Shown here: positions 1 through 64,000 of the stretch, piece by piece | Position numbering within the stretch: the first letter of the stretch is position 1 | How the letters are laid out: each line of letters begins with the position of its first letter | The notes under the pieces: model-generated | What the model saw: the letters and a program-made list of their open reading frames with translations, nothing else | Databases searched by the model: none | Told to the model about the DNA's origin: nothing | Assembly (NCBI GenBank): GCA_029945725.1 | Contig: JAQSDB010000008.1 | Span: forward strand, 446,710-510,709 | Direction: 5' to 3' | DNA from: a bacterium | GTDB taxonomy: Bacteria; Pseudomonadota; Gammaproteobacteria; Pseudomonadales; Moraxellaceae | Length of the DNA stretch: 64,000 bases | Translations under genes and position numbers: made by a program

Positions 1-144
1 CGCTCATTAAACCTGGCAGCCGGCGTTTCATCGTCAACGCTGCCTGAGTAGCTCGCTCGTTTCTTCCCATCACCTTCCTCCCCCGTCCAACTAATGCCCG
101 GCACGCTAATTCCGCTGCCGGGCTTTTGCTTTTTGGAGAAACCC

Positions 145-351
145 ATGCAACCACTTTTGCAATTGCTTCGCTGGGAGAGCGCCATCATCACCCGGCTCGA
201 ATCTGCACTTCAGATCGAGCGGCAAGCCGCCTCTCAGCTGCTGGATGCCAATCCGGTGCTTGTCCGCAAAGCCTGGCACTCCCAACTCAGCGCCCAGGAC
301 ACCGCCGACAAACTCATTACTCTCAGCAGCCAGGAGAAAACTCATGATTAA
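145..351 (+). CDS. small hypothetical protein (68 aa)
   Basis: ATG at 145 is preceded by GGAGA (135-139). The stop at 349-351 overlaps the ATG of the next gene by 8 nt. No recognisable motif. Confidence 0.35.
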   Translation: MQPLLQLLRWESAIITRLESALQIERQAASQLLDANPVLVRKAWHSQLSAQDTADKLITLSSQEKTHD

Positions 352-1264
352 GGGCCTCGCCATTACGCCGCCTGTGCTCGGACGTATCTCGATTGGCCGT
401 GTGGTGGAAAAGCACGGCAAGCGTCTTCCTGAAAAGGATGATCAATTCACCATCACCACGCAGGTGCAGAACAAGGAGGGCTGGGTACTGCATCCCCTGG
501 ATGAAAAGCTACGTGCAAATGCTCCGACTAAAAAGTTGCGCAGCATTCCCGTTCACATGCTCTTCAATGATCCTGATCTCAACCTGCGGGCCGAATACAC
601 GATGTTCGACCGCAGCAAAGGGCGACCGTTGTGTGTTGGCAATGGCGAAGTATGTCGCCGGGTCAGCAAGTCCGGTGTTGAAACACTGCCCTGCCCTTCA
701 CCCGATGCCTGTGAGGTCGGACGTGAGGGTGCCTGCAAACCCTATGGCCGGCTCAACGTTCGCATTGGCGATGAGAAAGACATGGGCACGTTCATTTTTC
801 GCACCACAGGATTCAACAGCATTCGCACGTTGACCGCTCGTCTCGCCTACTTCAAAGCCATCTCCGGAGACCGGCTGGCCTGTATGCCGCTCACGCTGGT
901 CTTACGCGGCAAGAGCACAACGCAAAGCCATCGCGCCCCCATCTACTTTGTGGACCTTGCTGTACGTGACGGGATGTCGCTGGACGATGCTGTCATTCAG
1001 GCCGTGGAGGCAGACCAGAAGCGAAAGGAATGCGGACTGGATCAGGAAGCGCTGGATCGTGCCGCCAAATCCGGTTTTTCCAACGGGCTGTTTGAAGACT
1101 CGGTCGAAGAGCGCGCCGATGTGATGGCGGAGTTCTATCCGGAGAGTGATGGGAGCGACACCAACAACGCTCCCTCAAATATCAGCACGGCACCTATCGG
1201 CCTCAAAGCCAAATTGGGTGCCCGCGTACAACAAACCGCCACAAGCACCGGAGATGAAACTTGA
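344..1264 (+). CDS. conserved island-backbone hypothetical protein, Cys-rich (306 aa from ATG 344)
   Basis: ATG 344 has AGGAG at 332-336; the longer track ORF from 245 has no RBS. There is a central Cys cluster (CVGNGEVC ... CPSPDACEVGREGAC). It lies directly upstream of radC, as in integrative-element backbones. I cannot name the family. Confidence 0.7.
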   Translation: MIKGLAITPPVLGRISIGRVVEKHGKRLPEKDDQFTITTQVQNKEGWVLHPLDEKLRANAPTKKLRSIPVHMLFNDPDLNLRAEYTMFDRSKGRPLCVGNGEVCRRVSKSGVETLPCPSPDACEVGREGACKPYGRLNVRIGDEKDMGTFIFRTTGFNSIRTLTARLAYFKAISGDRLACMPLTLVLRGKSTTQSHRAPIYFVDLAVRDGMSLDDAVIQAVEADQKRKECGLDQEALDRAAKSGFSNGLFEDSVEERADVMAEFYPESDGSDTNNAPSNISTAPIGLKAKLGARVQQTATSTGDET

Positions 1265-1776
1265 GACGCAATAAGGAAGAAAGCCCGCCTCTCATTACGG
1301 GCTTACTGATGGAGGATGGCAAAGGCGGCTATATCCCGGCTACAGCAGAAAGGATTCTGGCAATGGCACGGGCCGTAGCAGAACAACGCCTCGCGAAAGG
1401 AGTCAGCCTCGACTCACCCAATGTCGTTCGTGAGTGCCTGCCGGCACTGCTGGGCGCCTACAGCGAGGAGCGGTTCGGGGTGTTGTTTCTGGACAGTCAG
1501 AACAAGCTGATTGCCTATGAAGAAATGTTCCGGGGAACACTGGGCTCAACGACAGTGCATCCCCGGGAAATCGCGAAAGCAGCACTCGGCCACCATGCCG
1601 CTTCCGTGATCCTGGCTCACAATCACCCTTCTGGTTCGCGAGAGCCGAGTCAGGCCGACATCCAGATTACCCAGCGCATCAAGGAGGCATTAGGGCTGCT
1701 GGAGATCAAGATAACGGATCACTTCATCACCACCGGCACAGGTACGGTGTCGATGGCAGAAAAGGGGCTCATTTGA
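1261..1776 (+). CDS. radC: RadC-like JAB/MPN domain protein
   Basis: JAMM motif HNHPSGSREPSQAD plus EVHPREI-type core. Size is similar to the island-borne RadC paralogues YkfG/YeeS. The TTG start at 1261 has GGAG 7 nt upstream and overlaps the previous stop; ATG 1308 is an alternative start. Confidence 0.9.
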   Translation: MRRNKEESPPLITGLLMEDGKGGYIPATAERILAMARAVAEQRLAKGVSLDSPNVVRECLPALLGAYSEERFGVLFLDSQNKLIAYEEMFRGTLGSTTVHPREIAKAALGHHAASVILAHNHPSGSREPSQADIQITQRIKEALGLLEIKITDHFITTGTGTVSMAEKGLI

Positions 1777-1788
1777 GCCTCTTTTTTT
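1763..1788 (+). terminator. rho-independent terminator after radC
   Basis: 8-bp stem AGGGGCTC / GAGCCTCT (one G-U pair), loop ATTT, followed by T7 (1782-1788). It overlaps the radC stop codon. Confidence 0.6.
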
Positions 1789-2021
1789 GGATTTCGCCGT
1801 GTAATCATGCACTCATAGTACAACCATCAACCTAAACGCCTTGAGACTGTGCTTGGATCAAGACTGATGCTGCTATTTTAGTCCGACGGCTACGACCCAA
1901 GCCATAGTGGCGTTGGTTCTGCAATGCCGACCATTAGCGTCCACTAACCCCTCATTGCGACTTCAAACCCTAGCTTCCTGTCAGTAAAAACAGGTATTAC
2001 CTCATCTGATACTTGAAAGAA

Positions 2022-3830
2022 TCACGATTTCCCAATTTCTCTTAGGATGTTAGCCAGATGCAATGATCGCATTTCAACGAATGTGTTAAACGATGAAAAA
2101 TCAAGCGGTGCCCCATCAGGAATCAACAGACCATCAAGACTGAGACCCTTTTGCTCCTTGAGCCAATCAGAAAACGGCCGATCTTGCTTCGATTTGTTTC
2201 TGGATTCCTCCAAGAGATGGAGGTTGACGATACTGTTCCAGTTTTCGCGGTTCTGGAAAAACTCGAACGCTTCTGGTTTTCCTTTCAAGAATTCGCACTG
2301 AGACAGCCTGTCCTGGTTGAAAGATGCCGCTGGATGAATGTGGTCCTTCTGCAGTGCCCGTGTGTAGTCGAGGTCCGGCATGAGTAATGCCAAGATTGAG
2401 AAACACGACGCGTCATCTTTCTGGGTTTTGAGCAATCGGCTGATGAAGTCATCATCGAAAAGCAGATCCTTGCTATGCCCCCGATAGCCCTCAATGATCT
2501 TCTTCAACGGGAATGCCGCTTCAGACATATTGGCTTTGATGATCTTGCGCAAATTCGTCAGCAGTGCATCCCCTTGGCCGCCGAAAACGCCTTTGAGCAG
2601 TGACATGTGCAACCACTGCCGAATGAGTTTTCGATCCTGGATATGAAATGCTTGCTTGTTGATGCCTGAAAATATCCCCTTCTTGCCTGCGGAGGCATCG
2701 CGCCCTTTGTGGTACAGGTAGTAGGCAATAGGAATGGCTGCGTTCTTTGCACGAAGAGATGCATCGTTGAGGCCAAACGACCGGATCAGTCGAAACGTCT
2801 CCAAGATGCAGGCACTGATTTCATCCCATTCACTCTCAATTCTGGCCACCTGCGCACCGGCGAAGTTTTCGACCTTGAAGCGGATATCGGCATCTGTCAA
2901 AGCCAGTGCCGCCTTCAATACCCAGTCACGATCAATCGAGAACTCCATGTCAGAGCCAAACCTGACCTTGTCTACCAGATCGTCAATCTGCTGACGCGCA
3001 TCCTTCTTCCAGTTCGCGATGGCAATTGACATCAGCAAATCGGAGAATGACAGGGGCGTGCCGCCGTGATTGGTACGAATGAAGATATCCAGAACGTGGT
3101 CGATCTTCTGGCTCGTCTCGTTGTAGTAATGAATCAACGTGTCACGTCTAACAGCGAAATAAAGCCGCGTCAGAGTCTTTCTGGCATATGCGTTCGATGA
3201 CATTCCAACCTTTTCCAGGTGAGCCATGACTACGTCCAGTGCCTGATCTGCCGTCTCTACCTCTTCGAGGTCTAATACATCACCGACAAGAAACCAGCAT
3301 TTCCCGTTGGTAGCTTTTTCTCGTTCTTGCTTGGTCAGGAAGGAGAACTCATAAGACATCATCTCCTCATTACGCTCTTCGTCCAAGGGCGCAGCGATAT
3401 TCAAATAGAGCCGCCTCGGGGGCAAAACAGAATCGTCCTGAGTCTTTGGCCACCACTTGCGCGGCAACCTGTACGCGTAGGTGCCTTTCAGACCGATGTA
3501 AAGCGAGGTCAGTCGCTGTTGACCGTCGATGACGGCCTGGAAGTTACCATGGCCCTTGGTATCGAAGTCAGGGTTGTTCTCGCCGAATCTTTCACAGTAT
3601 TTTTCCAGGAACTGGTAGAAGCGGAAGTTGCTTTTGACCTCCGCATCAGTCACCTCCCAGAACATGAATGTGTTGATGGGATAACCACGCATGATCGAAT
3701 CGAACAGTACTTCGATCTGGGATGTGCTCCATGTGAACTTTCGCTGTATCGCGGGCAAGAGATACCGGCGAGAGACAATATTCTGGATTGCCTTGCCGAT
3801 AGAGATGGCCTTTTCGTACTCGCCTGACAT
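2022..3830 (-). CDS. DUF262 + DUF1524 (GmrSD-like) type IV restriction / modification-dependent nuclease candidate
   Basis: N-terminal DUF262 signature (IQRKFTW ... DGQQRLTSL). C-terminal His-Me finger-like DUF1524 (DHIHPAASF ... NLHLLEESRNKSK). By eye its GC is lower than the adjacent DISARM genes. Confidence 0.85.
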   Translation of the reverse strand: MSGEYEKAISIGKAIQNIVSRRYLLPAIQRKFTWSTSQIEVLFDSIMRGYPINTFMFWEVTDAEVKSNFRFYQFLEKYCERFGENNPDFDTKGHGNFQAVIDGQQRLTSLYIGLKGTYAYRLPRKWWPKTQDDSVLPPRRLYLNIAAPLDEERNEEMMSYEFSFLTKQEREKATNGKCWFLVGDVLDLEEVETADQALDVVMAHLEKVGMSSNAYARKTLTRLYFAVRRDTLIHYYNETSQKIDHVLDIFIRTNHGGTPLSFSDLLMSIAIANWKKDARQQIDDLVDKVRFGSDMEFSIDRDWVLKAALALTDADIRFKVENFAGAQVARIESEWDEISACILETFRLIRSFGLNDASLRAKNAAIPIAYYLYHKGRDASAGKKGIFSGINKQAFHIQDRKLIRQWLHMSLLKGVFGGQGDALLTNLRKIIKANMSEAAFPLKKIIEGYRGHSKDLLFDDDFISRLLKTQKDDASCFSILALLMPDLDYTRALQKDHIHPAASFNQDRLSQCEFLKGKPEAFEFFQNRENWNSIVNLHLLEESRNKSKQDRPFSDWLKEQKGLSLDGLLIPDGAPLDFSSFNTFVEMRSLHLANILREIGKS

Positions 3831-3883
3831 TCAATATTCCTTATTTCGATACAAGCCCAGCAGACGCCTTACACGCAGCATCG

Positions 3884-4645
3884 TCAAACCGGAGAGACAA
3901 TTTTCGTGTCGACGAGTGAGCGCAGGTGTTCATCAAGCAGCTTTGCAATGCGCCCGCCAGAGATCAGAACACCGGCCTCCATGTTCTTTTCCATGGCGTG
4001 CCCGGTCAGGTTCGCGCTGGTGATGAAACACATTCTGCCGTCTGCGACAGCGACTTTGGCGTGAACGCGGCCGTCGGAAAACGGATCGGCCTTGTCGCGC
4101 CAGGCATAGAGATTGGCGGCCGGAACCAGCGTCCTCATTTTGCCTATCGCGTCGAAGGTAATGCTGCCGCCATGCTCTTGGGACAACTCAAGCAGCATTG
4201 ATATGGCCACACCGCGATCATTTGCCGCGTTCAGCGCCTTTACGATGGTGGACACGTCGTAGGCCACGAAACTGGTAATGAACAACGATTGTTCTGCGGA
4301 GTTGACGACCTGCAGCAGCGCCTGCTCTGTTCGACGCGCCGATACGAAAGGCGTCGTCGGGCCAGTCCACACGAGTTCGGTGGACTGCTCAGAAGCGGCT
4401 TTGGCGTAAACGTGGCTGGCAGCGATAAGCATTAATGCCAGTTCGTCTGAACCAACCTTTGTGTTTTGCCAGGCTCCCGCAAGCTGCTCGACCACGCTGC
4501 TGGCCACCGTGGTTCCCACCACGCTCGGCAACACCGTCGCGGCCTTGCTGGCATCGGTTCGACGAACGCGAGCGGCAACGGCCTGAACCTTTTCCGGCGA
4601 AACCAAAGAGACCAGGGCTGCAATGGCATCCAAGAGATCATCCAT
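3884..4645 (-). CDS. drmC: DISARM DrmC, phospholipase D-family nuclease
   Basis: PLD HxK(x)4D motif HAKVAVAD followed by TSAN. Its ATG lies 1 nt after the drmB stop (TGAcATG). Confidence 0.85.
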   Translation of the reverse strand: MDDLLDAIAALVSLVSPEKVQAVAARVRRTDASKAATVLPSVVGTTVASSVVEQLAGAWQNTKVGSDELALMLIAASHVYAKAASEQSTELVWTGPTTPFVSARRTEQALLQVVNSAEQSLFITSFVAYDVSTIVKALNAANDRGVAISMLLELSQEHGGSITFDAIGKMRTLVPAANLYAWRDKADPFSDGRVHAKVAVADGRMCFITSANLTGHAMEKNMEAGVLISGGRIAKLLDEHLRSLVDTKIVSPV

Positions 4646-4646
4646 G

Positions 4647-6506
4647 TCAGAAGCCCTTGAAGAATGCTGCGTCAGTACGTTCCAGTGTAGGTACCAGCAG
4701 CGATCGATCTAGATAGCGATTGCCTCGCTCGCAGGATGTTTCTGCCACCAGTGAGCACGCATGGCAGGCCGCAGCATGCAAAGAGCGGTCTTTCTCCGGA
4801 TCGTGCTCAGAGCAGAGAGGGTCCGACGAGCAGATCTTCGATCGATTCAGTGCTTGCTCAAGCAGGCGACCGAGGTTTTCAGGCTTTCCAAGATCAACGA
4901 GGCCGCCGAGCGTTCCGTCAGAATCCGCCGCTGCGGTATAGATCAGAATGCCTGCCTGTGATTGCTCGCCGGATGTGTCTGCATAAATTCGCTCGCGTAT
5001 GCTCGCTGCGTTGTAGCCGCACTCAAGCGCCAGCTCGCGAATAAGCAAATGCGACAGGGTATGGAGCATGGCGTAGCGAATGCCAGGGTAGCCTTCGTTC
5101 GGATCAAGATGGCGTGAGTTGCGCCATCCCCGGTGACCGCCGCGCAGCATCTGATCAATCTCTTTGACGCCGGCCAATGCCTCCCACTTAACGAGTGCCG
5201 CCTCATCAAACTGAATGAATATGCCCTCGCCATGAACTTGATTCGCAGGAACCCAGTCAGGTTTGCTGCGCGAAAGACTGGCCATTTGTGGCCGCTCATC
5301 GGGGTTACCCGATTCTTCCGGAGCCTCAACGCGAGTGAAGCCCAGCAGTGCGTTTACCTCGCGCAGTCGCTCAAGGAGTAGCACTCTGCTGATGTGAGCA
5401 GTGAATCCTGTTGGCGTGCCGACCTTCTTACTCATGAAGTGCGGGTAGTCGGTTGGCGGGTTCGTCTCTGTCAAAACCTCCCACTCAGGGCCTTTGATGT
5501 CGGCTTCGCCAACGGCGTCCTGATCGCCGCCCGTACGGTGGGCTTCAATGGCAGACCAGATAGCTGATGCGGGGTATTTGTCGATCCCCGGCAGCGCACC
5601 CGTTTTCTTCAACGTCTTCGCCGTGACTGATACTTCTGCCTCAGATTCAAGCTCTTCGAAGAACTCCCATCCATCTTGAATCAGCTGGCTGAGAGGGTCC
5701 TTCGTTTGTGGAATTGCGAGCGCAGAGAGGGTGATCGGAAACCAACTATTTGTGGCGCCCAACAAAACCGCTCGTGCTTCTTCATCACATTCATTATCGA
5801 AGTGATCCAGATGCGGATGGCGCCCACGGCAACCCGGTAGATTCTCTTTACCGGCTTTTCCAAAGGCGTGCGCCATGCTTCTAGACTCTCCACAAGAATC
5901 ACACTTCACCCACAGATTTTCGGTTTGTAGTGACGCTCCGCTCTCGAAGAAACGTAGCGTCCCCTTACATGAGCTAGGTCCAGAGTGTACGAAGTAGTGC
6001 CACGGAAAATCATCCAGGTGACCATCACGGCAGGCTAGAAGGAAACGTGCGGGAACGGCATCCGCATCTTTAGCAGGTTGGTCGCCCTTGGAACCACGGC
6101 AGCCCTTGTGAACGAAACGCGTCCGCTCCGGCCTGAAGCGGTTTTCCTTGATTTCGAACAGTCCGGCATCGAAGGGCGAAAGCAGGCCGCATTTCACGCA
6201 GCGCATCCAGCGTGGGAAAGGTCGAACCGGAACGCCGATGTTCGCTTCGGCCGACCACACATCTGACAATTCGCTCTTCTGGAACGGTGGCATCCGCAGG
6301 TTTTCCACTTGCGAACCCAGAACTTTTCTGACGGCGGCCAACAGCCGGGCCTCTTGGATCGGCTGGCAGCGGTCCTTCTCCCATCTATCAATACCCTGCG
6401 TGACCACGGACAGGCTCGGCAGGTCAATCAATGCGCCCGGTCCATAAGTCCAGAGTAATTGGCTTGGGCGAACTTCTCCCACTGGCGTCTTGTTATTGAT
6501 GATCAT
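4647..6506 (-). CDS. drmB: DISARM DrmB, DUF1998 domain protein
   Basis: C-terminal DUF1998 signature CSSDPLCSEHDP ... HAAACHACSLVAETSCERGN. The start is taken at ATG 6506 (MIINNK), 2 nt after the drmA stop, rather than the longer track ORF from 6545. Confidence 0.9.
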   Translation of the reverse strand: MIINNKTPVGEVRPSQLLWTYGPGALIDLPSLSVVTQGIDRWEKDRCQPIQEARLLAAVRKVLGSQVENLRMPPFQKSELSDVWSAEANIGVPVRPFPRWMRCVKCGLLSPFDAGLFEIKENRFRPERTRFVHKGCRGSKGDQPAKDADAVPARFLLACRDGHLDDFPWHYFVHSGPSSCKGTLRFFESGASLQTENLWVKCDSCGESRSMAHAFGKAGKENLPGCRGRHPHLDHFDNECDEEARAVLLGATNSWFPITLSALAIPQTKDPLSQLIQDGWEFFEELESEAEVSVTAKTLKKTGALPGIDKYPASAIWSAIEAHRTGGDQDAVGEADIKGPEWEVLTETNPPTDYPHFMSKKVGTPTGFTAHISRVLLLERLREVNALLGFTRVEAPEESGNPDERPQMASLSRSKPDWVPANQVHGEGIFIQFDEAALVKWEALAGVKEIDQMLRGGHRGWRNSRHLDPNEGYPGIRYAMLHTLSHLLIRELALECGYNAASIRERIYADTSGEQSQAGILIYTAAADSDGTLGGLVDLGKPENLGRLLEQALNRSKICSSDPLCSEHDPEKDRSLHAAACHACSLVAETSCERGNRYLDRSLLVPTLERTDAAFFKGF

Positions 6507-6508
6507 GT

Positions 6509-9500
6509 TTAATCCTCGTCCTTCGTTACAGGGCGAGGCCTCCACTCATGGTCGTCCGTAATGTGGCTCGTATTCATAATCAAACGTACGCCTGGCTCAA
6601 CCTCTCGCATCGACATCGGCACCGTCCAGTTGTCCCATGCCTGAATGCCGGGTGACTTGATCAGCGCGACAGTCGTATCTTTGTTTGGGCCGCGCTTCTC
6701 ATACGCCAATATCCGGCCGCCTTTGCTGACCTCTTTGGCCCATTCATCAGCACGCTCTTTGAGTTCCTGATCAGCCAGATTTTTGGTGCTTGATAGATCA
6801 CTTACGCCCCATGCCCTCTTGACCAGCACGTCAATGGCATCAGTGATCTCTGCCTGATCTGATTTATTCAGCTGGCCAGCTCCCTCATTAGGACTGAATA
6901 CATCGTTCTCAAGGCGCATCAAACTCAGCATCGCGCCCGTCAAACCCCTGTCCATCGCGCGCGGTGAGAATGGCGTTACCGATTGCGCCTCGACGTGTTT
7001 ATAGAACGTGGCGTGGTAATGCTCGAAGGTTTCGTAATGCGACAGGTCGCGCGGTCTGGCCCAAGTCAGCACCGTGCAAACCAAGCCTGGGAAGGAGCGC
7101 CCGACACGACTGGTGGCCTGAATGTATTCGGCGGTTCCCTTAGGCTGCCCGTTCACAGCCATGAGCCCGAGTCGATTCACGTCGACACCCACCGAAAGCA
7201 TGTTCGTCGCCAGCACCACATCAATGGCACGAGTGTCACCTTCCTGCCAGCGGGTCACGTACTTGCCGGTTGCTGTATCGAACTCGGACTTGAACTTGAC
7301 CTCTAGGTTATCGAGGTACTTGGGGATGTCCTGGCTTGATACTCGAGATGTCAGCTCACGGATATTGCTGATGCTGCGTTGTGCCAGTGCGGGCCGCTCC
7401 ACCATGCTCATCTGCACGCGATAGGAGCGTGTCTGCACGTCGTCCTCTGCCAGCCGCTTCATGCCGCCCAACTCGCGCAGGGAGTTGAAGTAGCCGACCA
7501 TGGTCATGTACGGGTCGGCGGGTTCGCCAAAGTGGTCGAACAGTTCCTGCGCTGCCGTCAAAAACGCGGTGTAGACGCGGATCAACATCGCTGGGCGCGA
7601 ACTGCCGGGAGAGCAAACGCCGAGGTAACGCCGTCCCGGCTTGTCTTCGATCGGGCGTTGCACCGAGAAGAAGTTGTCTTCCACATCCAGACCGTGAGGT
7701 GGAAACACCGAAACACGGCGCATGAAGACGTTGTTCACTTGCTCCTTGGCTTTGCGCACCGTCGCCGTGGAGGCAATGATCTTCGGTTTGACCGTTTTGC
7801 CATTGAGCGTCCAGCCGCACAGTTCATCCACGGCAGTCTCATACAAGCCCACCATGGTGCCCAGCGGCCCACTGATCAGGTGGAACTCATCCTGAATGAT
7901 CAAATCGGGCGGGCGAATCGGGTTGATGGTCTTTACCTTTGAAGAAGGAAGGCCCTTGCCAGCCTGGTGGTTACCATTGCAATCGGCACCGTGCCAAAGC
8001 AGTCCGTGGCGCTCACATTCCTGGCCCACGCGACCAAACAGTGTGCGCACCTGACCACGCCACGCCATCATGGCGAACTTGTCCACGGTGGCAATCATCA
8101 TCGTGGGTGGGCGGTGGTAGATCTCTTCGTCGACCACCAGCACCGGAATCCCCGGATGTGGCTGTTTGCTGGACTTGCCCTTGGAAAAATCGCAGCGGCC
8201 TTTCTTGTCGCCGCAGTAGACGAAGGTTCGGCCAGAGACTTTGTCGACCTCCACGTCGCGCCCAGGGGCCACTTCCGAGCCACACCATGGGCAACTGGTG
8301 AGCTGCGCGGGTGATGCCGCACCGGCGTTGTATTTGCCAGGGTTGCGCACATCCTCAATGGCGCGGTGGCTGTCCTCGGTCGTGCCCGGCGTTACCTTAT
8401 TGCCAACCCAAAGGCCGATGGTGAAAGGTTCCGTGCCAAGGGATTTATCACCTTTTTCCACTGCTTCACGTCGCAACATTTCCATTGCGCAAATCAGTGC
8501 AGTGGCGCGCTGGAATTGTTGCAGTGTCAGTAAGCGAAGTGTGTAACGCATGATCACGGCCAAACCGCGTGAGCTGTCGTAGCCGCCAAGATTGCCCTGC
8601 ATGCGCCGAATGGCCATGGTGAACGCCGCCACGCCTAAATAGGCCTCGGTCTTGCCACCGCCGGTGGGAAACCACAGCAAATCAGCGTAGGCCTCAACAG
8701 GCTCAACACGATCCGGGTGGCTTGGGTCTGCCAGCGAGGGGATTGAGAGCAGCAAAAACGCCAACTGGAATGGGCGCCAACTGCGGTTTTTCAGCACATC
8801 GAACTTGTCGATGGTGACATCCTCGCCTCGGCGCATGGCCAGCGCGTATTGGCTGCGCACACGTTGCGTTGCCATCGCTTGATTGGCGAACCGGAAGGCG
8901 GCCAGTGCTTTCTCATTACTCTTTAGCGTATCGATACCCTGCCGCAAGCGTGTGTGGATTTCCTGGCAGCGATCCATCGCTTGTTGCGACTGCGCTTCGT
9001 AGCCGGTGACTTCATCTCCAACGCGAGCGCGCTGCTCATTGATCCACGTGTCGTAATCCTGGGTCAGCATACTCAATGCCTCAACCAGCGGGTCAATTTC
9101 TAGAGTCGCTAATCGCTGCATATCGAGCAGGCCACTGCTGACCATCTCGCGCATCGCCGGGCGGTCGGATGGATCAAGCCCGGGTGTTTCCGTTACCTGC
9201 ACCTCGTACTGTGGCATCACCGTGGTACGCACCTCGGTAGCCAATGTCACGTCATCTGCAGTTTCGGCATGGACGGCAACGCCATGGCCCACGGCGAATT
9301 CGACACGGTTGCGGTAGATCATCTCTAGCGCTTCACGCTCGGGATCCATACCGTCTGCATCCAGCACCGGCCTGCGCCGGAAGATGGCACGCTTGGAAGC
9401 ACCCGTCTCAGAGCGAACGATTAGCTCGGGCTGGAAGACCCACGCCTCATCTCGGTTAGTTTTCGGCTCCTCCTGTGCATTCACCAGAAACAACGTGACC

Positions 9501-10516
9501 AGTCGATCACCATTGGCATTCTTGGCCCGAATAGAGCCCTGCATACGAACACCGGGAAATTCGCTGTCAGGAGCCTGATGCGGAATCGCGCCTTCAGACA
9601 GCGGCAGTACGATCTTGCCGCCACAAGGAATGCGCTGCCAAACCTTAGCCTTGGTCTGCACCTCCTCCCCAGTTTCCTTATTCTTGCGGATGCGAAATAT
9701 CTCGTGCTCGTCACTGCGCTCATATCGGCCCCAGCGAGCTTCGACCTCAATACGGTCAGCGTCACCATCCACGCAAAAGGTCATGCCGAGACTGCTCGGC
9801 ACCAACGACTGGTTGCTGGCAGCATCAATCTCGTCGGACGAATCCGACTCTGGCTCCACACGCCCTGTGGCCGTTCCAAACTCTGCACCCGGCTCGTGCC
9901 GTCCGGGAGCTTTGGCATCAGTTGGCTCCTCTGCGTCGTCATTGGCCAGTGGCCCGTCCAACCCCTCAATGCCGCCGTGTGCGGACTCACGCGGGGCCAG
10001 TTTGCCAACCAGGTAGCGGTCGCGAACACCCATATCGACAATGAGCTCATGGGGGCCGCAAGCAGGGCCAAGCAGGTCGTCCATCACGGCCAGCTGCAGC
10101 AGTTCACGAATATAGGCCTGATCCTCAATGGTCGGCACTTCAGCGATGGTCTTGTGCAACGCCTTGGGAAGCGACTCAAGGAAATCCATCCATTGCAGAC
10201 GGCCGACGTTGCCAGAGGATGGCGGCGTGAGCGATGTAAGACCAATCGAAATCGTCGGCTCAACCAACAACATGCGACCAAAGTAAATAGTGGTGGCTTC
10301 CAAATCAGAACGAAGCCGCAGTACCCGCCCGACCCGCGTGATGTGGCCAGTAGTGTTTAGGATCAACACCCAGTCGTCATCGGCGATGGCTTGGTACAGC
10401 GAGCGCTCGCCCCTCAGCCGCAATGTGTACGGTGCTAGCGTGAGATCGGCAGCAAGGCAATGATCAATGGCAATCCATGCATTGGGTGCTTTGCTAGGTT
10501 TGTTGTTGTCTGTCAT
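6509..10516 (-). CDS. drmA: DISARM DrmA, large DExH helicase
   Basis: Motif I FPTGGGKTEAYLG, motif II IIQDEFHLISG, helicase-C region (VLATNMLSVGVDV, QATSRVGR). GGGGAG RBS in the 12-nt gap after the KAP gene. Positioned directly upstream of the DUF1998 gene. Confidence 0.85.
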   Translation of the reverse strand: MTDNNKPSKAPNAWIAIDHCLAADLTLAPYTLRLRGERSLYQAIADDDWVLILNTTGHITRVGRVLRLRSDLEATTIYFGRMLLVEPTISIGLTSLTPPSSGNVGRLQWMDFLESLPKALHKTIAEVPTIEDQAYIRELLQLAVMDDLLGPACGPHELIVDMGVRDRYLVGKLAPRESAHGGIEGLDGPLANDDAEEPTDAKAPGRHEPGAEFGTATGRVEPESDSSDEIDAASNQSLVPSSLGMTFCVDGDADRIEVEARWGRYERSDEHEIFRIRKNKETGEEVQTKAKVWQRIPCGGKIVLPLSEGAIPHQAPDSEFPGVRMQGSIRAKNANGDRLVTLFLVNAQEEPKTNRDEAWVFQPELIVRSETGASKRAIFRRRPVLDADGMDPEREALEMIYRNRVEFAVGHGVAVHAETADDVTLATEVRTTVMPQYEVQVTETPGLDPSDRPAMREMVSSGLLDMQRLATLEIDPLVEALSMLTQDYDTWINEQRARVGDEVTGYEAQSQQAMDRCQEIHTRLRQGIDTLKSNEKALAAFRFANQAMATQRVRSQYALAMRRGEDVTIDKFDVLKNRSWRPFQLAFLLLSIPSLADPSHPDRVEPVEAYADLLWFPTGGGKTEAYLGVAAFTMAIRRMQGNLGGYDSSRGLAVIMRYTLRLLTLQQFQRATALICAMEMLRREAVEKGDKSLGTEPFTIGLWVGNKVTPGTTEDSHRAIEDVRNPGKYNAGAASPAQLTSCPWCGSEVAPGRDVEVDKVSGRTFVYCGDKKGRCDFSKGKSSKQPHPGIPVLVVDEEIYHRPPTMMIATVDKFAMMAWRGQVRTLFGRVGQECERHGLLWHGADCNGNHQAGKGLPSSKVKTINPIRPPDLIIQDEFHLISGPLGTMVGLYETAVDELCGWTLNGKTVKPKIIASTATVRKAKEQVNNVFMRRVSVFPPHGLDVEDNFFSVQRPIEDKPGRRYLGVCSPGSSRPAMLIRVYTAFLTAAQELFDHFGEPADPYMTMVGYFNSLRELGGMKRLAEDDVQTRSYRVQMSMVERPALAQRSISNIRELTSRVSSQDIPKYLDNLEVKFKSEFDTATGKYVTRWQEGDTRAIDVVLATNMLSVGVDVNRLGLMAVNGQPKGTAEYIQATSRVGRSFPGLVCTVLTWARPRDLSHYETFEHYHATFYKHVEAQSVTPFSPRAMDRGLTGAMLSLMRLENDVFSPNEGAGQLNKSDQAEITDAIDVLVKRAWGVSDLSSTKNLADQELKERADEWAKEVSKGGRILAYEKRGPNKDTTVALIKSPGIQAWDNWTVPMSMREVEPGVRLIMNTSHITDDHEWRPRPVTKDED

Positions 10517-10528
10517 ATGTGCTCCCCA

Positions 10529-12670
10529 TCAATCATCAAATGCACCAACGCCTTCAGGATTCTTCCCTGCCTTGAGCATCTCGAACTCTTTCAGAAACTG
10601 ATCGACAGACTCGCGTGCTGTCTCCGGAACAGAGCCCGCCTGCTGCAGGGCCGTCAAGCGCTGTGCGCAGGCTGAAGTGTCGATGTACCGCTCCAGCCAA
10701 GTTGGATTCAAACGTGGATGAAGGCGAACGGCCCAATCACCCATAGTCTGGGAGCGCGTGTGCGAGCAAAACTTCGTCAACAATGTCAGCAGACCATCGC
10801 TTGTAGAAGTGGCTGCTTCACACCATGTCTTTGCTTCGACTTGGTCACCCCAGAGGCACCATGCGGCCAATAAACGAGCAAGCTGCGAATGCGCCAGCAA
10901 TTCGCTCTGACTGAGCTTGGTTTTCAAGCCGTTAAGCCAGCAGGCTTTCAGGTCATCAAGTGTGGCTGTGCCAACGAGCGCCTCTTCGCCACTCTCGGCC
11001 CCCTTTTTAACCTCGTCGGACAGTGCTGCAATCAAATAGCGCTGGACTCCTATTGAGCGGCCTTGGTCTATCGCAGGCTTGAGCAGGTCATGCCGCTGCG
11101 TTCGGTCGACTCGTTTCAGAAGGTGATACACCACGCGTGTGACGCGTGATTCGTTGCCAAAATCGAAGGAGCCACGCTCATCGCTGTCGAGCACAAGCGA
11201 ATCGCCGATATCAAAGAGCACACCGATAAACACCGGGATGTGCACATCGGGAATGTCCTCTTCAACGTGATCCATCAGCCGCTCAAGGAGTGCCCGTGCT
11301 TTTGACAGGCCATCAGGGCGTTTCAAGCTCGTGGCTTGAACCAGCGCGTCGCCCAACGCGGCAGGCGTTTCTGCCAAGCTCAAAAGCGTCAGCATTTCGC
11401 TGCGGCGGACAGCGCCAGGAGGAACAGCCATGCGAAAATAAGTGGGGAACACGTCGGGGTGGCAAGCGCGCAGACTCCTCCGCCATTGCGCCAACCAGTC
11501 GGCCCCGTAACCCATTTGGCCAATTTTCGGGAAAATGCGCTCCAGCAGGTCTCTCGTGCTGGACCGCAGCTGCTCTGGCAGTGTTTGCGCCCATTGCTCA
11601 TGGAAGGCTGCTCTAGCGTTTTGATCGCCGTCATACCGGTTATCGCGGCTGTGACCTGAAAACCTATCTTGGTTTGTGCGGATGACGTCGTACAGGCCGG
11701 GTAGGAAAACGCGAAGCGCTTCAAGCGCAATGAAATCCACCGGATTGACCTCCCCACGCACCGCCGGATAGGTCACTGACAATGTGTTGGTGAAACGAAC
11801 GACATCACGCGGCACCTGGATCAGCGGGTCAATCCCATCGTGGAAGGCATTCGTCCAATAGGACTGATCGAACAGGCCATCCGGTGTGTCACCAAGAATT
11901 TCATCAAGACGCTTGAACAAGGCGGCCCGCAATGCCACTCGATCGACTGGTGGCAGTTCGAATGGCACCTGAATGATCTTCTCCAGATAGCGCGCGCCCG
12001 GCATACCGCTCTGTTGCTCGATGGCCTGTGCGGCGACTTCACGATCGAAGGCGAGTAGGTAGACGACGTTGGGAAAGTCGGCCAACGCCTTGATGACAGT
12101 GAAAAGCTGGCGGGTCTCTTCAGGCGTGAGGCGGTCGATATCATCAATGACGACAAGGATTCGCTTTTCAGCCTCTCGCAGTATCTTGCTGATTTCAGAC
12201 TTGAGCGCAGGAATGTCTTTGGGTTTGCGCTTGGTCACCAACCCAATCAGCTTGCCGATCTTGCTACCTGCACCGCCGGTCATGCCACTCAGGTCGATCA
12301 GTCCACCAACGCCTTCGGAAAAATCGCCAAGCAGGTCGCCCAGTTTTTTGAACTTCTCATTCTTGGTGGGCAGCACGGCCTGCAACTGGCCAAGAAAAGC
12401 ACGGGCGAGGTTTTCCTGGCCGGAGAACCACCACGGATTGAAAGTCACGATGACAGGCTGTTCAGCTTCCGGGCGCTGTTCCAGGAAGTGCCGCACATAG
12501 TTCAGAACCGTGGACTTTCCCGAGCCCCACGGTCCATAGAGCGCCAGCACCAAGCCATCATTACCCGGGTAGCGACAAATGCTATTGGCAAGGCTTTCAG
12601 CGAACGGAGCGTGTCCGAACAGGTCATCCTGCGGGTTTGAGCTGGGGCGATCGGCGGAGAGAGCAGTCAT
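10529..12670 (-). CDS. KAP-family P-loop NTPase
   Basis: Walker A GPWGSGKST, Walker B LVVIDDIDR, KAP-like length and layout. Its ATG shares 1 nt with the drmMI stop (TAATG). Confidence 0.9.
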   Translation of the reverse strand: MTALSADRPSSNPQDDLFGHAPFAESLANSICRYPGNDGLVLALYGPWGSGKSTVLNYVRHFLEQRPEAEQPVIVTFNPWWFSGQENLARAFLGQLQAVLPTKNEKFKKLGDLLGDFSEGVGGLIDLSGMTGGAGSKIGKLIGLVTKRKPKDIPALKSEISKILREAEKRILVVIDDIDRLTPEETRQLFTVIKALADFPNVVYLLAFDREVAAQAIEQQSGMPGARYLEKIIQVPFELPPVDRVALRAALFKRLDEILGDTPDGLFDQSYWTNAFHDGIDPLIQVPRDVVRFTNTLSVTYPAVRGEVNPVDFIALEALRVFLPGLYDVIRTNQDRFSGHSRDNRYDGDQNARAAFHEQWAQTLPEQLRSSTRDLLERIFPKIGQMGYGADWLAQWRRSLRACHPDVFPTYFRMAVPPGAVRRSEMLTLLSLAETPAALGDALVQATSLKRPDGLSKARALLERLMDHVEEDIPDVHIPVFIGVLFDIGDSLVLDSDERGSFDFGNESRVTRVVYHLLKRVDRTQRHDLLKPAIDQGRSIGVQRYLIAALSDEVKKGAESGEEALVGTATLDDLKACWLNGLKTKLSQSELLAHSQLARLLAAWCLWGDQVEAKTWCEAATSTSDGLLTLLTKFCSHTRSQTMGDWAVRLHPRLNPTWLERYIDTSACAQRLTALQQAGSVPETARESVDQFLKEFEMLKAGKNPEGVGAFDD

Positions 12671-15600
12671 TACATCCCCTCGTGATGGACGTCTCGGAGC
12701 ATGGACTGAGGGATCGCCGCTTCACTTTCGACAAAGCCCTTGATTACTTCATTTTCAAGCCGAGCTAATAACTTTGCCTTGTCATCTTGGTCATGGGTAT
12801 TGATGAGACTTTCAGCAAGACCTGCAATGCATTCTTTCTGGCCCGGATCGAATGAAGAAGGTATCGGTAGTTGTTCCAGAAAATTCTTCTTGACCTGAGA
12901 AAACACCTTTCCAGACTGCATCGTCATACTCCGATAGATCTCGGTCATCTTGGGGTGGTTTAGAACAGCACAGAGGAAGTGTGCGGATACCCCAACCTTG
13001 GGGATGATGCAAAGAAGAGATTTTTGATGAAAGAAACGGTCACTATCTACGGTGGCGATGATTTGATCGCCTGTTTGCCTGACAAGAATCTTAGGAGACA
13101 CGACATAAGCCTTCTCGTTGACCTTGAGACGACTTTTTGAATCAATTGCGATGTGTTCCTGCTGGATGTCTCTCCAGTTGTTGCGAAGCCATATTCCCTC
13201 AAAATTCAGCGAGTATTTTCCGACATTCCTACCTCGCAGGACCTTGTAGTCGGACGGATTTTCCGCAGCCTGACCTGCATAGAAGACGGCATTTCCCAAA
13301 GCCGCCCTCGAATAATCAATTCCACTGTCAAAAACGTCGGCCAACTCGACCAGCGGCACTGACGCGCCGCTGCTGATGTGCTTCACATTGGCGCCGTGAC
13401 TAAGGACGAAGTTTTTTCGGCCTTTTATTTCCTGGATTGTTTTGAAAGCCCAATCGCTATCTTGCCGTGTTGCTTCTGGCTTGCAGTACCCTTCAAAGGT
13501 ACCAAGGACTATAGGATGTTCTTCGGCAGCAGCGTGCTTATTGATGACTCCGAAGCAGCAGGACTGTGTGACGCCATGGAACATTCCGTCTCCACAGTCG
13601 ATGAACATGATTGGTGAGCGGCTCAACAAAAGCGCTCTGTTATCTCTGCACCCAATATGTTCGAGCAGGCTTGACGGAACGAGAAACGAGTACGTGTTCG
13701 CTGCATTAGCAGTGATTTGATCCATTCTCTCAATGAAAAACTTGAACGAATTGATCAGCTTGTAAGCGGAGTTCGGATATGTTTTCTTCAGATGTTGAGT
13801 GTCTGCTTCCGACAGCGATGCGCCCCATGGAGGATTTCCAAGAGTCGCATCAAACCCCGGAGCAGACGAATAGAAGACTTCTGGAAATTCAAGTGGCCAG
13901 TGAAATGGCCGTCGTGCCGGTCTTCCGAAAGGAAGATCGGCTGAAAGATTGACGGCGGCTCTTCGGCGCATTGACGAGAGTGAATCCAAGGCACCATCAA
14001 CGGCTTGCTCAGCTTGTGCGCTCAACGAAGCAAGTGCGCTTTCGAGTTTCACGCCATTGCCGCCCAATGCGAACACCTCACCAATGAACGCATCGGCGAT
14101 GCATTCTGGCACTTCGAGCATGCGGCGCGCATCGGCGTCCAGATGTGCCATGGTTTCCACGTCGCGAATGTCGCGGATAGGTATCGTGCGAAGACGTGAA
14201 CGCAGTTCAATCGCTTCAAGCACAGATTTTTTAACGTTCTGACCAAACAGACGTAACTGGCCCTGGCGGGCAGGCGTCATTGAAAGTTCGGTGAGTTGAT
14301 CTAGCCGATGGATGCCGAGCAAGCTGTCACCGCAGCGCAGATTGTGGTCGAGGAAGCCAAAGGGGCGACCCTTGGCCAGCGTCACCAACCAGATTGAGAG
14401 CTTAGCGAGCTCAACTGCCAGCGGATTTAGATCGACGCCGTACAAGCAACGCTCAGCGATGAGGCGGCGCGCGATCACCGTTCGCTCCTCACTATCTTGA
14501 GGCAGAGGCTCCTTGACCACTCCAGCTTCCAGAACTTCACCATCCACACTCACGGTTTTGCCCAAGACCTCAACTTGTGACCATGACTCAACGAGGCGAT
14601 CGGATAGCCAGCGGCAGGCCTGCACCAGGAATGCGCCCGAGCCCATGGCCGGGTCGCAGATCTTGAGGTCGAGCAGTTCAGCAGGGGATTTCAGTGCCCA
14701 TTGATCGCGCGGCGTACCCTCTGCCGGGCCGACATAGGCCACTGGCGTGAGAGTCTCGGCGACGATTGCTTCGGTCAGGGATTTCGGGGTGTAGTGGGTG
14801 CCGGTTTCGCGACGGTCGGAACCGGTGGTGACAATGAAGGCACCTGCGGGATAGACCAGTGGATAGCCCCAAGGGTCGGTGCGCAGCAGATGGGCATAGG
14901 GTTTGACGCGGTCGCGGAGCTTGGTGTCGCCCTGGCAAGCGGTCAACAGGCGGTCGGCCAAGGTGTCGTCGACGGGCTTGACTAGATCATTGCGCACCCG
15001 GCTGGCCGAACTGCCAGAGCGTTCTTGCAGCAACTCGGCCAGTCGCGTTGCACCATCCAAGCTAGCCGAATCCAGTTCGGCCAATTTGACCCATGGCATC
15101 TTGGCGCTCTTGGTGGCATCCAGTTCCAGCGTGACTTCATCGGTGCGCTTGACGGTGCGCTCCAGCAAGCCCTCGTAGACGTAGCCGATCTGTTCGACAT
15201 CCAGCGCGCGATAAGACAGCGTGCGCCCTTGGAATTGCTGGATGGCTTCCAGCAACAGCAACACGGTGCGGTTGTCGATAGGCAGCGGCTTGGCTGCATC
15301 GCTGTGCCAGTTCGAGCCTTTGGCCCGGCCCTCGAGGAAGGGGAAGCGGTCGGGATCAAACAGCGAGCCGCCCAAGGCGGGCAGGCGCAGGTTTTCGTGC
15401 TCAATGCCGCCGAACACCGCGCGGAAAATTGCCAGTAGGCGCGACCAGGCATCCCAGCGGCGCTCCAGAATTTCCTCGGATTCCTTGCGCAACTGCATGC
15501 GCAAAGTGGAGAGCGCGTAGTTGGCTTCGTAACGCTCGTCGCCCATCAGCAGCAGGCCACGCTCCTCGGCGGAGAGCAGGAACACCAGGCGCATCATCAC

Positions 15601-16449
15601 CGTCAGCGCGGCTTCATACAGCTCTGGTGCTTTGACGTCGTGCAGGAGTTCTCGATTGCGGTCCTGATCGGCTTTGTCGAGTGTTTGAATCAATACCTCG
15701 ACGGCGCGGCGTACTTGCTCGCCAAGGGCGTCGGTGACTTCGTCTTGGAATTTCAGGGAACGATCGAACAGCGCGGGCAGTTGTTCAGTTTCGTCGACAA
15801 AGAAACGGCGAATGCCGAGCAGATGCACGAAGGCCTGCAGGGTGATGGGCTCTTGGCTCCAAATGCGGGCATACCAACTGGCGAAGGTGGTGACGGCACC
15901 CACCGGGGCATCCACCAGCATCCAGCGCTCGCCGTTGGTCACCAGCCCGAGCCGACAACCCAATGAACGGCACAACTGAACCATGCGATCGGCAGGAGTG
16001 GCGGCCCAGCCGTCTTGTTTCAGCGTGGCATCGAGGCCGACATCCTGCGCATAGATTTGGACCAGCAGCAGTGGCTTGTTGGCGCGTTGCTCATCGACTA
16101 CCGCAAGATCGGGCAACAGCGTCACGCCGTGTTCGGGCAAGTTGGCTTTGAGGTTGGCAGCGCACCAGGCGGCGCGCTTGAGAACGTCGCCTTTGCCGTC
16201 TTCATCAAGCTCAAGGCCCCGTGATAGCACTTCGTTGATCCAAGCCACATGCAACTCGGCGAACTGTGCGTCCTCCAACTCCAGCGCTTCGCGCCATTCC
16301 TCGTAGGCTTGGCGCAGACGTTTGCGCTTGGTGGCATCCAGTTCTTCCAGTCCTTGCGGAAAGGCTTCCTTGAGCACGGGAACGGCGAGGAAGGGGCCGG
16401 AAATCTCGATCAGCGACAGCCAATCATCATGCACGCCGGGAGCACTCAT
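12670..16449 (-). CDS. drmMI: DISARM DrmMI, N6-adenine DNA methyltransferase (Eco57I/PglX-like)
   Basis: HYTP-type motif (GTHYTPKSL), motif I DPAMGSGAFL, motif IV NPPWG (nt 13825-13836). Its ATG overlaps the drmD stop (ATGA). Confidence 0.9.
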   Translation of the reverse strand: MSAPGVHDDWLSLIEISGPFLAVPVLKEAFPQGLEELDATKRKRLRQAYEEWREALELEDAQFAELHVAWINEVLSRGLELDEDGKGDVLKRAAWCAANLKANLPEHGVTLLPDLAVVDEQRANKPLLLVQIYAQDVGLDATLKQDGWAATPADRMVQLCRSLGCRLGLVTNGERWMLVDAPVGAVTTFASWYARIWSQEPITLQAFVHLLGIRRFFVDETEQLPALFDRSLKFQDEVTDALGEQVRRAVEVLIQTLDKADQDRNRELLHDVKAPELYEAALTVMMRLVFLLSAEERGLLLMGDERYEANYALSTLRMQLRKESEEILERRWDAWSRLLAIFRAVFGGIEHENLRLPALGGSLFDPDRFPFLEGRAKGSNWHSDAAKPLPIDNRTVLLLLEAIQQFQGRTLSYRALDVEQIGYVYEGLLERTVKRTDEVTLELDATKSAKMPWVKLAELDSASLDGATRLAELLQERSGSSASRVRNDLVKPVDDTLADRLLTACQGDTKLRDRVKPYAHLLRTDPWGYPLVYPAGAFIVTTGSDRRETGTHYTPKSLTEAIVAETLTPVAYVGPAEGTPRDQWALKSPAELLDLKICDPAMGSGAFLVQACRWLSDRLVESWSQVEVLGKTVSVDGEVLEAGVVKEPLPQDSEERTVIARRLIAERCLYGVDLNPLAVELAKLSIWLVTLAKGRPFGFLDHNLRCGDSLLGIHRLDQLTELSMTPARQGQLRLFGQNVKKSVLEAIELRSRLRTIPIRDIRDVETMAHLDADARRMLEVPECIADAFIGEVFALGGNGVKLESALASLSAQAEQAVDGALDSLSSMRRRAAVNLSADLPFGRPARRPFHWPLEFPEVFYSSAPGFDATLGNPPWGASLSEADTQHLKKTYPNSAYKLINSFKFFIERMDQITANAANTYSFLVPSSLLEHIGCRDNRALLLSRSPIMFIDCGDGMFHGVTQSCCFGVINKHAAAEEHPIVLGTFEGYCKPEATRQDSDWAFKTIQEIKGRKNFVLSHGANVKHISSGASVPLVELADVFDSGIDYSRAALGNAVFYAGQAAENPSDYKVLRGRNVGKYSLNFEGIWLRNNWRDIQQEHIAIDSKSRLKVNEKAYVVSPKILVRQTGDQIIATVDSDRFFHQKSLLCIIPKVGVSAHFLCAVLNHPKMTEIYRSMTMQSGKVFSQVKKNFLEQLPIPSSFDPGQKECIAGLAESLINTHDQDDKAKLLARLENEVIKGFVESEAAIPQSMLRDVHHEGM

Positions 16450-19400
16450 GCTGCACCTCCCTGAGCAGCAGATGCAGGCACCAGAAAGATCACGGCGACC
16501 GGGAAGGTGCGGTCGTTGAGTTTGGCGTAACGGGTTTCGATGGCTTCAGCCTCCTGCTGGCGCTCGGCCGGAATGCGGGCAAGACGCGCTTCCAGTGCGG
16601 CGGTGTCGCGCCGCAACTGTGTTCGCTCATCCTCCGAGAACAGAGAGAACTGTTCTGGTTGCTGATCTTTTTTAAGCTCATTTTTAATAGCGTTTTCCAG
16701 CTCATCAAGCACGGCACTAATGTCGTCAACCTCCTGCTGTTTACGAGCCTGAAGGGTGCTTGTCAGGAATCTGAGTCTGTCTTTAGACCTAGCCTCAACT
16801 GACTGCAGGACGGTGCTTTGTGCACGATCGAAACGAACACGAATGGCATCGAATAGCGAATCTGCGGCGGTCAGCGGCTTGGCTTGATCCAGCCATTGCT
16901 GAACCTTGGTGACCCCCTCTTCTCGACGAAAAGATTTATCCCCCAGATAGCCGCCGGCCACCGTCAGTTCCTCATGAAGGCGATGATGATTTCCACCAGT
17001 AACGACCAATCGCGAGACGACAACTACAGCAGGGCCATCCATCAGCGCATCCGGCACCACACGCACTGTGACGCGATGCAACTTCTTCACATCGTCTTGT
17101 GCCCAGACCTCGGCACGCAGCAATCGGAGGCACATCTGTACCAATCGGTGGTTGAGGTGAACCAGCACTACATCGTCGCGCCCGGTGGCGACGGCATGAT
17201 CGAAGGTGATAGGACGAATTTGAAGTGTGTGAGGATGGCGCAGTCCTTCAAGGCAGCGCGCCCATGAGCCCGACAGCGCGGGCATCTTGAATACGGTTCC
17301 CGCCGGAGCATCAGTCAAGTTGAAAGGCTCGAGCGGCGGGCGGCCTGCCAACTCGAGGCCCGTCTTGACCGCCATGAGGATGTGCTCTGGCGTGAGGTGG
17401 AAATCTTTCTGCGTAGCCAGCAACCGCTCGTGCAGCTTGGCAACCCGGTCTTTCAGTTCACGCTCGGCGCGTACGAAGCGTCTAGCCTTGGCGATCTTGG
17501 CTTCAGCTACGCGAGTGTCGAGGTCCTTGAGCGAGCCTTCGATCAGCCCCGACATCTGCGGCGCTATGACCGGGTTGACGCTGCCCATGTCCGCCCGCAT
17601 GGATTCGAGCTTGCGCAGTGCTCGGATGATGTCGTCACCGTGGCCACCAATGGTTGCTTTGCCTTGTTCGCCGCCATCGACGGGGTGCCAGATCAAGACT
17701 TCTTTCTGACGCTGGCCGTGCCGGTCGATACGGCCATTACGCTGCTCCATCACATTGGGGTTGTAAGGGATCTCCAAGTGGATGAGGCAGTTACAGTGGT
17801 TCTGCAAGTCGATACCTTCGGACGCGGCATCAGTTGCCAGCAGGATGCGGACTGCTGAATCCTTGGGCGAAGCCTGGAAGGCCGCTTTGACTTTCTCGCG
17901 CTCATCCTGCGGCATGCCACCATGAAGAATGGCCAGCCGATCGCCACCAAAATCGTGGCTCGCGAGAATCTCGTGCATCCACTGATGGGTTGTTCGAAAT
18001 TCGGTGAACAAGATCACCCGGCGCTCATTCCAATGACCATCCGTCTTTAAATTGTTCGCGAGCCAGTCGAGGATTGCTTTGGCTTTGGCGTCGACCTGAT
18101 TCTTGGCAGTCTGCGCCCACGATCGTAGCTCGTTCAGCATTTGCTGCTGGTCTGCTGTCAGCGGCTGTGCACGGCGCGATGCCTCTTCAACAGCCTCTGA
18201 CTGGGCATTTTCGACTTCATGGTCGTTGGCATAGTCTTCATCTACCCGGAGGATGGCCTTTCGTAAAATCCGGTCAGCCATCACATCCTTGTCTTTGCGT
18301 TGGCTACCGTTAACCAGGCTGGAAACGTGCTTTTCCAAGGTGGATGCAAAGGCGGCAGGAGAAGAAAAGAGCCGCTTCTTCAGCAGTCGGTTGACGAACG
18401 AGGTGCCGAATGCATTTCCCACCCTCTCTGCATCTTGCTCACGACTCGCGCAATAATCATTCAGCTTCTGGTGAATGACCCGCTCTTGTGCGGAATACGA
18501 GGCCAGCAGCGCTTGCAGCTTACGCTGCGCATAGAGTGGCTTTCCTTCCGCATCAATCAGGTCGCTTTTGAGGCGACGAATCATCACCTGACTCAGCTGC
18601 TTTTCATCCGGCAGGATGTTTCGGGCGAAACGCTGATCGTCCAGCAACTCCAGCAGCGAAGTGAAAGATTCGGTGTAGCCGTTGTGTGGGGTGGCCGTGA
18701 GGAACAGCCGATGCTGAAAGTGCGGACTGATTGAGCGAATGAAGCGTGTACGCTGGCTCTCCAGCGCGTAGTTCGCACCAGCAGCGGGGGCGATGTTGTG
18801 TGCTTCGTCGACCACCAGCATGTCGAACTTGCGCGGGTAGCTGGTGTGTGCGGGCAGGACGTCGCGCATGGCGCGCAGTCCTTCGCCGCTTTTGACCCAG
18901 TCCATGGACGCAATCAGGCGTGGATGCGAAGTCCAGGGATTAGCGTGGATGCCGCGATCTCGGCGTAACTGCTTGATGTAGCTCGTATCGACAACTCGGA
19001 AATCAAGACCAAACTTTTCCAGCATCTCCACGCGCCACTTCTCTTGCAGCGATGCTGGGCAAATGATCAGAACAGTTCGAGCTCGATGCCGCAGCAACAT
19101 CTCCTGAATGACGAGACCAGCCTCAATGGTCTTGCCCAAGCCGACGTCGTCAGCGATGAGCAGATTGACGCGAGCCATGTCGATGGCACGCACCAGTGGG
19201 TCGAGCTGAAAATCCTCAATGCTGACACCGCTGCGGAACGGCGCTTGCAGGAATCCCCTATCGGCATTGGTCGCCGCACCCCAACGAACAGCGTCGAGAA
19301 AGGCTTCGAGTGTGTCAGAGTCGTCTTGGCCGGTAATCGAGGGAAGCCCCGCACGCTCAATAATTTGCGCACCGGGCTCAATCTCCCAGATGACCTCAAG

Positions 19401-19613
19401 TTCCTCGCCTAGGCCATCCTCGTCAATTGAACTTAGCTTAACCAAGCTCTCAGGTGCTTTCAGCGTGTACTTGGATAAAGGCTCTTCTACTAAAAAGCCA
19501 CCAGCGCCAAGAGAAGAGTAATTAACATCAGCCACAACCCATTGCCGTCGACGCACCTCAACTAGCTGCCCAGGCTCTGGCGACATACCTATCTGCTGCA
19601 AGTCCTTTTCCAT
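16446..19613 (-). CDS. drmD: DISARM DrmD, SNF2-family helicase
   Basis: SNF2 motifs LIADDVGLGKTIEAG, VVDEAHNI, LFLTATPHNG, helicase-C LLATDAASEGIDLQ. Confidence 0.9.
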   Translation of the reverse strand: MEKDLQQIGMSPEPGQLVEVRRRQWVVADVNYSSLGAGGFLVEEPLSKYTLKAPESLVKLSSIDEDGLGEELEVIWEIEPGAQIIERAGLPSITGQDDSDTLEAFLDAVRWGAATNADRGFLQAPFRSGVSIEDFQLDPLVRAIDMARVNLLIADDVGLGKTIEAGLVIQEMLLRHRARTVLIICPASLQEKWRVEMLEKFGLDFRVVDTSYIKQLRRDRGIHANPWTSHPRLIASMDWVKSGEGLRAMRDVLPAHTSYPRKFDMLVVDEAHNIAPAAGANYALESQRTRFIRSISPHFQHRLFLTATPHNGYTESFTSLLELLDDQRFARNILPDEKQLSQVMIRRLKSDLIDAEGKPLYAQRKLQALLASYSAQERVIHQKLNDYCASREQDAERVGNAFGTSFVNRLLKKRLFSSPAAFASTLEKHVSSLVNGSQRKDKDVMADRILRKAILRVDEDYANDHEVENAQSEAVEEASRRAQPLTADQQQMLNELRSWAQTAKNQVDAKAKAILDWLANNLKTDGHWNERRVILFTEFRTTHQWMHEILASHDFGGDRLAILHGGMPQDEREKVKAAFQASPKDSAVRILLATDAASEGIDLQNHCNCLIHLEIPYNPNVMEQRNGRIDRHGQRQKEVLIWHPVDGGEQGKATIGGHGDDIIRALRKLESMRADMGSVNPVIAPQMSGLIEGSLKDLDTRVAEAKIAKARRFVRAERELKDRVAKLHERLLATQKDFHLTPEHILMAVKTGLELAGRPPLEPFNLTDAPAGTVFKMPALSGSWARCLEGLRHPHTLQIRPITFDHAVATGRDDVVLVHLNHRLVQMCLRLLRAEVWAQDDVKKLHRVTVRVVPDALMDGPAVVVVSRLVVTGGNHHRLHEELTVAGGYLGDKSFRREEGVTKVQQWLDQAKPLTAADSLFDAIRVRFDRAQSTVLQSVEARSKDRLRFLTSTLQARKQQEVDDISAVLDELENAIKNELKKDQQPEQFSLFSEDERTQLRRDTAALEARLARIPAERQQEAEAIETRYAKLNDRTFPVAVIFLVPASAAQGGAA

Positions 19614-19665
19614 GCGCCCCCCTAATTATTGCAGCACTACAAAGAAGCCAAACTGCAATCAGCCC

Positions 19666-20706
19666 CTACTCTGCTTTTATATTTTTGATATGAATTTTTA
19701 TGCTCTTGCCAATAGCGCGTCCTAGGTCAACAGGCACTGCGTTACCAATTAAACGGCCCAACGCCTTGAAATTAACAGGCTGGCCTGTGGACAAAAACTT
19801 GTAAGTCCTTGGAAAGCTCTGGAGTATCGCTGCTTCCCTCAGCGAAATGGCTCTATCCTGTTCAGGATGCCCAAAGCGGCCATTACCAAAGCCAAAACAT
19901 TGCGTTGTCATTGTGGGAGCCGGCTTATCCCACTCCATTCGGCCATAAACGCCAGCATATGTTTTTCCACTTTCAACGCGGTGACATGCCGCCACTAAAC
20001 TCTCGGGCCAGTCTCTCCATGTACCACCGGGCTTAGAAACACGAATGCGTCGAAGATTAGTATCCGAAAGCGTTGCAGACACATGCAACTTGTCACGCTC
20101 ATATGCCTCACCAGCACTAAGCGGACGCAGTCGGCCAATTGCTTGGCGAACCGTTTTAGGCTTTTCTCTAATTGGAGGAATGAGCTGCAACTTTCCATGC
20201 TTTGACGCAAGCAAAACCGTTCGACGACGTGACTGAGGAACGCCATATTTCGAGCTATCAACGACATCAAACCAGACGGTATAGCCCAAGCGCTCAAGCC
20301 CTTTCGAAAAATCCTTGAAAACCTTGTGCTTCACAACGGTGGGAACATTTTCCATTGTGACAATGTCGGGCTCGGTACCCTTAACCAATCGGAAAAATTG
20401 ATACAGAAGCCCCCACCTTGAATCGTCATCATCAGCATAGCGCTGTGCATAGGTTGAAAATGGCTGACATGGCGCACAGCCAGCCAATACTTTTATGTCG
20501 GCATCGCCAAAGAGCTCTATGAGCTCCTTACTCTTTACTTTGCTGATGTCTTTGTTCAGAAATTTGGCTTGGTTGTTTGATTCATAGGGAAATTTGCAGG
20601 CTGGATCCAAATCAATACCAGCTGCGACAGAAACGCCCTCAAGGTGTAGACCGTGGGTCAACCCCCCCACCCCACAAAACAAATCAATACAAGAAATGGT
20701 TTTCAT
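19666..20706 (-). CDS. DNA cytosine-5 methyltransferase (possible DrmMII-type partner of the DISARM locus)
   Basis: All canonical m5C motifs are present: I DLFCGVGG, IV APCQPFS, VI ENV, VIII QSRRR, X GNAVPV. It ends 52 nt upstream of drmD. Its GC is visibly lower than its neighbours. Confidence 0.95.
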   Translation of the reverse strand: MKTISCIDLFCGVGGLTHGLHLEGVSVAAGIDLDPACKFPYESNNQAKFLNKDISKVKSKELIELFGDADIKVLAGCAPCQPFSTYAQRYADDDDSRWGLLYQFFRLVKGTEPDIVTMENVPTVVKHKVFKDFSKGLERLGYTVWFDVVDSSKYGVPQSRRRTVLLASKHGKLQLIPPIREKPKTVRQAIGRLRPLSAGEAYERDKLHVSATLSDTNLRRIRVSKPGGTWRDWPESLVAACHRVESGKTYAGVYGRMEWDKPAPTMTTQCFGFGNGRFGHPEQDRAISLREAAILQSFPRTYKFLSTGQPVNFKALGRLIGNAVPVDLGRAIGKSIKIHIKNIKAE

Positions 20707-20824
20707 CTACCCCACCAAAAATCCATGGGCCAACTCGAAAGCAAGCCCACAACCCTCCTGGGTCAAAGGCAGTTATTTTAAATCAAAAAAAGGAATTTTT
20801 CCTTAAATTTCACCAAGTTACCCG

Positions 20825-20853
20825 AGAAAAAAGCCCACCAAATGGTGGGCTTT
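20825..20853 (-). terminator. rho-independent terminator (reads on minus strand)
   Basis: Stem AGCCCACC / GGTGGGCT (20832-20839 / 20844-20851), 4-nt loop, followed on the minus strand by T6. It lies between the DruE-like gene and the C5 methyltransferase. Confidence 0.6.
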
Positions 20854-20987
20854 GCCTTGATGCTAGGTTCGGAGATAACCGGAGCCCAGTTGGCTGAAAC
20901 ATTGTGGCCGATCGGTATCACGCCTCAAGCTCGGTTTTTACGGAGGCCACGTGCATCCACCCCCTCCCCTGCCATGACCCTCCACCC

Positions 20988-21012
20988 AAAAGACCGCCAT
21001 TGACGGTCTTTC
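20988..21012 (-). terminator. weak hairpin immediately after the DruE-like stop codon
   Basis: AGACCG / CGGTCT stem (20991-20996 / 21004-21009), extendable with A-T pairs, 7-nt loop, TTTT on the minus strand. Confidence 0.35.
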
Positions 21013-21018
21013 TCTTTT

Positions 21019-24000
21019 TCACGTCACGACACAGGTCGACGCTATACCCCTTTCACTATGAGGCAGACTTCTTAGCAGCGTCCTTGGGGCGCCGATCCCC
21101 CAGCCCACCTGAGGCAGGGAGGCCTGTCCATCAAGTTCAGCCCAGCCAATGCACCCCCTGCCTGTGACGACCTCGGCACAAAGCTCCGCACCTCTGCCGT
21201 CGAGCTTGACCTCTCCCATCGACAGGATGGCCCCCACCGCAGCAGCAAGCTGCGTCAGCGCATCACGATTTTCCTTGCTGCAAAGTTCCCAGACAGCTTT
21301 TCGAACAATGATGCTGACAAGAACTCCTTGGCCGCACCAGCGCCTTACCCATGCATCAAGCCCTGATTGCGATACCTGCCATGAGCCAGGATCTCCATTC
21401 AAAAAAATCCGGAGTGCTTTCACGTCCGGCATCGCCAACTCGCGACTGATAGCCTCGGCAAGGGACTGATGCTCGGCCTGGGTATCCGTACCAAACACCC
21501 ACTGCGCAGCATGCCAGAACCTGTCCTTGACCCATCCACGACCAATCAACTGCAATGCCCCATGACGATTCAAATCGTCGGCACGATATCGAGTATCAAA
21601 AGTTTGCAAGCAGCCAGAACACGACGTCTCGCAATGGCGTGGACACTCCAAAGCCTGCCTCGTGTAATGCAGAAACTCGGTCATGCGCTGCGTCAAGCTC
21701 GATACATAGCCCGAGGGCTGGACATCGTAGAGTGATAAGGCAAAGCCGCCGCCCTCTTTTGTTGGAAGCCACTTCACCTCACAAGCAATTTCAGTGAGCT
21801 CAACCCCCAACATACTGGCGACTGCCTTTCGCATAGCCATCGACACGGTGTATGCAACGGTTTTATCAGTGATGAGCTTTCCCTCGAAGCGCAAGAAAAC
21901 CTCCAGCACATCCGTCTTGTAGTAATGACCCAATCGGATGTTCGGCCGTATCCGGCCATTGCTGGCAGCGCCCTCACACTCCGGATGATCCAGCGACTTC
22001 GCCCCCCTCAAGGGATGGTGAGGACGCTGGAAAACTGCCGGCCACTCACCACGCTCCGTCATTTCCTCTGAGCGCCCACACTCAAGACACACCGCAAATC
22101 CCTGCTGGTTGGCACCCGACGTGTAATGAAACACCGCCCCTTCTGCAGTCGCTCGGAAATGCCCCCATTCCGGCATATCCAATAGCCGCCATTCGCCCGA
22201 TGCAGATATCCAGGGTGCCTCGACCGGTACAAAGCGCTGGGCGTGGAGATCATTGTGCGGTGTTGAAAAGAGACTCACCGCAAAGCCCTGCGGCTCCAGA
22301 CACGTGATCTGCAAGGGATCGTCATTGACGCCCGTGCGATGCAGTCGCTCACCGCAACTTCCACAAGGGGTATTCAGCAAGCCAGCGACTTGTCGCGTCA
22401 CTGTTCCGCACGCCTCACAGCGCGACATCTCGATAAGACACTGAAGACCCAGTGACTCATCTGGCCGCGACGTAATGGCAGGAGGCTTCCAATTTGGCAG
22501 CAAGCCCGCTGACCGGTAGACAAGACCATCCAACACCACCTCCGCCCCAGGCGCATATTCAATTAACCCCATGCGCGCGTCACGGCGTGGCAACTCACGA
22601 TGCCCCTGAGCCGCCAATGCAAACAGTTTCCGTCCACGCGGCAGTGAGGCAATACTCAGCGTTTCAAATCGCATGACATGAACCGGAAAACCATGCCCTG
22701 GCAAAAAGCCCGCTTTGACCAGTGCCGTTAGCAAAGGCTCGCTCAACACTCCTTGCTCTTGCGTCAGCAGCGTTGCTTGCGAATCCCGGGAGTGGGTCGT
22801 GGTCACGGTGCGTAAATTGCGTAAATGCTGAATCGTCTGCTGCAGTGGCGCATACGCGTTGAACCATTGGCCACCAAAGGACTGATAACACTCAAGCACG
22901 CCTCTCACCCTTGCCGACACACCGAGATGCTCCAAGCAGGTCCCCTGTATCAGGATCTGCAGCATCTGCTCCACTTCCCTGTCCACCGCCTCGATCTGCT
23001 GACGCAACCACGACATGAAGGCCTCCGACGGGGAGGCCTCCTCCGGCAGCATCCATGCGCCGACATTCACTTTGTGCAATTGGCGAGACGTTACCCTGCC
23101 GCTTTGCAGAAATTGAGACAGGAGCAAAGAGTTGACGTGACGCTGCACCAGCATCGGACTGGAGAATGATACCGTCGGCGGTGCCAGCGGCGTCACAAAG
23201 GGCCACAGTGGATTGGCAAGCACCGCCTGATCGTGCGGGTTGTTCTTGCACAACGTGAAGGCCAATGACCGCGTTTCACGCCGGCGCCCGGCACGACCCG
23301 CTCGCTGTAGATAATTGGCTGGATGGGGTGGCACATTGTTCATGGCAACCACGGAGATACCACCAATGTCGATGCCCATTTCCATGGTGGTGGAGCAGCT
23401 CAATACATTGCTCTTGCCCTGGCGGAATTCAGCCTCGTATTTGCGGAGTTGTGCTGCTGTTTGCTGCGCCGAGTGCTCAACGATTTTGAAGTACGGCACC
23501 TCGTCGAGGATGCGATCATGCTCATCCGTCCACACGCCTTCCTGTCGCAGCAGTTGCACGGATGCATCTTGCTGCAACCACTCCGCGACATCCTCAGACG
23601 ACCGCTCTTCCAACGCCTTTCGCAGGCTGCCGGTCAGCGCCGGAAAATGCAGCTGCTGGCAAACATAGCTGGCCTCGCGCCTCACGGTTTTCGGCAGACA
23701 AGGAGTCATGCCTCTGAGCGTGACATCCAGCAGCTGCCCCGTTACCGGACAACGCCAGACCTGATGTGGCAACGAGAACGCCATGTCCTCCGGATCCAGC
23801 GCCCAAGCCTCCCCCTGCTTTTTCAGCAAGCCGATTCGCGTCAGCTCCGTAAAAGCCTGCTCCAGATACCCGTTGACGATCGCCCGATCAGAATCCGTGT
23901 AGAGATTAAGATTCAGCGCAGAGGCCAGGATCCGTACCAAGCGGGATCGACTCTGGGCGCCCATATGAACGAAAGGCCAAGATACATGCCGGCCGTCCAT

Positions 24001-26634
24001 TACCTGATTTTTCACTCGCGGCGCCATCAGCGCCTTGGCAGGCAGACGTGTGCCACTCCAAGAGTCCCACGACCTCGGCAACAGCAAGGCCAAGCGCTGA
24101 CGAACAAAGAAATCCAACGCAATTTTCAGAAAGTCGCGCCACTCCGAAAGACTCATGCGGGCATCGCGCTCACCCAGACGCGGAGCGGCTTGTACCCGCT
24201 CCAACTTGGGATACACCACGGACACTAACCCTAAGGTTTCGAGGTTGTTGTGCCCGACTGGGCGCACGGCAAACTCCCGAAGCAACAGCAGTCGTGCTAC
24301 GGCGCACGCCCCATTCAGGGCATCAAATGTACCTGCATCCTTGTCACGATACTGTGGCTGTATAAAAGACTGCAGCTCAGGCTGCTGACTCAGCCATGTC
24401 TCCATCTGTTGAAAAGACACACTGGCCGGCGCCTGTATTTTTGCCAGGATGGCTTCATTACTGGTGATCGCCTGCTGGATTATTGCCTTCGCACTATCAG
24501 GCACGTGCTTCAATCGTTCGCGAAGGGTTTCGATTTGGAACATCCGCGCCTGCATGTCATCCGCGACGTTCTCACGTGACGCCTGCGCAACCTGCCGGTA
24601 CACCTGAGACTGCAGCCAGTGCCGTTCGGCTTTCTGCTGACTGTGGAGAGCAAAGCGGGCCGTTCCCTGGCGGCTGTCCGTAAAAGTCAGCAACCGCCGT
24701 CCCTTATAAGGAAGCAAGACGCCGTCTCCAACAACCTTCGGATAGTCCGGCGCATATTTCAGTAAGGTGGGCAGCAGAAGTTCTTGAAAAAATGGCGCCC
24801 CCAGCCGCATTGATCGCAACTTGGGAGCATCAACCGGTGACTCTACGCCACAAGAACGGCAGCAAAAGGATCTGCGCCTATCCAACAGATCCGCCTGCAG
24901 CGTTACTGTCTTGGCAAACGCTCTGCCGTTCTGCAAATAACTGTCGGCCTCCCAAAATGTGATTGGCTTAGCGAGCGCGTGAGGCTTCGTAATCAGCAGC
25001 GGCGACCACCTCGTTTGCAGATCTCCTGCCACGGGCCGCTCAACGTCCGCTACAACATCGACCTCATGGGCGTAGTCGTCCTCTTTCGCGGCGAACTGAC
25101 GAGCCAACAATTCACCCTGCAGCTCACGCCACTCTGCCCACAGATAAATCTCGTGGCACTGCATACACGTTCGGATCTCGTACACCGGCGCACGGCAATC
25201 ACAGGCGCGACGTGCTTCCTTATAGACCCGGCCAAAAGGCCAGGCGGGATCATCCAGTACCGTTCCTCTTCGTCCATAACACGACGGGTTGCTGCAGGCC
25301 CACAACCCCTCCAGGACATCATGAAAGGCATGCAGCCGAAGCGGTAAGAAAGGCGTTCCGTCTTCATCACGAGCACTGGACAACAGATCCAGCCATTGCA
25401 GCATCTGATGGCGACTCACCGTGTCGCCAGCTTCGTCCGCCATAACTTCAACAAGGGAGGTCAAAGTCTGGGCGTTGTTAGCGTGGGGCATCAGAAAAGC
25501 ATCGCGAATACGCTGCGCGATCTTGTTGGCACACAGCGCGCGGTAGAGTCTTTTCGAAGGGGAGGCCGGTAAGGCCATGAGCTCGTCATACGAAGCATCC
25601 GCATAACGAGACTGAGTCTTGGGCAATGTCGGCACGGCGCGTTGAGCGCATACCACATGCACGCGATCCAAAGGCAATCCGGCTACTGTCGCCAGAAAGC
25701 GCTGCAATTGTCGCTCAGCACCGTCACCTCCCATGGAGGCCGACGTCGCCACGAAATGCACCTCTTCAGAGCGCACGCCAAACGCCAGCATGATGCGGCG
25801 CAATAGCAGCGCCAGTTCTGCTCCTTTGGCGCCCGCATAGGTGTGGGCCTCATCCAGCACGATCCAGCGCAGCTTGCCTTGAGAGGCCTGCAGGATGGGC
25901 GCATCCTCGGCACGAATCAGCATGTACTCGAGCATCGTGGGATTGGTCACCAGCACAGGCGGTGGTGAATAGCGCAGAGACTGCCGGTCATGAACCTGAC
26001 TGTCCGTAACAACAACGTGCGGCCGGTCATCTACCTCCGGCGTGCTGCCGTTGTACAAACAAAACCGGACAGCCCCTCCCAACGAAGTAGTCCAGGCATG
26101 AAGCCGTTCACGCTGGCTGGCGATCAAGGCATTCAATGGATAGATCATCAGGGCTCGCACCCCGACTAGGGGCTCGTCGCTGGCTTCATGCTCGCGCACC
26201 AGCGCATCCAGCATCGGCAGCATGAAACATTCCGTTTTGCCGGAGCCAGTCCCTCCACTGACCACCACAGACTGTGGCGTGGGATCCACCAACCACTCCC
26301 ACGCACAGAGCTGATGCTGATACGGGTGAACGTCCCGGCCGAAACGATAGGGATGCGCCTCATCTCCACCGGGGGCATCCAAGGCCCCCAGCAAAGTTGA
26401 TGACAACAAGGTCGGCGATAGCGTCTGCAGGGTCGGCTCCGCCGCTCCCCAGCCAAACACCGCCTCAAAGACAGGATCACCCAAGAAGCCGGTCAACGCC
26501 TGACCGTCTGCCATTAGTGCCTGATGCAGCATGGCCCGCAAAGGGCCGTTTTGAATATGGAGTTGGCGCAAGGCGGCTTGCGTTGAGCGGCGAGCGATAT
26601 CGAGCAACAACGCGGAGAAATACTCACGGCTCAT
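21019..26634 (-). CDS. giant DEAD/DEAH helicase fused to DUF1998 (DruE-like), 1871 aa
   Basis: Motif [15 protein letters not shown], motif [10 protein letters not shown], helicase-C MEMGIDIGG and QRAGRAGRR, multiple CxxC zinc-ribbon clusters, C-terminal DUF1998-type [16 protein letters not shown] 26634 overlaps the upstream stop (ATGA). Confidence 0.85.
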
Positions 26635-27605
26635 GATGCGCACTCACCGTGGCTAATCGACGGCAGTCCATGCGCCAGGGCGATTTTGACGCCCTGGCTA
26701 TAGGCCACCTGGAACCAGATAGGATCGAAGGCATGTACAGTCATCACTTGGTGCATACGTCCTTGTCGACGCCACCAGCCCATGGCAATGCCAGACGCCG
26801 CCCAGATCCCCATAAGCAATGGAAGATTAACGACGGTGGCTTTGTAATCATCGGGTTGCGGCCAGAAAACCCCCTGATCAGAGTCATCCAGAGCAGCCGT
26901 CATCCGAGTAGCCAATGATTCCGGTACACGCTTCCGGAAGGCGGCCAATGCGCGCTTGCCGATCAGAGAGGAAGGCCATATCTCTGCCGGGCCATGAGTC
27001 CTCAACAGCACACGTTGCAACAAACTCCCCTCCCCCTGCCGCCATGCGGCGACAAGGAGAGCAGGCGCCTGATCTCGGGCAACGTCCACGATGGATGCGG
27101 GCAGGGCTCCCAGATGGCGAAACGCCATCCAGTCCATGGGAACGGCCAACACAGGCAAAGCCTCACCAAGAAAACTCAGGCGACCTTGGAGGGACAGGAT
27201 CGCTTGAGCGTCACCGTCACCCAACAAGCTGATCCACATGGAGCGATAATTCGCTACCGCCCCCTCCCAGACAGAAAGGGGCAGAGCCGCCCAATACGTC
27301 GTCAGCGCCGGATGAAGCACACGCTTCGCCTCTGCCTCAGATAACCGGAGTGCCGCCAGCGCCAAAAACTCAGCGTGGCTGAAAATGAAATGAATCGTTG
27401 GATCGATGGCGCCAGCCTCTGGGCTGAGTTGGCTCATGGCCTCGTCTACCGCATCCCACTCAGAGTACAAGCAGTCAGCAGCCAGACGAGCCAGCAGCGC
27501 CTCTGACCAGGCACCACTGCTGAAGGGTCGGATACCGGTGACAGGATCTGAAGGACTGACCTGCGGATCCGCATCACTAAGGGAGCACAGCGAGGTTGTC
27601 GTCAC
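26631..27605 (-). CDS. orphan protein of unknown function (324 aa), partner of the DruE-like helicase
   Basis: GTG start 2 nt after the alpA stop; its stop overlaps the helicase ATG. No recognisable motif. One hydrophobic stretch, [21 protein letters not shown], is followed by RRQGR. Confidence 0.7.
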
Positions 27606-27607
27606 GA

Positions 27608-27886
27608 TCAGGCCTTGCGCTGCTTTTCAAGCCAGGCGAGGACTTCGTCCAGGAAGTAGCCGGTTGAACGTGCCCCCAAGCGGATTTTCTTGGGCCAGGT
27701 CGGATCAAAACGAGGAGACTTGGGATTTTCTTTATCGGCGCGCGTGGAGTCAGGGATACCCGTAAGTTTGCGCATATCCTTGGCACGAACAATGACGCGA
27801 GCAGCGGGAAGAGACGCTACCGCTGCCTGAGCAGGGAGCGGGGATACAGAAGCAGCGGGTTCGCTGCTGGATTTATCAAACGTCAT
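27608..27886 (-). CDS. alpA: AlpA-family (phage/island) transcriptional regulator or excisionase-like protein
   Basis: C-terminal 60 aa match the AlpA/MerR-like HTH pattern (VIVRAKDMRKLTGIPDSTR ... KIRLGARSTGYFLDEVLAWL). It has a 30-aa Ala/Ser/Pro-rich N-terminal extension. Confidence 0.8.
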   Translation of the reverse strand: MTFDKSSSEPAASVSPLPAQAAVASLPAARVIVRAKDMRKLTGIPDSTRADKENPKSPRFDPTWPKKIRLGARSTGYFLDEVLAWLEKQRKA

Positions 27887-28034
27887 GATGAGGTCCTATA
27901 CAGTCACAAGACTCCATCAAGCTATCAACCGGCTCCCAAGTCGTCTTCAGCTCACAAAGTTTGACTCAAAAAATCCTCATTTATTCCTTATATTTCAATA
28001 CCTTTAGCCGAGCCAATGACTGCAGCCCAAAAAG

Positions 28035-29345
28035 TTAATTTTTGGGGCGTAACCGGTTGAAAGGAGCATTATCCGGCCTGACAAGAACTGCCGCCGTCTT
28101 TTTTAACTCCACCAATTTCGCCAATCCCGATATTGCTCCGACTCCGTTGAACCAATCAGCAATCGCTTTTTCATACAGAGCCTCCTCGTGCATTCCCTTC
28201 CGATAAGAGCGCCCCTGACAAGCAGCACCCCACAGATCTATCAAGTCTTGCAACATGGCCGCTCGATAAAGAGGGGCCTTACTCTTCGGAGGATTCAACT
28301 TTTCATCATGGAAGATCATACGTGCGGCACGTGTCGCATGCGTTTTGGGGAAGCCGAAGCTGTACTCCAAGTACACTGCCACTTTTTCAGCCGAGTTGAA
28401 TTTGGCTGCCTTGATCGGATTGAAATCACCCCACAACTCAAAAGCGACGTCATCAAGCAGAGACAGACAACTCGAGCGGTTTTCATGTGAATGAAACGGC
28501 TCCTTATCTTGGCGGCTTGAAACTCTGCCGATCTCAGCATCACGCAGCAACTGCAACTCCGTTGCAGCTATCATCAAGTCATCATTTCTTATAGTTAACC
28601 CACCATTAACCCTATCAAGATCTATATCGAGCCCATCATTAGCTTCAAACTCAGCCAATGCATAAAAACAAGGCACTCGCTGGGGCCGCAGAAATTTTCC
28701 CAGAGGCTGAAATGAGTATCTTTCTTTCCGCGCCAGAATTGACTTGACCGTATCTGAGAAGTCCGGAGGAGGATTGGATGAAAAACCTCCATCCCTCGCA
28801 AGAAGGTAACTCCCAAAGAACTTCTCTCGGAAAGCTGATCCTGCGCTTTCGATACGAGCACAGTCTTCTTTCTCGACAAGGAGATAATCAACCCGATCTA
28901 GTGCCCGCATGAGCCGTGAAAAATTCGATTTATCGCTAAAATAAGGAGGCCTGAACTTAGCCTCCATGATGGAGGCCAAGCTCACCGTCGTACGTTCCTG
29001 AGGGACTGCAATGCAGAGCCTTACCTTTCCTAGCGCGGCGTAATGAAGCAACTGTACATCTGTGATCAGCACCGACTGTGCACCAGCAGACACTGAATAC
29101 ATCAAGGGAGCTGGGGGAGCATTCACTCCGACGACAGGACCGGATGTAACGCCCATGCCCTCAGTCGCTACACCCTTGCCGGATGCACCTACCGGCTTCG
29201 CCAACCAATTCCTGATCGTCTGCTCCGATACATCATATTCCTGTGCAAGCAGTGAAACCGGCACCCCTTCTTCCCGATGCCGCTTACATGCCTTTTCAAT
29301 ATCCGCCTTCGAATGCCTCTTTTTTCGCGTTGACGAAACAGCCAT
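28035..29345 (-). CDS. HTH-domain protein of unknown function (436 aa from ATG 29345)
   Basis: N-terminal transposase-type HTH (ADIEKACKRHREEGVPVSLLAQEYDVSEQTIRNWL); the rest has no motif I recognise. ATG 29345 follows a GGGGTGGA RBS; the track ORF starts at TTG 29360. GC looks low. Confidence 0.7.
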   Translation of the reverse strand: MAVSSTRKKRHSKADIEKACKRHREEGVPVSLLAQEYDVSEQTIRNWLAKPVGASGKGVATEGMGVTSGPVVGVNAPPAPLMYSVSAGAQSVLITDVQLLHYAALGKVRLCIAVPQERTTVSLASIMEAKFRPPYFSDKSNFSRLMRALDRVDYLLVEKEDCARIESAGSAFREKFFGSYLLARDGGFSSNPPPDFSDTVKSILARKERYSFQPLGKFLRPQRVPCFYALAEFEANDGLDIDLDRVNGGLTIRNDDLMIAATELQLLRDAEIGRVSSRQDKEPFHSHENRSSCLSLLDDVAFELWGDFNPIKAAKFNSAEKVAVYLEYSFGFPKTHATRAARMIFHDEKLNPPKSKAPLYRAAMLQDLIDLWGAACQGRSYRKGMHEEALYEKAIADWFNGVGAISGLAKLVELKKTAAVLVRPDNAPFNRLRPKN

Positions 29346-29533
29346 TCCACCCCATCCCAAAAGTCAGCCTAAATACGGCCCACCTTACTATGCAAAAACA
29401 GGCTCATCTTGAAATTATAGCCAAAAGAGGCCAAGCCAAACGCAGGCAATGTCTTATCGGGTCGCCGCCATATCTTCTTGCGCAATCCACCTCATGCGCT
29501 AAGCCGCTCACCCTCAACAGCAATCCTAGCATC

Positions 29534-29591
29534 GGGGGTTTTCCTGAGTACACGATTTTCACGTTTAGCGCTGTTTTCAAGGAAAACCCCC
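29534..29591. repeat. 11-bp perfect inverted repeat with 36-nt loop
   Basis: GGGGGTTTTCC (29534-29544) and GGAAAACCCCC (29581-29591). Confidence 0.8.
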
Positions 29592-29653
29592 TGCCAGCCC
29601 ATTTAAAAACAACCCTGATCCTCCAGCACACTAAAGCCCGTTCTGGCGATTAA

Positions 29654-29678
29654 CTTCCTTATATAAATCATAAGGAAG
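29654..29678. repeat. 9-bp perfect inverted repeat with 7-nt spacer
   Basis: CTTCCTTAT (29654-29662) and ATAAGGAAG (29670-29678), in AT-rich non-coding DNA. Confidence 0.8.
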
Positions 29679-29772
29679 CGCGTTAGACACTAGCAATTAT
29701 CTCGCGCCATCTAGAACCGAACCCTCGACGTTAATTCGGGGCGCCGTCAGCAACGATGCCGGCAACTTATTT

Positions 29773-29792
29773 TTATGAAATAAATTTCATAA
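29773..29792. promoter_or_regulatory. 20-bp perfect palindrome (operator-like)
   Basis: TTATGAAAT aa ATTTCATAA. The shape suits a dimeric DNA-binding protein. It lies between the HTH gene and the integrase. Confidence 0.6.
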
Positions 29793-30356
29793 TGACTTCA
29801 ATTAGTTACCGCCCTCTTTAATAGCCTCAGTCTTCCCCACATTGCTCCACAATACGACGCAATGATACCCAACAGCCAATCTGATTGAGCAATTTCCAAG
29901 CACTCTTAACCCACCACAAAACCCCGCCATGAACCACAAAGTACAAAGCCTCATGACGGTAACTTTATCGGCATTTTTCTATTGAAATCCGATTCTCTTC
30001 TTATGCATTAATCCAACAAGCAACAATCATTTTCGTAGACGGAAGAAGAACGTGAAAAAAATCGTAGGACGTGCATGGAATTCCAGCCAAGAAAATTTGG
30101 CTCTCGTATTGAACCAGAACAAAAAGTTCCTACGCATCTCCGATGATTAACACGACACTTTGTTTATTTTTGTAACTGATCCGACATTTTTTCATAATCC
30201 GCAATAACAACGGCGCGCAACCATCACCCAGCACGTGCAAGAAGCTCCAAAATGGCTAGACATTCCGAAATCTTCTCGCTCATTTACTATCTGATGACAC
30301 CTTGAAGACGTCCCTCAAAGCCGCCTTCACCACTTGCCTTCTGGAGAATAAATGTC

Positions 30357-31556
30357 ATGCCATTGACGAACACCGGGATAAAATTTCTGAAAGCCAAAGA
30401 CCGCGACTACAAAGTGGCGGATGAAAGGGGTTTGTTTCTACTTGTGATGGCAAACAGCACAAAGTGTTGGCGTTTTTCGTATCGTTACGACAACAAGCAA
30501 AAATCTCTCTCCATGGGCATCTACCCCGACACCTCGCTCAAGCTAGCCCGAGAAAAGCGTGATGAGGCCCGACAGACTCTGGCGCAAGGCATGGATCCGT
30601 CTGCTGTCCGAAAAGAACTAAAAGCCATTCAGAGTGGCAAGGCAAAGAACAGTCTGAACATCATCACGGCCTATTTTTTGGATATGAAGAAGACAGAGTG
30701 GAATCCTGCCTATTTCAGTAAGGTGGAGGCCAGACTGAAAAAGGACGTGCTTCCCGCACTGGGCACGATGCCGATTACCGACATCAAAGCTCCCGATATT
30801 TTGCGCGTCCTCCACAAAGTGGAAGCCCGTGGGACCATCGAGTCTGCTCACCGCATCAAAGAGACGCTGAGCCAAATCTTCCGCTATGCCATAGCAAGCG
30901 GCCTGGCGGACAAAAACCCGATCCCTGACCTGGCCGGCGCCCTGCGCCGCGCCAAAGAAAAGCACATGGCTGCTATCACCGACCCGGAGCAAGCCGGCGA
31001 CCTTCTCCGCCAGATCGATGCCTACCAAGGCACCTTCCCGGTAATATGTGCACTGAAGCTGGCACCCCTGGTTTTTGTCCGGCCCGGTGAGTTACGACAG
31101 GCCGAGTGGGCCAACATTAACTTTGAATGCGCGGAGTGGCGCTTTAAAGCCAGCAAGACTTACCAGGACCACATTGTCCCGCTCTCGCGCCAAGCTGTGG
31201 CTATTCTCAAGGCCCTGCAGCCCTATACCGGTCATGGCCGCTATGTCTTTCCCAGCAACAAGTCCGATGCACTCCCCATGAGCAGCAATACGATATTGTC
31301 CGCTTTACGGGTCATGGGTTTCGAGAAGGACAAAATGAGCGGGCATGGTTTCAGAGCCATGGCCAGAACCATGATCGCAGAGCGTCTTCGCTATCCCGAT
31401 GTGGCGATTGAGCTTCAACTGGCGCACCAGGTTCGTGACATTCATGGTCACGCCTATAACCGGGCCAGCTTTCTGGATGACCGGAAGCGGATGATGCAGG
31501 AGTGGGCCGACTATCTGGATAAGCTGAAAAGGGACGAGACTGGCCTTCACTCCTGA
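30357..31556 (+). CDS. int: P4-type tyrosine integrase (DUF4102 arm-binding domain + catalytic domain)
   Basis: N-terminus MPLTNTGIKFLKAKDRDYKVADERGLFLLV is typical of DUF4102. Catalytic residues: R in VRPGELR, HGFRAMARTM (HxxR), HGHAYNRA (H..Y). GGAGA RBS. Confidence 0.95.
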   Translation: MPLTNTGIKFLKAKDRDYKVADERGLFLLVMANSTKCWRFSYRYDNKQKSLSMGIYPDTSLKLAREKRDEARQTLAQGMDPSAVRKELKAIQSGKAKNSLNIITAYFLDMKKTEWNPAYFSKVEARLKKDVLPALGTMPITDIKAPDILRVLHKVEARGTIESAHRIKETLSQIFRYAIASGLADKNPIPDLAGALRRAKEKHMAAITDPEQAGDLLRQIDAYQGTFPVICALKLAPLVFVRPGELRQAEWANINFECAEWRFKASKTYQDHIVPLSRQAVAILKALQPYTGHGRYVFPSNKSDALPMSSNTILSALRVMGFEKDKMSGHGFRAMARTMIAERLRYPDVAIELQLAHQVRDIHGHAYNRASFLDDRKRMMQEWADYLDKLKRDETGLHS

Positions 31557-31561
31557 CAGGC

Positions 31562-31888
31562 ATGCCCCTACGGATGGCTAAAGGCGCCAGCCTGGAATCA
31601 CCAAACTCCGTCCGTGAGTGCCTGCCTGCTCTGCTGGGAGGCACTTTGCAAGAGCGGTTCGGGGTGCTGTTCCTGGACAGCCAGAACCGACTGATCGCCT
31701 ATGAAGAAGTGCTCCTGGGCACCCTGAGCTCTGCTACCGTTTACCCTCTGGAAATCGTCCAGACCGCCCTTGGCCATTACGCCGCCTCGGTGATCCTGGT
31801 GCACAACCACCCTTCAGGGTCTCTGGAGCCCAGCCAGGCGGATAGAGTCCGAAGCCGCCTTAAGCGTTTCCTTAATCTGCTCTCTTGA
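31562..31888 (+). pseudogene. truncated, diverged second radC copy
   Basis: nt ~31574-31843 encode 90 aa that align without gaps to RadC residues encoded at ~1393-1659. I counted 68/90 identical, including HNHPSGS..EPSQAD. The N-terminus and the C-terminal third are missing. It abuts the integrase stop. Confidence 0.8.
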
Positions 31889-32086
31889 CGCCAGCTTGGC
31901 TTTTCCGCAATTGCGTTCAAAGAGCAGCAATCCAATGGCATGAATCTCCAGACGCTCGGCCAGGCGCAGTTCACTGCTGATATGACGCTTCAGCTTTGTT
32001 CGCAGCGCATTTGCCAAGGCTTCGAAGAAGGTGGTGAGCAGCAACCGGGGATGCGGACAAAAACTTGGAATACCAAGAGGTAGTTC

Positions 32087-32370
32087 ATGTACTCGTACGA
32101 AGACAGGATTCGAGCGGTCGGGCTCTAAATCAAGCTCGGCAACGCGTCAGGGCAACCAAAAGTCAGCATGGCTACCCAACCAAGAATGCGCTAAAGGACT
32201 GGAATCGGGAATACGAGCAACCTCTCGATTTACGAATGAGCCATGCACGCTCAAAGCCAAAGTACTCACATGCGCAGAAGACTGAGGCGGTAGAGCACTA
32301 TGTCAGCCACGACCGCTGCATTGCTGCAACCATAAGGGCGTTGGGCTATGCACGCGTGCCCCTTAGCACC
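32087..32370 (+). pseudogene. IS3-family orfA-like fragment, frame-disrupted
   Basis: MYSYEDRIRAV then a stop. The next frame continues RVRATKSQHGYPTKNALKDWNREYEQ ... KPKYSHAQKTEAVEHYVSHDRCIAATIRALGY, a two-HTH transposase orfA pattern. No intact ORF. Confidence 0.55.
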
Positions 32371-32436
32371 AGCAAGCCGAATCGGCTCGCCTCGAGCAAC
32401 ACTGCATTCTACGCAACTAGTTCGAAACATTGCAGA

Positions 32437-33060
32437 TCAGCTGGTACGACGCTGTTCGCGCTCTTCAAGCACCGCACTGCGGATCATTCGCCAAACAAAA
32501 TCTCCGATATCTTCGAGCGAATAGCGACCTTCCTCACGAAACCAGGTTGCAACCCAATTGAGCGCCCCGAGGCCGATCAGACGCAGCAGCTCCAGATCCA
32601 TATCCTTCCGAATCACTCCCTGTTCAGCCAGTAGTTTCAGCATTGCGGCCCACAACGACTCATAGCGATCACGCAGCTTTATCATCTCCCTGCGCGCCTC
32701 GCCACACAGGGAGCGCCACTCGAACAACAACACATAGACCATATCCGAACCACTGACCAACATTTGCAGGTGTGCATTGATGCCGCGGCGCAACTGCTCG
32801 GCAGGCTCTGTCACACCCGCCACAGCCTGGGTGACGGCTATCGAGGCCTGCTCCAGACCCAGCCGCATCAGATCGACGAGAATGTCTTCCTTGGCCGGAT
32901 AACGGTAATGAAGGCTGCCAGGGAGCATGTTGCACGCTTCGGCAATCTCCTTGACCGTGGTCCGGTCATAGCCTTGCCCCCGGAACAGGCGAGCGGCAGA
33001 TCTCAACACGAAATCACGATCCGACTGGGCAACTGGCCTGACCTGACGACTTTTCTTCAC
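32437..33060 (-). CDS. TetR-family transcriptional regulator
   Basis: N-terminal TetR HTH (RSAARLFRGQGYDRTTVKEIAEACNMLPGSLHYRY). Divergent from the first catabolic operon. Confidence 0.9.
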   Translation of the reverse strand: MKKSRQVRPVAQSDRDFVLRSAARLFRGQGYDRTTVKEIAEACNMLPGSLHYRYPAKEDILVDLMRLGLEQASIAVTQAVAGVTEPAEQLRRGINAHLQMLVSGSDMVYVLLFEWRSLCGEARREMIKLRDRYESLWAAMLKLLAEQGVIRKDMDLELLRLIGLGALNWVATWFREEGRYSLEDIGDFVWRMIRSAVLEEREQRRTS

Positions 33061-33225
33061 GGTATCCTCCCGAGTAACGGAAACGCTATTCTAGCCTGAG
33101 TCCCGCCCGGCACCCCTAAAAATTCGATCCCGTCCCGCCCACGATCAGCGTCTTTACAACCTTGTCGCCGCTGCCTGCTCAGGCGCCGACGGAACAAACC
33201 TCAGGTCTATGTTGATATGGCAGGA

Positions 33226-33255
33226 TTGACATTTGGCCAACCAACCAACTAGGGT
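33226..33255 (+). promoter_or_regulatory. sigma70-like promoter with embedded operator-like repeat
   Basis: TTGACA (33226-33231), 18-nt spacer, TAGGGT (33250-33255). The spacer contains TTGGCCAACCAACCAA (33233-33248), related to the palindromes at 43607 and 56992. Confidence 0.55.
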
Positions 33256-33288
33256 GATTGCCATAGTCACTACAGCGGGAGAATCCAA

Positions 33289-34227
33289 ATGGCCTTGGCA
33301 AATCGTAAGATCGGTTACGGCGAGGTTGTAACGCGTGACCTCCACTTTTCGATGAACCGTGAGACGGTCACCCGTCACTGGTTCAACAACGACCCCTGGT
33401 GCACGCACTGGATGAACGCCATTCTGGCGGCCGTTCCGGATGGCGAGCGCTGGGTGATGAACTCGGCCCGCCGACAACTCGACAAATTGCGTGACCCGGA
33501 AGTGCGCAAGGCTGCTGGCGAGTTCATCCGTCAGGAGCGCATTCATGCCCGCGAGCATGACGAGATGAATGCCATTTGCTTACAGCAGGGCGTCCCTATT
33601 GACCAGGTCGAAGCCACCTTCAAGCTCATTCGCAAGGAACTCCAGCATCGCCTGAGCGATGACATGCAAAGCTCCATCGCCGCGGCGTTCGAGCATTTCA
33701 CCGCCATCATTTCCTCGGTGTTGCTGGAGCACCCGGAACTTTTCGATAAAACACATCCTGAATTACGTGCCATGTTGTACTGGCACTTCGTTGAGGAAAC
33801 CGAGCACAAGAGCGTCAGTTTCGATGTGTTCGTCGACGCCAGCGGCGGCGGTCTGCGCAGTTACCGGTTGCGCATCAGTGGCATGATGCTGGCCATCTCG
33901 CTCGGCTTTCCAATCATGATCGGAAATCAGGCGTTTTTGCTCTATAGAGACAAACAGCTCCTCAATCTGCGTTCGGCGACGCATATGCTCAAGGTGCTGT
34001 TCGTCAGACCCGGCATTCTCTCCAAAGTGCTGGCAGGTGTCTTCCCCTATTTCTCGCCCACCTTCCATCCTTGGGACGATGACAATCGGGAGACCATCAG
34101 GATCTGGAAGCGCGCCTACGAGCAGACCGGCGACACCCACAAGGCATTCGAGGCACTGGTCAAACACCAGCCCGGTATCCGGACAGGTCTCCGTACAGTT
34201 GCGCACCCGCTTGAGGGACTCTCATGA
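33289..34227 (+). CDS. predicted metal-dependent hydrolase (PF10118-like), paralogue 1
   Basis: Pattern AVPDGERWVMNSAR ... FIRQERIHAREHD ... HFVEETEHKS, shared with the ORFs at 47047 and 56057. Confidence 0.75.
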   Translation: MALANRKIGYGEVVTRDLHFSMNRETVTRHWFNNDPWCTHWMNAILAAVPDGERWVMNSARRQLDKLRDPEVRKAAGEFIRQERIHAREHDEMNAICLQQGVPIDQVEATFKLIRKELQHRLSDDMQSSIAAAFEHFTAIISSVLLEHPELFDKTHPELRAMLYWHFVEETEHKSVSFDVFVDASGGGLRSYRLRISGMMLAISLGFPIMIGNQAFLLYRDKQLLNLRSATHMLKVLFVRPGILSKVLAGVFPYFSPTFHPWDDDNRETIRIWKRAYEQTGDTHKAFEALVKHQPGIRTGLRTVAHPLEGLS

Positions 34228-35051
34228 AAAAACAACCCTTACCACCTTCTCGCAATGCAGCCGCTGTCGTCACCGGAGCTGGCAGCGGCATTGGCCGCAG
34301 CTTTGCCTACGAGCTGGCTCGTCGTGGCGGTACGGTGATCTGCGCCGACATCAATGAAGAGAGAGCCGAGCAGATCGTCGCAAGCCTGCAGGCCATCGGC
34401 AGCCAGGCAATTGCCTATCGCTGTGACGTGGGCGATGCGAAGCAGATGGAAGCCCTCAGTGATGAGGCCGAGAAACTGCTCGGCCGTCCGGTGACTCTGG
34501 TGATCAACAATGCAGGCGTGGGTCTCGGCGGGCCAATCGGCGAGGTGTCACTGGAAGACTGGCATTGGTGTATGAACGTCAACCTCTGGGGCGTGATCCA
34601 CGGCTGCCATTTCTTCGCGCCGAAACTTCGGGATCTTGGCTATGGCGGCATCATTAATGTCGCTTCCGCCGCTGCTTTCGGTGCAGCGCCGGAAATGAGC
34701 ACCTACAACGTCACCAAGGCCGGTGTACTGGCGCTCTCGGAAACCCTGGCTGCTGAGCTTGTCGGCACCGGCGTGAGAGTCACGGCACTGTGCCCAACCG
34801 TGGTACCCACCAACATCGTCAACGACGGCAAGCTACCGGCAAAACGCCGCGAGTTTGCGCGGTCCGCCATGACACGTTTCTCCCTGACCACCGCCGACAA
34901 GGTAGCCCGACAAACACTTGATGCGCTGGATCGTGGTGAGCTTTACATGCTGCCGCAAATCGATGGGCGCCTCGCCTGGCGCTTCAAACGACTGATGCCG
35001 CGCCTGTATGTCCGTACCGTTGGCGAGGCCTATCGCCTGCTGGCCAATTGA
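34224..35051 (+). CDS. short-chain dehydrogenase/reductase (SDR)
   Basis: TGAGSGIG cofactor motif, NNAG, catalytic YNVTK. Confidence 0.9.
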   Translation: MKKQPLPPSRNAAAVVTGAGSGIGRSFAYELARRGGTVICADINEERAEQIVASLQAIGSQAIAYRCDVGDAKQMEALSDEAEKLLGRPVTLVINNAGVGLGGPIGEVSLEDWHWCMNVNLWGVIHGCHFFAPKLRDLGYGGIINVASAAAFGAAPEMSTYNVTKAGVLALSETLAAELVGTGVRVTALCPTVVPTNIVNDGKLPAKRREFARSAMTRFSLTTADKVARQTLDALDRGELYMLPQIDGRLAWRFKRLMPRLYVRTVGEAYRLLAN

Positions 35052-35065
35052 TCAAGGAGACTCTC

Positions 35066-36034
35066 ATGGCATCACTCTCTGCAAGGATCATCAAGCCCCT
35101 GTTCCGCGCGATTATGAAGCGCGACATTCAGGACCCCGATCATCTGGTCCGTCATTTACGCAGGGTCATGAATGCCCCGCTGATGCCTTCGGTGATACCC
35201 CGCGGCGTTAGCCTGCGCCATGGCCGCGTGGCCGATGTACCCGGCCAGTGGTTGAGTACCGCCCATCCTGCGGCGACCATACTGTTCCTCCATGGAGGGG
35301 CTTTCGTGGGCGGTCGTCTTGATACCTATCACCACTTCTGCGGCACACTGACGAAGGCACTCAACGCCCGCATTTTTCTCGCCGATTACCGACTGGCACC
35401 GGAACACCCTTTCCCGGCGGCAACCGATGATGCCTTTGCCGCGTACAGCGAGCTGATCGAAGAATCCCTGCCGCTGATCGTGGCCGGCGATTCCGCCGGC
35501 GGCAACCTGACCCTGGCGACGTTATTGCGTGCCCGCGACGAGCAACTGTCCATGCCGGTGTGTGCCGTAGCCATTTCACCAGGCGCTGACGCCACCGGCG
35601 AGTTGATGTCCCGGGATGCCAATAATGAGAGCGACCCGATGCTGTCACGGATGATGATCGATGGCGCCGTCAGGATCTACCTGCAAGGTGCCGATCCGTT
35701 CAATCCCTATGCATCCCCGACGCGGGGTGACTATCGGGGTCTGCCACCATTGATGCTGACGGTAAGTGAAGAGGAATGCCTGCGCGATGATGCCTACGTC
35801 GTTGCCGAACAAGCGCGTCATGCGGGGGTGCCGGTCACGCTGCTATCGCGACAGGACATGCCCCACATCTGGCCAATTTTCCTTCTGCTGCCAGAAGCCC
35901 GTCAGGATACACGCAAAATAATCCGCTTTATGCAGTCCCGTCTGGATAATCGACGGCATAACGATCTACCCAACCACCGTGCCGGATCCGGCGACTTGCA
36001 CACACCATCGACCACGCAGGAGGCTGTTGCATGA
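35066..36034 (+). CDS. alpha/beta hydrolase, HSL-type esterase/lipase
   Basis: HGGAF oxyanion motif and GDSAGG nucleophile elbow. ATG 35066 follows an AAGGAG RBS; the track start 35048 is TTG inside the SDR stop region. Confidence 0.85.
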   Translation: MASLSARIIKPLFRAIMKRDIQDPDHLVRHLRRVMNAPLMPSVIPRGVSLRHGRVADVPGQWLSTAHPAATILFLHGGAFVGGRLDTYHHFCGTLTKALNARIFLADYRLAPEHPFPAATDDAFAAYSELIEESLPLIVAGDSAGGNLTLATLLRARDEQLSMPVCAVAISPGADATGELMSRDANNESDPMLSRMMIDGAVRIYLQGADPFNPYASPTRGDYRGLPPLMLTVSEEECLRDDAYVVAEQARHAGVPVTLLSRQDMPHIWPIFLLLPEARQDTRKIIRFMQSRLDNRRHNDLPNHRAGSGDLHTPSTTQEAVA

Positions 36035-37641
36035 ACATGACTGCTTTCACTGCCGATCAGACCCGGCACCATCCTCCTGTTCGTCCTGATCACGAGGTGA
36101 TTATTGTCGGCGCCGGCATCTCCGGCATCGGTGCCGCCATCCAGCTCAAGGCAGACGGCGTCAACGACATCCTGATTCTTGAGCGTGACAATGATGTCGG
36201 TGGCACCTGGCGTGACAATCGCTATCCCGGCATTGCCGTGGACATCACCTCGTTTACCTACTCTTTTTCGTTCGAGCAGAACGCTAACTGGTCACGAGTG
36301 TTCGCTCCGGGCAACGAGCTGTATCAATACACCCGGCGGGTGTCATCCAAATATGGCATCTACCGCCATATCCGCTTCGGCGTTGAGGTGGAACGCGCGC
36401 AATTCGACACGGAAAACAATCTCTGGGTAGTCAGCCTAGCGAGTGGCGAGACATTGCGCGGCCGACATCTGATCTCTGCCTGCGGCGGGCTGATCTCACC
36501 CAAGCTGCCTGACATCGAAGGTCTTGATGCCTTCGAGGGAGAAGTTATCCACACTGCCCGCTGGCCTGAAGACATGGACCTGACGGGCAAGCGTGTTGCC
36601 GTCATCGGCACCGGTGCCACCGCCGTGCAACTGGTTCCGGAGATCGCCCGTCAAGCGAAACAGCTTGATGTCTATCAGCGCACCCCGATCTGGGTTCTGA
36701 AAAAACCGGACCGGATATTGCCCGGCTGGCTGAAAAGCCTGTTTCGTGCCTTACCCTCCCTGCAAGGTGGTGTTCGCGGCATAACCGACGTGGCCAGCGA
36801 AACCCTGATGGTACTGTCGGCGATCTACTACCGTCAGGCCCCCTGGATAGTGCGCGCCTGCGAGAAGGCCGCACTCGACAATATGCGAAAACAACTCCCC
36901 GGCAGACAGGATCTCTGGGAAAAACTCAGCCCGGCCTATGGCTTTGGTTGCAAACGGCCCACCTTTTCCAACGAGTACTTCACAACGTTCGCTCGTGACA
37001 GTGTCGAGCTGGTCACCACGCCCATCCGTCGCATCACCCGACAGGGCATCACCACCAGTGACGGCAAGTCGCGACGCATTGATGTACTGGTGCTTGCCAC
37101 CGGCTACAAGACCTTCGAAAAGGGCAATATCCCCTCATTCGAGCTGATCGGAAGCAATGGTGTTGATCTCGGCCAGTTCTGGCACGATAACCGCTATCAG
37201 GCCTACGAAGGCTTGACCATTCCGGGGTACCCGAACTTCTACATCATGCTCGGCCCCTATGCACTGATTGGTACCTCCTACTTCAAGATGGTAGAGGGAA
37301 ATGCCATTCATCTTTCACGCTGCATCCGCGAGGCCCACCGGCGCAAGGCAACCCGGGTGGAAATCCGGCAGATCGTGCATGACCGCTACTTTCAGAACAT
37401 TCAGCAACGTCAGCAGAACACCGTGTTTCTCAACCACAACTGCGCACTCTCCAACAGCTATTATTTCGACCACCATGGCGACGCGCCCATGCTTCGCCCC
37501 TCGACCTCGGTGGAGATGCTGTGGCGGGCGAAGCACCTGCCAATGGACAATTACTTGTTCCTGAAGAGCAAAGATACGGGAGCATATTTCAGACCAGAGA
37601 CTTCAAATCGGTACCCGAATCACTCAATGCTTCAGCGCTGA
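36031..37641 (+). CDS. Baeyer-Villiger / flavin-containing monooxygenase
   Basis: GAGISGIG FAD motif, BVMO fingerprint FEGEVIHTARWP, second Rossmann motif GTGATAVQ. ATGA overlap with the esterase stop. Confidence 0.9.
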   Translation: MNMTAFTADQTRHHPPVRPDHEVIIVGAGISGIGAAIQLKADGVNDILILERDNDVGGTWRDNRYPGIAVDITSFTYSFSFEQNANWSRVFAPGNELYQYTRRVSSKYGIYRHIRFGVEVERAQFDTENNLWVVSLASGETLRGRHLISACGGLISPKLPDIEGLDAFEGEVIHTARWPEDMDLTGKRVAVIGTGATAVQLVPEIARQAKQLDVYQRTPIWVLKKPDRILPGWLKSLFRALPSLQGGVRGITDVASETLMVLSAIYYRQAPWIVRACEKAALDNMRKQLPGRQDLWEKLSPAYGFGCKRPTFSNEYFTTFARDSVELVTTPIRRITRQGITTSDGKSRRIDVLVLATGYKTFEKGNIPSFELIGSNGVDLGQFWHDNRYQAYEGLTIPGYPNFYIMLGPYALIGTSYFKMVEGNAIHLSRCIREAHRRKATRVEIRQIVHDRYFQNIQQRQQNTVFLNHNCALSNSYYFDHHGDAPMLRPSTSVEMLWRAKHLPMDNYLFLKSKDTGAYFRPETSNRYPNHSMLQR

Positions 37642-38821
37642 CGCTCTTGCGGTGCTGGACCAGCTGCTTGCCGACCATGAAAGCAATGGGCAGATTGACC
37701 GCGTCAACAGCAATGACACAGCCCTCGCGGAGATAGAACACCGCAAATTCCTTATCCTCGGGGCTGCCGCGCATCACACGCTGATCATGATTTTGCGACA
37801 ACCCCACCATCTGCAGGCGTACGTCATACTGGTTCGACCAGAACCATGGGACGCTATCGTAAGGTTTCTCCTCTCCCATCAGAGTCGCCGCCGCAGTACG
37901 AGCTTGATCGACAGCGTTGGCGACAGACTCAAGCCGTTGCATCTTCTCGAAGAAAAGATTCCGGTGACGGGTACAGTCGCCAATCGCCAGGATGGCGGGA
38001 TCGCCGGTGCGGGTAAACTCGTCGACAACAATACCGTCATCACAGGGCAGGCTGGCGACCTCAGCCAAAGTGGTTTCCGGTATGACGCCGATCGAGACGA
38101 GCACGATATCGGCCGGCAAAGTGCCTCCATTCGCCAACATCACGCCAGCCACACGACCCTGATCATCCGCTTCAAAGCCGGTTACCGCTGTGTTCAGGCG
38201 TACATCCACGCCGGCGCCACTGTGTTTGGCGTAAAAGAACGCCGACATCTCCGGGCCCGTAACGCGCTGCATAAGACGCTCTGCGGCTTCCAGCACCGTG
38301 ACATTAACGCCTTTTTTGATAGCGCTGGCTGCCACCTCAAGGCCGATAAAACCGCCACCCACAATGACCAGACTCTTCCCCGGGACTAATTGTTCACGCA
38401 GGGCATCTGTGTCAGCTATGTCATGCAGATAATGAATGCCTTTCAAGTCAGCCCCGGGCGCTTTCAGACGTCGGACGTGTGAGCCCGTGGCCAGGACCAG
38501 TCGATCGTATTTCAACGTGCTCTGGTCGGACAAGCTGATGGTCTTGTTGTCTCGATCAATTTGTTCGACGCGCACACCGAGCCGCAACTGATGGCCTGCC
38601 TTCTCGTACACCGAGCGCGGCTTCAGGTACAGCGACTCCTGATCAACATCTCCTGCCAGGTAATTCTTGGACAAAGGCGGTCGCTGATATGGTGGATGGG
38701 GTTCTTCGCCCACCAGAACCACCTCATGTTGATATTTTTTTTGCAGCAAGGTTGTCAGGAGCGCACCTGCTGCGTGCCCGCCGCCAACGATGACTGTGGT
38801 CTCTTTCCGTTTGTTTACCAT
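37589..38821 (-). CDS. FAD-dependent ferredoxin reductase (putidaredoxin-reductase type)
   Basis: VIVGGGHAAG and LVIVGGGFIGLEVA dinucleotide motifs. Last gene of the CYP153 cluster. Confidence 0.9.
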   Translation of the reverse strand: MVNKRKETTVIVGGGHAAGALLTTLLQKKYQHEVVLVGEEPHPPYQRPPLSKNYLAGDVDQESLYLKPRSVYEKAGHQLRLGVRVEQIDRDNKTISLSDQSTLKYDRLVLATGSHVRRLKAPGADLKGIHYLHDIADTDALREQLVPGKSLVIVGGGFIGLEVAASAIKKGVNVTVLEAAERLMQRVTGPEMSAFFYAKHSGAGVDVRLNTAVTGFEADDQGRVAGVMLANGGTLPADIVLVSIGVIPETTLAEVASLPCDDGIVVDEFTRTGDPAILAIGDCTRHRNLFFEKMQRLESVANAVDQARTAAATLMGEEKPYDSVPWFWSNQYDVRLQMVGLSQNHDQRVMRGSPEDKEFAVFYLREGCVIAVDAVNLPIAFMVGKQLVQHRKSVSAEALSDSGTDLKSLV

Positions 38822-38942
38822 AGCCTCTCTCTTTAGCTGTGCCTTGGGATCGGATTGTTCAGGAAAATGCCAACCGAGACGAGCACAAGGTCGGCTGGCA
38901 CGGTGATGTCAACCGCGCCCCGCGACACCCCGCACGCGGCTC

Positions 38943-40598
38943 TCAGCCGCCGGAGGTCTCGGCATCCTCAAGCATCATCGCGGCGCCCTTCTCGCCGATC
39001 ATGGTCGCCGGCTGATTGGTGTTACCGCCGACCAGCGTTGGCATGATGGAGGCATCAATCACCCGCAGACATTGCAGTCCATGCACGCGCAGACGCGAAT
39101 CGACCACCGCCATCGGATCCACACCCATCTTGCAGGTGCCGACAGGGTGATATGCCGACTCACCGCTGCGCCGCACCCATGCGGCGAGGTCGTCGTCATT
39201 CTGCAGCGCCGGCCCGGGCGACATCTCGACCTCGTGGTGCGGGGCGAAGGCCGTCTGCGCCAGGATCCTGCGCGCCAGATGAACCCCGCGAACCAGTTGC
39301 TCGACGTCGGCGGGCTCAGCCATGTAATTGGGGTCGATCAGCGGCGCCGCGAACGGGTCGGCACTGTGCAAACCAATCCGGCCGCGCGACAATGGCCTGA
39401 GCCCGTAGATCATGACTATGTAGCCATAACCACTCATTGCGGTCCTCAAGTCCCGCCCGTGATCGGCGTACAACATTGGCCCGAAGTGCAGTTGCAGGTC
39501 GGGTATCGGCTCCTCCGGCCGGGAACGGATGAACCCGCCGGCCTCGGCGCCGTTGCTCGACAGCACTCCGCGTCTACTACTCAGGTATTGCAGCAGGGCC
39601 CGCAGGCCCTTGAGCCAGTAGCTCGGGTGCATCGAGATGCTCTGACGGCTGCGCGCCCTGACGCGCATGAACACGTCGATATGATCCTGGAGGTTCTGCC
39701 CAACCCCCTCCAGCGCATGACGCAATTCGATGCCGTGCCGGGACAACTCCTCACGCGGACCGATGCCGGATAGCATCAGCAGTTGCGGCGAGTTGAACGC
39801 CCCGCCGCAGAGCACAACCTCGCGCCCGGCACGGACCTGCACCAGCCCGGTCGCGCTGCGGTACTCGACACCGGTGGCGCGAGTGCCATCGAGCAACACA
39901 CGGGTAACGTGCGCGCCACTGCGGACAGTCAGATTGGAACGCCCTGCTGCGGGTTCGAGATAGGCGCGCGCATTGCTGCAGCGCGCGCCGTCCTTCTGGT
40001 AGGCATAGTAGAAACCCACGCCTTCCTGCTCACTGCCGTTGAAATCCGTATTGCGCCGGTACCCCGCCTGTGTCGCCGCCTCGACGAACACCTCGCTCAG
40101 CGAATTGGTATAGCGGCGCTCGGCAACATTGAGCGGACCATCCTGGCCATGAAATACTGCCTCGGCCGAGGTCAACTTCGGCTCGAAATGTTCGGACCTG
40201 CGAAAATACGGCAGCACCTCGGCGTACGACCACCCGTCGCAACCCAGCCGCGCCCACTCGTCGTAGTCCCAGGCATGCCCGCGGATATAGACCTGCGCGT
40301 TCATGCCGCTGGAACCGCCGAGCATCTTGCCCCGCGGCTGGAACAGCGCGCGGTCGTACATGTTACGCTGTGGTTCGGTATTGAACTGCCAGTTGTAGCG
40401 GCGGCTGAACATCAATTGCAGGAAACCCAGCGGCATGTTCACGAAAGGATTGCGGCGGCTCTCAGGACCGGCTTCGAGCAGCAGTACCGAATAGCGGCCG
40501 CTCTCGGACAGGCGGTTGGCGACGGCACATCCGGCCGAGCCCGCGCCGACCACTACATAATCGAATTGTTCAGACGCCATCTTGGTCAGCCGGTTCAT
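38943..40598 (-). CDS. GMC-family oxidoreductase (AlkJ-like alcohol dehydrogenase)
   Basis: N-terminal [18 protein letters not shown] and GMC signatures. Its ATG shares 1 nt with the P450 stop. Confidence 0.9.
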   Translation of the reverse strand: MNRLTKMASEQFDYVVVGAGSAGCAVANRLSESGRYSVLLLEAGPESRRNPFVNMPLGFLQLMFSRRYNWQFNTEPQRNMYDRALFQPRGKMLGGSSGMNAQVYIRGHAWDYDEWARLGCDGWSYAEVLPYFRRSEHFEPKLTSAEAVFHGQDGPLNVAERRYTNSLSEVFVEAATQAGYRRNTDFNGSEQEGVGFYYAYQKDGARCSNARAYLEPAAGRSNLTVRSGAHVTRVLLDGTRATGVEYRSATGLVQVRAGREVVLCGGAFNSPQLLMLSGIGPREELSRHGIELRHALEGVGQNLQDHIDVFMRVRARSRQSISMHPSYWLKGLRALLQYLSSRRGVLSSNGAEAGGFIRSRPEEPIPDLQLHFGPMLYADHGRDLRTAMSGYGYIVMIYGLRPLSRGRIGLHSADPFAAPLIDPNYMAEPADVEQLVRGVHLARRILAQTAFAPHHEVEMSPGPALQNDDDLAAWVRRSGESAYHPVGTCKMGVDPMAVVDSRLRVHGLQCLRVIDASIMPTLVGGNTNQPATMIGEKGAAMMLEDAETSGG

Positions 40599-42022
40599 TA
40601 ACTCTTAGGCGTCAGTTTAACCATCAGCTTAGAATAGCCCCGCACGAAGTTGGACTGCACACGCTCCGGCTCACCAACAACTTCGATGTTATCAAAACGC
40701 TTGAGCAGTTCTTCCCAGAGAATGCGCAGTTGCAATTCGGCCAGACGGTTGCCCATGCAACGGTGAACGCCGTAACCAAACGACATATGATTTCGTGCGT
40801 CCTGGCGATCGATAATGAACTGATCGGGGTTTTCAAATTTGCGTTCGTCCCGATTGCCCGAGGCGTACCACATCACCACACGATCACCCTTCTTGATAGT
40901 CTGACCACGCAGCTCCACGTCCCGCGTAGCGACCCGGCGCATTTTCGCCAGCGGGGTTTGCCAGCGGATGATTTCCGAGACCATATTCGGAATCAGCTCC
41001 GGGTTCGCCTTGAGTTTGGCGAACTCTTCAGGGAACTGGTTCAGAGCCAGTACACCGCCGCTCATGGAGTTGCGAGTGGTGTCATTGCCGCCAACGATAA
41101 GCAGCGCCAGATTCCCGATAAACTCCATCGGACGATTGATCAAGTCCTTTGTATCTTCGTTGCTCTGCAACATACTGATCAAATCGAATCCGGGCTCTTC
41201 ACCGGCTGCACGACGTGCTTCCTTGTCGCGCCATAGATTGGAGAAAGCCCTCGCCATGTCTGCGGCGTCGTCGAACATGCTGTCTTCATCGGTAAACTCG
41301 CCGCCGGTCGCTGATACTGCGCCGGACAATCGATCCGACCAGTCAACCAGCTTGTGACGTTCCTCGTAAGGGAAATCCAGCAGCGAGGCCAACATGCGCC
41401 CCGTCAGTTCCTTCGACACGGCCGGCACCCAGTCAAAGAGTACGCCCAGAGGCAGGCTGTCGAGCACGTCCCCGGCGCGCTCGCGGATCAGGCCCTCCAT
41501 TTCCTTCAGATTCTTGGGTGCCACTACACGCTGAACCGCCTGGCGCTGCACGTCATGCTTGGGCGGATCCATGGCGATGAACATTTCCACCGAAAGTCCT
41601 TCCGGGGGGTCACCCAAAATGATTTGCGGCTCGGACGAAAACAATTCGTGACTCTTGTCCACGAACAGAATGTCTTCATAGCGCGTTATCGACCAGAACG
41701 GCCCGAATGGACTTTTCTTCTGGTAGTGCACCGGCGCCTCATCACGCAGCCGCTTGAAATAGGCGCGCCACTGGTCTTGACGGTACAAAAATGGGTTGCT
41801 GACGTCGATGTCCTCAAGCGCCAGCGTGTTGACATCGGGAATGGGCGTTTCGACAAATTTGATCTGTGGACTCCGCCTGCCGATGATCTTCTTTTTTGCC
41901 TTCACCACCATCTTCAGTGCCTGGATTTGCAAGTGCATTGGCACCACTTTGGATGTGGCATTGATCACCTTAGTCTGGATGGCATCAATTGCGCTTGATT
42001 TCGTTGACATGGTGTTCTCCAA
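40598..42022 (-). CDS. cytochrome P450, CYP153-family alkane hydroxylase
   Basis: Heme loop FGYGVHRCMGNRLAE. From memory, the overall sequence is very close to Alcanivorax CYP153A proteins (VVPMHLQI..., LLIVGGNDTTRNS). Confidence 0.95.
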   Translation of the reverse strand: MENTMSTKSSAIDAIQTKVINATSKVVPMHLQIQALKMVVKAKKKIIGRRSPQIKFVETPIPDVNTLALEDIDVSNPFLYRQDQWRAYFKRLRDEAPVHYQKKSPFGPFWSITRYEDILFVDKSHELFSSEPQIILGDPPEGLSVEMFIAMDPPKHDVQRQAVQRVVAPKNLKEMEGLIRERAGDVLDSLPLGVLFDWVPAVSKELTGRMLASLLDFPYEERHKLVDWSDRLSGAVSATGGEFTDEDSMFDDAADMARAFSNLWRDKEARRAAGEEPGFDLISMLQSNEDTKDLINRPMEFIGNLALLIVGGNDTTRNSMSGGVLALNQFPEEFAKLKANPELIPNMVSEIIRWQTPLAKMRRVATRDVELRGQTIKKGDRVVMWYASGNRDERKFENPDQFIIDRQDARNHMSFGYGVHRCMGNRLAELQLRILWEELLKRFDNIEVVGEPERVQSNFVRGYSKLMVKLTPKS

Positions 42023-42025
42023 TAC

Positions 42026-42346
42026 TTACATCTGAAATTCGGGTACATGAACGGTGAGGCCGTCCATTGCATCTGTGGTCTTGACCTGGCAGCCCAGTCG
42101 CGAGGTTTTCGCCCGCTCCGGGGTCATGGACAGCATCTGCTCTTCAGCGTTGCCGATCGATCCGGTCTTGCCGAACCACTCATCCGCAATGATCATGTGG
42201 CAGGTGCCGCAGGCGCACTCCCCGCCACAATCCCCGTCGACGCCTGGGATGGCGTTATCGGCGGCAATCTGCATCAGCGTGGCGCCAGCCTCAAACTCTG
42301 TGACATGTTCAGTGTTGTCATGCTCAATAAACGTGATCTTGCCCAA
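42026..42346 (-). CDS. [2Fe-2S] ferredoxin (putidaredoxin/adrenodoxin type)
   Basis: CGGECACGTCH cluster motif plus a distal Cys. 106 aa, 3 nt upstream of the P450 gene. Confidence 0.9.
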   Translation of the reverse strand: MGKITFIEHDNTEHVTEFEAGATLMQIAADNAIPGVDGDCGGECACGTCHMIIADEWFGKTGSIGNAEEQMLSMTPERAKTSRLGCQVKTTDAMDGLTVHVPEFQM

Positions 42347-42396
42347 TTTCTCTCTCCTGCGAATAACTTATGCTCGGATAGTGATTCCACGCCGGT

Positions 42397-43536
42397 ATGA
42401 CGGCGAGGTCATTTCTTGACATTCACGGGTCATTTAAAGACAATGTAGCCTCTGTGCAATGGGCCGCGCCGATGAAACAAAAGGCAGAGGGTTGGCAAAA
42501 TCTGGCAGCCGATATTCCGTCGAACTATTCGCGGCTTATCGCCCGCGAGCTGGACATGACGACCAGGCAATTGCCCGTTTTACTGCGTGGCACCGGTCTT
42601 GACGTCGAACAGTTCCTGAGTGAGGACGGCCTGCTCACGCCGGCTCAGCAGGTACGGATCCTGCGTAATGCGCTGTTGATGTCAGGCCAGCCGGCATTCG
42701 GACTAATGCTTGGCAAGCGACTGACCCCGGCAACCCACGGTGCGATGGGCTTTGCCGCCTCCAGCAGCCCGGATCTGCTCAGCGCACTACGGGCGATACA
42801 AACCTTCCTGCCCACCCGCGCCAGCGTTATCCAGTTGCATTTACGGCAGGTTGAAGAGCACCTGGAATGCAGGCTGGATTTCCAGGTACCGCTAGACGCC
42901 GACCTCCAGCGCTGCCTGGCAGACATGATGATTAAGGTACTGCTCGAATTCGGCGAATTCATTGTCGGCCGTCCTTTGTATGAGGCTGAAATATGCTTTA
43001 CCCACCCGGCACCCGAATACCACGCGATCTATTACGAGTATTTGTCCGGGCGGATTCGCTTTGGTTGTAATCAGTTGACGCTCAAACTGCCGATGACGTT
43101 GTGCCAGGAGCCGAACGCCTCCGCCAATCATGAAAACTATCGTCTGGCCCTGCAGCAGTGCGAAGCCATGCTTGCGCAACTTCAAACCCAGAAACCGAGC
43201 TACCAGACCCGGCTCAAGAAGATGATGTTGTCCCGCCCCCCCGGCACGCTCAGTGAAGAAGAAGCTGCGGCCACCCTGTTCATGAACAAACGCACCCTGG
43301 CACGCAAGCTGAAACAGGAGCACAGCAGTTTTCGTCAAATTCGTGAGGACATCCTGTCCCAGCAGGCAGCGAGCTACCTGTGTGACAGCAAACTGTCCGT
43401 CGAGGCCATCGCGGCGTTGATGAACTATCACGACAGCGCCAATTTCAGGCGTGCCTTCAAACGCTGGTTCGGCCATTCGCCCGAGCAGTACAGGCAGTGT
43501 TTCAGTTCACGAGACACCCTGCCACCTAGCCCCTGA
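42397..43536 (+). CDS. AraC-family transcriptional regulator
   Basis: C-terminal AraC HTH (LSVEAIAALMNYHDSANFRRAFKRWFGHSPEQYR). Divergent from the ferredoxin-P450 operon. The true start is uncertain; ATG for MKQKAEGW at 42472 is an alternative. Confidence 0.85.
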   Translation: MTARSFLDIHGSFKDNVASVQWAAPMKQKAEGWQNLAADIPSNYSRLIARELDMTTRQLPVLLRGTGLDVEQFLSEDGLLTPAQQVRILRNALLMSGQPAFGLMLGKRLTPATHGAMGFAASSSPDLLSALRAIQTFLPTRASVIQLHLRQVEEHLECRLDFQVPLDADLQRCLADMMIKVLLEFGEFIVGRPLYEAEICFTHPAPEYHAIYYEYLSGRIRFGCNQLTLKLPMTLCQEPNASANHENYRLALQQCEAMLAQLQTQKPSYQTRLKKMMLSRPPGTLSEEEAAATLFMNKRTLARKLKQEHSSFRQIREDILSQQAASYLCDSKLSVEAIAALMNYHDSANFRRAFKRWFGHSPEQYRQCFSSRDTLPPSP

Positions 43537-43606
43537 GAATGCTCTGAATAACTCCCAGCCTGACCAGTAGAAACGCTTTGCCATCTGACATGCCTTGGAT
43601 TATTAT

Positions 43607-43622
43607 TTGGTTGGTCAACCAA
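43607..43622 (+). promoter_or_regulatory. operator-like palindrome TTGGTTG-GT-CAACCAA
   Basis: Perfect 7-bp arms, 38 nt upstream of ATG 43660. The 16-mer is identical, in gene orientation, to the one at 56992-57007. Confidence 0.6.
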
Positions 43623-43659
43623 TCATTAATTGTTGTGCTCAAACAAAATAGAGGTGGCC

Positions 43660-44625
43660 ATGACATCCAGTTACACCCTGTACACCGGTTCGTCCGGGCA
43701 AAAGGATTGGTCAACTTCGTCAGCGGTGCCGACGCTGTTTGTCGGTGCCAATGATCTGATGCTACAGGCCAGTCAATACGGTGAAATCACGGCCCCTATC
43801 GTGCTGCTGCTTCACGGCGGAGGCCAGACGCGCCATGCCTGGGCCGATACGGCTCGCACTCTCGCCGGAGCGGGATACTGTGCAATCACTTTGGATGCGC
43901 GCGGGCACGGCGAAAGCGATTGGTGTGCGCATGGTGACTACAGCACCGAAAGCTTGGTAGCGGACCTCAATGCTGTGATTCACTCGCTGCCCACGGCGCC
44001 GATCATTGTCGGTGCTTCCATGGGGGGCCTTACCAGCATGCTGGCGCTTGGCGAAAACGCCTCGCTGCCCTGTTCCGCGCTGATATTGGTCGACGTGGCC
44101 CCGCGACTGGAGCAACAAGGCGTGCGCCGTATCATCGAGTTCATGCGCCGCCATCAGGACGGGTTCGACAGCCTTGAACAGGTGCGCGATGCAATCGCCG
44201 CCTACAATCCGCACCGCCCTCCACCGAGCGACCTTTCAGGCTTGCGCAAGAATTTGCGCCAACGGGATGACGGCCGTCTTTACTGGCACTGGGATCCTGC
44301 CTTTCTGGACCACGCACGCCTGCCTACGGAAACCAACAACGGCATGTTCGAACAAGTCAGGCTGGAGCGTGCCGCCCGCAAGCTGTCCATGCCTCTACTA
44401 CTTATTCGCGGATACCAGAGCGACGTGCTCAGCGACCAGGGTGCGCGAGAGCTGCTCGACTTAGCACCCCATGCGCACTATGTCGTGCTAAAGCAGGCTG
44501 GCCATATGGTAGCCGGGGACAGGAACACAATCTTCACAGAGGCAGTGCTGGACTTTCTGCAAGGGTCTAACGCCGCGCTTAGCCGCCATGCCTCATCGAC
44601 ATTCGACCATAGAGCATTGACATGA
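43660..44625 (+). CDS. alpha/beta hydrolase
   Basis: HGGGQTRHAW and GASMGG nucleophile elbow. ATG 43660 follows a GAGGTGG RBS; the track ORF starts at TTG 43630. Confidence 0.85.
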   Translation: MTSSYTLYTGSSGQKDWSTSSAVPTLFVGANDLMLQASQYGEITAPIVLLLHGGGQTRHAWADTARTLAGAGYCAITLDARGHGESDWCAHGDYSTESLVADLNAVIHSLPTAPIIVGASMGGLTSMLALGENASLPCSALILVDVAPRLEQQGVRRIIEFMRRHQDGFDSLEQVRDAIAAYNPHRPPPSDLSGLRKNLRQRDDGRLYWHWDPAFLDHARLPTETNNGMFEQVRLERAARKLSMPLLLIRGYQSDVLSDQGARELLDLAPHAHYVVLKQAGHMVAGDRNTIFTEAVLDFLQGSNAALSRHASSTFDHRALT

Positions 44626-46124
44626 AACATCGCCATCTGGATGTACTGATCATCGGCGCCGGCCTGTCCGGAATTGGTGCAGCCTGCCACTTGCAGAAGA
44701 AGTGCCCGAACGTGCGTTTCGGCATTATCGAGCGGCGCGAAAGAATCGGCGGAACCTGGGACCTGTTTCGCTATCCCGGCATTCGATCAGACTCCGATAT
44801 GTTCACACTCGGCTACAATTTTCGCCCCTGGACGCAAACCAAAATGCTTGCCGACGGCCCGTCAATTCGAACCTATATTGAAGACACCGCACGCGACCAT
44901 GACGTCAAACGATACATTCATTTCGGCTTGAAAGTCATTTCAGAGGAGTGGGACAGCAAGAAGTATCACTGGACTGTCACAGCCCTTAATGAAAAAACAG
45001 GAAAAGAAGAAACCTTCAGTGCCGGCTTCGTCTTCAACTGTACCGGATACTATAAATACGACGCGGGCTATACGCCGGAAATAGCAGGCTTGAGCAGCTT
45101 CAAGGGTGATGTCATCCACCCACAGCAATGGCCCGAGAACTATGACTACAGAGGCAAACGGGTAGTCGTTATCGGCAGTGGAGCTACAGCAGTGACGCTG
45201 GTGCCAGCCATGACAGACAAGGCCGCCCACGTAGTGATGCTGCAACGTTCGCCGACCTACGTCGCAACCGTACCCGATGAGGATCTGATTTCCAGGAGCT
45301 TGCGCCGTTTTCTGCCGGAAATGGTCGTCTACCGAATGGCCCGTGCACGTAACATCATACTTCAACGCGCTGTTTACCGGCTGTCTCTCAGCAATCCGAA
45401 AGCAATACGCAGACTGTTACTGGCCGCAACGCGCAGGCAGCTCGGTCCGAATATTGACATGCGCCACTTCCAGCCAAATTACAACCCTTGGGAGGAGCGG
45501 ATGTGCGCGGTCCCTAAAGGAAATCTCTTCAAGGTTATCCGGGAAGGTAAAGCATCCATAGTCACGGACCATATCGACACGCTTACGGAAACCGGCATTC
45601 AACTAAAGTCCGGCGATCACCTGGACGCGGATGTACTGATCACCGCGACCGGCCTGAACCTTCAGCTTTTTGGTGGTGCTACGCTGCGCGTCGATGGCCG
45701 CGAAGTTAGTGTATCCGACAAATTGCTGTACAAGGGACTGATGCTGGAAGGTGTGCCAAACATGGCGCTGGTATTCGGCTATACCAATTCCTCCTGGACC
45801 CTGAAAGCCGATATTGCCTGCGAATTTGTCTGCCGCTTGCTCAACCATATGCGCGACATTGGCGCCACCCATGTCACCCCCATCGATGAGCAAGGTTGTA
45901 GTACCGATCTCAACTTCCTCAATCTGCGCTCCGGCTATGTTCAACGAGCCAATGACCGCCTCCCGCGTCAGGGAAGCAAGGTGCCCTGGCAGAATCTGGA
46001 TGATTACCTGAGGGATCTTCCTGCCTTGCGTTATGGAAATCTCGAAGATGGTTATCTTAGTTTCGAGGGTAAAAACCTCAGGAAAAAAAAGCAGGGAATA
46101 CTCGGTGCTCTGCTCGGCGCCTGA
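44622..46124 (+). CDS. flavin-containing / Baeyer-Villiger monooxygenase, paralogue 2
   Basis: GAGLSGIG, fingerprint FKGDVIHPQQWP, GSGATAV. ATGA overlap with the previous gene. Confidence 0.9.
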   Translation: MKHRHLDVLIIGAGLSGIGAACHLQKKCPNVRFGIIERRERIGGTWDLFRYPGIRSDSDMFTLGYNFRPWTQTKMLADGPSIRTYIEDTARDHDVKRYIHFGLKVISEEWDSKKYHWTVTALNEKTGKEETFSAGFVFNCTGYYKYDAGYTPEIAGLSSFKGDVIHPQQWPENYDYRGKRVVVIGSGATAVTLVPAMTDKAAHVVMLQRSPTYVATVPDEDLISRSLRRFLPEMVVYRMARARNIILQRAVYRLSLSNPKAIRRLLLAATRRQLGPNIDMRHFQPNYNPWEERMCAVPKGNLFKVIREGKASIVTDHIDTLTETGIQLKSGDHLDADVLITATGLNLQLFGGATLRVDGREVSVSDKLLYKGLMLEGVPNMALVFGYTNSSWTLKADIACEFVCRLLNHMRDIGATHVTPIDEQGCSTDLNFLNLRSGYVQRANDRLPRQGSKVPWQNLDDYLRDLPALRYGNLEDGYLSFEGKNLRKKKQGILGALLGA

Positions 46125-46151
46125 ACGATAGCCTTAACAAGGAGGAGTACC

Positions 46152-47009
46152 ATGAAAAATTTTTCTGGAAAAGTTGCCGCTATCACGGGGGCCGGATCGG
46201 GTATCGGTCAGGCCACCGCGATTGCCCTGGCGGGAAGGGGCTGTCACTTGTCACTTTCCGACGTCAACGACAAAGGATTGGCGCGAACTCTGGACAAGCT
46301 CCGGTCCTATCCAGTGAAGGTAACAGTGCATCATGTTGATGTCGGTGATCGTGCTGCGGTTTATCAGTACGCCGAGGACAGCATCAAAGAGCACGGTAAG
46401 GTGAACCTGATCATCAACAATGCCGGCGTTGGTCTGGGGGAAACGATAGAGGCCATGAGCTATGAAAACTTTGAATGGCTCATGCATATCAACTTCTGGG
46501 GTGTAGTGTATGGCACCAAGGCTTTTCTTCCGCACCTGAAGCAGTCCGGCGACGGTCATGTTGTCAACATCTCCAGCATATTCGGCATCATCGGTGTACC
46601 AACCCAGGCTGCCTACAATGCGTCCAAGTTTGCAGTCAGAGGCTTCACCGAAGCGTTGCGCGAAGAACTTGATATCGAGGGCTGCTGCGTCAGCGCCACC
46701 TGTGTCCATCCCGGCGGAGTCAAAACCAACATTGCCCGTAATAGCCGCATGGGTGAGATGGGAAACATGAGTATTGGTGACCAGGATGAAATTGCCGACC
46801 TGTTTGATCGCATTGCCATGTCTACCCCCGAACAGGCCGCAAAAGCGATCCTCCGGGGGGTACAAAAGAATCAAAGGCGCGTGTTGATTGGCGCTGACGC
46901 GGTGCTGATGGACACCACCCAGCGGCTCATGCCCACTGCATATCAACGGGTTCTGGAAACTCTTTTTCGGATAAACAGAGGTCGCAGCGCAAAAGCGACC
47001 ACCGTCTAA
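46152..47009 (+). CDS. short-chain dehydrogenase/reductase (SDR)
   Basis: TGAGSGIG, NNAG, YNASK. Confidence 0.9.
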   Translation: MKNFSGKVAAITGAGSGIGQATAIALAGRGCHLSLSDVNDKGLARTLDKLRSYPVKVTVHHVDVGDRAAVYQYAEDSIKEHGKVNLIINNAGVGLGETIEAMSYENFEWLMHINFWGVVYGTKAFLPHLKQSGDGHVVNISSIFGIIGVPTQAAYNASKFAVRGFTEALREELDIEGCCVSATCVHPGGVKTNIARNSRMGEMGNMSIGDQDEIADLFDRIAMSTPEQAAKAILRGVQKNQRRVLIGADAVLMDTTQRLMPTAYQRVLETLFRINRGRSAKATTV

Positions 47010-47046
47010 CTATTCATCCCGACTATGAACTTCAAGGAGTATCGCA

Positions 47047-47925
47047 ATGACGACAGTCGCGAAAACAAGCAACAGCCTCAACGGTGCCTCGGTGGGCATC
47101 CCACCGCGTCATATCGATTTTAATTTCCCGCAAAGCATCCCGACGTACTTTTATGCCGGGAATGCCACGGCGACCACTTTCTTCGCCATGCTGTCAGGGT
47201 TTTTCCCGCCGGGCGAGCGTTACTTCATGGATTCGGTACGTCACTTCCGAAGCCATGTCACTGACAAAGCACAGCGTGCTGCCGTCTCCGGATTTATGGG
47301 CCAGGAGGCCATCCACGGGCGCGAACATGATCGTCTGAACGAGCTGCTTGCCGAGCGCGGCTTTGACATGGGTACGCCAGACCGTTTCGTGAAGCTTGGC
47401 CTGAGGGTACTGGAAATGCTTCCTCCGAGCACCAAACTCGCAGCCACCACCTTCATGGAGCACTTTACTGCCCTGTTGGCAGAGCAGCTGCTCGAGGATA
47501 AGGATTTTCAGGGCCTAGCGGACCCTGAAATGATCAAGATATGGCAATGGCATGCGTTGGAAGAGCTAGAACACAAGTCTGTCGCTTATGACGTCTATGA
47601 ACTAGTCGGGAACCGGCACAGTGAACGGGTCGCCGCCGCTGCGGCCTCACTTGTCGTGCTGCTGCCCATGCTGGGTGTCACCTGGGCATGGATGCTGGCA
47701 CGAGATGGCAAGCTCGGAAATATCAGGGACAACGCCAAGGGCCTGAACATGTTATTTGGCCGCAAAGGGTTTGTCTCAAAGATCCTGCCTCGTCTGCCAG
47801 AGTTCACTCAGCGACACTTTCACCCTGGCAATCATGACACCCGTCACCTGGAGCAGGCATGGCGTGAGCGGCTTTTTGCGGAAGGCGGTGAGTTGTTTGA
47901 CGTTTACAAGAACCGGGTAGCCTGA
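47047..47925 (+). CDS. predicted metal-dependent hydrolase (PF10118-like), paralogue 2
   Basis: FFPPGERYFMDSVR ... FMGQEAIHGREHD ... HALEELEHKS. Confidence 0.75.
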   Translation: MTTVAKTSNSLNGASVGIPPRHIDFNFPQSIPTYFYAGNATATTFFAMLSGFFPPGERYFMDSVRHFRSHVTDKAQRAAVSGFMGQEAIHGREHDRLNELLAERGFDMGTPDRFVKLGLRVLEMLPPSTKLAATTFMEHFTALLAEQLLEDKDFQGLADPEMIKIWQWHALEELEHKSVAYDVYELVGNRHSERVAAAAASLVVLLPMLGVTWAWMLARDGKLGNIRDNAKGLNMLFGRKGFVSKILPRLPEFTQRHFHPGNHDTRHLEQAWRERLFAEGGELFDVYKNRVA

Positions 47926-47942
47926 CTTGTAATGCAAACCCC

Positions 47943-47989
47943 GGGCTTTGCCACATTCATCCTGTATATTGATGTTTCTGGCAAAGCCC
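47943..47989. repeat. 11-bp perfect inverted repeat with 25-nt loop
   Basis: GGGCTTTGCCA (47943-47953) and TGGCAAAGCCC (47979-47989). No T-run. Intergenic. Confidence 0.7.
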
Positions 47990-48054
47990 CAGTATCGCCA
48001 GCACTTATATGCTGCTCGAGAGCCATATTACTCTCGGCCATCAAGGAGTAACGC

Positions 48055-48468
48055 ATGACCGAATCGCTGGTTGACTCGCTTATCCAGATGTTTCCCAATG
48101 TCCCTTTTCAGAAGCTGCTTGGCATCGAAATCGTCGATGTAGCCAGCGACCGGGCCGTTGTTTGCCTGCCCTTCCGCGAAGAGCTGGCTGGTGGCGGCAA
48201 CGCCTTCCACGGCGGCGCCATCAGCAGCCTGCTGGATCTGACCGGCGCCTTGGCGGCCTGGTCCGGCCATGATCCGAAAAACGGCATGAAGGCAGCCACC
48301 GTATCCATGACCGTAAATTATCTTGCTGCGGCGCTGGGCAAGGACATCATCGCTACCGCGAATGCGGTAAAACGCGGACGAGAGTTGATTTTCTCGGAGG
48401 TCTCGATCCGGGAGAAAGCTTCAGGCAAGCTGATCGCCAATGGCACAATGATCTATCGCATTGCCTGA
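48055..48468 (+). CDS. PaaI-family (hotdog fold) thioesterase
   Basis: 137 aa with a typical PaaI layout (FQKLLGIEIV ... NAFHGGAISSLLD). Confidence 0.8.
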   Translation: MTESLVDSLIQMFPNVPFQKLLGIEIVDVASDRAVVCLPFREELAGGGNAFHGGAISSLLDLTGALAAWSGHDPKNGMKAATVSMTVNYLAAALGKDIIATANAVKRGRELIFSEVSIREKASGKLIANGTMIYRIA

Positions 48469-48530
48469 CCGGAACGCGGAACAAAGATTATGGCAGATGC
48501 TGGCAGCACACTCGAACTGCCGGCATCGAC

Positions 48531-50153
48531 TCAGGCATTATCCTCAAGCACACAGGTGGCAGCTTTCTCGCCAATCATCATGCAGGCAGCGTTGGTATTG
48601 CCACTGATCAACAGCGGCATGACGGAAGCATCAGCGACACGCAACCCGGATACTCCTCTGACCCGCAAACGGCTGTCCACCACAGCCAGCTCGTCCTCGC
48701 CCATGCGGCAGGTTCCCACCGGATGGTAGATGGATTCCGCACGCTGGCATATATCCGCGTCAATCTGCTCATCGGTCACCACTTCCGTGGCAGGCAGGTC
48801 ATCGCCGCCAAAGATAGAAGCAAAAGCCTCGGTACGGAACACTCTGCGAGCCAACTTCACACCCTCCCGTAACACCCGGATGTCATCACTATCGGAAAAA
48901 TAACAGGGGTCAATCAAGGGCGCACTGCGCGGATCACTATCGGACAGGCGGACGAAGCCCCTGCTCTTCGGCCGCAACTGACACACATGGATGGTACAAC
49001 CGAAACCCGACGTCAACTCCCTGCCATGATCACGCAGGAAAGTCGGCAGGAAATGCAGTTGAACGTCCGGGCGATCACCTCCCCCGACATTGAAAAAAGC
49101 CCCGGCTTCAGCGGCATTGCTGGCAAGAAGCCCCCGCCGATGGCGAAAGTAATCATAGAAGGCACGTATCAACCGCGGCAGAAAGTATGGCGAGAAACCA
49201 ATAGCCTGTCTGCTACTGTCATGAATCGAAACCGTCATATCCAGGTGATCCTGAAGGTTTTGACCAACCGCCGGAAGGTGAATATGGCAAGCAACCCCGA
49301 CGCTTTTCAAATGATCACGATCTCCTATACCGGAGAGCATCAGCAACTGGGGTGAATTGATCGCGCCACCGCAAAGAATCACTTCACGATTGGCAGTTAG
49401 TACACAGGTTATACCCTGCTGATCAATGTACTCGACTCCCTTGGCCCGGTCGCCACTTAGCAGAACCCGGGTGACCAGCGTATCAGTCATGATGCAGAGG
49501 TTTTCCCGGCCCTTCGCAGGATCGAGAAACGCTCGCGCCGCACTCCAGCGCCGTCCTTCCTTCTGTGTTACCTGAAAACGGCCAAACCCGCGCTGATTTT
49601 CACCATTGAAATCATCATTCCGCGGCTCACCTAGCTCCTGACCAGCACGAATGAAAAGCTCGGTCAACGTGTTGGGGTCCTGTACTCGAGTAACGTTCAG
49701 TGGACCGCCCCGACCATGCCAGGCATCTACCGGATACTGCTCGTTATTTTCATGGGCAGTAAATATCGGCCGCACATCCTCCCAGCCCCAGCCCTTTGCC
49801 CCCGCATCTTCCCAGCTTTCGTAATCGTGATGTTGCCCGCGGATATACACCATGGCATTGATCGAACTGCTACCGCCGAGGGTTTTCCCTCTTGGCCAGT
49901 AAAGTCGTCGCTCAAGCAGGGCTTTCTGGGGAGCGGTATTATAGCCCCAGTTACGCTTACCCTCCTTGATTAGCCCGATCAGCCCGAACGGGATATTGAC
50001 AAAGCCACTGTTATCATGGGGCCCGGCTTCAATCACGCAAACGGTATAACGGCCACCTTCACTAAGCCTGTTTGCCAGCACACAGCCCGCCGAGCCAGCA
50101 CCTACAATGATGAAGTCAAATTCACGATTATTCACCCTGATGCACCTCGTCAA
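48531..50153 (-). CDS. GMC-family oxidoreductase, paralogue 2
   Basis: [18 protein letters not shown] and GMC signatures. Its start overlaps the upstream acyl-CoA dehydrogenase stop by 26 nt. Confidence 0.9.
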
Positions 50154-51243
50154 GCCGGGAAAAACTCTTTATATGGTGAGCACGGTCACCATGGGTCAAT
50201 GAGCAGTGGGTGATCAGACGAAAGTAGTGGCCGATATCAAGCTCTTCGGTAACGCCAATCCCGCCATGAATCTGGATCGCCTGCTGCGCGATGCGTACCG
50301 CCTTGTCCGCATAATAGGCTTTCGCGGCCGTACTGGCGCGCTCACGCTGGGAGACATCTTCGGACTCCGCCTTGACGGCCGCCATAAACAGCATTGACTC
50401 GAGCTGCTGGAGATCGATGAACATATCCACCAGGTAGTGCTGAATTATCTGAAAGCTACCGATGGCTACACCAAACTGCTTTCGCGTTTTGGCATATTCC
50501 AGGGTGCGCCGGTACAGCGCGCCAGCGGCGCCATACATCCGCGCGCAGTCGAGCACGCGCAGATAAGCCAGCAACCTGCTCAGCGCTTGCTCGGCTTTCT
50601 CACCACAGGCGAGTATCATCCCGTCTGTAATATCGACATCATCAAACAGGACGTTAGCGATACGACCTCCATCCAGAGCCCGATAACGAATCGTCTCGCA
50701 AATACCAAGCGGCACAGCGAGCACAACAAGCTCGCCATCGGCAAGTGCAGTCGCCAGTAGCGTATCGGCAATACCACCATCCGGAACAAAGTTTTTCTGA
50801 CCTGACAGGCGTCTTCCATTAAGCTTCATGGAAGGCGTTAACACCTGATAACCGGCGTGAACGTCGTACAGTGCACAGGCAAGCTTCACCCGTCCCTCGA
50901 TGACGTCGCTCAACATGGCCAAGGTCGCATCGGAGCCGACGTATTCGAGCAGCTTGCCAGGAGCTACCACCGTATCAACGTAGGGATCCAGACATAACGC
51001 GGCGCCCAGTTCCCTGACAACCATCGCCACATCAAGGAGCGTACCACCGAACCCACCGCCGGATTCAGCGAAGGGCAGACCGAACCAGCCCAGCTCCTGC
51101 ATTGCTGACCAGCTTGACGCGCCGAAAGGGTCCTGTTGCTCGATTTGCTTCCTATAGATATCAAAGCTGTAGTTATCCTTAAGATACCGGCTGGCGGTAT
51201 CCGCGATAAGGGTTGTATTTTCCTGGAGGTTGAATTCCATCAT
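50128..51243 (-). CDS. acyl-CoA dehydrogenase family protein (371 aa)
   Basis: ACAD-like C-terminal helices ([14 protein letters not shown] ..., [11 protein letters not shown]). Confidence 0.8.
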
Positions 51244-51249
51244 CTCACC

Positions 51250-52410
51250 TCAAAGGCCAAGCAGCATTTTGGCCAGCACATTCTTCTGGATCTCGTTGGA
51301 TCCACCGTAAATGGTGCAGGCACGGAGAAAGTTGTAACGTCGCGTGGCGCGATTGAAAATATCACTGCCAATTGTTTCCGGGTTGTCCCAGGTTAACGAC
51401 ATCATGCCGCCCAACTCCACCATGGCCTGCGACACTTTTTGCTGAAGCTCGGTCCCCTTTATTTTCAACCCGGATGATTCCGGCCCTAGGGGCCTGCCCT
51501 CATCAGTCGCGGCAACGGTACGGAAGTTAGTGTACTCCAGCGCCATCAATTCGATTTCAAGCTCGGCGATACGAAGCCGAGCCTGACTTTTGTCCAGAAA
51601 GCCCGGCGATTCCTCCACAGCGTTCTTCAGTCGTGATATCTCGTGATGACTATCCGCTACGCCGGCGATGGTGGTACGCTCGTGCGTCAGCAGGAACTTG
51701 GCAATAGTCCATCCCATGCCCTCCTGACCCACCAGATTTTCGAGCGGCACCCGCACATCAGTGAAATAAACCTCGTTAAGATGATGATGGCCGTCAATCG
51801 AGTAGATCGGCCGCACCTCGATGCCAGGTGTTTTCATATCAATCAGCAGAAAAGAAATTCCGTTCTGCTGCTTGACCGTAGGGTCGGTTCTGACCAAACA
51901 AAACATCATGTCCGCCCAGTGGGCCTGCGTCGTCCAGATCTTCTGGCCATTCACTAGATAATGGTCATCCTTGCGCTCGGCACGAGTCTTCAGGGACGCC
52001 AGATCCGAACCGGCATTGGGCTCGGAGTAACCCTGACACCAGAGGGTTTCACCACTGACGATACCTGGCAGCCAGCGATCTTTTTGCTCCTGAGAGCCAA
52101 AGTTATAAAGCACCGGCCCGACCATCGCCACGCCGAACGGACTTGTCGGGGGGGCGCCTGCCATGGCTCGCTCCAGATCAAAAATATAACGCTGAGTCGC
52201 CGTCCAGCCTGGCCCACCATACTGTTTCGGCCACGTCAGTACCAGCCAGCCCTGCTTGCCGAGCAAACGCTCCCACTTTTGCTGTAGCTCCTTATCGGGC
52301 ATTTCACCAAGCGCCGAGCAGCGCTTGATATCGTCCCGCACATTCGCCTTCATCCAGTCACGAATGGATTGCTGAAACTCCAGCTCTTCCCGAGTGAACT
52401 CCAGATTCAC
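51250..52410 (-). CDS. acyl-CoA dehydrogenase (386 aa)
   Basis: ACAD motifs (WCQGYSEPNAGSD, IYGGSNEIQKN). Confidence 0.85.
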   Translation of the reverse strand: MNLEFTREELEFQQSIRDWMKANVRDDIKRCSALGEMPDKELQQKWERLLGKQGWLVLTWPKQYGGPGWTATQRYIFDLERAMAGAPPTSPFGVAMVGPVLYNFGSQEQKDRWLPGIVSGETLWCQGYSEPNAGSDLASLKTRAERKDDHYLVNGQKIWTTQAHWADMMFCLVRTDPTVKQQNGISFLLIDMKTPGIEVRPIYSIDGHHHLNEVYFTDVRVPLENLVGQEGMGWTIAKFLLTHERTTIAGVADSHHEISRLKNAVEESPGFLDKSQARLRIAELEIELMALEYTNFRTVAATDEGRPLGPESSGLKIKGTELQQKVSQAMVELGGMMSLTWDNPETIGSDIFNRATRRYNFLRACTIYGGSNEIQKNVLAKMLLGL

Positions 52411-52457
52411 GGTTTATCACCTCTTGCTTGCCATCGAGCGCCGTTTTCAAAAGTCAT

Positions 52458-54008
52458 TCAGTTGACCCCACGGCCTTTGTTTTCCCAATAAGGCCTCCTC
52501 AGTTCGTTCTTGAGAATCTTGCCGGCACCACTTACCGGCAGCGGCTCGCGACGAAACTCGATGCTGCGCGGCAACTTGTAACCGGCAATCAGCGCACGGC
52601 AATGAGCCAGCAGCTCGCCTTGATTGAGACCATGCCCTTCCTTTAGCACGACAATCGCATGGACCATTTCACCCCACTCGTTGTGGGGAATCCCCACAAC
52701 CGCACATTCCTGCACCGCGGGATGTCCGTAGATCGCACCCTCCACCTCAACCGAGAAAATATTCTCTCCGCCACTGATGATCATGTCCTTGGCACGATCA
52801 ACGATAAAAACAAACCCGTCTTTATCCATATAGCCGAGATCACCGGTATGCAGCCAGCCATTGCGCAACGTATCGGCAGAGGCCTGTTTCATCCCCCAAT
52901 AGCCCAGCATCACGTTCGGACCTCTGGCGCATATCTCACCGACCTCACCACGCGGCAGCTCGACATCATCCTTGTCCATAATGGCAACTTCGACGCCCAG
53001 TGCTGCCCTGCCAGCACTGCGTAGCTTGGCGCCGCCCGGCACATGAAACTCCGGCGCCAGCGCAGTAATAATCGGCGACGCCTCTGTCTGCCCATACCCT
53101 TGAGCAAAACGAGCATCTGGCATCTGCTCCATGGCAATGATCAACACTGCTTCAGGCATCGGCGATGCACCATAAAGCATTCGCCTGACGCTGCTGACAT
53201 CAAAATTGCTTATCTTTCCAGAAGACACCAGCAGGTTGATCATGGTTGGCACGAGCAATGTATGGGTGATTTTTTCACGCTCAATGAACGACAGCACATC
53301 ACCCACATCAAAACGCGGCACAATACCATGGGTGCCACCAGCCATGGTTACGGCAAAGGTACTTGCCATGTCGGCCAGATGGAACATCGGCGCTGCATGC
53401 ATATAGATGGTGTCAGATCCGTAATCCATTTCCGGGACAACGTTCAGGGCATTAAACACAATATTGTCGTGACTCAGCATAACGCCCTTTGATCGCCCGG
53501 TCGTGCCGCCGGTATAGAACAGGCCGGCAAGCTGCGCACCACCTTCGCTCTTATCGGCCATGGGTTTGTTCTGGCCGATAAGCGACTCATAAGCGATACA
53601 ACCCTCCGGCAAGTCACCTTCACCCATGAACACCACATGACTAACGCTTTCCATCAATGGTCGCAGGATCGGCAGCATCGCACTGAACGCATCATCAACG
53701 AACAGAACCGATGACTGGGAGTCATTTATCGCATAGGCAATCTCAGGCGGTGCCAGTCTGATATTAATTGGGTTGAGCACCATCCCTGCCCAAGGTATGG
53801 CAAAGAAATATTCCAGGTAACGATCGCTATTGAGTGAAAGAATTGCTATACGATCGCCATCAGCAACTCGCAGTGAGCGAACGCCGGCTGCCAGACGAGC
53901 CACCCGTTTCTCAAACTCATACCAGCTTTGCTTCCTGTTCGCGTAGATTGTGGCCACACCATTCGGGTTCAGCTGGGCCGCCCGACGCAGTACCTGGGAA
54001 ATGAACAT
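52458..54008 (-). CDS. AMP-dependent acyl-CoA synthetase/ligase
   Basis: AMP-binding motif LFYTGGTTGRSKGVMLSH, GYGQTE, GWLHTGDLG. Confidence 0.9.
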   Translation of the reverse strand: MFISQVLRRAAQLNPNGVATIYANRKQSWYEFEKRVARLAAGVRSLRVADGDRIAILSLNSDRYLEYFFAIPWAGMVLNPINIRLAPPEIAYAINDSQSSVLFVDDAFSAMLPILRPLMESVSHVVFMGEGDLPEGCIAYESLIGQNKPMADKSEGGAQLAGLFYTGGTTGRSKGVMLSHDNIVFNALNVVPEMDYGSDTIYMHAAPMFHLADMASTFAVTMAGGTHGIVPRFDVGDVLSFIEREKITHTLLVPTMINLLVSSGKISNFDVSSVRRMLYGASPMPEAVLIIAMEQMPDARFAQGYGQTEASPIITALAPEFHVPGGAKLRSAGRAALGVEVAIMDKDDVELPRGEVGEICARGPNVMLGYWGMKQASADTLRNGWLHTGDLGYMDKDGFVFIVDRAKDMIISGGENIFSVEVEGAIYGHPAVQECAVVGIPHNEWGEMVHAIVVLKEGHGLNQGELLAHCRALIAGYKLPRSIEFRREPLPVSGAGKILKNELRRPYWENKGRGVN

Positions 54009-54054
54009 ATCAACCTCCTTGACAGCCTGAAGATGTCAGATAAATCAAACGTCC

Positions 54055-54507
54055 TCAGCGTGCGTAGATAAAACGCCCCATCGATACATGAGTCGTATCC
54101 AGAAAAATATCGACAGAGACGACAATAAAACGCCGGCCCGCACGCACGATCTGCGGCACAGCACGAATCGTTCCGGCAAAGGCCGGTCGCAGATAATCAA
54201 ACGTCAAGCTGGTACACAATGGCTGCTGCTGCATCCCGGTCTCTTCCACCACATGCAAGGAGGCAGCGACTTCGCCAAAACTCGCAAGAATACCGCCATG
54301 AAAAGTGCGTAGAAGCGGGTTGCCAATATGCTCTTCGCGGAAACACAATTGATAACAGACAGTGCCGTCATCTTCGCGGCTGACCCCAAGACCTAGGAAA
54401 TGCACATAGGGTGTGTCATCAAGAACTTGCTTCTGCAGTTCACTCAACCCGGTACATTCGGTTGCTCGTGGCTCGGCTCCATACGCGGTCACTTTATTCA
54501 GCTCCAT
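54055..54507 (-). CDS. PaaI-family thioesterase
   Basis: Hotdog-fold size and pattern (FHGGILASFGE). Confidence 0.7.
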   Translation of the reverse strand: MELNKVTAYGAEPRATECTGLSELQKQVLDDTPYVHFLGLGVSREDDGTVCYQLCFREEHIGNPLLRTFHGGILASFGEVAASLHVVEETGMQQQPLCTSLTFDYLRPAFAGTIRAVPQIVRAGRRFIVVSVDIFLDTTHVSMGRFIYAR

Positions 54508-54970
54508 TCGTCACAGCCGTATCAAACGCCGGGCCGCGTGTCCCGACAGCGAAAGACCCCGATACTGAAGCCAACAGCGAATCATCTGAACAAACAACCG
54601 CCTTCCCCTTTACATAGGCAATATCGCCCTGCACCGCATAACACTCCACTTCGGCACGCACATCCTCACCCGGAAGTGCTTCCCTGATGAAATCCACACG
54701 CAGATCAATCGTTGCAATCGGTCGCATATCCCCCAGACGAGAAAATATGGCAAGACCGCAAGTGGTATCGAGCAAGGTAACCACAACGCCACGATGTAGC
54801 CCCCCGTTGCGATCAGATAGCGCTACACGACAAGGCATCCTCATAACGGCACGACCCTTGCCAATCTCTTCAACATCAATTCCGAACGCGTTGAATAACG
54901 GATGTGAGGTACCGAAGAACGTTTTAGCCATGGTCAAGTAGCGGTTTGCGGCCTCAGATTGGGCAATCAT
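54494..54970 (-). CDS. PaaI-family thioesterase
   Basis: Hotdog-fold pattern (NGGLHRGVVVTLLDT). 14-nt overlap with the next gene. Confidence 0.7.
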   Translation of the reverse strand: MIAQSEAANRYLTMAKTFFGTSHPLFNAFGIDVEEIGKGRAVMRMPCRVALSDRNGGLHRGVVVTLLDTTCGLAIFSRLGDMRPIATIDLRVDFIREALPGEDVRAEVECYAVQGDIAYVKGKAVVCSDDSLLASVSGSFAVGTRGPAFDTAVTNGAE

Positions 54971-55037
54971 TTCTCCCCCCTCATCAAATGCAAAATAGCC
55001 CAGGCCGCCAACATGGCAGCTAACTGAAGCATACGCG

Positions 55038-56060
55038 TTACAGTCTGCTTATTACCTGGTGAACATACTGCGACTCCAGTGTCCTGACATGACGAATGGC
55101 ACCCTCAATTTCACGAATGGGAAACAAATCCGACTCCGACGCCATCTTGAGTAATGCTGCCAGACCTGACCAGGCCGCAGCTGAGCGCTGCATCAGCTCC
55201 ACCAGTTTCGCAGCCCGCACGGCTGGCAGCATCTCGCCAGCCTCGAGCAGAAACTCGGCATACATCGTCCTGAAACCACCGCCACCGGTACCACGCTTTT
55301 CAATCACCTGATAAGCAAAGCGCAACAACCAGCGCCAGTTGTCATTTGCTTGCCACTGAGGCAACGATGCGATCCAGGTATCCAGTGCGGCCAGACCGCT
55401 ATACGGCCCTCCGTTTGCGAGTGCACGGGCATTATCAATAATGGCGCCCCCCACCCGCTCCGCACTGACTTCCACCTTCAACGACTGCGGGGCAAACAGG
55501 TTTCCGTAATGAATAAATGGCGGCGAGCCTGAAAAGCGTGCATCAGCAAGATTGGTTGCCGGCACGGGGATCAATCCGGGACGCTCTGTATCACTGACCA
55601 ACACTTCGTCACGTGCTTCATCCAGCTGCCATGCGACAATGGCATGACCCGGAAAATGGGTTTTACTGCCGAAATAGGGCAAGTGGTAAATGTCGGTGAG
55701 CAGCAATGCAGGCACGCCATCACGCAACGCCTGATGCAAGTCATTTGTTGCCGCGCCCTTATCCGGATAGCTTGACCATGCAAACGGCACACTCAGTGTG
55801 TGAAAGACTTTTTCCTCAAAGCCCATTGAACGCACATGAACAATGAATGGAGTGGCGGAACCAGGAATCTCCACGTAGGTGACACCCAGCCCGGCACCCA
55901 GCCCGAAGCAAAATGCCTCGGACATCTCAACTCCATGAAACTCCAGCAGATCGCGTATCGCCGAGCTGCCGCAATGGACACCAGTCCTGTGGCAGTGCTG
56001 CCTTACCGGCGCAGCACTGCTGACGTCAGACTCCATCTCTGCGTCGGTCACCTTCATCAA
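55038..56060 (-). CDS. BtrH_N-like / DUF4872-like protein (papain-like fold family)
   Basis: The N-terminus HCGSSAIRDLLEFHGVEMSEAFCFGLGAGLG matches the BtrH N-terminal domain pattern as I remember it. ATGA overlap with the upstream gene. Confidence 0.6.
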   Translation of the reverse strand: MMKVTDAEMESDVSSAAPVRQHCHRTGVHCGSSAIRDLLEFHGVEMSEAFCFGLGAGLGVTYVEIPGSATPFIVHVRSMGFEEKVFHTLSVPFAWSSYPDKGAATNDLHQALRDGVPALLLTDIYHLPYFGSKTHFPGHAIVAWQLDEARDEVLVSDTERPGLIPVPATNLADARFSGSPPFIHYGNLFAPQSLKVEVSAERVGGAIIDNARALANGGPYSGLAALDTWIASLPQWQANDNWRWLLRFAYQVIEKRGTGGGGFRTMYAEFLLEAGEMLPAVRAAKLVELMQRSAAAWSGLAALLKMASESDLFPIREIEGAIRHVRTLESQYVHQVISRL

Positions 56061-56938
56061 GCCGCCGCCTCCAGAGGCTTGCCGTCGTAAACAGCAGCAG
56101 AAGCTCGCATCGGATCCCCATGACGACCATACTCATCAAGCCAAGCAGCGACTTTCTCAGGCATCCCGGTTTCCCACGGATGAAAGCCGGGGCGGAACCA
56201 GTCAAGAAACTCTGGCATCATGCGGACAAGAATACCTCGGCGACCATAAAGGCGATTCAAACCGCGCAGTATCACTCCGGGTTGGCGGGTCACGCCATCC
56301 ATCTTCAGCATATTCCAGAACACTGGCGCTACCACCAGATGAATCATCAGGGTGCCGACTACCAAAGCCGATACGCGCGTCACATACCCACCGCCCGCCA
56401 CCGTCTGATAAAGATCGTAAGCCACCGCTTTGTGTTCCACTTCCTCCACTCCATGCCACAGGAACAAGGCACGCATTACCGGATCTGAGTCCCGAAACAT
56501 ATCGGAATCTTCCTTGAGCATGGCCTCGCCCAAGGTCGCGGTGAAGTGCTCAAAGGCCGCAGTCATCGCCAGTTGATATTTTTTCGGAAGGTATTTCTGT
56601 GAGACACGAATAAAACGGCGCAAATTAGCCGTGGCCGTCTCGACATCAACGCCCTGCCCGGCCATCACCTGGTTGAATCTGTCATGAACTATGCCGTGCT
56701 GGCCTTCCTGGCGGATAAAGTGGCGAATATCGTCACGCAAACGCTCATCCCTTACCTGATCCTGAAAGTTGCGAACCGACTGGATAAAGAATCTCTCGCC
56801 CTCAGGAAAATGTACCGATAGCGCATCAAAAAAGCGGGTCAGAACCGGATCACCACCGTTCCAGTGGCGGGGAACGGCCGTAACATCAAAAACAACCTTG
56901 CGAGGCTGGATAGGCGTCATATTCATAATTCTCTCCAT
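56057..56938 (-). CDS. predicted metal-dependent hydrolase (PF10118-like), paralogue 3
   Basis: HFPEGERFFIQSVR ... FIRQEGQHGIVHD ... HGVEEVEHKA. The start is probably ATG 56938 or 56926 (GGAGAG RBS); the track start TTG 57007 lies inside the operator. Confidence 0.75.
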   Translation of the reverse strand: MERIMNMTPIQPRKVVFDVTAVPRHWNGGDPVLTRFFDALSVHFPEGERFFIQSVRNFQDQVRDERLRDDIRHFIRQEGQHGIVHDRFNQVMAGQGVDVETATANLRRFIRVSQKYLPKKYQLAMTAAFEHFTATLGEAMLKEDSDMFRDSDPVMRALFLWHGVEEVEHKAVAYDLYQTVAGGGYVTRVSALVVGTLMIHLVVAPVFWNMLKMDGVTRQPGVILRGLNRLYGRRGILVRMMPEFLDWFRPGFHPWETGMPEKVAAWLDEYGRHGDPMRASAAVYDGKPLEAAA

Positions 56939-56984
56939 TATGGATTCGGGCCCTGAAAGATCTTTTTTCCAGTATGATTTCTGA

Positions 56985-57014
56985 ATCATAATTGGTTGAC
57001 CAACCAAATGTCAA
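56985..57014 (-). promoter_or_regulatory. sigma70-like promoter with embedded palindromic operator
   Basis: Minus strand reads TTGACA (57014-57009), t, TTGGTTGGTCAACCAA (57007-56992), t, TATGAT (56990-56985). The spacer is 18 nt. Confidence 0.65.
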
Positions 57015-57151
57015 TCTGTCTCGCCTGACGCAAACATTCAGGCCATTTCGCAGTCTCACCAACCACTGCGGTTTTTAATGGCCACAAGGTGAATCACCAC
57101 CAATTCTCTAGACGCCTCCCAGCCATAAAAATGGCTATCAGATAGGAGTCT

Positions 57152-57990
57152 ATGAGCGGCAAACGTTATCCCGAAGAGTTCGGGATCGAAGCGATTCGAC
57201 AAGTAATGTACCTAGGACATAGCATTGCCCAATTGACTGACAGACTGGGAGTCGCAACCCATAGCCTGTATGCGTGGGTCAGGAAGTACAGCACTTACAC
57301 TGCTGAGCATCAGGCCAGAACGGATAAGCAGGTGGATATCCGTCGGCCTCAGAAGGAACTCAAGCACGTCACAGAGGAGCGCGACTCCTAAAAAAGCCAT
57401 GGCGGCATATTTCGCCAGTCAGTCCTAGTGAGGCCCGCCTTTATCAAAGAGCACAGCACAAATGGCCACTATCGCCGGCTGTGCTCATTGCTGGAGGTGC
57501 ATCCCAGCGGTTTTTATGCGTACTCGCTGGAACCACGATCTGATCGGTCGAAGCGCGATGATCGTCTCACTGGCTTGAGTCAGGCCGCGTATACGACTAT
57601 CGCAAGATATTCAGTGATCTCCGTGAGCATGGCGAAATTTGTGGCCCGAACCGTGTGTGTCGCCAGATTCGTGGCGCAGGCCTGAAGGCCCAGGTTGGCT
57701 ATCGGCGGCCACGGAATAAGTCAGAAACGGCTCACACAGTGTCACGTAACCGACTGCAGCGGCAGTTCAGCACTGATTCGCCTAACGAGGCATGGTTAAC
57801 TGATATTACGTATATCCCACATGAAGGCTGGCTGTATCTGGCCGTTGTCGTTGATCTGTTTTAATTGTCGGGTCATCTAATGGTCGATGCAGTCACAGAT
57901 CATCAAGGAACTTGCACTTGATGCCTTGCTGATGGTGGTATGGCATGGCGGACTCAAAAACCAAGTGCAACTTGTCGGATCAGTTAGGCA
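57152..57990 (+). mobile_element. decayed IS3-family element (orfA + frame-broken, 3'-truncated orfB)
   Basis: orfA is MSGKRYPEEFGIEAIRQV ... SLYAWVRKY. A6G run at 57390-57396. orfB pieces lie in three different frames (LCSLLEVHPSGFYAY; CRQIRGAGLKAQVGYRRPR; NEAWLTDITYIPHEGWLYLAVVVDLF; SRRVIGWSM). The DDE region is incomplete. Confidence 0.8.
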
Positions 57991-58050
57991 AGTTGCATCG
58001 ATGGAAACATATAGCAGCTTAGCCCTGAAGCGGGTCGCCTCTTGATAACG

Positions 58051-61000
58051 CTATATTTGCTGGCCTGCCCTGTGCTCCTTCCACCGCAAGAGCAGGTAAA
58101 GCAGGACGGGGATCACTATCAGGGTCAGGACAGTGGCGGCAATCGTGCCAAAGATCAGGGAAATGGCAAGACCGACGAACAAGGTGTCGGAGAGCATGAC
58201 GGCACTGCCCAGCACAATGGCCAGCGCCGTCAGCATGATGGGCCGCAAGCGTATCGCGCAGGCATCAAGAATAGCCTCACGCAAAGGCCGCCCCTTGTCG
58301 CGGTACTCCAGGACGAAGTCGATGATTAGCAAGGAGTTACGCACCACCACCCCGGCCAAGGCGATCACACCAACAATCGAGGTCGCCGAGAACTGTTGCT
58401 GCATGATCCAGTGTCCCGGCGCCACGCCGGCAAGGCCCAGTGGAATCGCCATCATTGCAACCGCCGGCAGGCTGAACGACTGGTAATAGGCCACCAGCAC
58501 CAGAAACAGCAAGGTAATGGCCACCGCCAGAGCACGCAGCATGTCGCGATAAGTGTCCAGCATCTGACGTTGCTGGCCATCCCAGAACAGGCGGTAGCCG
58601 TGCATCGTGCTCACCTGCTCCGGCATCAGGCCCATATTGCCTGTGGTGAGCTGGCTGCCATCCGCCAGCCGCATGCCGTCCAGGCGCTTGTTCATATCCA
58701 GTACTGCGTAGAGTGGTGGAATACGATCCGTCTCTCCACCAACATAGCTGACACGCTCGCCATTCTTGCGCTGGATAGGACGATCCGAAACCGTATTCTG
58801 AACACGCACCAGTTCGGAGAGCGGCACTCGCCACCCCTGGGCATTGGTGACAAAGGCACGCGACAATATTGTCACGTCGACTTGGTGACGGCGCGGAATC
58901 TGCAGCCGTATCGGCACGGCATTCAACTCACCGGTCATATGGGCGCGCCCAAGGTATTCGCCATCAATCAAGCGGCGCAGTGCGGTCGCCACTTCCGCTG
59001 TCGTCAGCCCGGACAGAGCCGCCTTTTCGCGATCCACCACAAGACGCTGCCTCACCACATCGGCAGGCTCCGAATCGGTCACCTCGACGACATCCCAGGT
59101 CTTGCGGAACTCACTGGCTACCTGCGCCGAAATTTCCCGCAAGCGCGCCGGGTCCTTCCCATAAATTTCAGCAAACAGGTTGCCGCGCACCGGGGGCCCA
59201 GGCGGATCTTCCACCAACTGTACTGTCGTGCCCGGATACCGGGCCGCCACCGCCATGATGGCCGGACGCAGTTCATGCACAATCGCCGGTGATTTCGTGT
59301 CGCGCTTACGGCGGTCGTTGAGCATGACACGTATTTCCGCCACCCAGGACCCGGACTTGTTGCCCGACCCGCGCAGCATGCTGTTGAAGTCGATAATGCC
59401 CGATTCACCCAGCCAGGTCTGATAGGCGCTGATTTCCGGGCGCTGCCGCAGTAGGCTGCCGATCTCGCGCGCCACCCGATCCGTCTGCTCAATGGGCGAT
59501 CCCTCCGGCAGATCAATTGTGACATTGAAGGTATTCTTGCTGTCCTTGGGCATCATGCCCATTTCGATGCCAAACCAAGATTGCGGCCCATTGACACCGG
59601 CCGGACGCACGAACTGCCACAGCGGCTGCAAAAGAGAAAATGCCAGCAGCAAGCTGATCACCATGAAGGCACGCCGACGCTGGTGGGAGTGGTCAATCAG
59701 CGGCGCCACTATCTGGCGAAAGCGACGCCCCAGAGCCGTTGGCCCATCGCCATGATGCGTGGTGTCATCTCCATGCCCGGAAGTCGCGGCATGGCCCAGT
59801 GGCAACCACCGCAGCGCCGCCCAAGGCACCACCGTGTAGGCCACCAGCAGGGACGACGCCATGGCCACGGGTACCGTGAAGGCAATCGGGAAGAAATACT
59901 GGCCGTGCATACCTGGAACCGACATCAGTGACGCAAAGACCAGCATCACTGCCAGCGTGGCCAGATTGGTTGGGTTGCCGATTTCGCGTGTAGCCAGCAC
60001 TGTTGCGGCACGCTTATCGTGCACTCCAGGCAGATCATAGTTGCGGTGGATGTTTTCAATAACCACGATGGCATCGTCCACCAGCAAGCCCAGCGCCAGG
60101 ATCAGGCCGAACAGCGTGACCCGGTTGATGCTATAGCCGGCCAGCCACACCATGCCTAGGGTAAGGGCCAATACCAGGGGAATCGCCAGCCCGACGATCA
60201 AGGCCTGGCGGACACCGAGAAACGCCGTCACCACAAAGAATACGGCCAGAATGGCAATGAGCAGATGCTCGATCAGCCCTTTGATGGTGTCATTGGCGAA
60301 CTCGCCATCATCACGCGTCGTGACGATGGTAACGCCCTCCGGCACAAAGGCCGCCCGCATGTCCTCGGCGCGCGCAAGTACATCCCGGGCAACGACCACC
60401 GCATTGGCATTCGCCTGCTTCGCAATGGCCACCGTTACCGCCGGCATCTCGGCATCTTTTGACTGGCCAAAGCGTGAATCGGCCGGCCCGAAGGCCAGCC
60501 GCGAAAGTTGGTTACGCTCATCTGGCGGACCGTCGACGATGGTGGCTACATCGCCCAGATGGACAGAGCGCCCTGCATGAGTCCCCACCACCAGATGCCG
60601 CACGCCCTCAGCGCCCTCCAGAAAACCGTCGAGAACGATTTCATTGCGGACGCCATGACGCATCACATCCCCTAGGGGAACCGTGACATTGCCGGCCGCC
60701 AGCATCGCCCGTACCACGTCCAGCGTGATGCCAAAGGCCTGCATGCGATCCGGGTCAAGCTCCACGCGGATTTCGCGGTCACGACCGCCCCGCACCTCTA
60801 TCGCGCCGACATCGTCAAGACTGCGCAGCCCGTCGGCCATGCGGTCGGCCAATCTTTTTAGCGCATAGTCATCGTAGCGGTCCGAGGTCAGCGTAAGCGT
60901 GACGATGGGCACATCGTCCACGCTGGAACTGTGGATCACCGGGGCGGAGGCATCCGGTGGCAAGAGATCGCGCCGGCTACCGACACGGTCATTCAAGCGC

Positions 61001-61371
61001 ACCAGTGCCGTTTCCGGATTTTCCTCAGCCTTGAACACCACCGAGACCACAGCCCTGGAGTTCAGCGCCGTGGAAAAAACGTCATCAACACCGGGTACCT
61101 GCTTGATGGCCGCCTCCAGCGGACGAATCACCAGCGCCTCGACCTCCGCTGGCGTCGCACCGGGCAAGTCCACCGTAATGTTGGCGGCGGGCACAACGAT
61201 GCGCGGATTATCCTGTCGTGGCGTAATCAGCAAGGCCCAGCTGCCGATCAGGATACAGGCAAGAATGAAGGCTACCGTGAGACGCGAGGTGACAAAGGCA
61301 TCCGCCAGCATGGAGGCGATACTGGATTTTTCGGCAAGCGGCTTGCCCGGACGTTGATGACGCTGACTCAT
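58051..61371 (-). CDS. RND efflux transporter permease (AcrB/AcrD/AcrF family)
   Basis: 1106 aa with 12-TM RND architecture and large periplasmic loops. Overlaps the MFP stop. Confidence 0.9.
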   Translation of the reverse strand: MSQRHQRPGKPLAEKSSIASMLADAFVTSRLTVAFILACILIGSWALLITPRQDNPRIVVPAANITVDLPGATPAEVEALVIRPLEAAIKQVPGVDDVFSTALNSRAVVSVVFKAEENPETALVRLNDRVGSRRDLLPPDASAPVIHSSSVDDVPIVTLTLTSDRYDDYALKRLADRMADGLRSLDDVGAIEVRGGRDREIRVELDPDRMQAFGITLDVVRAMLAAGNVTVPLGDVMRHGVRNEIVLDGFLEGAEGVRHLVVGTHAGRSVHLGDVATIVDGPPDERNQLSRLAFGPADSRFGQSKDAEMPAVTVAIAKQANANAVVVARDVLARAEDMRAAFVPEGVTIVTTRDDGEFANDTIKGLIEHLLIAILAVFFVVTAFLGVRQALIVGLAIPLVLALTLGMVWLAGYSINRVTLFGLILALGLLVDDAIVVIENIHRNYDLPGVHDKRAATVLATREIGNPTNLATLAVMLVFASLMSVPGMHGQYFFPIAFTVPVAMASSLLVAYTVVPWAALRWLPLGHAATSGHGDDTTHHGDGPTALGRRFRQIVAPLIDHSHQRRRAFMVISLLLAFSLLQPLWQFVRPAGVNGPQSWFGIEMGMMPKDSKNTFNVTIDLPEGSPIEQTDRVAREIGSLLRQRPEISAYQTWLGESGIIDFNSMLRGSGNKSGSWVAEIRVMLNDRRKRDTKSPAIVHELRPAIMAVAARYPGTTVQLVEDPPGPPVRGNLFAEIYGKDPARLREISAQVASEFRKTWDVVEVTDSEPADVVRQRLVVDREKAALSGLTTAEVATALRRLIDGEYLGRAHMTGELNAVPIRLQIPRRHQVDVTILSRAFVTNAQGWRVPLSELVRVQNTVSDRPIQRKNGERVSYVGGETDRIPPLYAVLDMNKRLDGMRLADGSQLTTGNMGLMPEQVSTMHGYRLFWDGQQRQMLDTYRDMLRALAVAITLLFLVLVAYYQSFSLPAVAMMAIPLGLAGVAPGHWIMQQQFSATSIVGVIALAGVVVRNSLLIIDFVLEYRDKGRPLREAILDACAIRLRPIMLTALAIVLGSAVMLSDTLFVGLAISLIFGTIAATVLTLIVIPVLLYLLLRWKEHRAGQQI

Positions 61372-62450
61372 GGCGTGCGATCCGCCAGTGCCACAATACG
61401 ATCACCCTCACGCAGCGCCGGCTCGGCCTGTGCCACGATATGCTCTCCGGCACTCAGGCCAGCCGTGACCTCCACGCGATCCGGCCACTCCCGCCCCAGA
61501 CGAAGCCAGCGGAATGTCGCCAGACCATTGCTGCCCACGACAAACACACCCCGCAATCCGCCACGCTCCACCAGCATATGCAGCGGTATCACCGGCACCG
61601 GCGACGTGCCGAGCACGAACTCCACGCGGCCAAACATGCCGGGCATCAGACCACGGGCACCGGGCAGCGCAACCCGCACCGGGTAACTGCGGGTGACCGG
61701 ATCTGCCGACTGGATGACCCGAAGCACCCTGCCCTTGAGTGGCGCGTCCAGACCATCAATTCTGATGGTGGCTGGCTTGCCGGTGGCAATACGGGCAATC
61801 TGCTGCTCCGTGACAAAGGTCTCAAACACCAGATTCCGGCCGGACTCCAGCGTCAACAAGGGGCCACCCGGCACCGCCAGATCACCGGTATGGCGCAGGC
61901 GTGCCACGACAATGCCGTCGATGGGGCTACGGATTTCCGCGTAATCCCGCTGCGCCCTGGCCGACGCCAGCGCGGCACGCGCCTGATTCAGTGTCTCCAG
62001 CAAGGCATCGTTGCGTAAACGCACCTTGCGTATCTCGCTGTCAGAGACATTGCCCTTCTCGTACAGCGTCTGGTAGCGCTCAAGATCGATCTTTGCATCC
62101 CGGTAGGCCGCATCGGCCGATGTTGCCTGCGCCTGGGCCTGGGCAATGCCACTGTCCACATCGGCGGCCTCTATCTGTGCCAGCACCTGACCGGCACGCA
62201 CGGCATCCCCCTCCTGCACCCGCATCTCGCGCACATAACCGGACAGGCGCGAGGCCACCTCAATACGCTGGTCAGACACCACTGACCCGACACTGGTGTA
62301 CTCCAGCGGTGCGCCCGCCGTCACCACAAGAACGGGTAGCTTCCATTCCTTCGGTAGTGGCTGCGTTGCCTCAGGCACTCGTCCACAGCCTGTTAACAGC
62401 AAAGCGGCGAAAAGCCCTGTAAAAAAGGGAAAAAGCGAATGTTTATTCAT
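61368..62450 (-). CDS. RND periplasmic adaptor (membrane fusion protein, HlyD-like), lipoprotein
   Basis: Lipobox LLLTGCG, with coiled-coil and beta-barrel MFP pattern. Confidence 0.9.
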   Translation of the reverse strand: MNKHSLFPFFTGLFAALLLTGCGRVPEATQPLPKEWKLPVLVVTAGAPLEYTSVGSVVSDQRIEVASRLSGYVREMRVQEGDAVRAGQVLAQIEAADVDSGIAQAQAQATSADAAYRDAKIDLERYQTLYEKGNVSDSEIRKVRLRNDALLETLNQARAALASARAQRDYAEIRSPIDGIVVARLRHTGDLAVPGGPLLTLESGRNLVFETFVTEQQIARIATGKPATIRIDGLDAPLKGRVLRVIQSADPVTRSYPVRVALPGARGLMPGMFGRVEFVLGTSPVPVIPLHMLVERGGLRGVFVVGSNGLATFRWLRLGREWPDRVEVTAGLSAGEHIVAQAEPALREGDRIVALADRTP

Positions 62451-63070
62451 GGCGTCGTAGTCCGGGCGGGCGCGAGCAGACCGTACCTGAGCAGGCTCAT
62501 GACGTGATCGGCGACCAATTGGGGATGAGCGTGCGGTGAGTGAAAGCCGGGCATGAAGCGCGTTACCTGCGCACTTTCAAACGGAAAGACCAGGAGCCCG
62601 AAGACAGACCCCAGCAAGGGATTGGCATCATCAAGCTTACAGATATCGTGCAGCAGACCGGAGACTGCTTGGTAGAAGGGCTTGAACACCCCGACCGCCA
62701 GTCTCTGCGACCTAGCGTGATCTGTGTCCAGCAAGACCCATTGCATCAAGCGCTGCAAGTCTCGCTCACGGGCCAGTAAATGGATAAACCGGGTGACGAA
62801 TACCTCCAGCCTGTCCCAGGGATCCACGGACTGGCTGATGTCACCCAGTACGTCGCGCACGCCACTGTTGAAGGCATGGCCGACCAGCGCCAGATAGAGA
62901 TCCTCTTTGTCGCTGAAGTGGTAATAAAGCGCCGCTGGCGTCACGCCAGCGGCAGCCGCCACTTCCCTCATGGAGACGCCGTCGAAACCTGAGCGGGCAA
63001 ACAAGGGAATGGCCAGTACAAGCATACGCTCAGCGGTGGCATCAGGTGGGCGGCGCACGGTCATCACCAC
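62447..63070 (-). CDS. TetR-family transcriptional regulator
   Basis: TetR HTH (FARSGFDGVSMREVAAAAGVTPAALYYHF). First gene of the efflux operon. GTG 63070 or ATG 63064. Confidence 0.9.
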   Translation of the reverse strand: MVMTVRRPPDATAERMLVLAIPLFARSGFDGVSMREVAAAAGVTPAALYYHFSDKEDLYLALVGHAFNSGVRDVLGDISQSVDPWDRLEVFVTRFIHLLARERDLQRLMQWVLLDTDHARSQRLAVGVFKPFYQAVSGLLHDICKLDDANPLLGSVFGLLVFPFESAQVTRFMPGFHSPHAHPQLVADHVMSLLRYGLLAPARTTTP

Positions 63071-63140
63071 CTCCAGACTTGATCAGCTTGCGGTCAGTGA
63101 ACATGGTCACTCCTGGAACTTGCCGAGCAGAAAAACCAGA

Positions 63141-63160
63141 TATTAAACGAACGTTTAATA
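63141..63160. promoter_or_regulatory. 20-bp perfect palindrome, probable TetR operator
   Basis: TATTAAACG aa CGTTTAATA, 70-90 nt upstream of the tetR start. Confidence 0.6.
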
Positions 63161-63217
63161 AACAGAAAGCACAGCAAGGCCTGCATAAGCATCTGGCCTG
63201 AAATAACCATGTTTGTG

Positions 63218-63233
63218 CCCCCCCCCCCCCCCC
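63218..63233. repeat. C16 homopolymer tract
   Basis: 16 consecutive C (63218-63233) in intergenic DNA between the efflux operon promoter region and the IS5-type transposase. Confidence 0.95.
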
Positions 63234-63455
63234 TGGGTCAGTTTGGGATGCAGTTCAACAGCCCAGACCCTGTACGCACTTCAGTCAAACCCGCCACATG
63301 GCATTTCCGAAAATTTGCCATTTATTTCAGTAGATTACAGCTTGCATGCCCTCGGCTTGGCAGAGAATGCCTTGCATTTGCTCCCTTAACAGGCTGGTGA
63401 AAAAGTCACTGCATCCGGCGATAATTCACGCCTCATCACCTGATGTGAAGAACAC

Positions 63456-64000
63456 ATGCGCGGCAAAGACGTTATCCAGGGTGCGATGTTCAGCTATGTG
63501 GACATCGAAGACCGCATTCCTGCCCACCATCCGCTACGCAAGATGAAGATGGTGGTTAATGGCATTCTTCGTTTGATGAGCGACGAGTTCCAGCGTCGCT
63601 ACTCCCGCATGGGGCGGCCATCGATTCCACCGGAGCGCTTGTTGCGAGCCCTTTTGCTGCAGCTTTTGTACACCATTCGCAGCGAGCGGCAACTGATGGA
63701 GCAACTGGGCTATAACTTGCTCTTTCGCTGGTTCGTAAGCCTTGGCGTTGATCAGCCTGTTTGGGAGCTGACGGTGTTTTGCGCCAATCGCGACCGACTT
63801 CTGGAGCAGCGCCTGTTGCGGCAGTTTTTTGATCAGGTGCTGGGTGTGGCGGAGTGGGCCGATCTGGTCTCTGACGAACACTTCAGCGTGGATGGCTCGA
63901 TGATTGAGGCATGGGCCTCGCACAAGAGTTTCGTGCGTCGTAACGACGATGATGCAGAGCCGCCATCAGGTACGGGCAGCGGGAATCCTGAAGTGGACTT
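63456..64000 (+). mobile_element. IS5/IS1182-type transposase, 5' part (runs off the window)
   Basis: Own translation from ATG 63456: MRGKDVIQGAMFSYVDIEDRIPAHHPLRKMK ... YSRMGRPSIPPERLLRALLLQLLYTIRSERQLMEQLGYNLLFRWFV. This is the InsH/DUF772 N-terminal domain pattern. There is no stop before 64000. The track ORF 63534-63923 (-) is its antisense shadow. Confidence 0.85.

Follow-up and report, generated by a model that had tools for sequence, protein, structure and literature searches.

A PifA-like KAP NTPase gene in the variable slot between drmMI and drmA of class 1 DISARM operons

Operon layout and the KAP protein

The window, which is the whole stretch of 64,000 nucleotides analysed here, carries an operon in which all five genes of class 1 DISARM (drmA, drmB, drmC, drmD and drmMI) were identified with PADLOC and Pfam (Table 1). 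The PADLOC paper defines class 1 DISARM by these five genes. Between drmMI and drmA, whose identities were assigned with the same tools, lies a gene on the minus strand for a KAP-family P-loop NTPase that is outside this definition. An earlier note on this DNA, made from the letters alone, had described the position of the gene, its Walker motifs and its close junctions with the neighbouring genes, and had held that KAP was foreign to the class 1 definition; our reading agreed with it on each of these points. The stop codon of drmMI and the start codon of KAP have one A in common. At the other end, the KAP stop codon (TGA, 10531-10529) is followed by 12 nt, tggggagcacat, with the Shine-Dalgarno sequence GGGGAG, and then by the ATG of drmA at 10516. 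The remainder of the chain is equally tight. drmD and drmMI overlap in ATGA (16449-16446), and drmB and drmC are separated by 1 nt. The longest open reading frame of drmB, beginning with a GTG at 6545, would share 37 nt with drmA. An ATG at 6506, 2 nt past the drmA stop, corresponds to the start used for drmB in homologous loci. A gene for a DrmMII-like C5-methylase was found 52 nt upstream of drmD. Promoter-like and terminator-like sites were not commoner within the operon than in shuffled sequence, and there was no such site at either junction of KAP. The whole locus is situated in an integrase-bounded defence island.

Table 1. Genes and sequence features of the DISARM operon in the window
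Feature	Position (nt)	Strand	Basis and remarks
BrxU/HEC-05-like GmrSD gene	2022-3830		53 nt downstream of drmC
drmC, PLD nuclease-like	3884..4645	-	PADLOC DrmC 1.7e-119; Pfam PLDc_2
drmB (DUF1998/MZB)	4647..6506	-	PADLOC DrmB; Pfam MZB; ATG start at 6506 probable
drmA	6509..10516	-	1335 aa; PADLOC DrmA; 2480 bits against PDB 7s9v (Serratia sp. SCBI DrmA)
KAP stop, 12-nt spacer with GGGGAG Shine-Dalgarno sequence, drmA ATG	10514..10531	-	
KAP-family P-loop NTPase, PifA-like	10529..12670	-	713 aa; Pfam KAP_NTPase 1.4e-60; PADLOC PifA model PDLC02361
Walker B VVIDDIDR	12131..12154	-	residues 173-180; read from sequence
Walker A GPWGSGKST	12509..12535	-	residues 46-54; read from sequence
drmMI stop and KAP start overlap, TAATG	12668..12672	-	one A common to TAA and ATG
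drmMI, N6-adenine methyltransferase with TaqI_C-type specificity domain	12670..16449	-	1259 aa; PADLOC DrmMI; Pfam Eco57I, TaqI_C
drmD, SNF2 helicase	16446..19613	-	PADLOC DrmD; Pfam SNF2-rel_dom
drmMII-like C5 cytosine methyltransferase	19666..20706	-	PADLOC DrmMII 7e-87; Pfam DNA_methylase

PifA of the F plasmid is the T7 exclusion protein, and the KAP family is partly named after it (PMC13552941). The protein in the window matched Pfam PF07693 with 205.5 bits (cut-off 20) over residues 21-302, and the PADLOC PifA model at full length (E 2.2e-114; residues 3-690 aligned with positions 4-713 of the 720 in the profile). Plasmid genes of the F type annotated as 'phage T7 exclusion protein' aligned with its residues 15-539, 74% of the query, at 25% identity and an E value of 6e-26, so that the two are homologous but distant. 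On F-like plasmids the PifA gene is adjoined by pifC, and PifA is triggered by gp1.2 and gp10 of T7 with a membrane leak as the resulting phenotype. There were also weak HMM matches of the KAP protein to QatA.

Across 26 homologues, the Walker A residues G46-T54 were invariant or nearly so, and D176, D177, I178, D179 and R180 of Walker B were invariant. A Kyte-Doolittle analysis in 19-residue windows found no convincing transmembrane helix in the protein and none between Walker A and Walker B; the highest value, 1.78 at residue 476, belonged to a segment with two Asp inside it and outside the insert between the Walker motifs. This insert (residues 95-150) is Gly-rich and was modelled at low confidence. 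The AlphaFold2 model was mediocre as a whole, with a mean pLDDT of 69; its confident parts were the P-loop domain (about residues 10-240) and a helical C-terminal domain (420-713), and residues 243-419 were modelled poorly. In a Foldseek search with this model, matches were obtained for the ATPase core alone, and these were weak (RdrA, ORC/Cdc6 and BrxC, TM-score <=0.26), and there was no match for the C-terminal domain. A sequence search found no relative of the protein in the PDB. No recognisable effector domain was found in it, and no nuclease domain was seen.

Contents and turnover of the slot between drmMI and drmA

The DrmA of the window was used to scan one genome per species, and the best 80 of the 498 relatives retrieved were used (69-94% identity). 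In 68 of these 80 loci, which represent close DrmA relatives at the level of species, the interval between drmMI and drmA was visible. One to four embedded genes occupied this slot in 59 loci and nine were empty. Seven of the 68 loci had KAP or its remains, in each case immediately 3' of drmMI and with a GHKL gene behind. Besides KAP, at least a dozen types of cassette were found. The commonest were GHKL ATPases of 626-656 aa, and others were PDC-S39 (DUF7380 with DUF4209), a 478-aa GHKL protein with Methyltransf_35, an AspBHI-like Mrr type IV enzyme, a HEPN_MAE_28990 protein, PDC-S02, a UG5 RT-nitrilase DRT, a helicase with DUF2290, and a second type of DrmD accompanied by a 541-aa protein without known function. 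Their overlap with drmMI is 1-4 nt, and at the other end they lie as close to drmA as KAP does. Because unrelated cassettes are equally coupled to the operon, the tight coupling is a property of the slot and not of KAP.

The variation extends beyond the embedded genes themselves. Conservation of DrmMI between related loci was limited to the N-terminal 69% or so, with a variable C-terminal part, and the first 10 or so codons of drmA co-varied with the cassette upstream, up to a conserved NAWIAIDH motif. Since the DrmMI C-terminus, the slot content and the 5' codons of drmA all vary or are lost, the drmMI specificity region together with the slot forms the variable block of otherwise conserved operons, with conserved sequence on both sides. 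In a neighbour-joining tree of DrmA, which was built without support values and may be blurred by recombination, the loci with KAP were scattered among loci with other contents.

Loss or decay of the cassette was seen in several loci. In L026, a metagenome-assembled genome of Oxalobacteraceae, KAP has been removed by a clean in-frame deletion of about 2.16 kb and the operon is otherwise intact. This locus has the same drmMI allele as the window, 90% identical over the full length, and its reading frame is fused to the final 19 nt of KAP (...GAFDD*); after these come the identical 12-nt spacer and then drmA. In L011 KAP is reduced to its last 44 codons, and in L042 and L064 the gene is frameshifted. 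KAP is not the only cassette to leave such traces, as three of the loci counted as empty (L015, L045 and L066) retain 3' scars of PDC-S39. Thus, the slot holds many alternative defence cassettes that are subject to gain, loss and erosion, and KAP is optional in class 1 DISARM.

Among class 1 systems, that of Serratia sp. SCBI is the best studied. It is described as having six genes, which were reassembled from three plasmids (drmMII; drmD with drmMI; drmABC); without any slot gene, the rebuilt system methylates and protects against phages and conjugation. There are Serratia marcescens loci with KAP whose DrmA is about 98% identical to that of SCBI (PDB 7s9v). Because the rebuilt system was active and its DrmA is so similar, a nearly identical DISARM core can work without KAP. 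Because this system was analysed without a slot gene, any interplay between a slot gene and DISARM would have been missed there.

These results bear on the idea that KAP, and perhaps other slot genes, is an integral but optional accessory, which would attach to DrmAB or DrmMI, serve there as an alternative sensor, regulator or effector, and supply a missing killing step, DrmC being dispensable. The conserved translational coupling and the location of the slot exactly between the methylation and the helicase modules would suit such a role, and the effector of DISARM is unresolved (Bravo et al. 2022). However, the contents of the slot are mutually unrelated, and several of them match models of recognised or candidate stand-alone systems (DRT, Helicase-DUF2290 and type IV Mrr). 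The nine empty loci have no slot gene at all, and the six-gene Serratia system is active. Considering the heterogeneity of the slot and the activity of the six-gene system, we regard an accessory role as improbable, and less likely than the guard function considered below.

The KAP lineage inside and outside DISARM

More than 100 homologues of KAP at 74-93% identity were found in Parazoarcus, Massilia, Aeromonas, Pseudomonas, Serratia, Kluyvera, Enterobacter, Citrobacter and E. coli. When the genomic context was checked starting from KAP, homologues at 54-93% identity lay in class 1 DISARM in all 11 cases. Ten of these checks covered E. coli, Parazoarcus, Pseudomonas, Serratia marcescens, Aeromonas, an Oceanospirillaceae genome and four metagenomic proteins, and in all ten KAP was directly 3' of drmMI; the eleventh was the lone close match in viral contigs, which was also within DISARM. 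At identities of at least 74%, drmA was the next gene in eight of nine checks, with the 12-nt spacing in seven of those, and this spacing is common to the loci of E. coli, Parazoarcus and Pseudomonas. A metagenomic homologue at 54% identity also precedes drmA, with a looser spacing. Together with eight loci reached through DrmA, every homologue of at least 54% identity that was placed belonged to class 1 DISARM and stood directly after drmMI wherever drmMI was on the contig; no non-embedded homologue at this level was found among those placed. The earlier note had considered that the insertion might be unique to one strain. This was ruled out by the more than 100 homologues and by the same position of KAP in E. 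coli, Parazoarcus and Pseudomonas, with homologues down to 54% identity similarly placed across genera.

Two further searches gave no close homologue. When the E. coli KAP gene was searched by megablast, complete RefSeq genomes of E. coli gave no match, and the plasmids in PLSDB contained no close homologue, all matches being below 60% identity.

The association with drmMI deserves attention. In 15 of 15 KAP-bearing loci the start of KAP overlaps the stop of drmMI (in ATGA, GTGA or TAATG), and the C-termini of drmMI in these loci are unrelated. In addition, the divergence of KAP tracks that of the core genes DrmA and DrmD. The parallel divergence of KAP and DrmA points to co-inheritance over a long time. 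These features would suit a PrrC-like guard, in which contact with DrmMI (or DrmAB) would hold a DISARM-specific KAP latent and an abortive response would follow when an anti-DISARM factor of a phage disables that partner. The homologues at 54-93% identity are found in DISARM only, immediately 3' of any visible drmMI even when another cassette comes next, and there is a precedent in PrrC, which Payne et al. (2024) describe as almost exclusively embedded in type I RM and latent through EcoprrI. On the other hand, operons persist after the loss of KAP, and an exclusive linkage could arise from hitch-hiking as well. Relatives at identities up to 46% with the same architecture live alone, and therefore the KAP fold does not need DISARM. 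Because the association of KAP with drmMI is exclusive, deep and fixed in position, this reading stays alive, and we hold it to be possible but unlikely. In its fullest form, a KAP lineage that co-diversified with class 1 DISARM would be a dedicated guard that monitors DrmMI or DrmAB and brings about abortive infection once DISARM is neutralised, to which we give the same rather low credence. If it is true, the slot between drmMI and drmA would be a socket in which second-line effectors connected to DISARM can replace one another.

Purifying selection on KAP was comparable to that on DrmA and DrmD, with pN/pS of 0.11-0.28, and this holds across genera. A decaying passenger is therefore rejected. 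The selection also weighs against a selfish or addictive hitch-hiker, that is, a toxic KAP NTPase whose linkage to DISARM would stabilise or spread it with little benefit for defence. A selfish benefit of embedding is discussed by Payne et al. (2024), and the integrase-bounded island around the locus would be a suitable setting for such an element. However, besides being strongly selected across genera, KAP has family members in the defence hot spots of prophages and plasmids, and KAP-domain proteins of Enterococcus defend experimentally (PMC13552941). We consider this explanation very improbable.

The relatives of KAP outside DISARM are more distant. The family is large, comprising 4946 representative clusters at E<=1e-30, and more than 100 near-full-length representatives at 33-54% identity were among the best 150 of the 4946. 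The more distant full-length relatives that were placed stood alone, on a plasmid, on a metagenomic contig or inside prophages. A homologue at 46% identity stands by itself, with a radical-SAM gene on one side and a peptidase gene on the other, a full-length one at 38% is carried singly by a conjugative plasmid of Trichormus, and those at 28-32% are genes on the opposite strand within structural modules of prophage contigs. Because relatives at no more than 46% identity occur as lone genes, the architecture of about 710 aa exists outside DISARM. The KAP lineage of DISARM (at least 54% identity) is a twig of this large family, whose sampled members at up to 46% identity are stand-alone.

We can now return to the argument in the earlier note that the tight coupling makes KAP a stoichiometric seventh component rather than a passenger. 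That KAP is not a mere passenger was supported by the purifying selection, by a divergence that tracks the core genes and by embedded homologues down to 54% identity. The stoichiometric seventh component found no support, given the small share of loci with KAP, the unrelated cassettes that are equally coupled, the natural losses and the active six-gene Serratia system. A KAP gene at the junction of drmMI and drmA proved recurrent in the checks begun from KAP but far from universal in the census.

Proposed role and comparison with known systems

We lean, with modest confidence, towards the explanation that KAP belongs to the PifA family of defence genes and has its place in a variable slot of DISARM, with which it is co-expressed and co-transferred, adding a second and probably abortive layer of defence. 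A self-contained anti-phage KAP module would have been captured into the hypervariable cargo slot between drmMI and drmA, where it is presumably co-transcribed and translationally coupled with the class 1 operon. By analogy with PifA of the F plasmid, the helical C-terminal domain may sense a phage protein, and the NTPase with its Walker A and B motifs may power the change into a toxic or abortive state. The module would then provide a second layer of protection when a phage bypasses the DNA-targeting layer of DISARM, and the embedding would ensure that both layers are expressed and transferred together.

Some observations count against this explanation, namely the low identity to F PifA, the parallel divergence of KAP and DrmA, and the fact that no transmembrane segment or effector domain was found in the protein. 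Judged from the homologues placed so far, the confinement of KAP to DISARM also seems tighter than expected of a freely mobile cassette and resembles that of the host-dependent PrrC.

If KAP does act as an independent second layer, the operon would be a concrete case of layered immunity, in which a DNA-targeting system and a probable abortive-infection module are on the same transcript. In general terms, the embedding of genes in DISARM has already been described by Payne et al. (2024), who report that embedded defence genes are frequent in DISARM, BREX and type I RM, and propose backup or guard roles with PrrC and BrxU as the cited examples. The searchable text and supplements of that paper contain no description of the drmMI/drmA junction as a slot, or of the KAP lineage, and we found no other literature text on either of them specifically. 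What is new here is therefore more specific: the embedding site in class 1 DISARM, which comprises the drmMI specificity region and the drmMI/drmA junction; the catalogue of slot cassettes and of the scars left on their loss; and a KAP lineage confined to DISARM.

Among known systems, PifA of the F plasmid is like the KAP protein of the window in that a KAP P-loop NTPase is followed by a long helical C-terminal region; the protein of the window also matches the PADLOC PifA model at full length and has a detectable direct similarity to F-type PifA. It differs in sequence, the identity being 25%, and in setting, since the KAP gene of the window lies in a DISARM operon and PifA on an F-like plasmid. 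The KAP NTPase domain is also shared with QatA of qatABCD, with Tmn and with EF_KAP of Enterococcus, the last of which has been shown by experiment to defend in a manner dependent on Walker B (PMC13552941). The C-terminal regions of these three are unrelated to that of the window's KAP. Moreover, the NTPase domain of Tmn and EF_KAP contains transmembrane helices, whereas none was predicted in the KAP of the window, and QatA works together with QatBCD.

The system of PrrC and EcoprrI offers a comparison of organization rather than of sequence. As in the window, a defence gene for a P-loop NTPase is nested in a methylation-based system, and the lineage occurs almost only in the embedded state; Payne et al. 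(2024) describe PrrC as almost exclusively embedded in type I RM and kept latent by EcoprrI. However, PrrC carries an anticodon nuclease fused to its ABC-type ATPase, and its latency and its activation by Stp are proven, whereas no nuclease domain was seen in the KAP of the window. A broader likeness is to the genes nested inside Hma, BREX and DISARM as well as type I RM in Payne et al. (2024), including BrxU in BREX. PADLOC candidate models (PDC-S39, PDC-S02 and HEC-05) match neighbouring cassettes, and in those systems, as in the class 1 operons described here, a gene is nested on the same strand and alternative cassettes occupy one site.

Variable gene content and probable cassette exchange at operon junctions

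The gene found most often in the variable slot between drmMI and drmA is a GHKL ATPase (HATPase_c_3) of 626-656 aa, which occurs in L020, L011 and about 30 other related class 1 DISARM loci and is often placed after the PifA-like NTPase gene (KAP). These ATPases match the PADLOC "REase_II" models, and the 626-aa form has a SpbK match in its C-terminal stretch. In a variant class 1 layout (L047, L050, L054-L056, L059, L068 and L073), the order was drmMI, (GHKL), a second-type DrmD (PADLOC PDLC02623), an unannotated 541-572-aa protein and drmA, with the SNF2 gene thus placed after drmMI.

The first ~10 codons of drmA vary with the upstream cassette (L010-L089; window 10460-10516), and the divergent 5' ends in L010-L089 come together at a conserved AAYGCATGGATCGCC (NAWIA) motif, which is a likely recombination boundary for cassette exchange. 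Between drmD and drmMI, an Mrr_cat gene was present in the Pseudomonas loci L006-L009 and in the metagenomic locus L092, and several further loci had an unannotated gap of ~650 nt, the same length as this insertion. The drmD/drmMI junction therefore appears to be a second, smaller embedding site of the operon. In the KAP-bearing locus of Parazoarcus communis (L005:4949-10004, CP022188.1), drmMI was split by an IS3-family transposase, and because of this interruption that DISARM copy may be inactive.

Coordinates of features in the window and in related DISARM loci (L-numbers, own coordinates)
Feature	Position	Strand	Match or place
Druantia type III DruE, 1874 aa	window 21019-29360 (whole Druantia region)	minus	PADLOC DruE3, E = 0
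GmrSD-type gene	window 2022-3830	minus	PADLOC HEC-05, E 5.6e-214
RadC gene; integrase	window 1261-1776; 30357-31556		flanks of defence island
P450 oxidation-type cluster	window 37589-43536		host flank
Mrr_cat gene, 210 aa	L006-L009:5254-5886; L092:5296-5928		drmD/drmMI junction
Slot GHKL ATPase	L020:8091-9971; L011:8033-9988		drmMI/drmA junction

The defence island and its host flank

Bracketed by the RadC gene and the integrase, the ~30-kb defence island comprises the HEC-05 gene, DISARM with KAP, and Druantia III. The window as a whole yielded no tRNA gene. DruE directly precedes the DISARM locus upstream. Where DruH was expected in this Druantia III, one ORF of 324 aa gave only a weak match to the DruH C-terminus and a second of 441 aa had no match; DruH may be split or divergent here. 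On the shared strand, the HEC-05 gene lies 53 nt downstream of drmC, and L010 likewise has a HEC-05-type GmrSD gene after drmC. HEC-05 is the PADLOC candidate family to which BrxU belongs.

The host flank resembles a P450 oxidation cluster: it encodes a ferredoxin reductase, a GMC (choline-dehydrogenase-family) oxidoreductase and a P450, as well as an AraC-type regulator that scores above the cut-off of NCBIfam CypR. Such clusters are similar to CYP153 alkane hydroxylase loci, a likeness that would suggest a hydrocarbon-degrading proteobacterium as the host.

Follow-up and report, generated by a model that had tools for sequence, protein, structure and literature searches.

A probable mini-lineage of Druantia type III coupling a C-terminal DruH domain to DruE behind an AlpA-like gene

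Druantia type III and the layout of the locus

Druantia type III combines DruH with DruE, a 3'-to-5' YprA-like helicase. In the III-A systems of E. coli (ATCC 8739, EDL933 and ECOR19) and P. aeruginosa, DruH is a protein of ~1100-1200 aa and DruE ends in two PLD-like domains, of which the final one is predicted to be active; the nuclease activities reported for Druantia III are an exonuclease in the DruH N-terminal domain and the active PLD of DruE. [quoted passage not shown] Defence was lost in both E. coli and P. aeruginosa when the N-terminal domain of DruH was deleted or mutated (10.64898/2026.05.12.722862; 10.64898/2026.05.13.724313; PMC13192584), and a DruH made up of its C-terminal domain only would therefore be predicted to be non-functional unless something compensates. 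The PLD domains of DruE were dispensable in defence against Bas26 (10.64898/2026.05.13.724758); one study found the PLD-site residues D1740, D1917 and R1918 of PaDruE to be essential. Type III-B is likewise a two-protein DruH-DruE system (MSMEG_1253/1254; GIH50614.1) with demonstrated defence activity (PMC13316683; 10.1101/2025.09.15.676423), and protection in M. smegmatis was obtained with DruH and a DruE of 1667 aa that has no PLD domains (PMC13316683).

The locus studied here lies in a window of 64,000 nucleotides (the whole stretch of DNA that was analysed), in a defence island where DISARM and GmrSD sit beside it. Its features are as follows:

28035-29345, minus strand: HTH436, 436 aa, N-terminal helix-turn-helix; probable fourth gene of the cassette
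27886-27608, minus strand: alpA, 92 aa, stop codon TGA at 27610-27608; leads the coupled operon
27605-26631, minus strand: mini-DruH, the 324-aa ORF, GTG start at 27605
26634-21019, minus strand: DruE, the giant ORF, 1871 aa, ATG start at 26634
20989-21011, minus strand: hairpin 8 nt past the DruE stop, 8-bp stem, 7-nt loop
20827-20853, minus strand: intrinsic-terminator-like hairpin with T-run, ending the operon ahead of a C5 methyltransferase gene

The initial annotation had described three start/stop-coupled genes on the minus strand, and the ORFs, their coordinates and the motifs cited for them were all confirmed. Specifically, 2 nt separate the alpA stop from the GTG of the 324-aa ORF, whose TGA in turn overlaps the DruE start in the ATGA at 26631-26634. 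This coupling goes beyond chance. At 13 mini-DruH loci outside the window, which represent ~7 independent lineages, the gene order AlpA, mini-DruH, DruE recurs; AlpA and mini-DruH are spaced there by -20 to +5 nt, mini-DruH and DruE by -4 to +7 nt. Both hairpins that had been placed between the module and the methyltransferase gene are also present: the one at 20989-21011 (AAAGACCG-N7-CGGTCTTT) has a weak minus-strand T-run, and the other (AAAGCCCACC-ATTT-GGTGGGCTTT, 20853-20830) is followed on the minus strand by TTTT, to 20827, making it a good candidate for an intrinsic terminator. With HTH436 included, the module probably consists of four genes rather than three.

Homology of the two core proteins to DruE and DruH

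The giant protein had been proposed to be a DruE-type helicase with a DUF1998 module, and profile searches bore this out: it matched PADLOC DruE3 (PDLC00037) with 1848 bits and E=0 (residues 2-1855 on profile positions 2-1829 of 2055) and the solved E. coli DruE (9tu7, 2108 aa) with E 4e-274 (phmmer; residues 5-1850 on 11-1871). Pfam matches were DEAD (75 bits) and Helicase_C (51 bits), and MZB/DUF1998 scored 23.4 bits, just below its cutoff of 24.2. The helicase motif lies at residues 127-137, VLDEAHTY at 259-266, the helicase-C motifs MEMGIDIGG and QRAGRAGRR at 1084-1092 and 1110-1118, and the C-terminal 13-residue motif at 1664-1676; there are six CxxC pairs. By homology, then, DruE is a YprA/MrfA-like SF2 helicase with an MZB (DUF1998) zinc module. 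In a C-terminal alignment it ends where the second PLD (H-x-R motif) begins in DruEs of 2093-2105 aa, at about residue ~1871 of the 2108 in E. coli DruE, and it thus lacks the terminal PLD. Read from this alignment, the first PLD-like domain (predicted inactive) is kept and only the terminal one (predicted active) is lost; the later of the three residues reported as essential in PaDruE fall in the missing domain.

The 324-aa partner, publicly annotated as "hypothetical protein", was aligned by hhalign with the full-length DruH profile at 100% probability (E 3.6e-50; residues 34-316 on columns 870-1154 of 1190). Conversely, when 1.84 billion representatives were searched with a profile, full-length DruH proteins (1076-1223 aa) matched solely via their last ~250-290 residues. 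On this evidence it consists of the alpha-helical domain found at the C-terminus of DruH/YjiT, a family with a full length of ~1100-1200 aa, and it has neither the N-terminal helical domain nor the six Ig-like domains of DruH. The view that no known Druantia partner is encoded here, or at best one of DruD size, accordingly has to be given up. Whether the protein scores as a known Druantia component has a divided answer: the homology to DruH stands, but the curated cutoffs are missed, with 28.9 bits against a cutoff of 150 for NCBIfam YjiT_fam (residues 36-303 on 844-1087 of 1090) and a match to PADLOC DruH3 (E 2e-8) that covers ~12-19% of the DruH3 profiles. An AF2 model is all-alpha (pLDDT 80, pTM 0.81). 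The hydrophobic stretch at residues 258-278 (best 19-residue Kyte-Doolittle mean 1.58), which had been read as a possible membrane anchor, falls in the block most conserved between mini-DruH and DruH and lies in helix 256-271 of the confidently predicted globular fold; DruH itself is soluble, having been purified and its structure determined by cryo-EM. The protein is thus no orphan, and its reading as a membrane protein is not supported. The ssDNA/ATP-binding residues R1031, H1062, R1064 and K1067 of E. coli DruH map to Q197, D252, Y254 and T257, i.e., they are not conserved, in a region where the alignment is weak.

Compared with III-A, the locus shares a large DruE3-type helicase with MZB, homologous to 9tu7 residues 11-1871 (a span that takes in the helicase core, the MZB zinc module and the first PLD-like domain), and a DruH homologue as the gene directly before druE in one operon, its stop codon overlapping the druE start. 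Unlike III-A, its DruH comprises 324 aa in place of the full ~1100-1200-aa architecture, its DruE lacks the terminal PLD (~237 residues) and hence the characteristic pair of PLD-like domains, and its operon is led by an AlpA-like cistron and preceded by HTH436. It resembles III-B in having a DruE without an active nuclease domain, but the III-B DruH is full-length (1132 aa) and its compact DruE, which forms a branch of its own, has no PLD domains, whereas the window DruH is not full-length and the window DruE keeps the first PLD-like domain. We therefore think it rather likely that Druantia type III includes a distinct mini-lineage, stable in evolution, to which this locus belongs and in which mini-DruH and DruE form an operon with a predicted role in defence. 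Judged by its sequence, the cassette does not found a new type of system but is a rare, conserved and unannotated miniature form of an anti-phage system already known.

The mini arrangement across genomes

At all 13 loci outside the window the partner is small (291-327 aa) and an AlpA-like gene lies directly upstream, so that the conserved pairing held up, and so did the idea of a minimal, non-canonical module of Druantia type with an AlpA gene in the lead. Where the DruE gene is complete (the window, L001, L008 and L009) it encodes 1870-1881 aa; L048 encodes 1676 aa and, in an ORF of its own, a further 148 aa, which may reflect a frameshift. At the 14 loci with both genes complete, a DruH of 1120-1237 aa precedes a DruE of 2048-2203 aa and AlpA is absent; neither the AlpA-like cistron nor HTH436 was seen at loci with full-length DruH. 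In a small NJ tree, rooted on E. coli III-A and containing no III-B sequence, the mini-type DruEs, that of the window among them, formed one clade in 200/200 bootstraps; identity within this clade falls to ~50%, and its sister group consists of proteobacterial DruEs whose partner is a full-length DruH. Estimates of dN/dS were 0.19-0.25 for mini-DruH, 0.16-0.20 for DruE and 0.07-0.15 for AlpA. The arrangement spans hosts of very different G+C content (AT-rich in the Agitococcus locus L009, 56% GC in the window); these differences and identities of 23-79% exclude that the loci are recent copies of one element. The lineage is rare, occurring in 2 species genomes among 185,579, in the window's own MAG and in metagenome contigs, and its sampling is correspondingly small; we found no mention of it in the literature searched.

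These data bear on the suggestion, also made initially, that the locus is a remnant of a larger system, i.e., a decaying canonical III-A whose druH was 5'-truncated by insertion of an island alpA and whose druE was 3'-truncated. Decay does occur in Druantia III: in L014 (Thauera phenylacetica) DruH is a fragment of 149 aa beside a DruE of 2149 aa, DruE is broken by an IS256-family transposase in L016 and L026, and E. coli K-12 yjiT/yjiV, which like the window has a DruH that is not full-length, still has the N-terminal end of YjiT (505 aa) next to a pseudogenised DruE. The window, in contrast, keeps the opposite, C-terminal end of DruH as an intact gene under selection. The same two boundaries recur in ~7 independent mini-type lineages, with reading frames intact and start/stop overlaps preserved. 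Purifying selection (dN/dS ~0.2 for both genes), monophyly and deep conservation therefore count against the remnant reading, which we regard as very improbable.

The module could also serve a mobile element (in replication, transfer or AlpA-controlled excision) rather than anti-phage defence. Its invariable context of mobile elements or defence islands, its AlpA leader and the absence of a nuclease fit such a role, but DruE and DruH are experimentally validated defence proteins to which the module is homologous over its full length, it adjoins DISARM and GmrSD in the window, and no replication-initiator features were found; we consider this explanation improbable.

AlpA-like gene, HTH436 and a possible mode of action

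The AlpA-like protein scored 23.0 bits against Pfam Phage_AlpA (PF05930; cutoff 21), which places it in the AlpA family, and its L009 homologue scored 27.9 bits; it is by homology a small MerR-like wHTH protein. Homologues of 69-92 aa precede every mini-DruH found, with 58-79% identity and the alignment core GIPDSTRAD.E.PKSPRFDPT.PKKI.LG.RS.GY, and are more conserved than mini-DruH. HTH436, whose first Met at 29345 agrees with the public protein MDI1302520.1 (an alternative TTG start lies at 29360), matched Pfam HTH_Tnp_1 at residues 12-55 only (25 bits) and no NCBIfam, PADLOC or PHROG family, and none of these four collections revealed a recognisable nuclease domain. L009 (Agitococcus lubricus), L044 and L045 each have a homologue over the full length (27-32% identity; E 1e-34 to 1e-68) ahead of AlpA, with position and strand unchanged, such that the gene, at 419-436 aa, is kept in four divergent lineages. 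HTH436 is not the missing portion of DruH, as it resembles no part of that protein (hhalign probability 0.2%).

AlpA family proteins are classically excision regulators of islands or prophages. Because many mini-type loci adjoin integrases, it is possible, though less likely than the reading favoured here, that AlpA and HTH436 belong to the backbone of a P4-type island as excisionase or regulator, with the defence genes as first cargo and mini-DruH and DruE alone as the functional system. A P4-type integrase (30357-31556) lies ~2.5 kb from alpA in the window, and integrases are found near the module in L001-L008 and L044. In the closest relatives, L001, L002, L006 and L008, an unrelated gene takes the place of HTH436 while the module persists, and ahead of alpA they share no conserved sequence with the window. 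Against this, AlpA stays beside mini-DruH down to 23% mini-DruH identity, the strand and distance of the integrase vary, and no integrase was present within ~6 kb upstream in L009 or 10 kb on each side in L048. Nor did a weak search find an AlpA of this subfamily with other cargo: IMG/VR gave no match to the AlpA alignment, and plasmids were searched with HTH436 and mini-DruH only.

A rather unlikely alternative is that one or both proteins are subunits replacing the N-terminal and Ig modules of DruH (in DNA recognition) or the missing nuclease, in a three- or four-component system. The co-occurrence of three reductions with two added genes, the start/stop coupling between AlpA and mini-DruH, the stronger conservation of AlpA than of mini-DruH and the DNA-binding HTH domains of both proteins all point in this direction; the absence of HTH436 from the closest relatives and its lack of similarity to DruH or to a nuclease do not, and a regulator is the simpler reading of a small HTH gene that opens an operon.

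For the favoured mini-lineage of Druantia III, we propose that mini-DruH and DruE would be translated from one operon with the AlpA-like DNA-binding protein as first cistron, usually preceded by the conserved HTH protein. Mini-DruH may bind the DruE stalk and control the switch from autoinhibited dimer to active monomer, whereupon DruE would load onto ssDNA-containing intermediates of phage replication or recombination and stop replication by ATP-driven unwinding, having no nuclease site of its own, by analogy with the PLD-less DruE of M. smegmatis. The AlpA-like protein would be the transcriptional regulator of the operon and HTH436 an accessory regulator or sensor. A more speculative and doubtful version is a four-component Druantia that has kept the DruE-docking domain of DruH alone, lacks both nucleases and depends on two newly recruited DNA-binding proteins, AlpA-like and HTH436, for sensing or as effectors; if true, the conserved core of Druantia III immunity would be the helicase plus the DruH C-terminal domain, with nuclease activity dispensable or supplied in trans.

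The DISARM locus downstream (4647-10516) also combines a YprA-family helicase with an MZB/DUF1998 module, but it is a separate system in which these are split between two proteins, DrmA and DrmB, and accompanied by a methyltransferase, an SNF2 helicase and a PLD nuclease; the window DruE scored just 32 bits against DrmA (PADLOC).

Gene layout and domain content of the cassette

The initial annotation described three closely packed minus-strand genes, encoding an AlpA-like protein, a 324-aa protein and a giant helicase, and both the ORF list and the sequence bore this out. We refer to the 324-aa protein as mini-DruH and to a 436-aa protein with an N-terminal helix-turn-helix as HTH436. The cassette measures about 8.3 kb with four genes and about 6.9 kb with three:

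28035-29345, minus strand: HTH436, 5' of alpA and on the same strand; 436 aa, weak N-terminal HTH_Tnp_1 match only
27886..27608, minus strand: alpA, 92 aa
26631-27605, minus strand: mini-DruH, 324 aa; GTG start at 27605, beginning 2 nt past the alpA stop
21019-26634, minus strand: DruE, 1871 aa; ATG start at 26634, its ATGA overlapping the TGA of the 324-aa ORF

The motifs quoted for the giant protein were all found (residues 127-137, 259-266, 1084-1092, 1110-1118 and 1664-1676), as were six CxxC pairs. Both hairpins noted 3' of its gene are also present, and on the coding strand the second (20853-20830), with its T-run, makes a good intrinsic terminator. A sigma-70 scan of the window found no promoter upstream of alpA, nor did we find a shared operator 5' of alpA, as the window's upstream region fails to align with those of the related loci L001, L002, L006 and L008.

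Residues 2-1855 of the giant protein matched positions 2-1829 (of 2055) of PDLC00037, the PADLOC profile for the Druantia type III DruE, with 1848 bits and E=0; the DruE1, DruE2 and DruE4 profiles scored far lower. It aligned to the solved E. coli DruE (PDB 9tu7, 2108 aa; E 4e-274) over chain residues 11-1871 only. In a C-terminal alignment, the DruEs of the window, L001 and L009 end exactly at the start of the second phospholipase D (PLD)-like domain of 2093-2105-aa DruEs, which bears an H-x-R motif. Given this end point and published predictions for type III DruE that the first PLD is inactive and the last active (10.1101/2025.09.15.676423; PMC13192584), the window DruE keeps the helicase, the DUF1998 zinc module (MZB) and a predicted inactive PLD, and is without the predicted active nuclease. 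At L048 (10892-16483), another locus with a mini-DruH, the DruE call is 1676 aa long and a 148-aa ORF comes separately after it; a frameshift, an error in assembly or a C-terminus that is naturally in two pieces could each account for this.

No Pfam family was found for the 324-aa protein. Its residues 183-311 matched PADLOC DruH3 profiles at their C-terminal ends (912-1031 of 1036, E 2e-8), and residues 36-303 matched NCBIfam YjiT_fam (844-1087 of 1090) with 28.9 bits, where the cutoff is 150. A sequence profile built from the protein and five close homologues, searched against 1.84 billion representative proteins, returned 87 hits, among them about 40 proteins of 1076-1223 aa that aligned solely via their last ~250-290 residues; shorter hits included a few of 550-870 aa and several of 268-330 aa. 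When its profile was compared with one of 16 full-length DruH/YjiT proteins (two E. coli types included), residues 34-316 aligned to consensus columns 870-1154 of 1190 (probability 100%, E 3.6e-50). This homology is thus confined to the C-terminal helical domain of DruH, the part that touches the DruE stalk in the P. aeruginosa DruE-DruH-fork complex (10.64898/2026.05.13.724313). Judged by its sequence, the protein is therefore a "mini-DruH" from which all but the reported DruE-docking domain is missing. Residues of the E. coli DruH ssDNA/ATP site appear not to be conserved in it, although in that half the protein aligns only weakly to the O145/ECOR-type C-terminal domain.

An AlphaFold2 (AF2) model of mini-DruH was confident (pLDDT 80, pTM 0.81) and wholly alpha-helical. 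The hydrophobic stretch that had been read as a possible membrane anchor forms helix 256-271 within this fold, and it also lies inside the most conserved block (N260, P262, W277 and W278 invariant), which is common to soluble DruH; we thus discarded the anchor. A Foldseek search of the model against the PDB (entries to April 2026) gave nothing better than E 0.7, and PDB sequence searches with the mini-DruH profile and with the C-terminal domain of one full-length DruH gave no match; the deposited DruH chain 9tud_A was retrieved only by a full-length DruH query.

Recurrence of the cassette in other genomes

The helicase and its short partner had been viewed either as a minimal two-gene system or as the remnant of a larger one, and one test proposed was whether their pairing is conserved elsewhere. 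It is: close mini-DruH homologues (64-79% identity, 325-327 aa) were found in the order AlpA-like gene, mini-DruH, DruE in each contig recovered. Scans of species genomes and metagenomes yielded 32 DruH-like loci, with a DruE homologue directly downstream wherever sequence past the match was available. Their ORF lengths fell into two clean classes. One, with 14 loci in which neither gene is cut short, combines a complete DruH of 1120-1237 aa with a complete DruE of 2048-2203 aa and is without AlpA. In the other, which we call mini-type, DruE measures 1870-1881 aa and the mini-DruH before it directly follows an AlpA-like gene (DruE is complete in the window, in L001, in L008 from a Noviherbaspirillum MAG and in L009 from Agitococcus lubricus). 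Divergent mini-DruHs with 23-36% identity to the window protein (P0008, P0014, P0092) showed the same arrangement. The gaps are short, at -20 to +5 nt between AlpA and mini-DruH and -4 to +7 nt between mini-DruH and DruE.

In a neighbour-joining tree of the first 1250 DruE residues, nine mini-type DruEs were monophyletic (200/200 bootstraps), with the DruEs that accompany full-length DruH as their sister group. Pairwise dN/dS was 0.19-0.25 for mini-DruH, 0.16-0.20 for DruE and 0.07-0.15 for AlpA. Decayed loci look different: in Thauera phenylacetica (L014, 9965-10414) a 149-aa DruH stub lies beside a 2149-aa DruE, and in a metagenomic locus (L016/L026, 895-3047) a 268-aa DruH-like ORF accompanies a DruE broken by an IS256-family transposase. 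E. coli K-12 yjiT/yjiV is likewise a case of true decay, unlike the mini-type loci. The recurring arrangement, the monophyly, the low dN/dS and this contrast all argue against a remnant, and we conclude from these sequence comparisons that one ancestral reduction probably gave rise to a stable, selected lineage.

The mini-DruH family is rare: word-index protein searches recovered very few relatives, and none were found on plasmids (mini-DruH and HTH436 queries) or in IMG/VR (mini-DruH, AlpA and HTH436 alignments). Identities within the lineage are mosaic, the window sharing 79% in mini-DruH and only 63% in DruE with L006, and 68% and 75%, respectively, with L001, which suggests possible recombination between modules inside the mini lineage.

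Full-length homologues of HTH436 occupy the same position in L009, L044 and L045-47 (27-32% identity, E 1e-34 to 1e-68). HTH436 is missing from the closest relatives (L001, L002, L006 and L008), which instead carry an unrelated, divergently transcribed gene of 360-404 aa; those of L002 and L006 encode proteins that are 54% identical:

L001 1294-2376, opposite strand: replacement gene, without Pfam family
L002 8347-9561, opposite strand: replacement gene, without Pfam family
L006 2245-3432, opposite strand: replacement gene, without Pfam family

The intergenic region between alpA and the replacement gene contains conserved hairpins in these relatives, and in L048 the region upstream of alpA is split by IS elements. 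No integrase was found near the cassette in L009 (~6 kb upstream) or L048 (10 kb each side), and integrase orientation varies among other mini-type loci, which argues that AlpA, and often HTH436 too, accompany the helicase pair and not any one island backbone. We also considered HTH436 as a split-off DruH N-terminus and ruled this out (hhalign probability 0.2%). Its single-sequence AF2 model (pLDDT 41) was unusable past the N-terminal helix-turn-helix.

Classification and a proposed mode of action

The locus has the core of Druantia III, namely a DruH homologue encoded 5' of a DruE3 helicase. It differs from subtype III-A in being without full-length DruH and the terminal PLD, and appears not to belong to III-B either, in which DruH is full length and PLD domains are missing altogether. 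In the literature searched we found neither a DruH reduced to its C-terminal domain nor a Druantia coupled to AlpA. On its gene content, the mini-type locus is best described as a natural minimal form of Druantia III, not a new class of system. It also exposes a gap in current annotation: the partner reaches none of the curated cutoffs, and its public entry reads "hypothetical protein". The window proteins are in GenBank from a MAG as MDI1302517-20, under the names DEAD/DEAH box helicase, hypothetical protein, AlpA family phage regulatory protein and hypothetical protein. Defence-system censuses therefore likely count such loci as orphan DruE helicases.

Canonical DruE unwinds DNA in the 3'-to-5' direction; it assembles into an autoinhibited or asymmetric dimer and engages substrates that contain ssDNA. 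Defence by canonical Druantia III requires DruH. The DruH C-terminal domain binds the DruE stalk and drives the dimer apart on forked DNA (10.64898/2026.05.13.724313). Five 2026 studies are split on whether DruH is an ATP-gated ssDNA sensor, a 3'-5' exonuclease or a scaffold. The need for the PLD is also disputed: the nuclease was dispensable against Bas26 (10.64898/2026.05.13.724758), while active-site mutants lost defence in another study (10.64898/2026.05.13.724313). In M. smegmatis, a PLD-less 1667-aa DruE with full-length DruH defends, blocking phage DNA circularisation and replication (PMC13316683).

By analogy, mini-DruH would dock on the DruE stalk and set its dimer/monomer state, discrimination would come from DruE's own substrate preference, and phage replication would be halted by unwinding rather than degradation. 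The AlpA-like protein may act as operon regulator and HTH436 as an accessory regulator or sensor. The chief obstacle to this scheme is that the DruH N-terminal domain, essential in E. coli and P. aeruginosa (10.64898/2026.05.12.722862; 10.64898/2026.05.13.724313; PMC13192584), is absent here. Either the lineage is independent of this domain, or AlpA and/or HTH436 compensate for it, which we regard as rather unlikely.

A naturally selected lineage with the DruH C-terminal domain alone, and without an active PLD, bears directly on the DruH/PLD dispute. If it defends, a helicase plus a stalk-binding domain would be the minimal essential core; the N-terminal/Ig sensor, like the nucleases, would be a lineage-specific add-on or replaceable. 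The cassette is simple to clone and dissect.

The surrounding defence island

A defence island fills the left 31.6 kb of the window, with a P4-type integrase as its boundary:

245-1776, plus strand: island backbone genes at the left window edge (Gp3-like recombination directionality factor, RadC/JAB)
2022-3830, minus strand: GmrSD-type (HEC-05) type IV restriction gene
3884-19613, minus strand: complete class 1 DISARM (DrmD, DrmMI, KAP-NTPase/PifA-like insert, DrmA, DrmB, DrmC), comprising the next six entries
3884-4645, minus strand: DrmC
4647-6545, minus strand: DrmB
6509-10516, minus strand: DrmA
10529-12670, minus strand: KAP-family P-loop NTPase, 713 aa, between drmMI and drmA (PADLOC PifA, 382 bits)
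12670-16449, minus strand: DrmMI
16446-19613, minus strand: DrmD
19666-20706, minus strand: C5 cytosine methyltransferase (type II MTase 292 bits, DrmMII 290, DruM2 246)
30357-31556, plus strand: P4-type tyrosine integrase, right end of the island

Because backbone genes lie at the left edge, the island extends past the window start. The C5 methyltransferase was weighed as a DruM and rejected, since the generic type II MTase and DrmMII profiles score above DruM2 and two hairpins part the gene from druE. The downstream flanks of L001, L009 and L048 contain no methyltransferase 3' of druE, so it more likely belongs to DISARM or is a solitary MTase; DISARM and GmrSD/HEC-05 genes are absent from these flanks too, and we thus treat all three as neighbours rather than parts of the module.

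No tRNA gene was found anywhere in the 64-kb window. The L002 integrase, 84% identical to that of the window, adjoins rpmB-rpmG-mutM, so attachment may occur at a site other than a tRNA gene. Between HTH436 and the integrase, ~1 kb (29346-30356) holds only short ORFs (136, 75 and 50 aa) without family match, and may contain regulatory sequence or a small unannotated gene.
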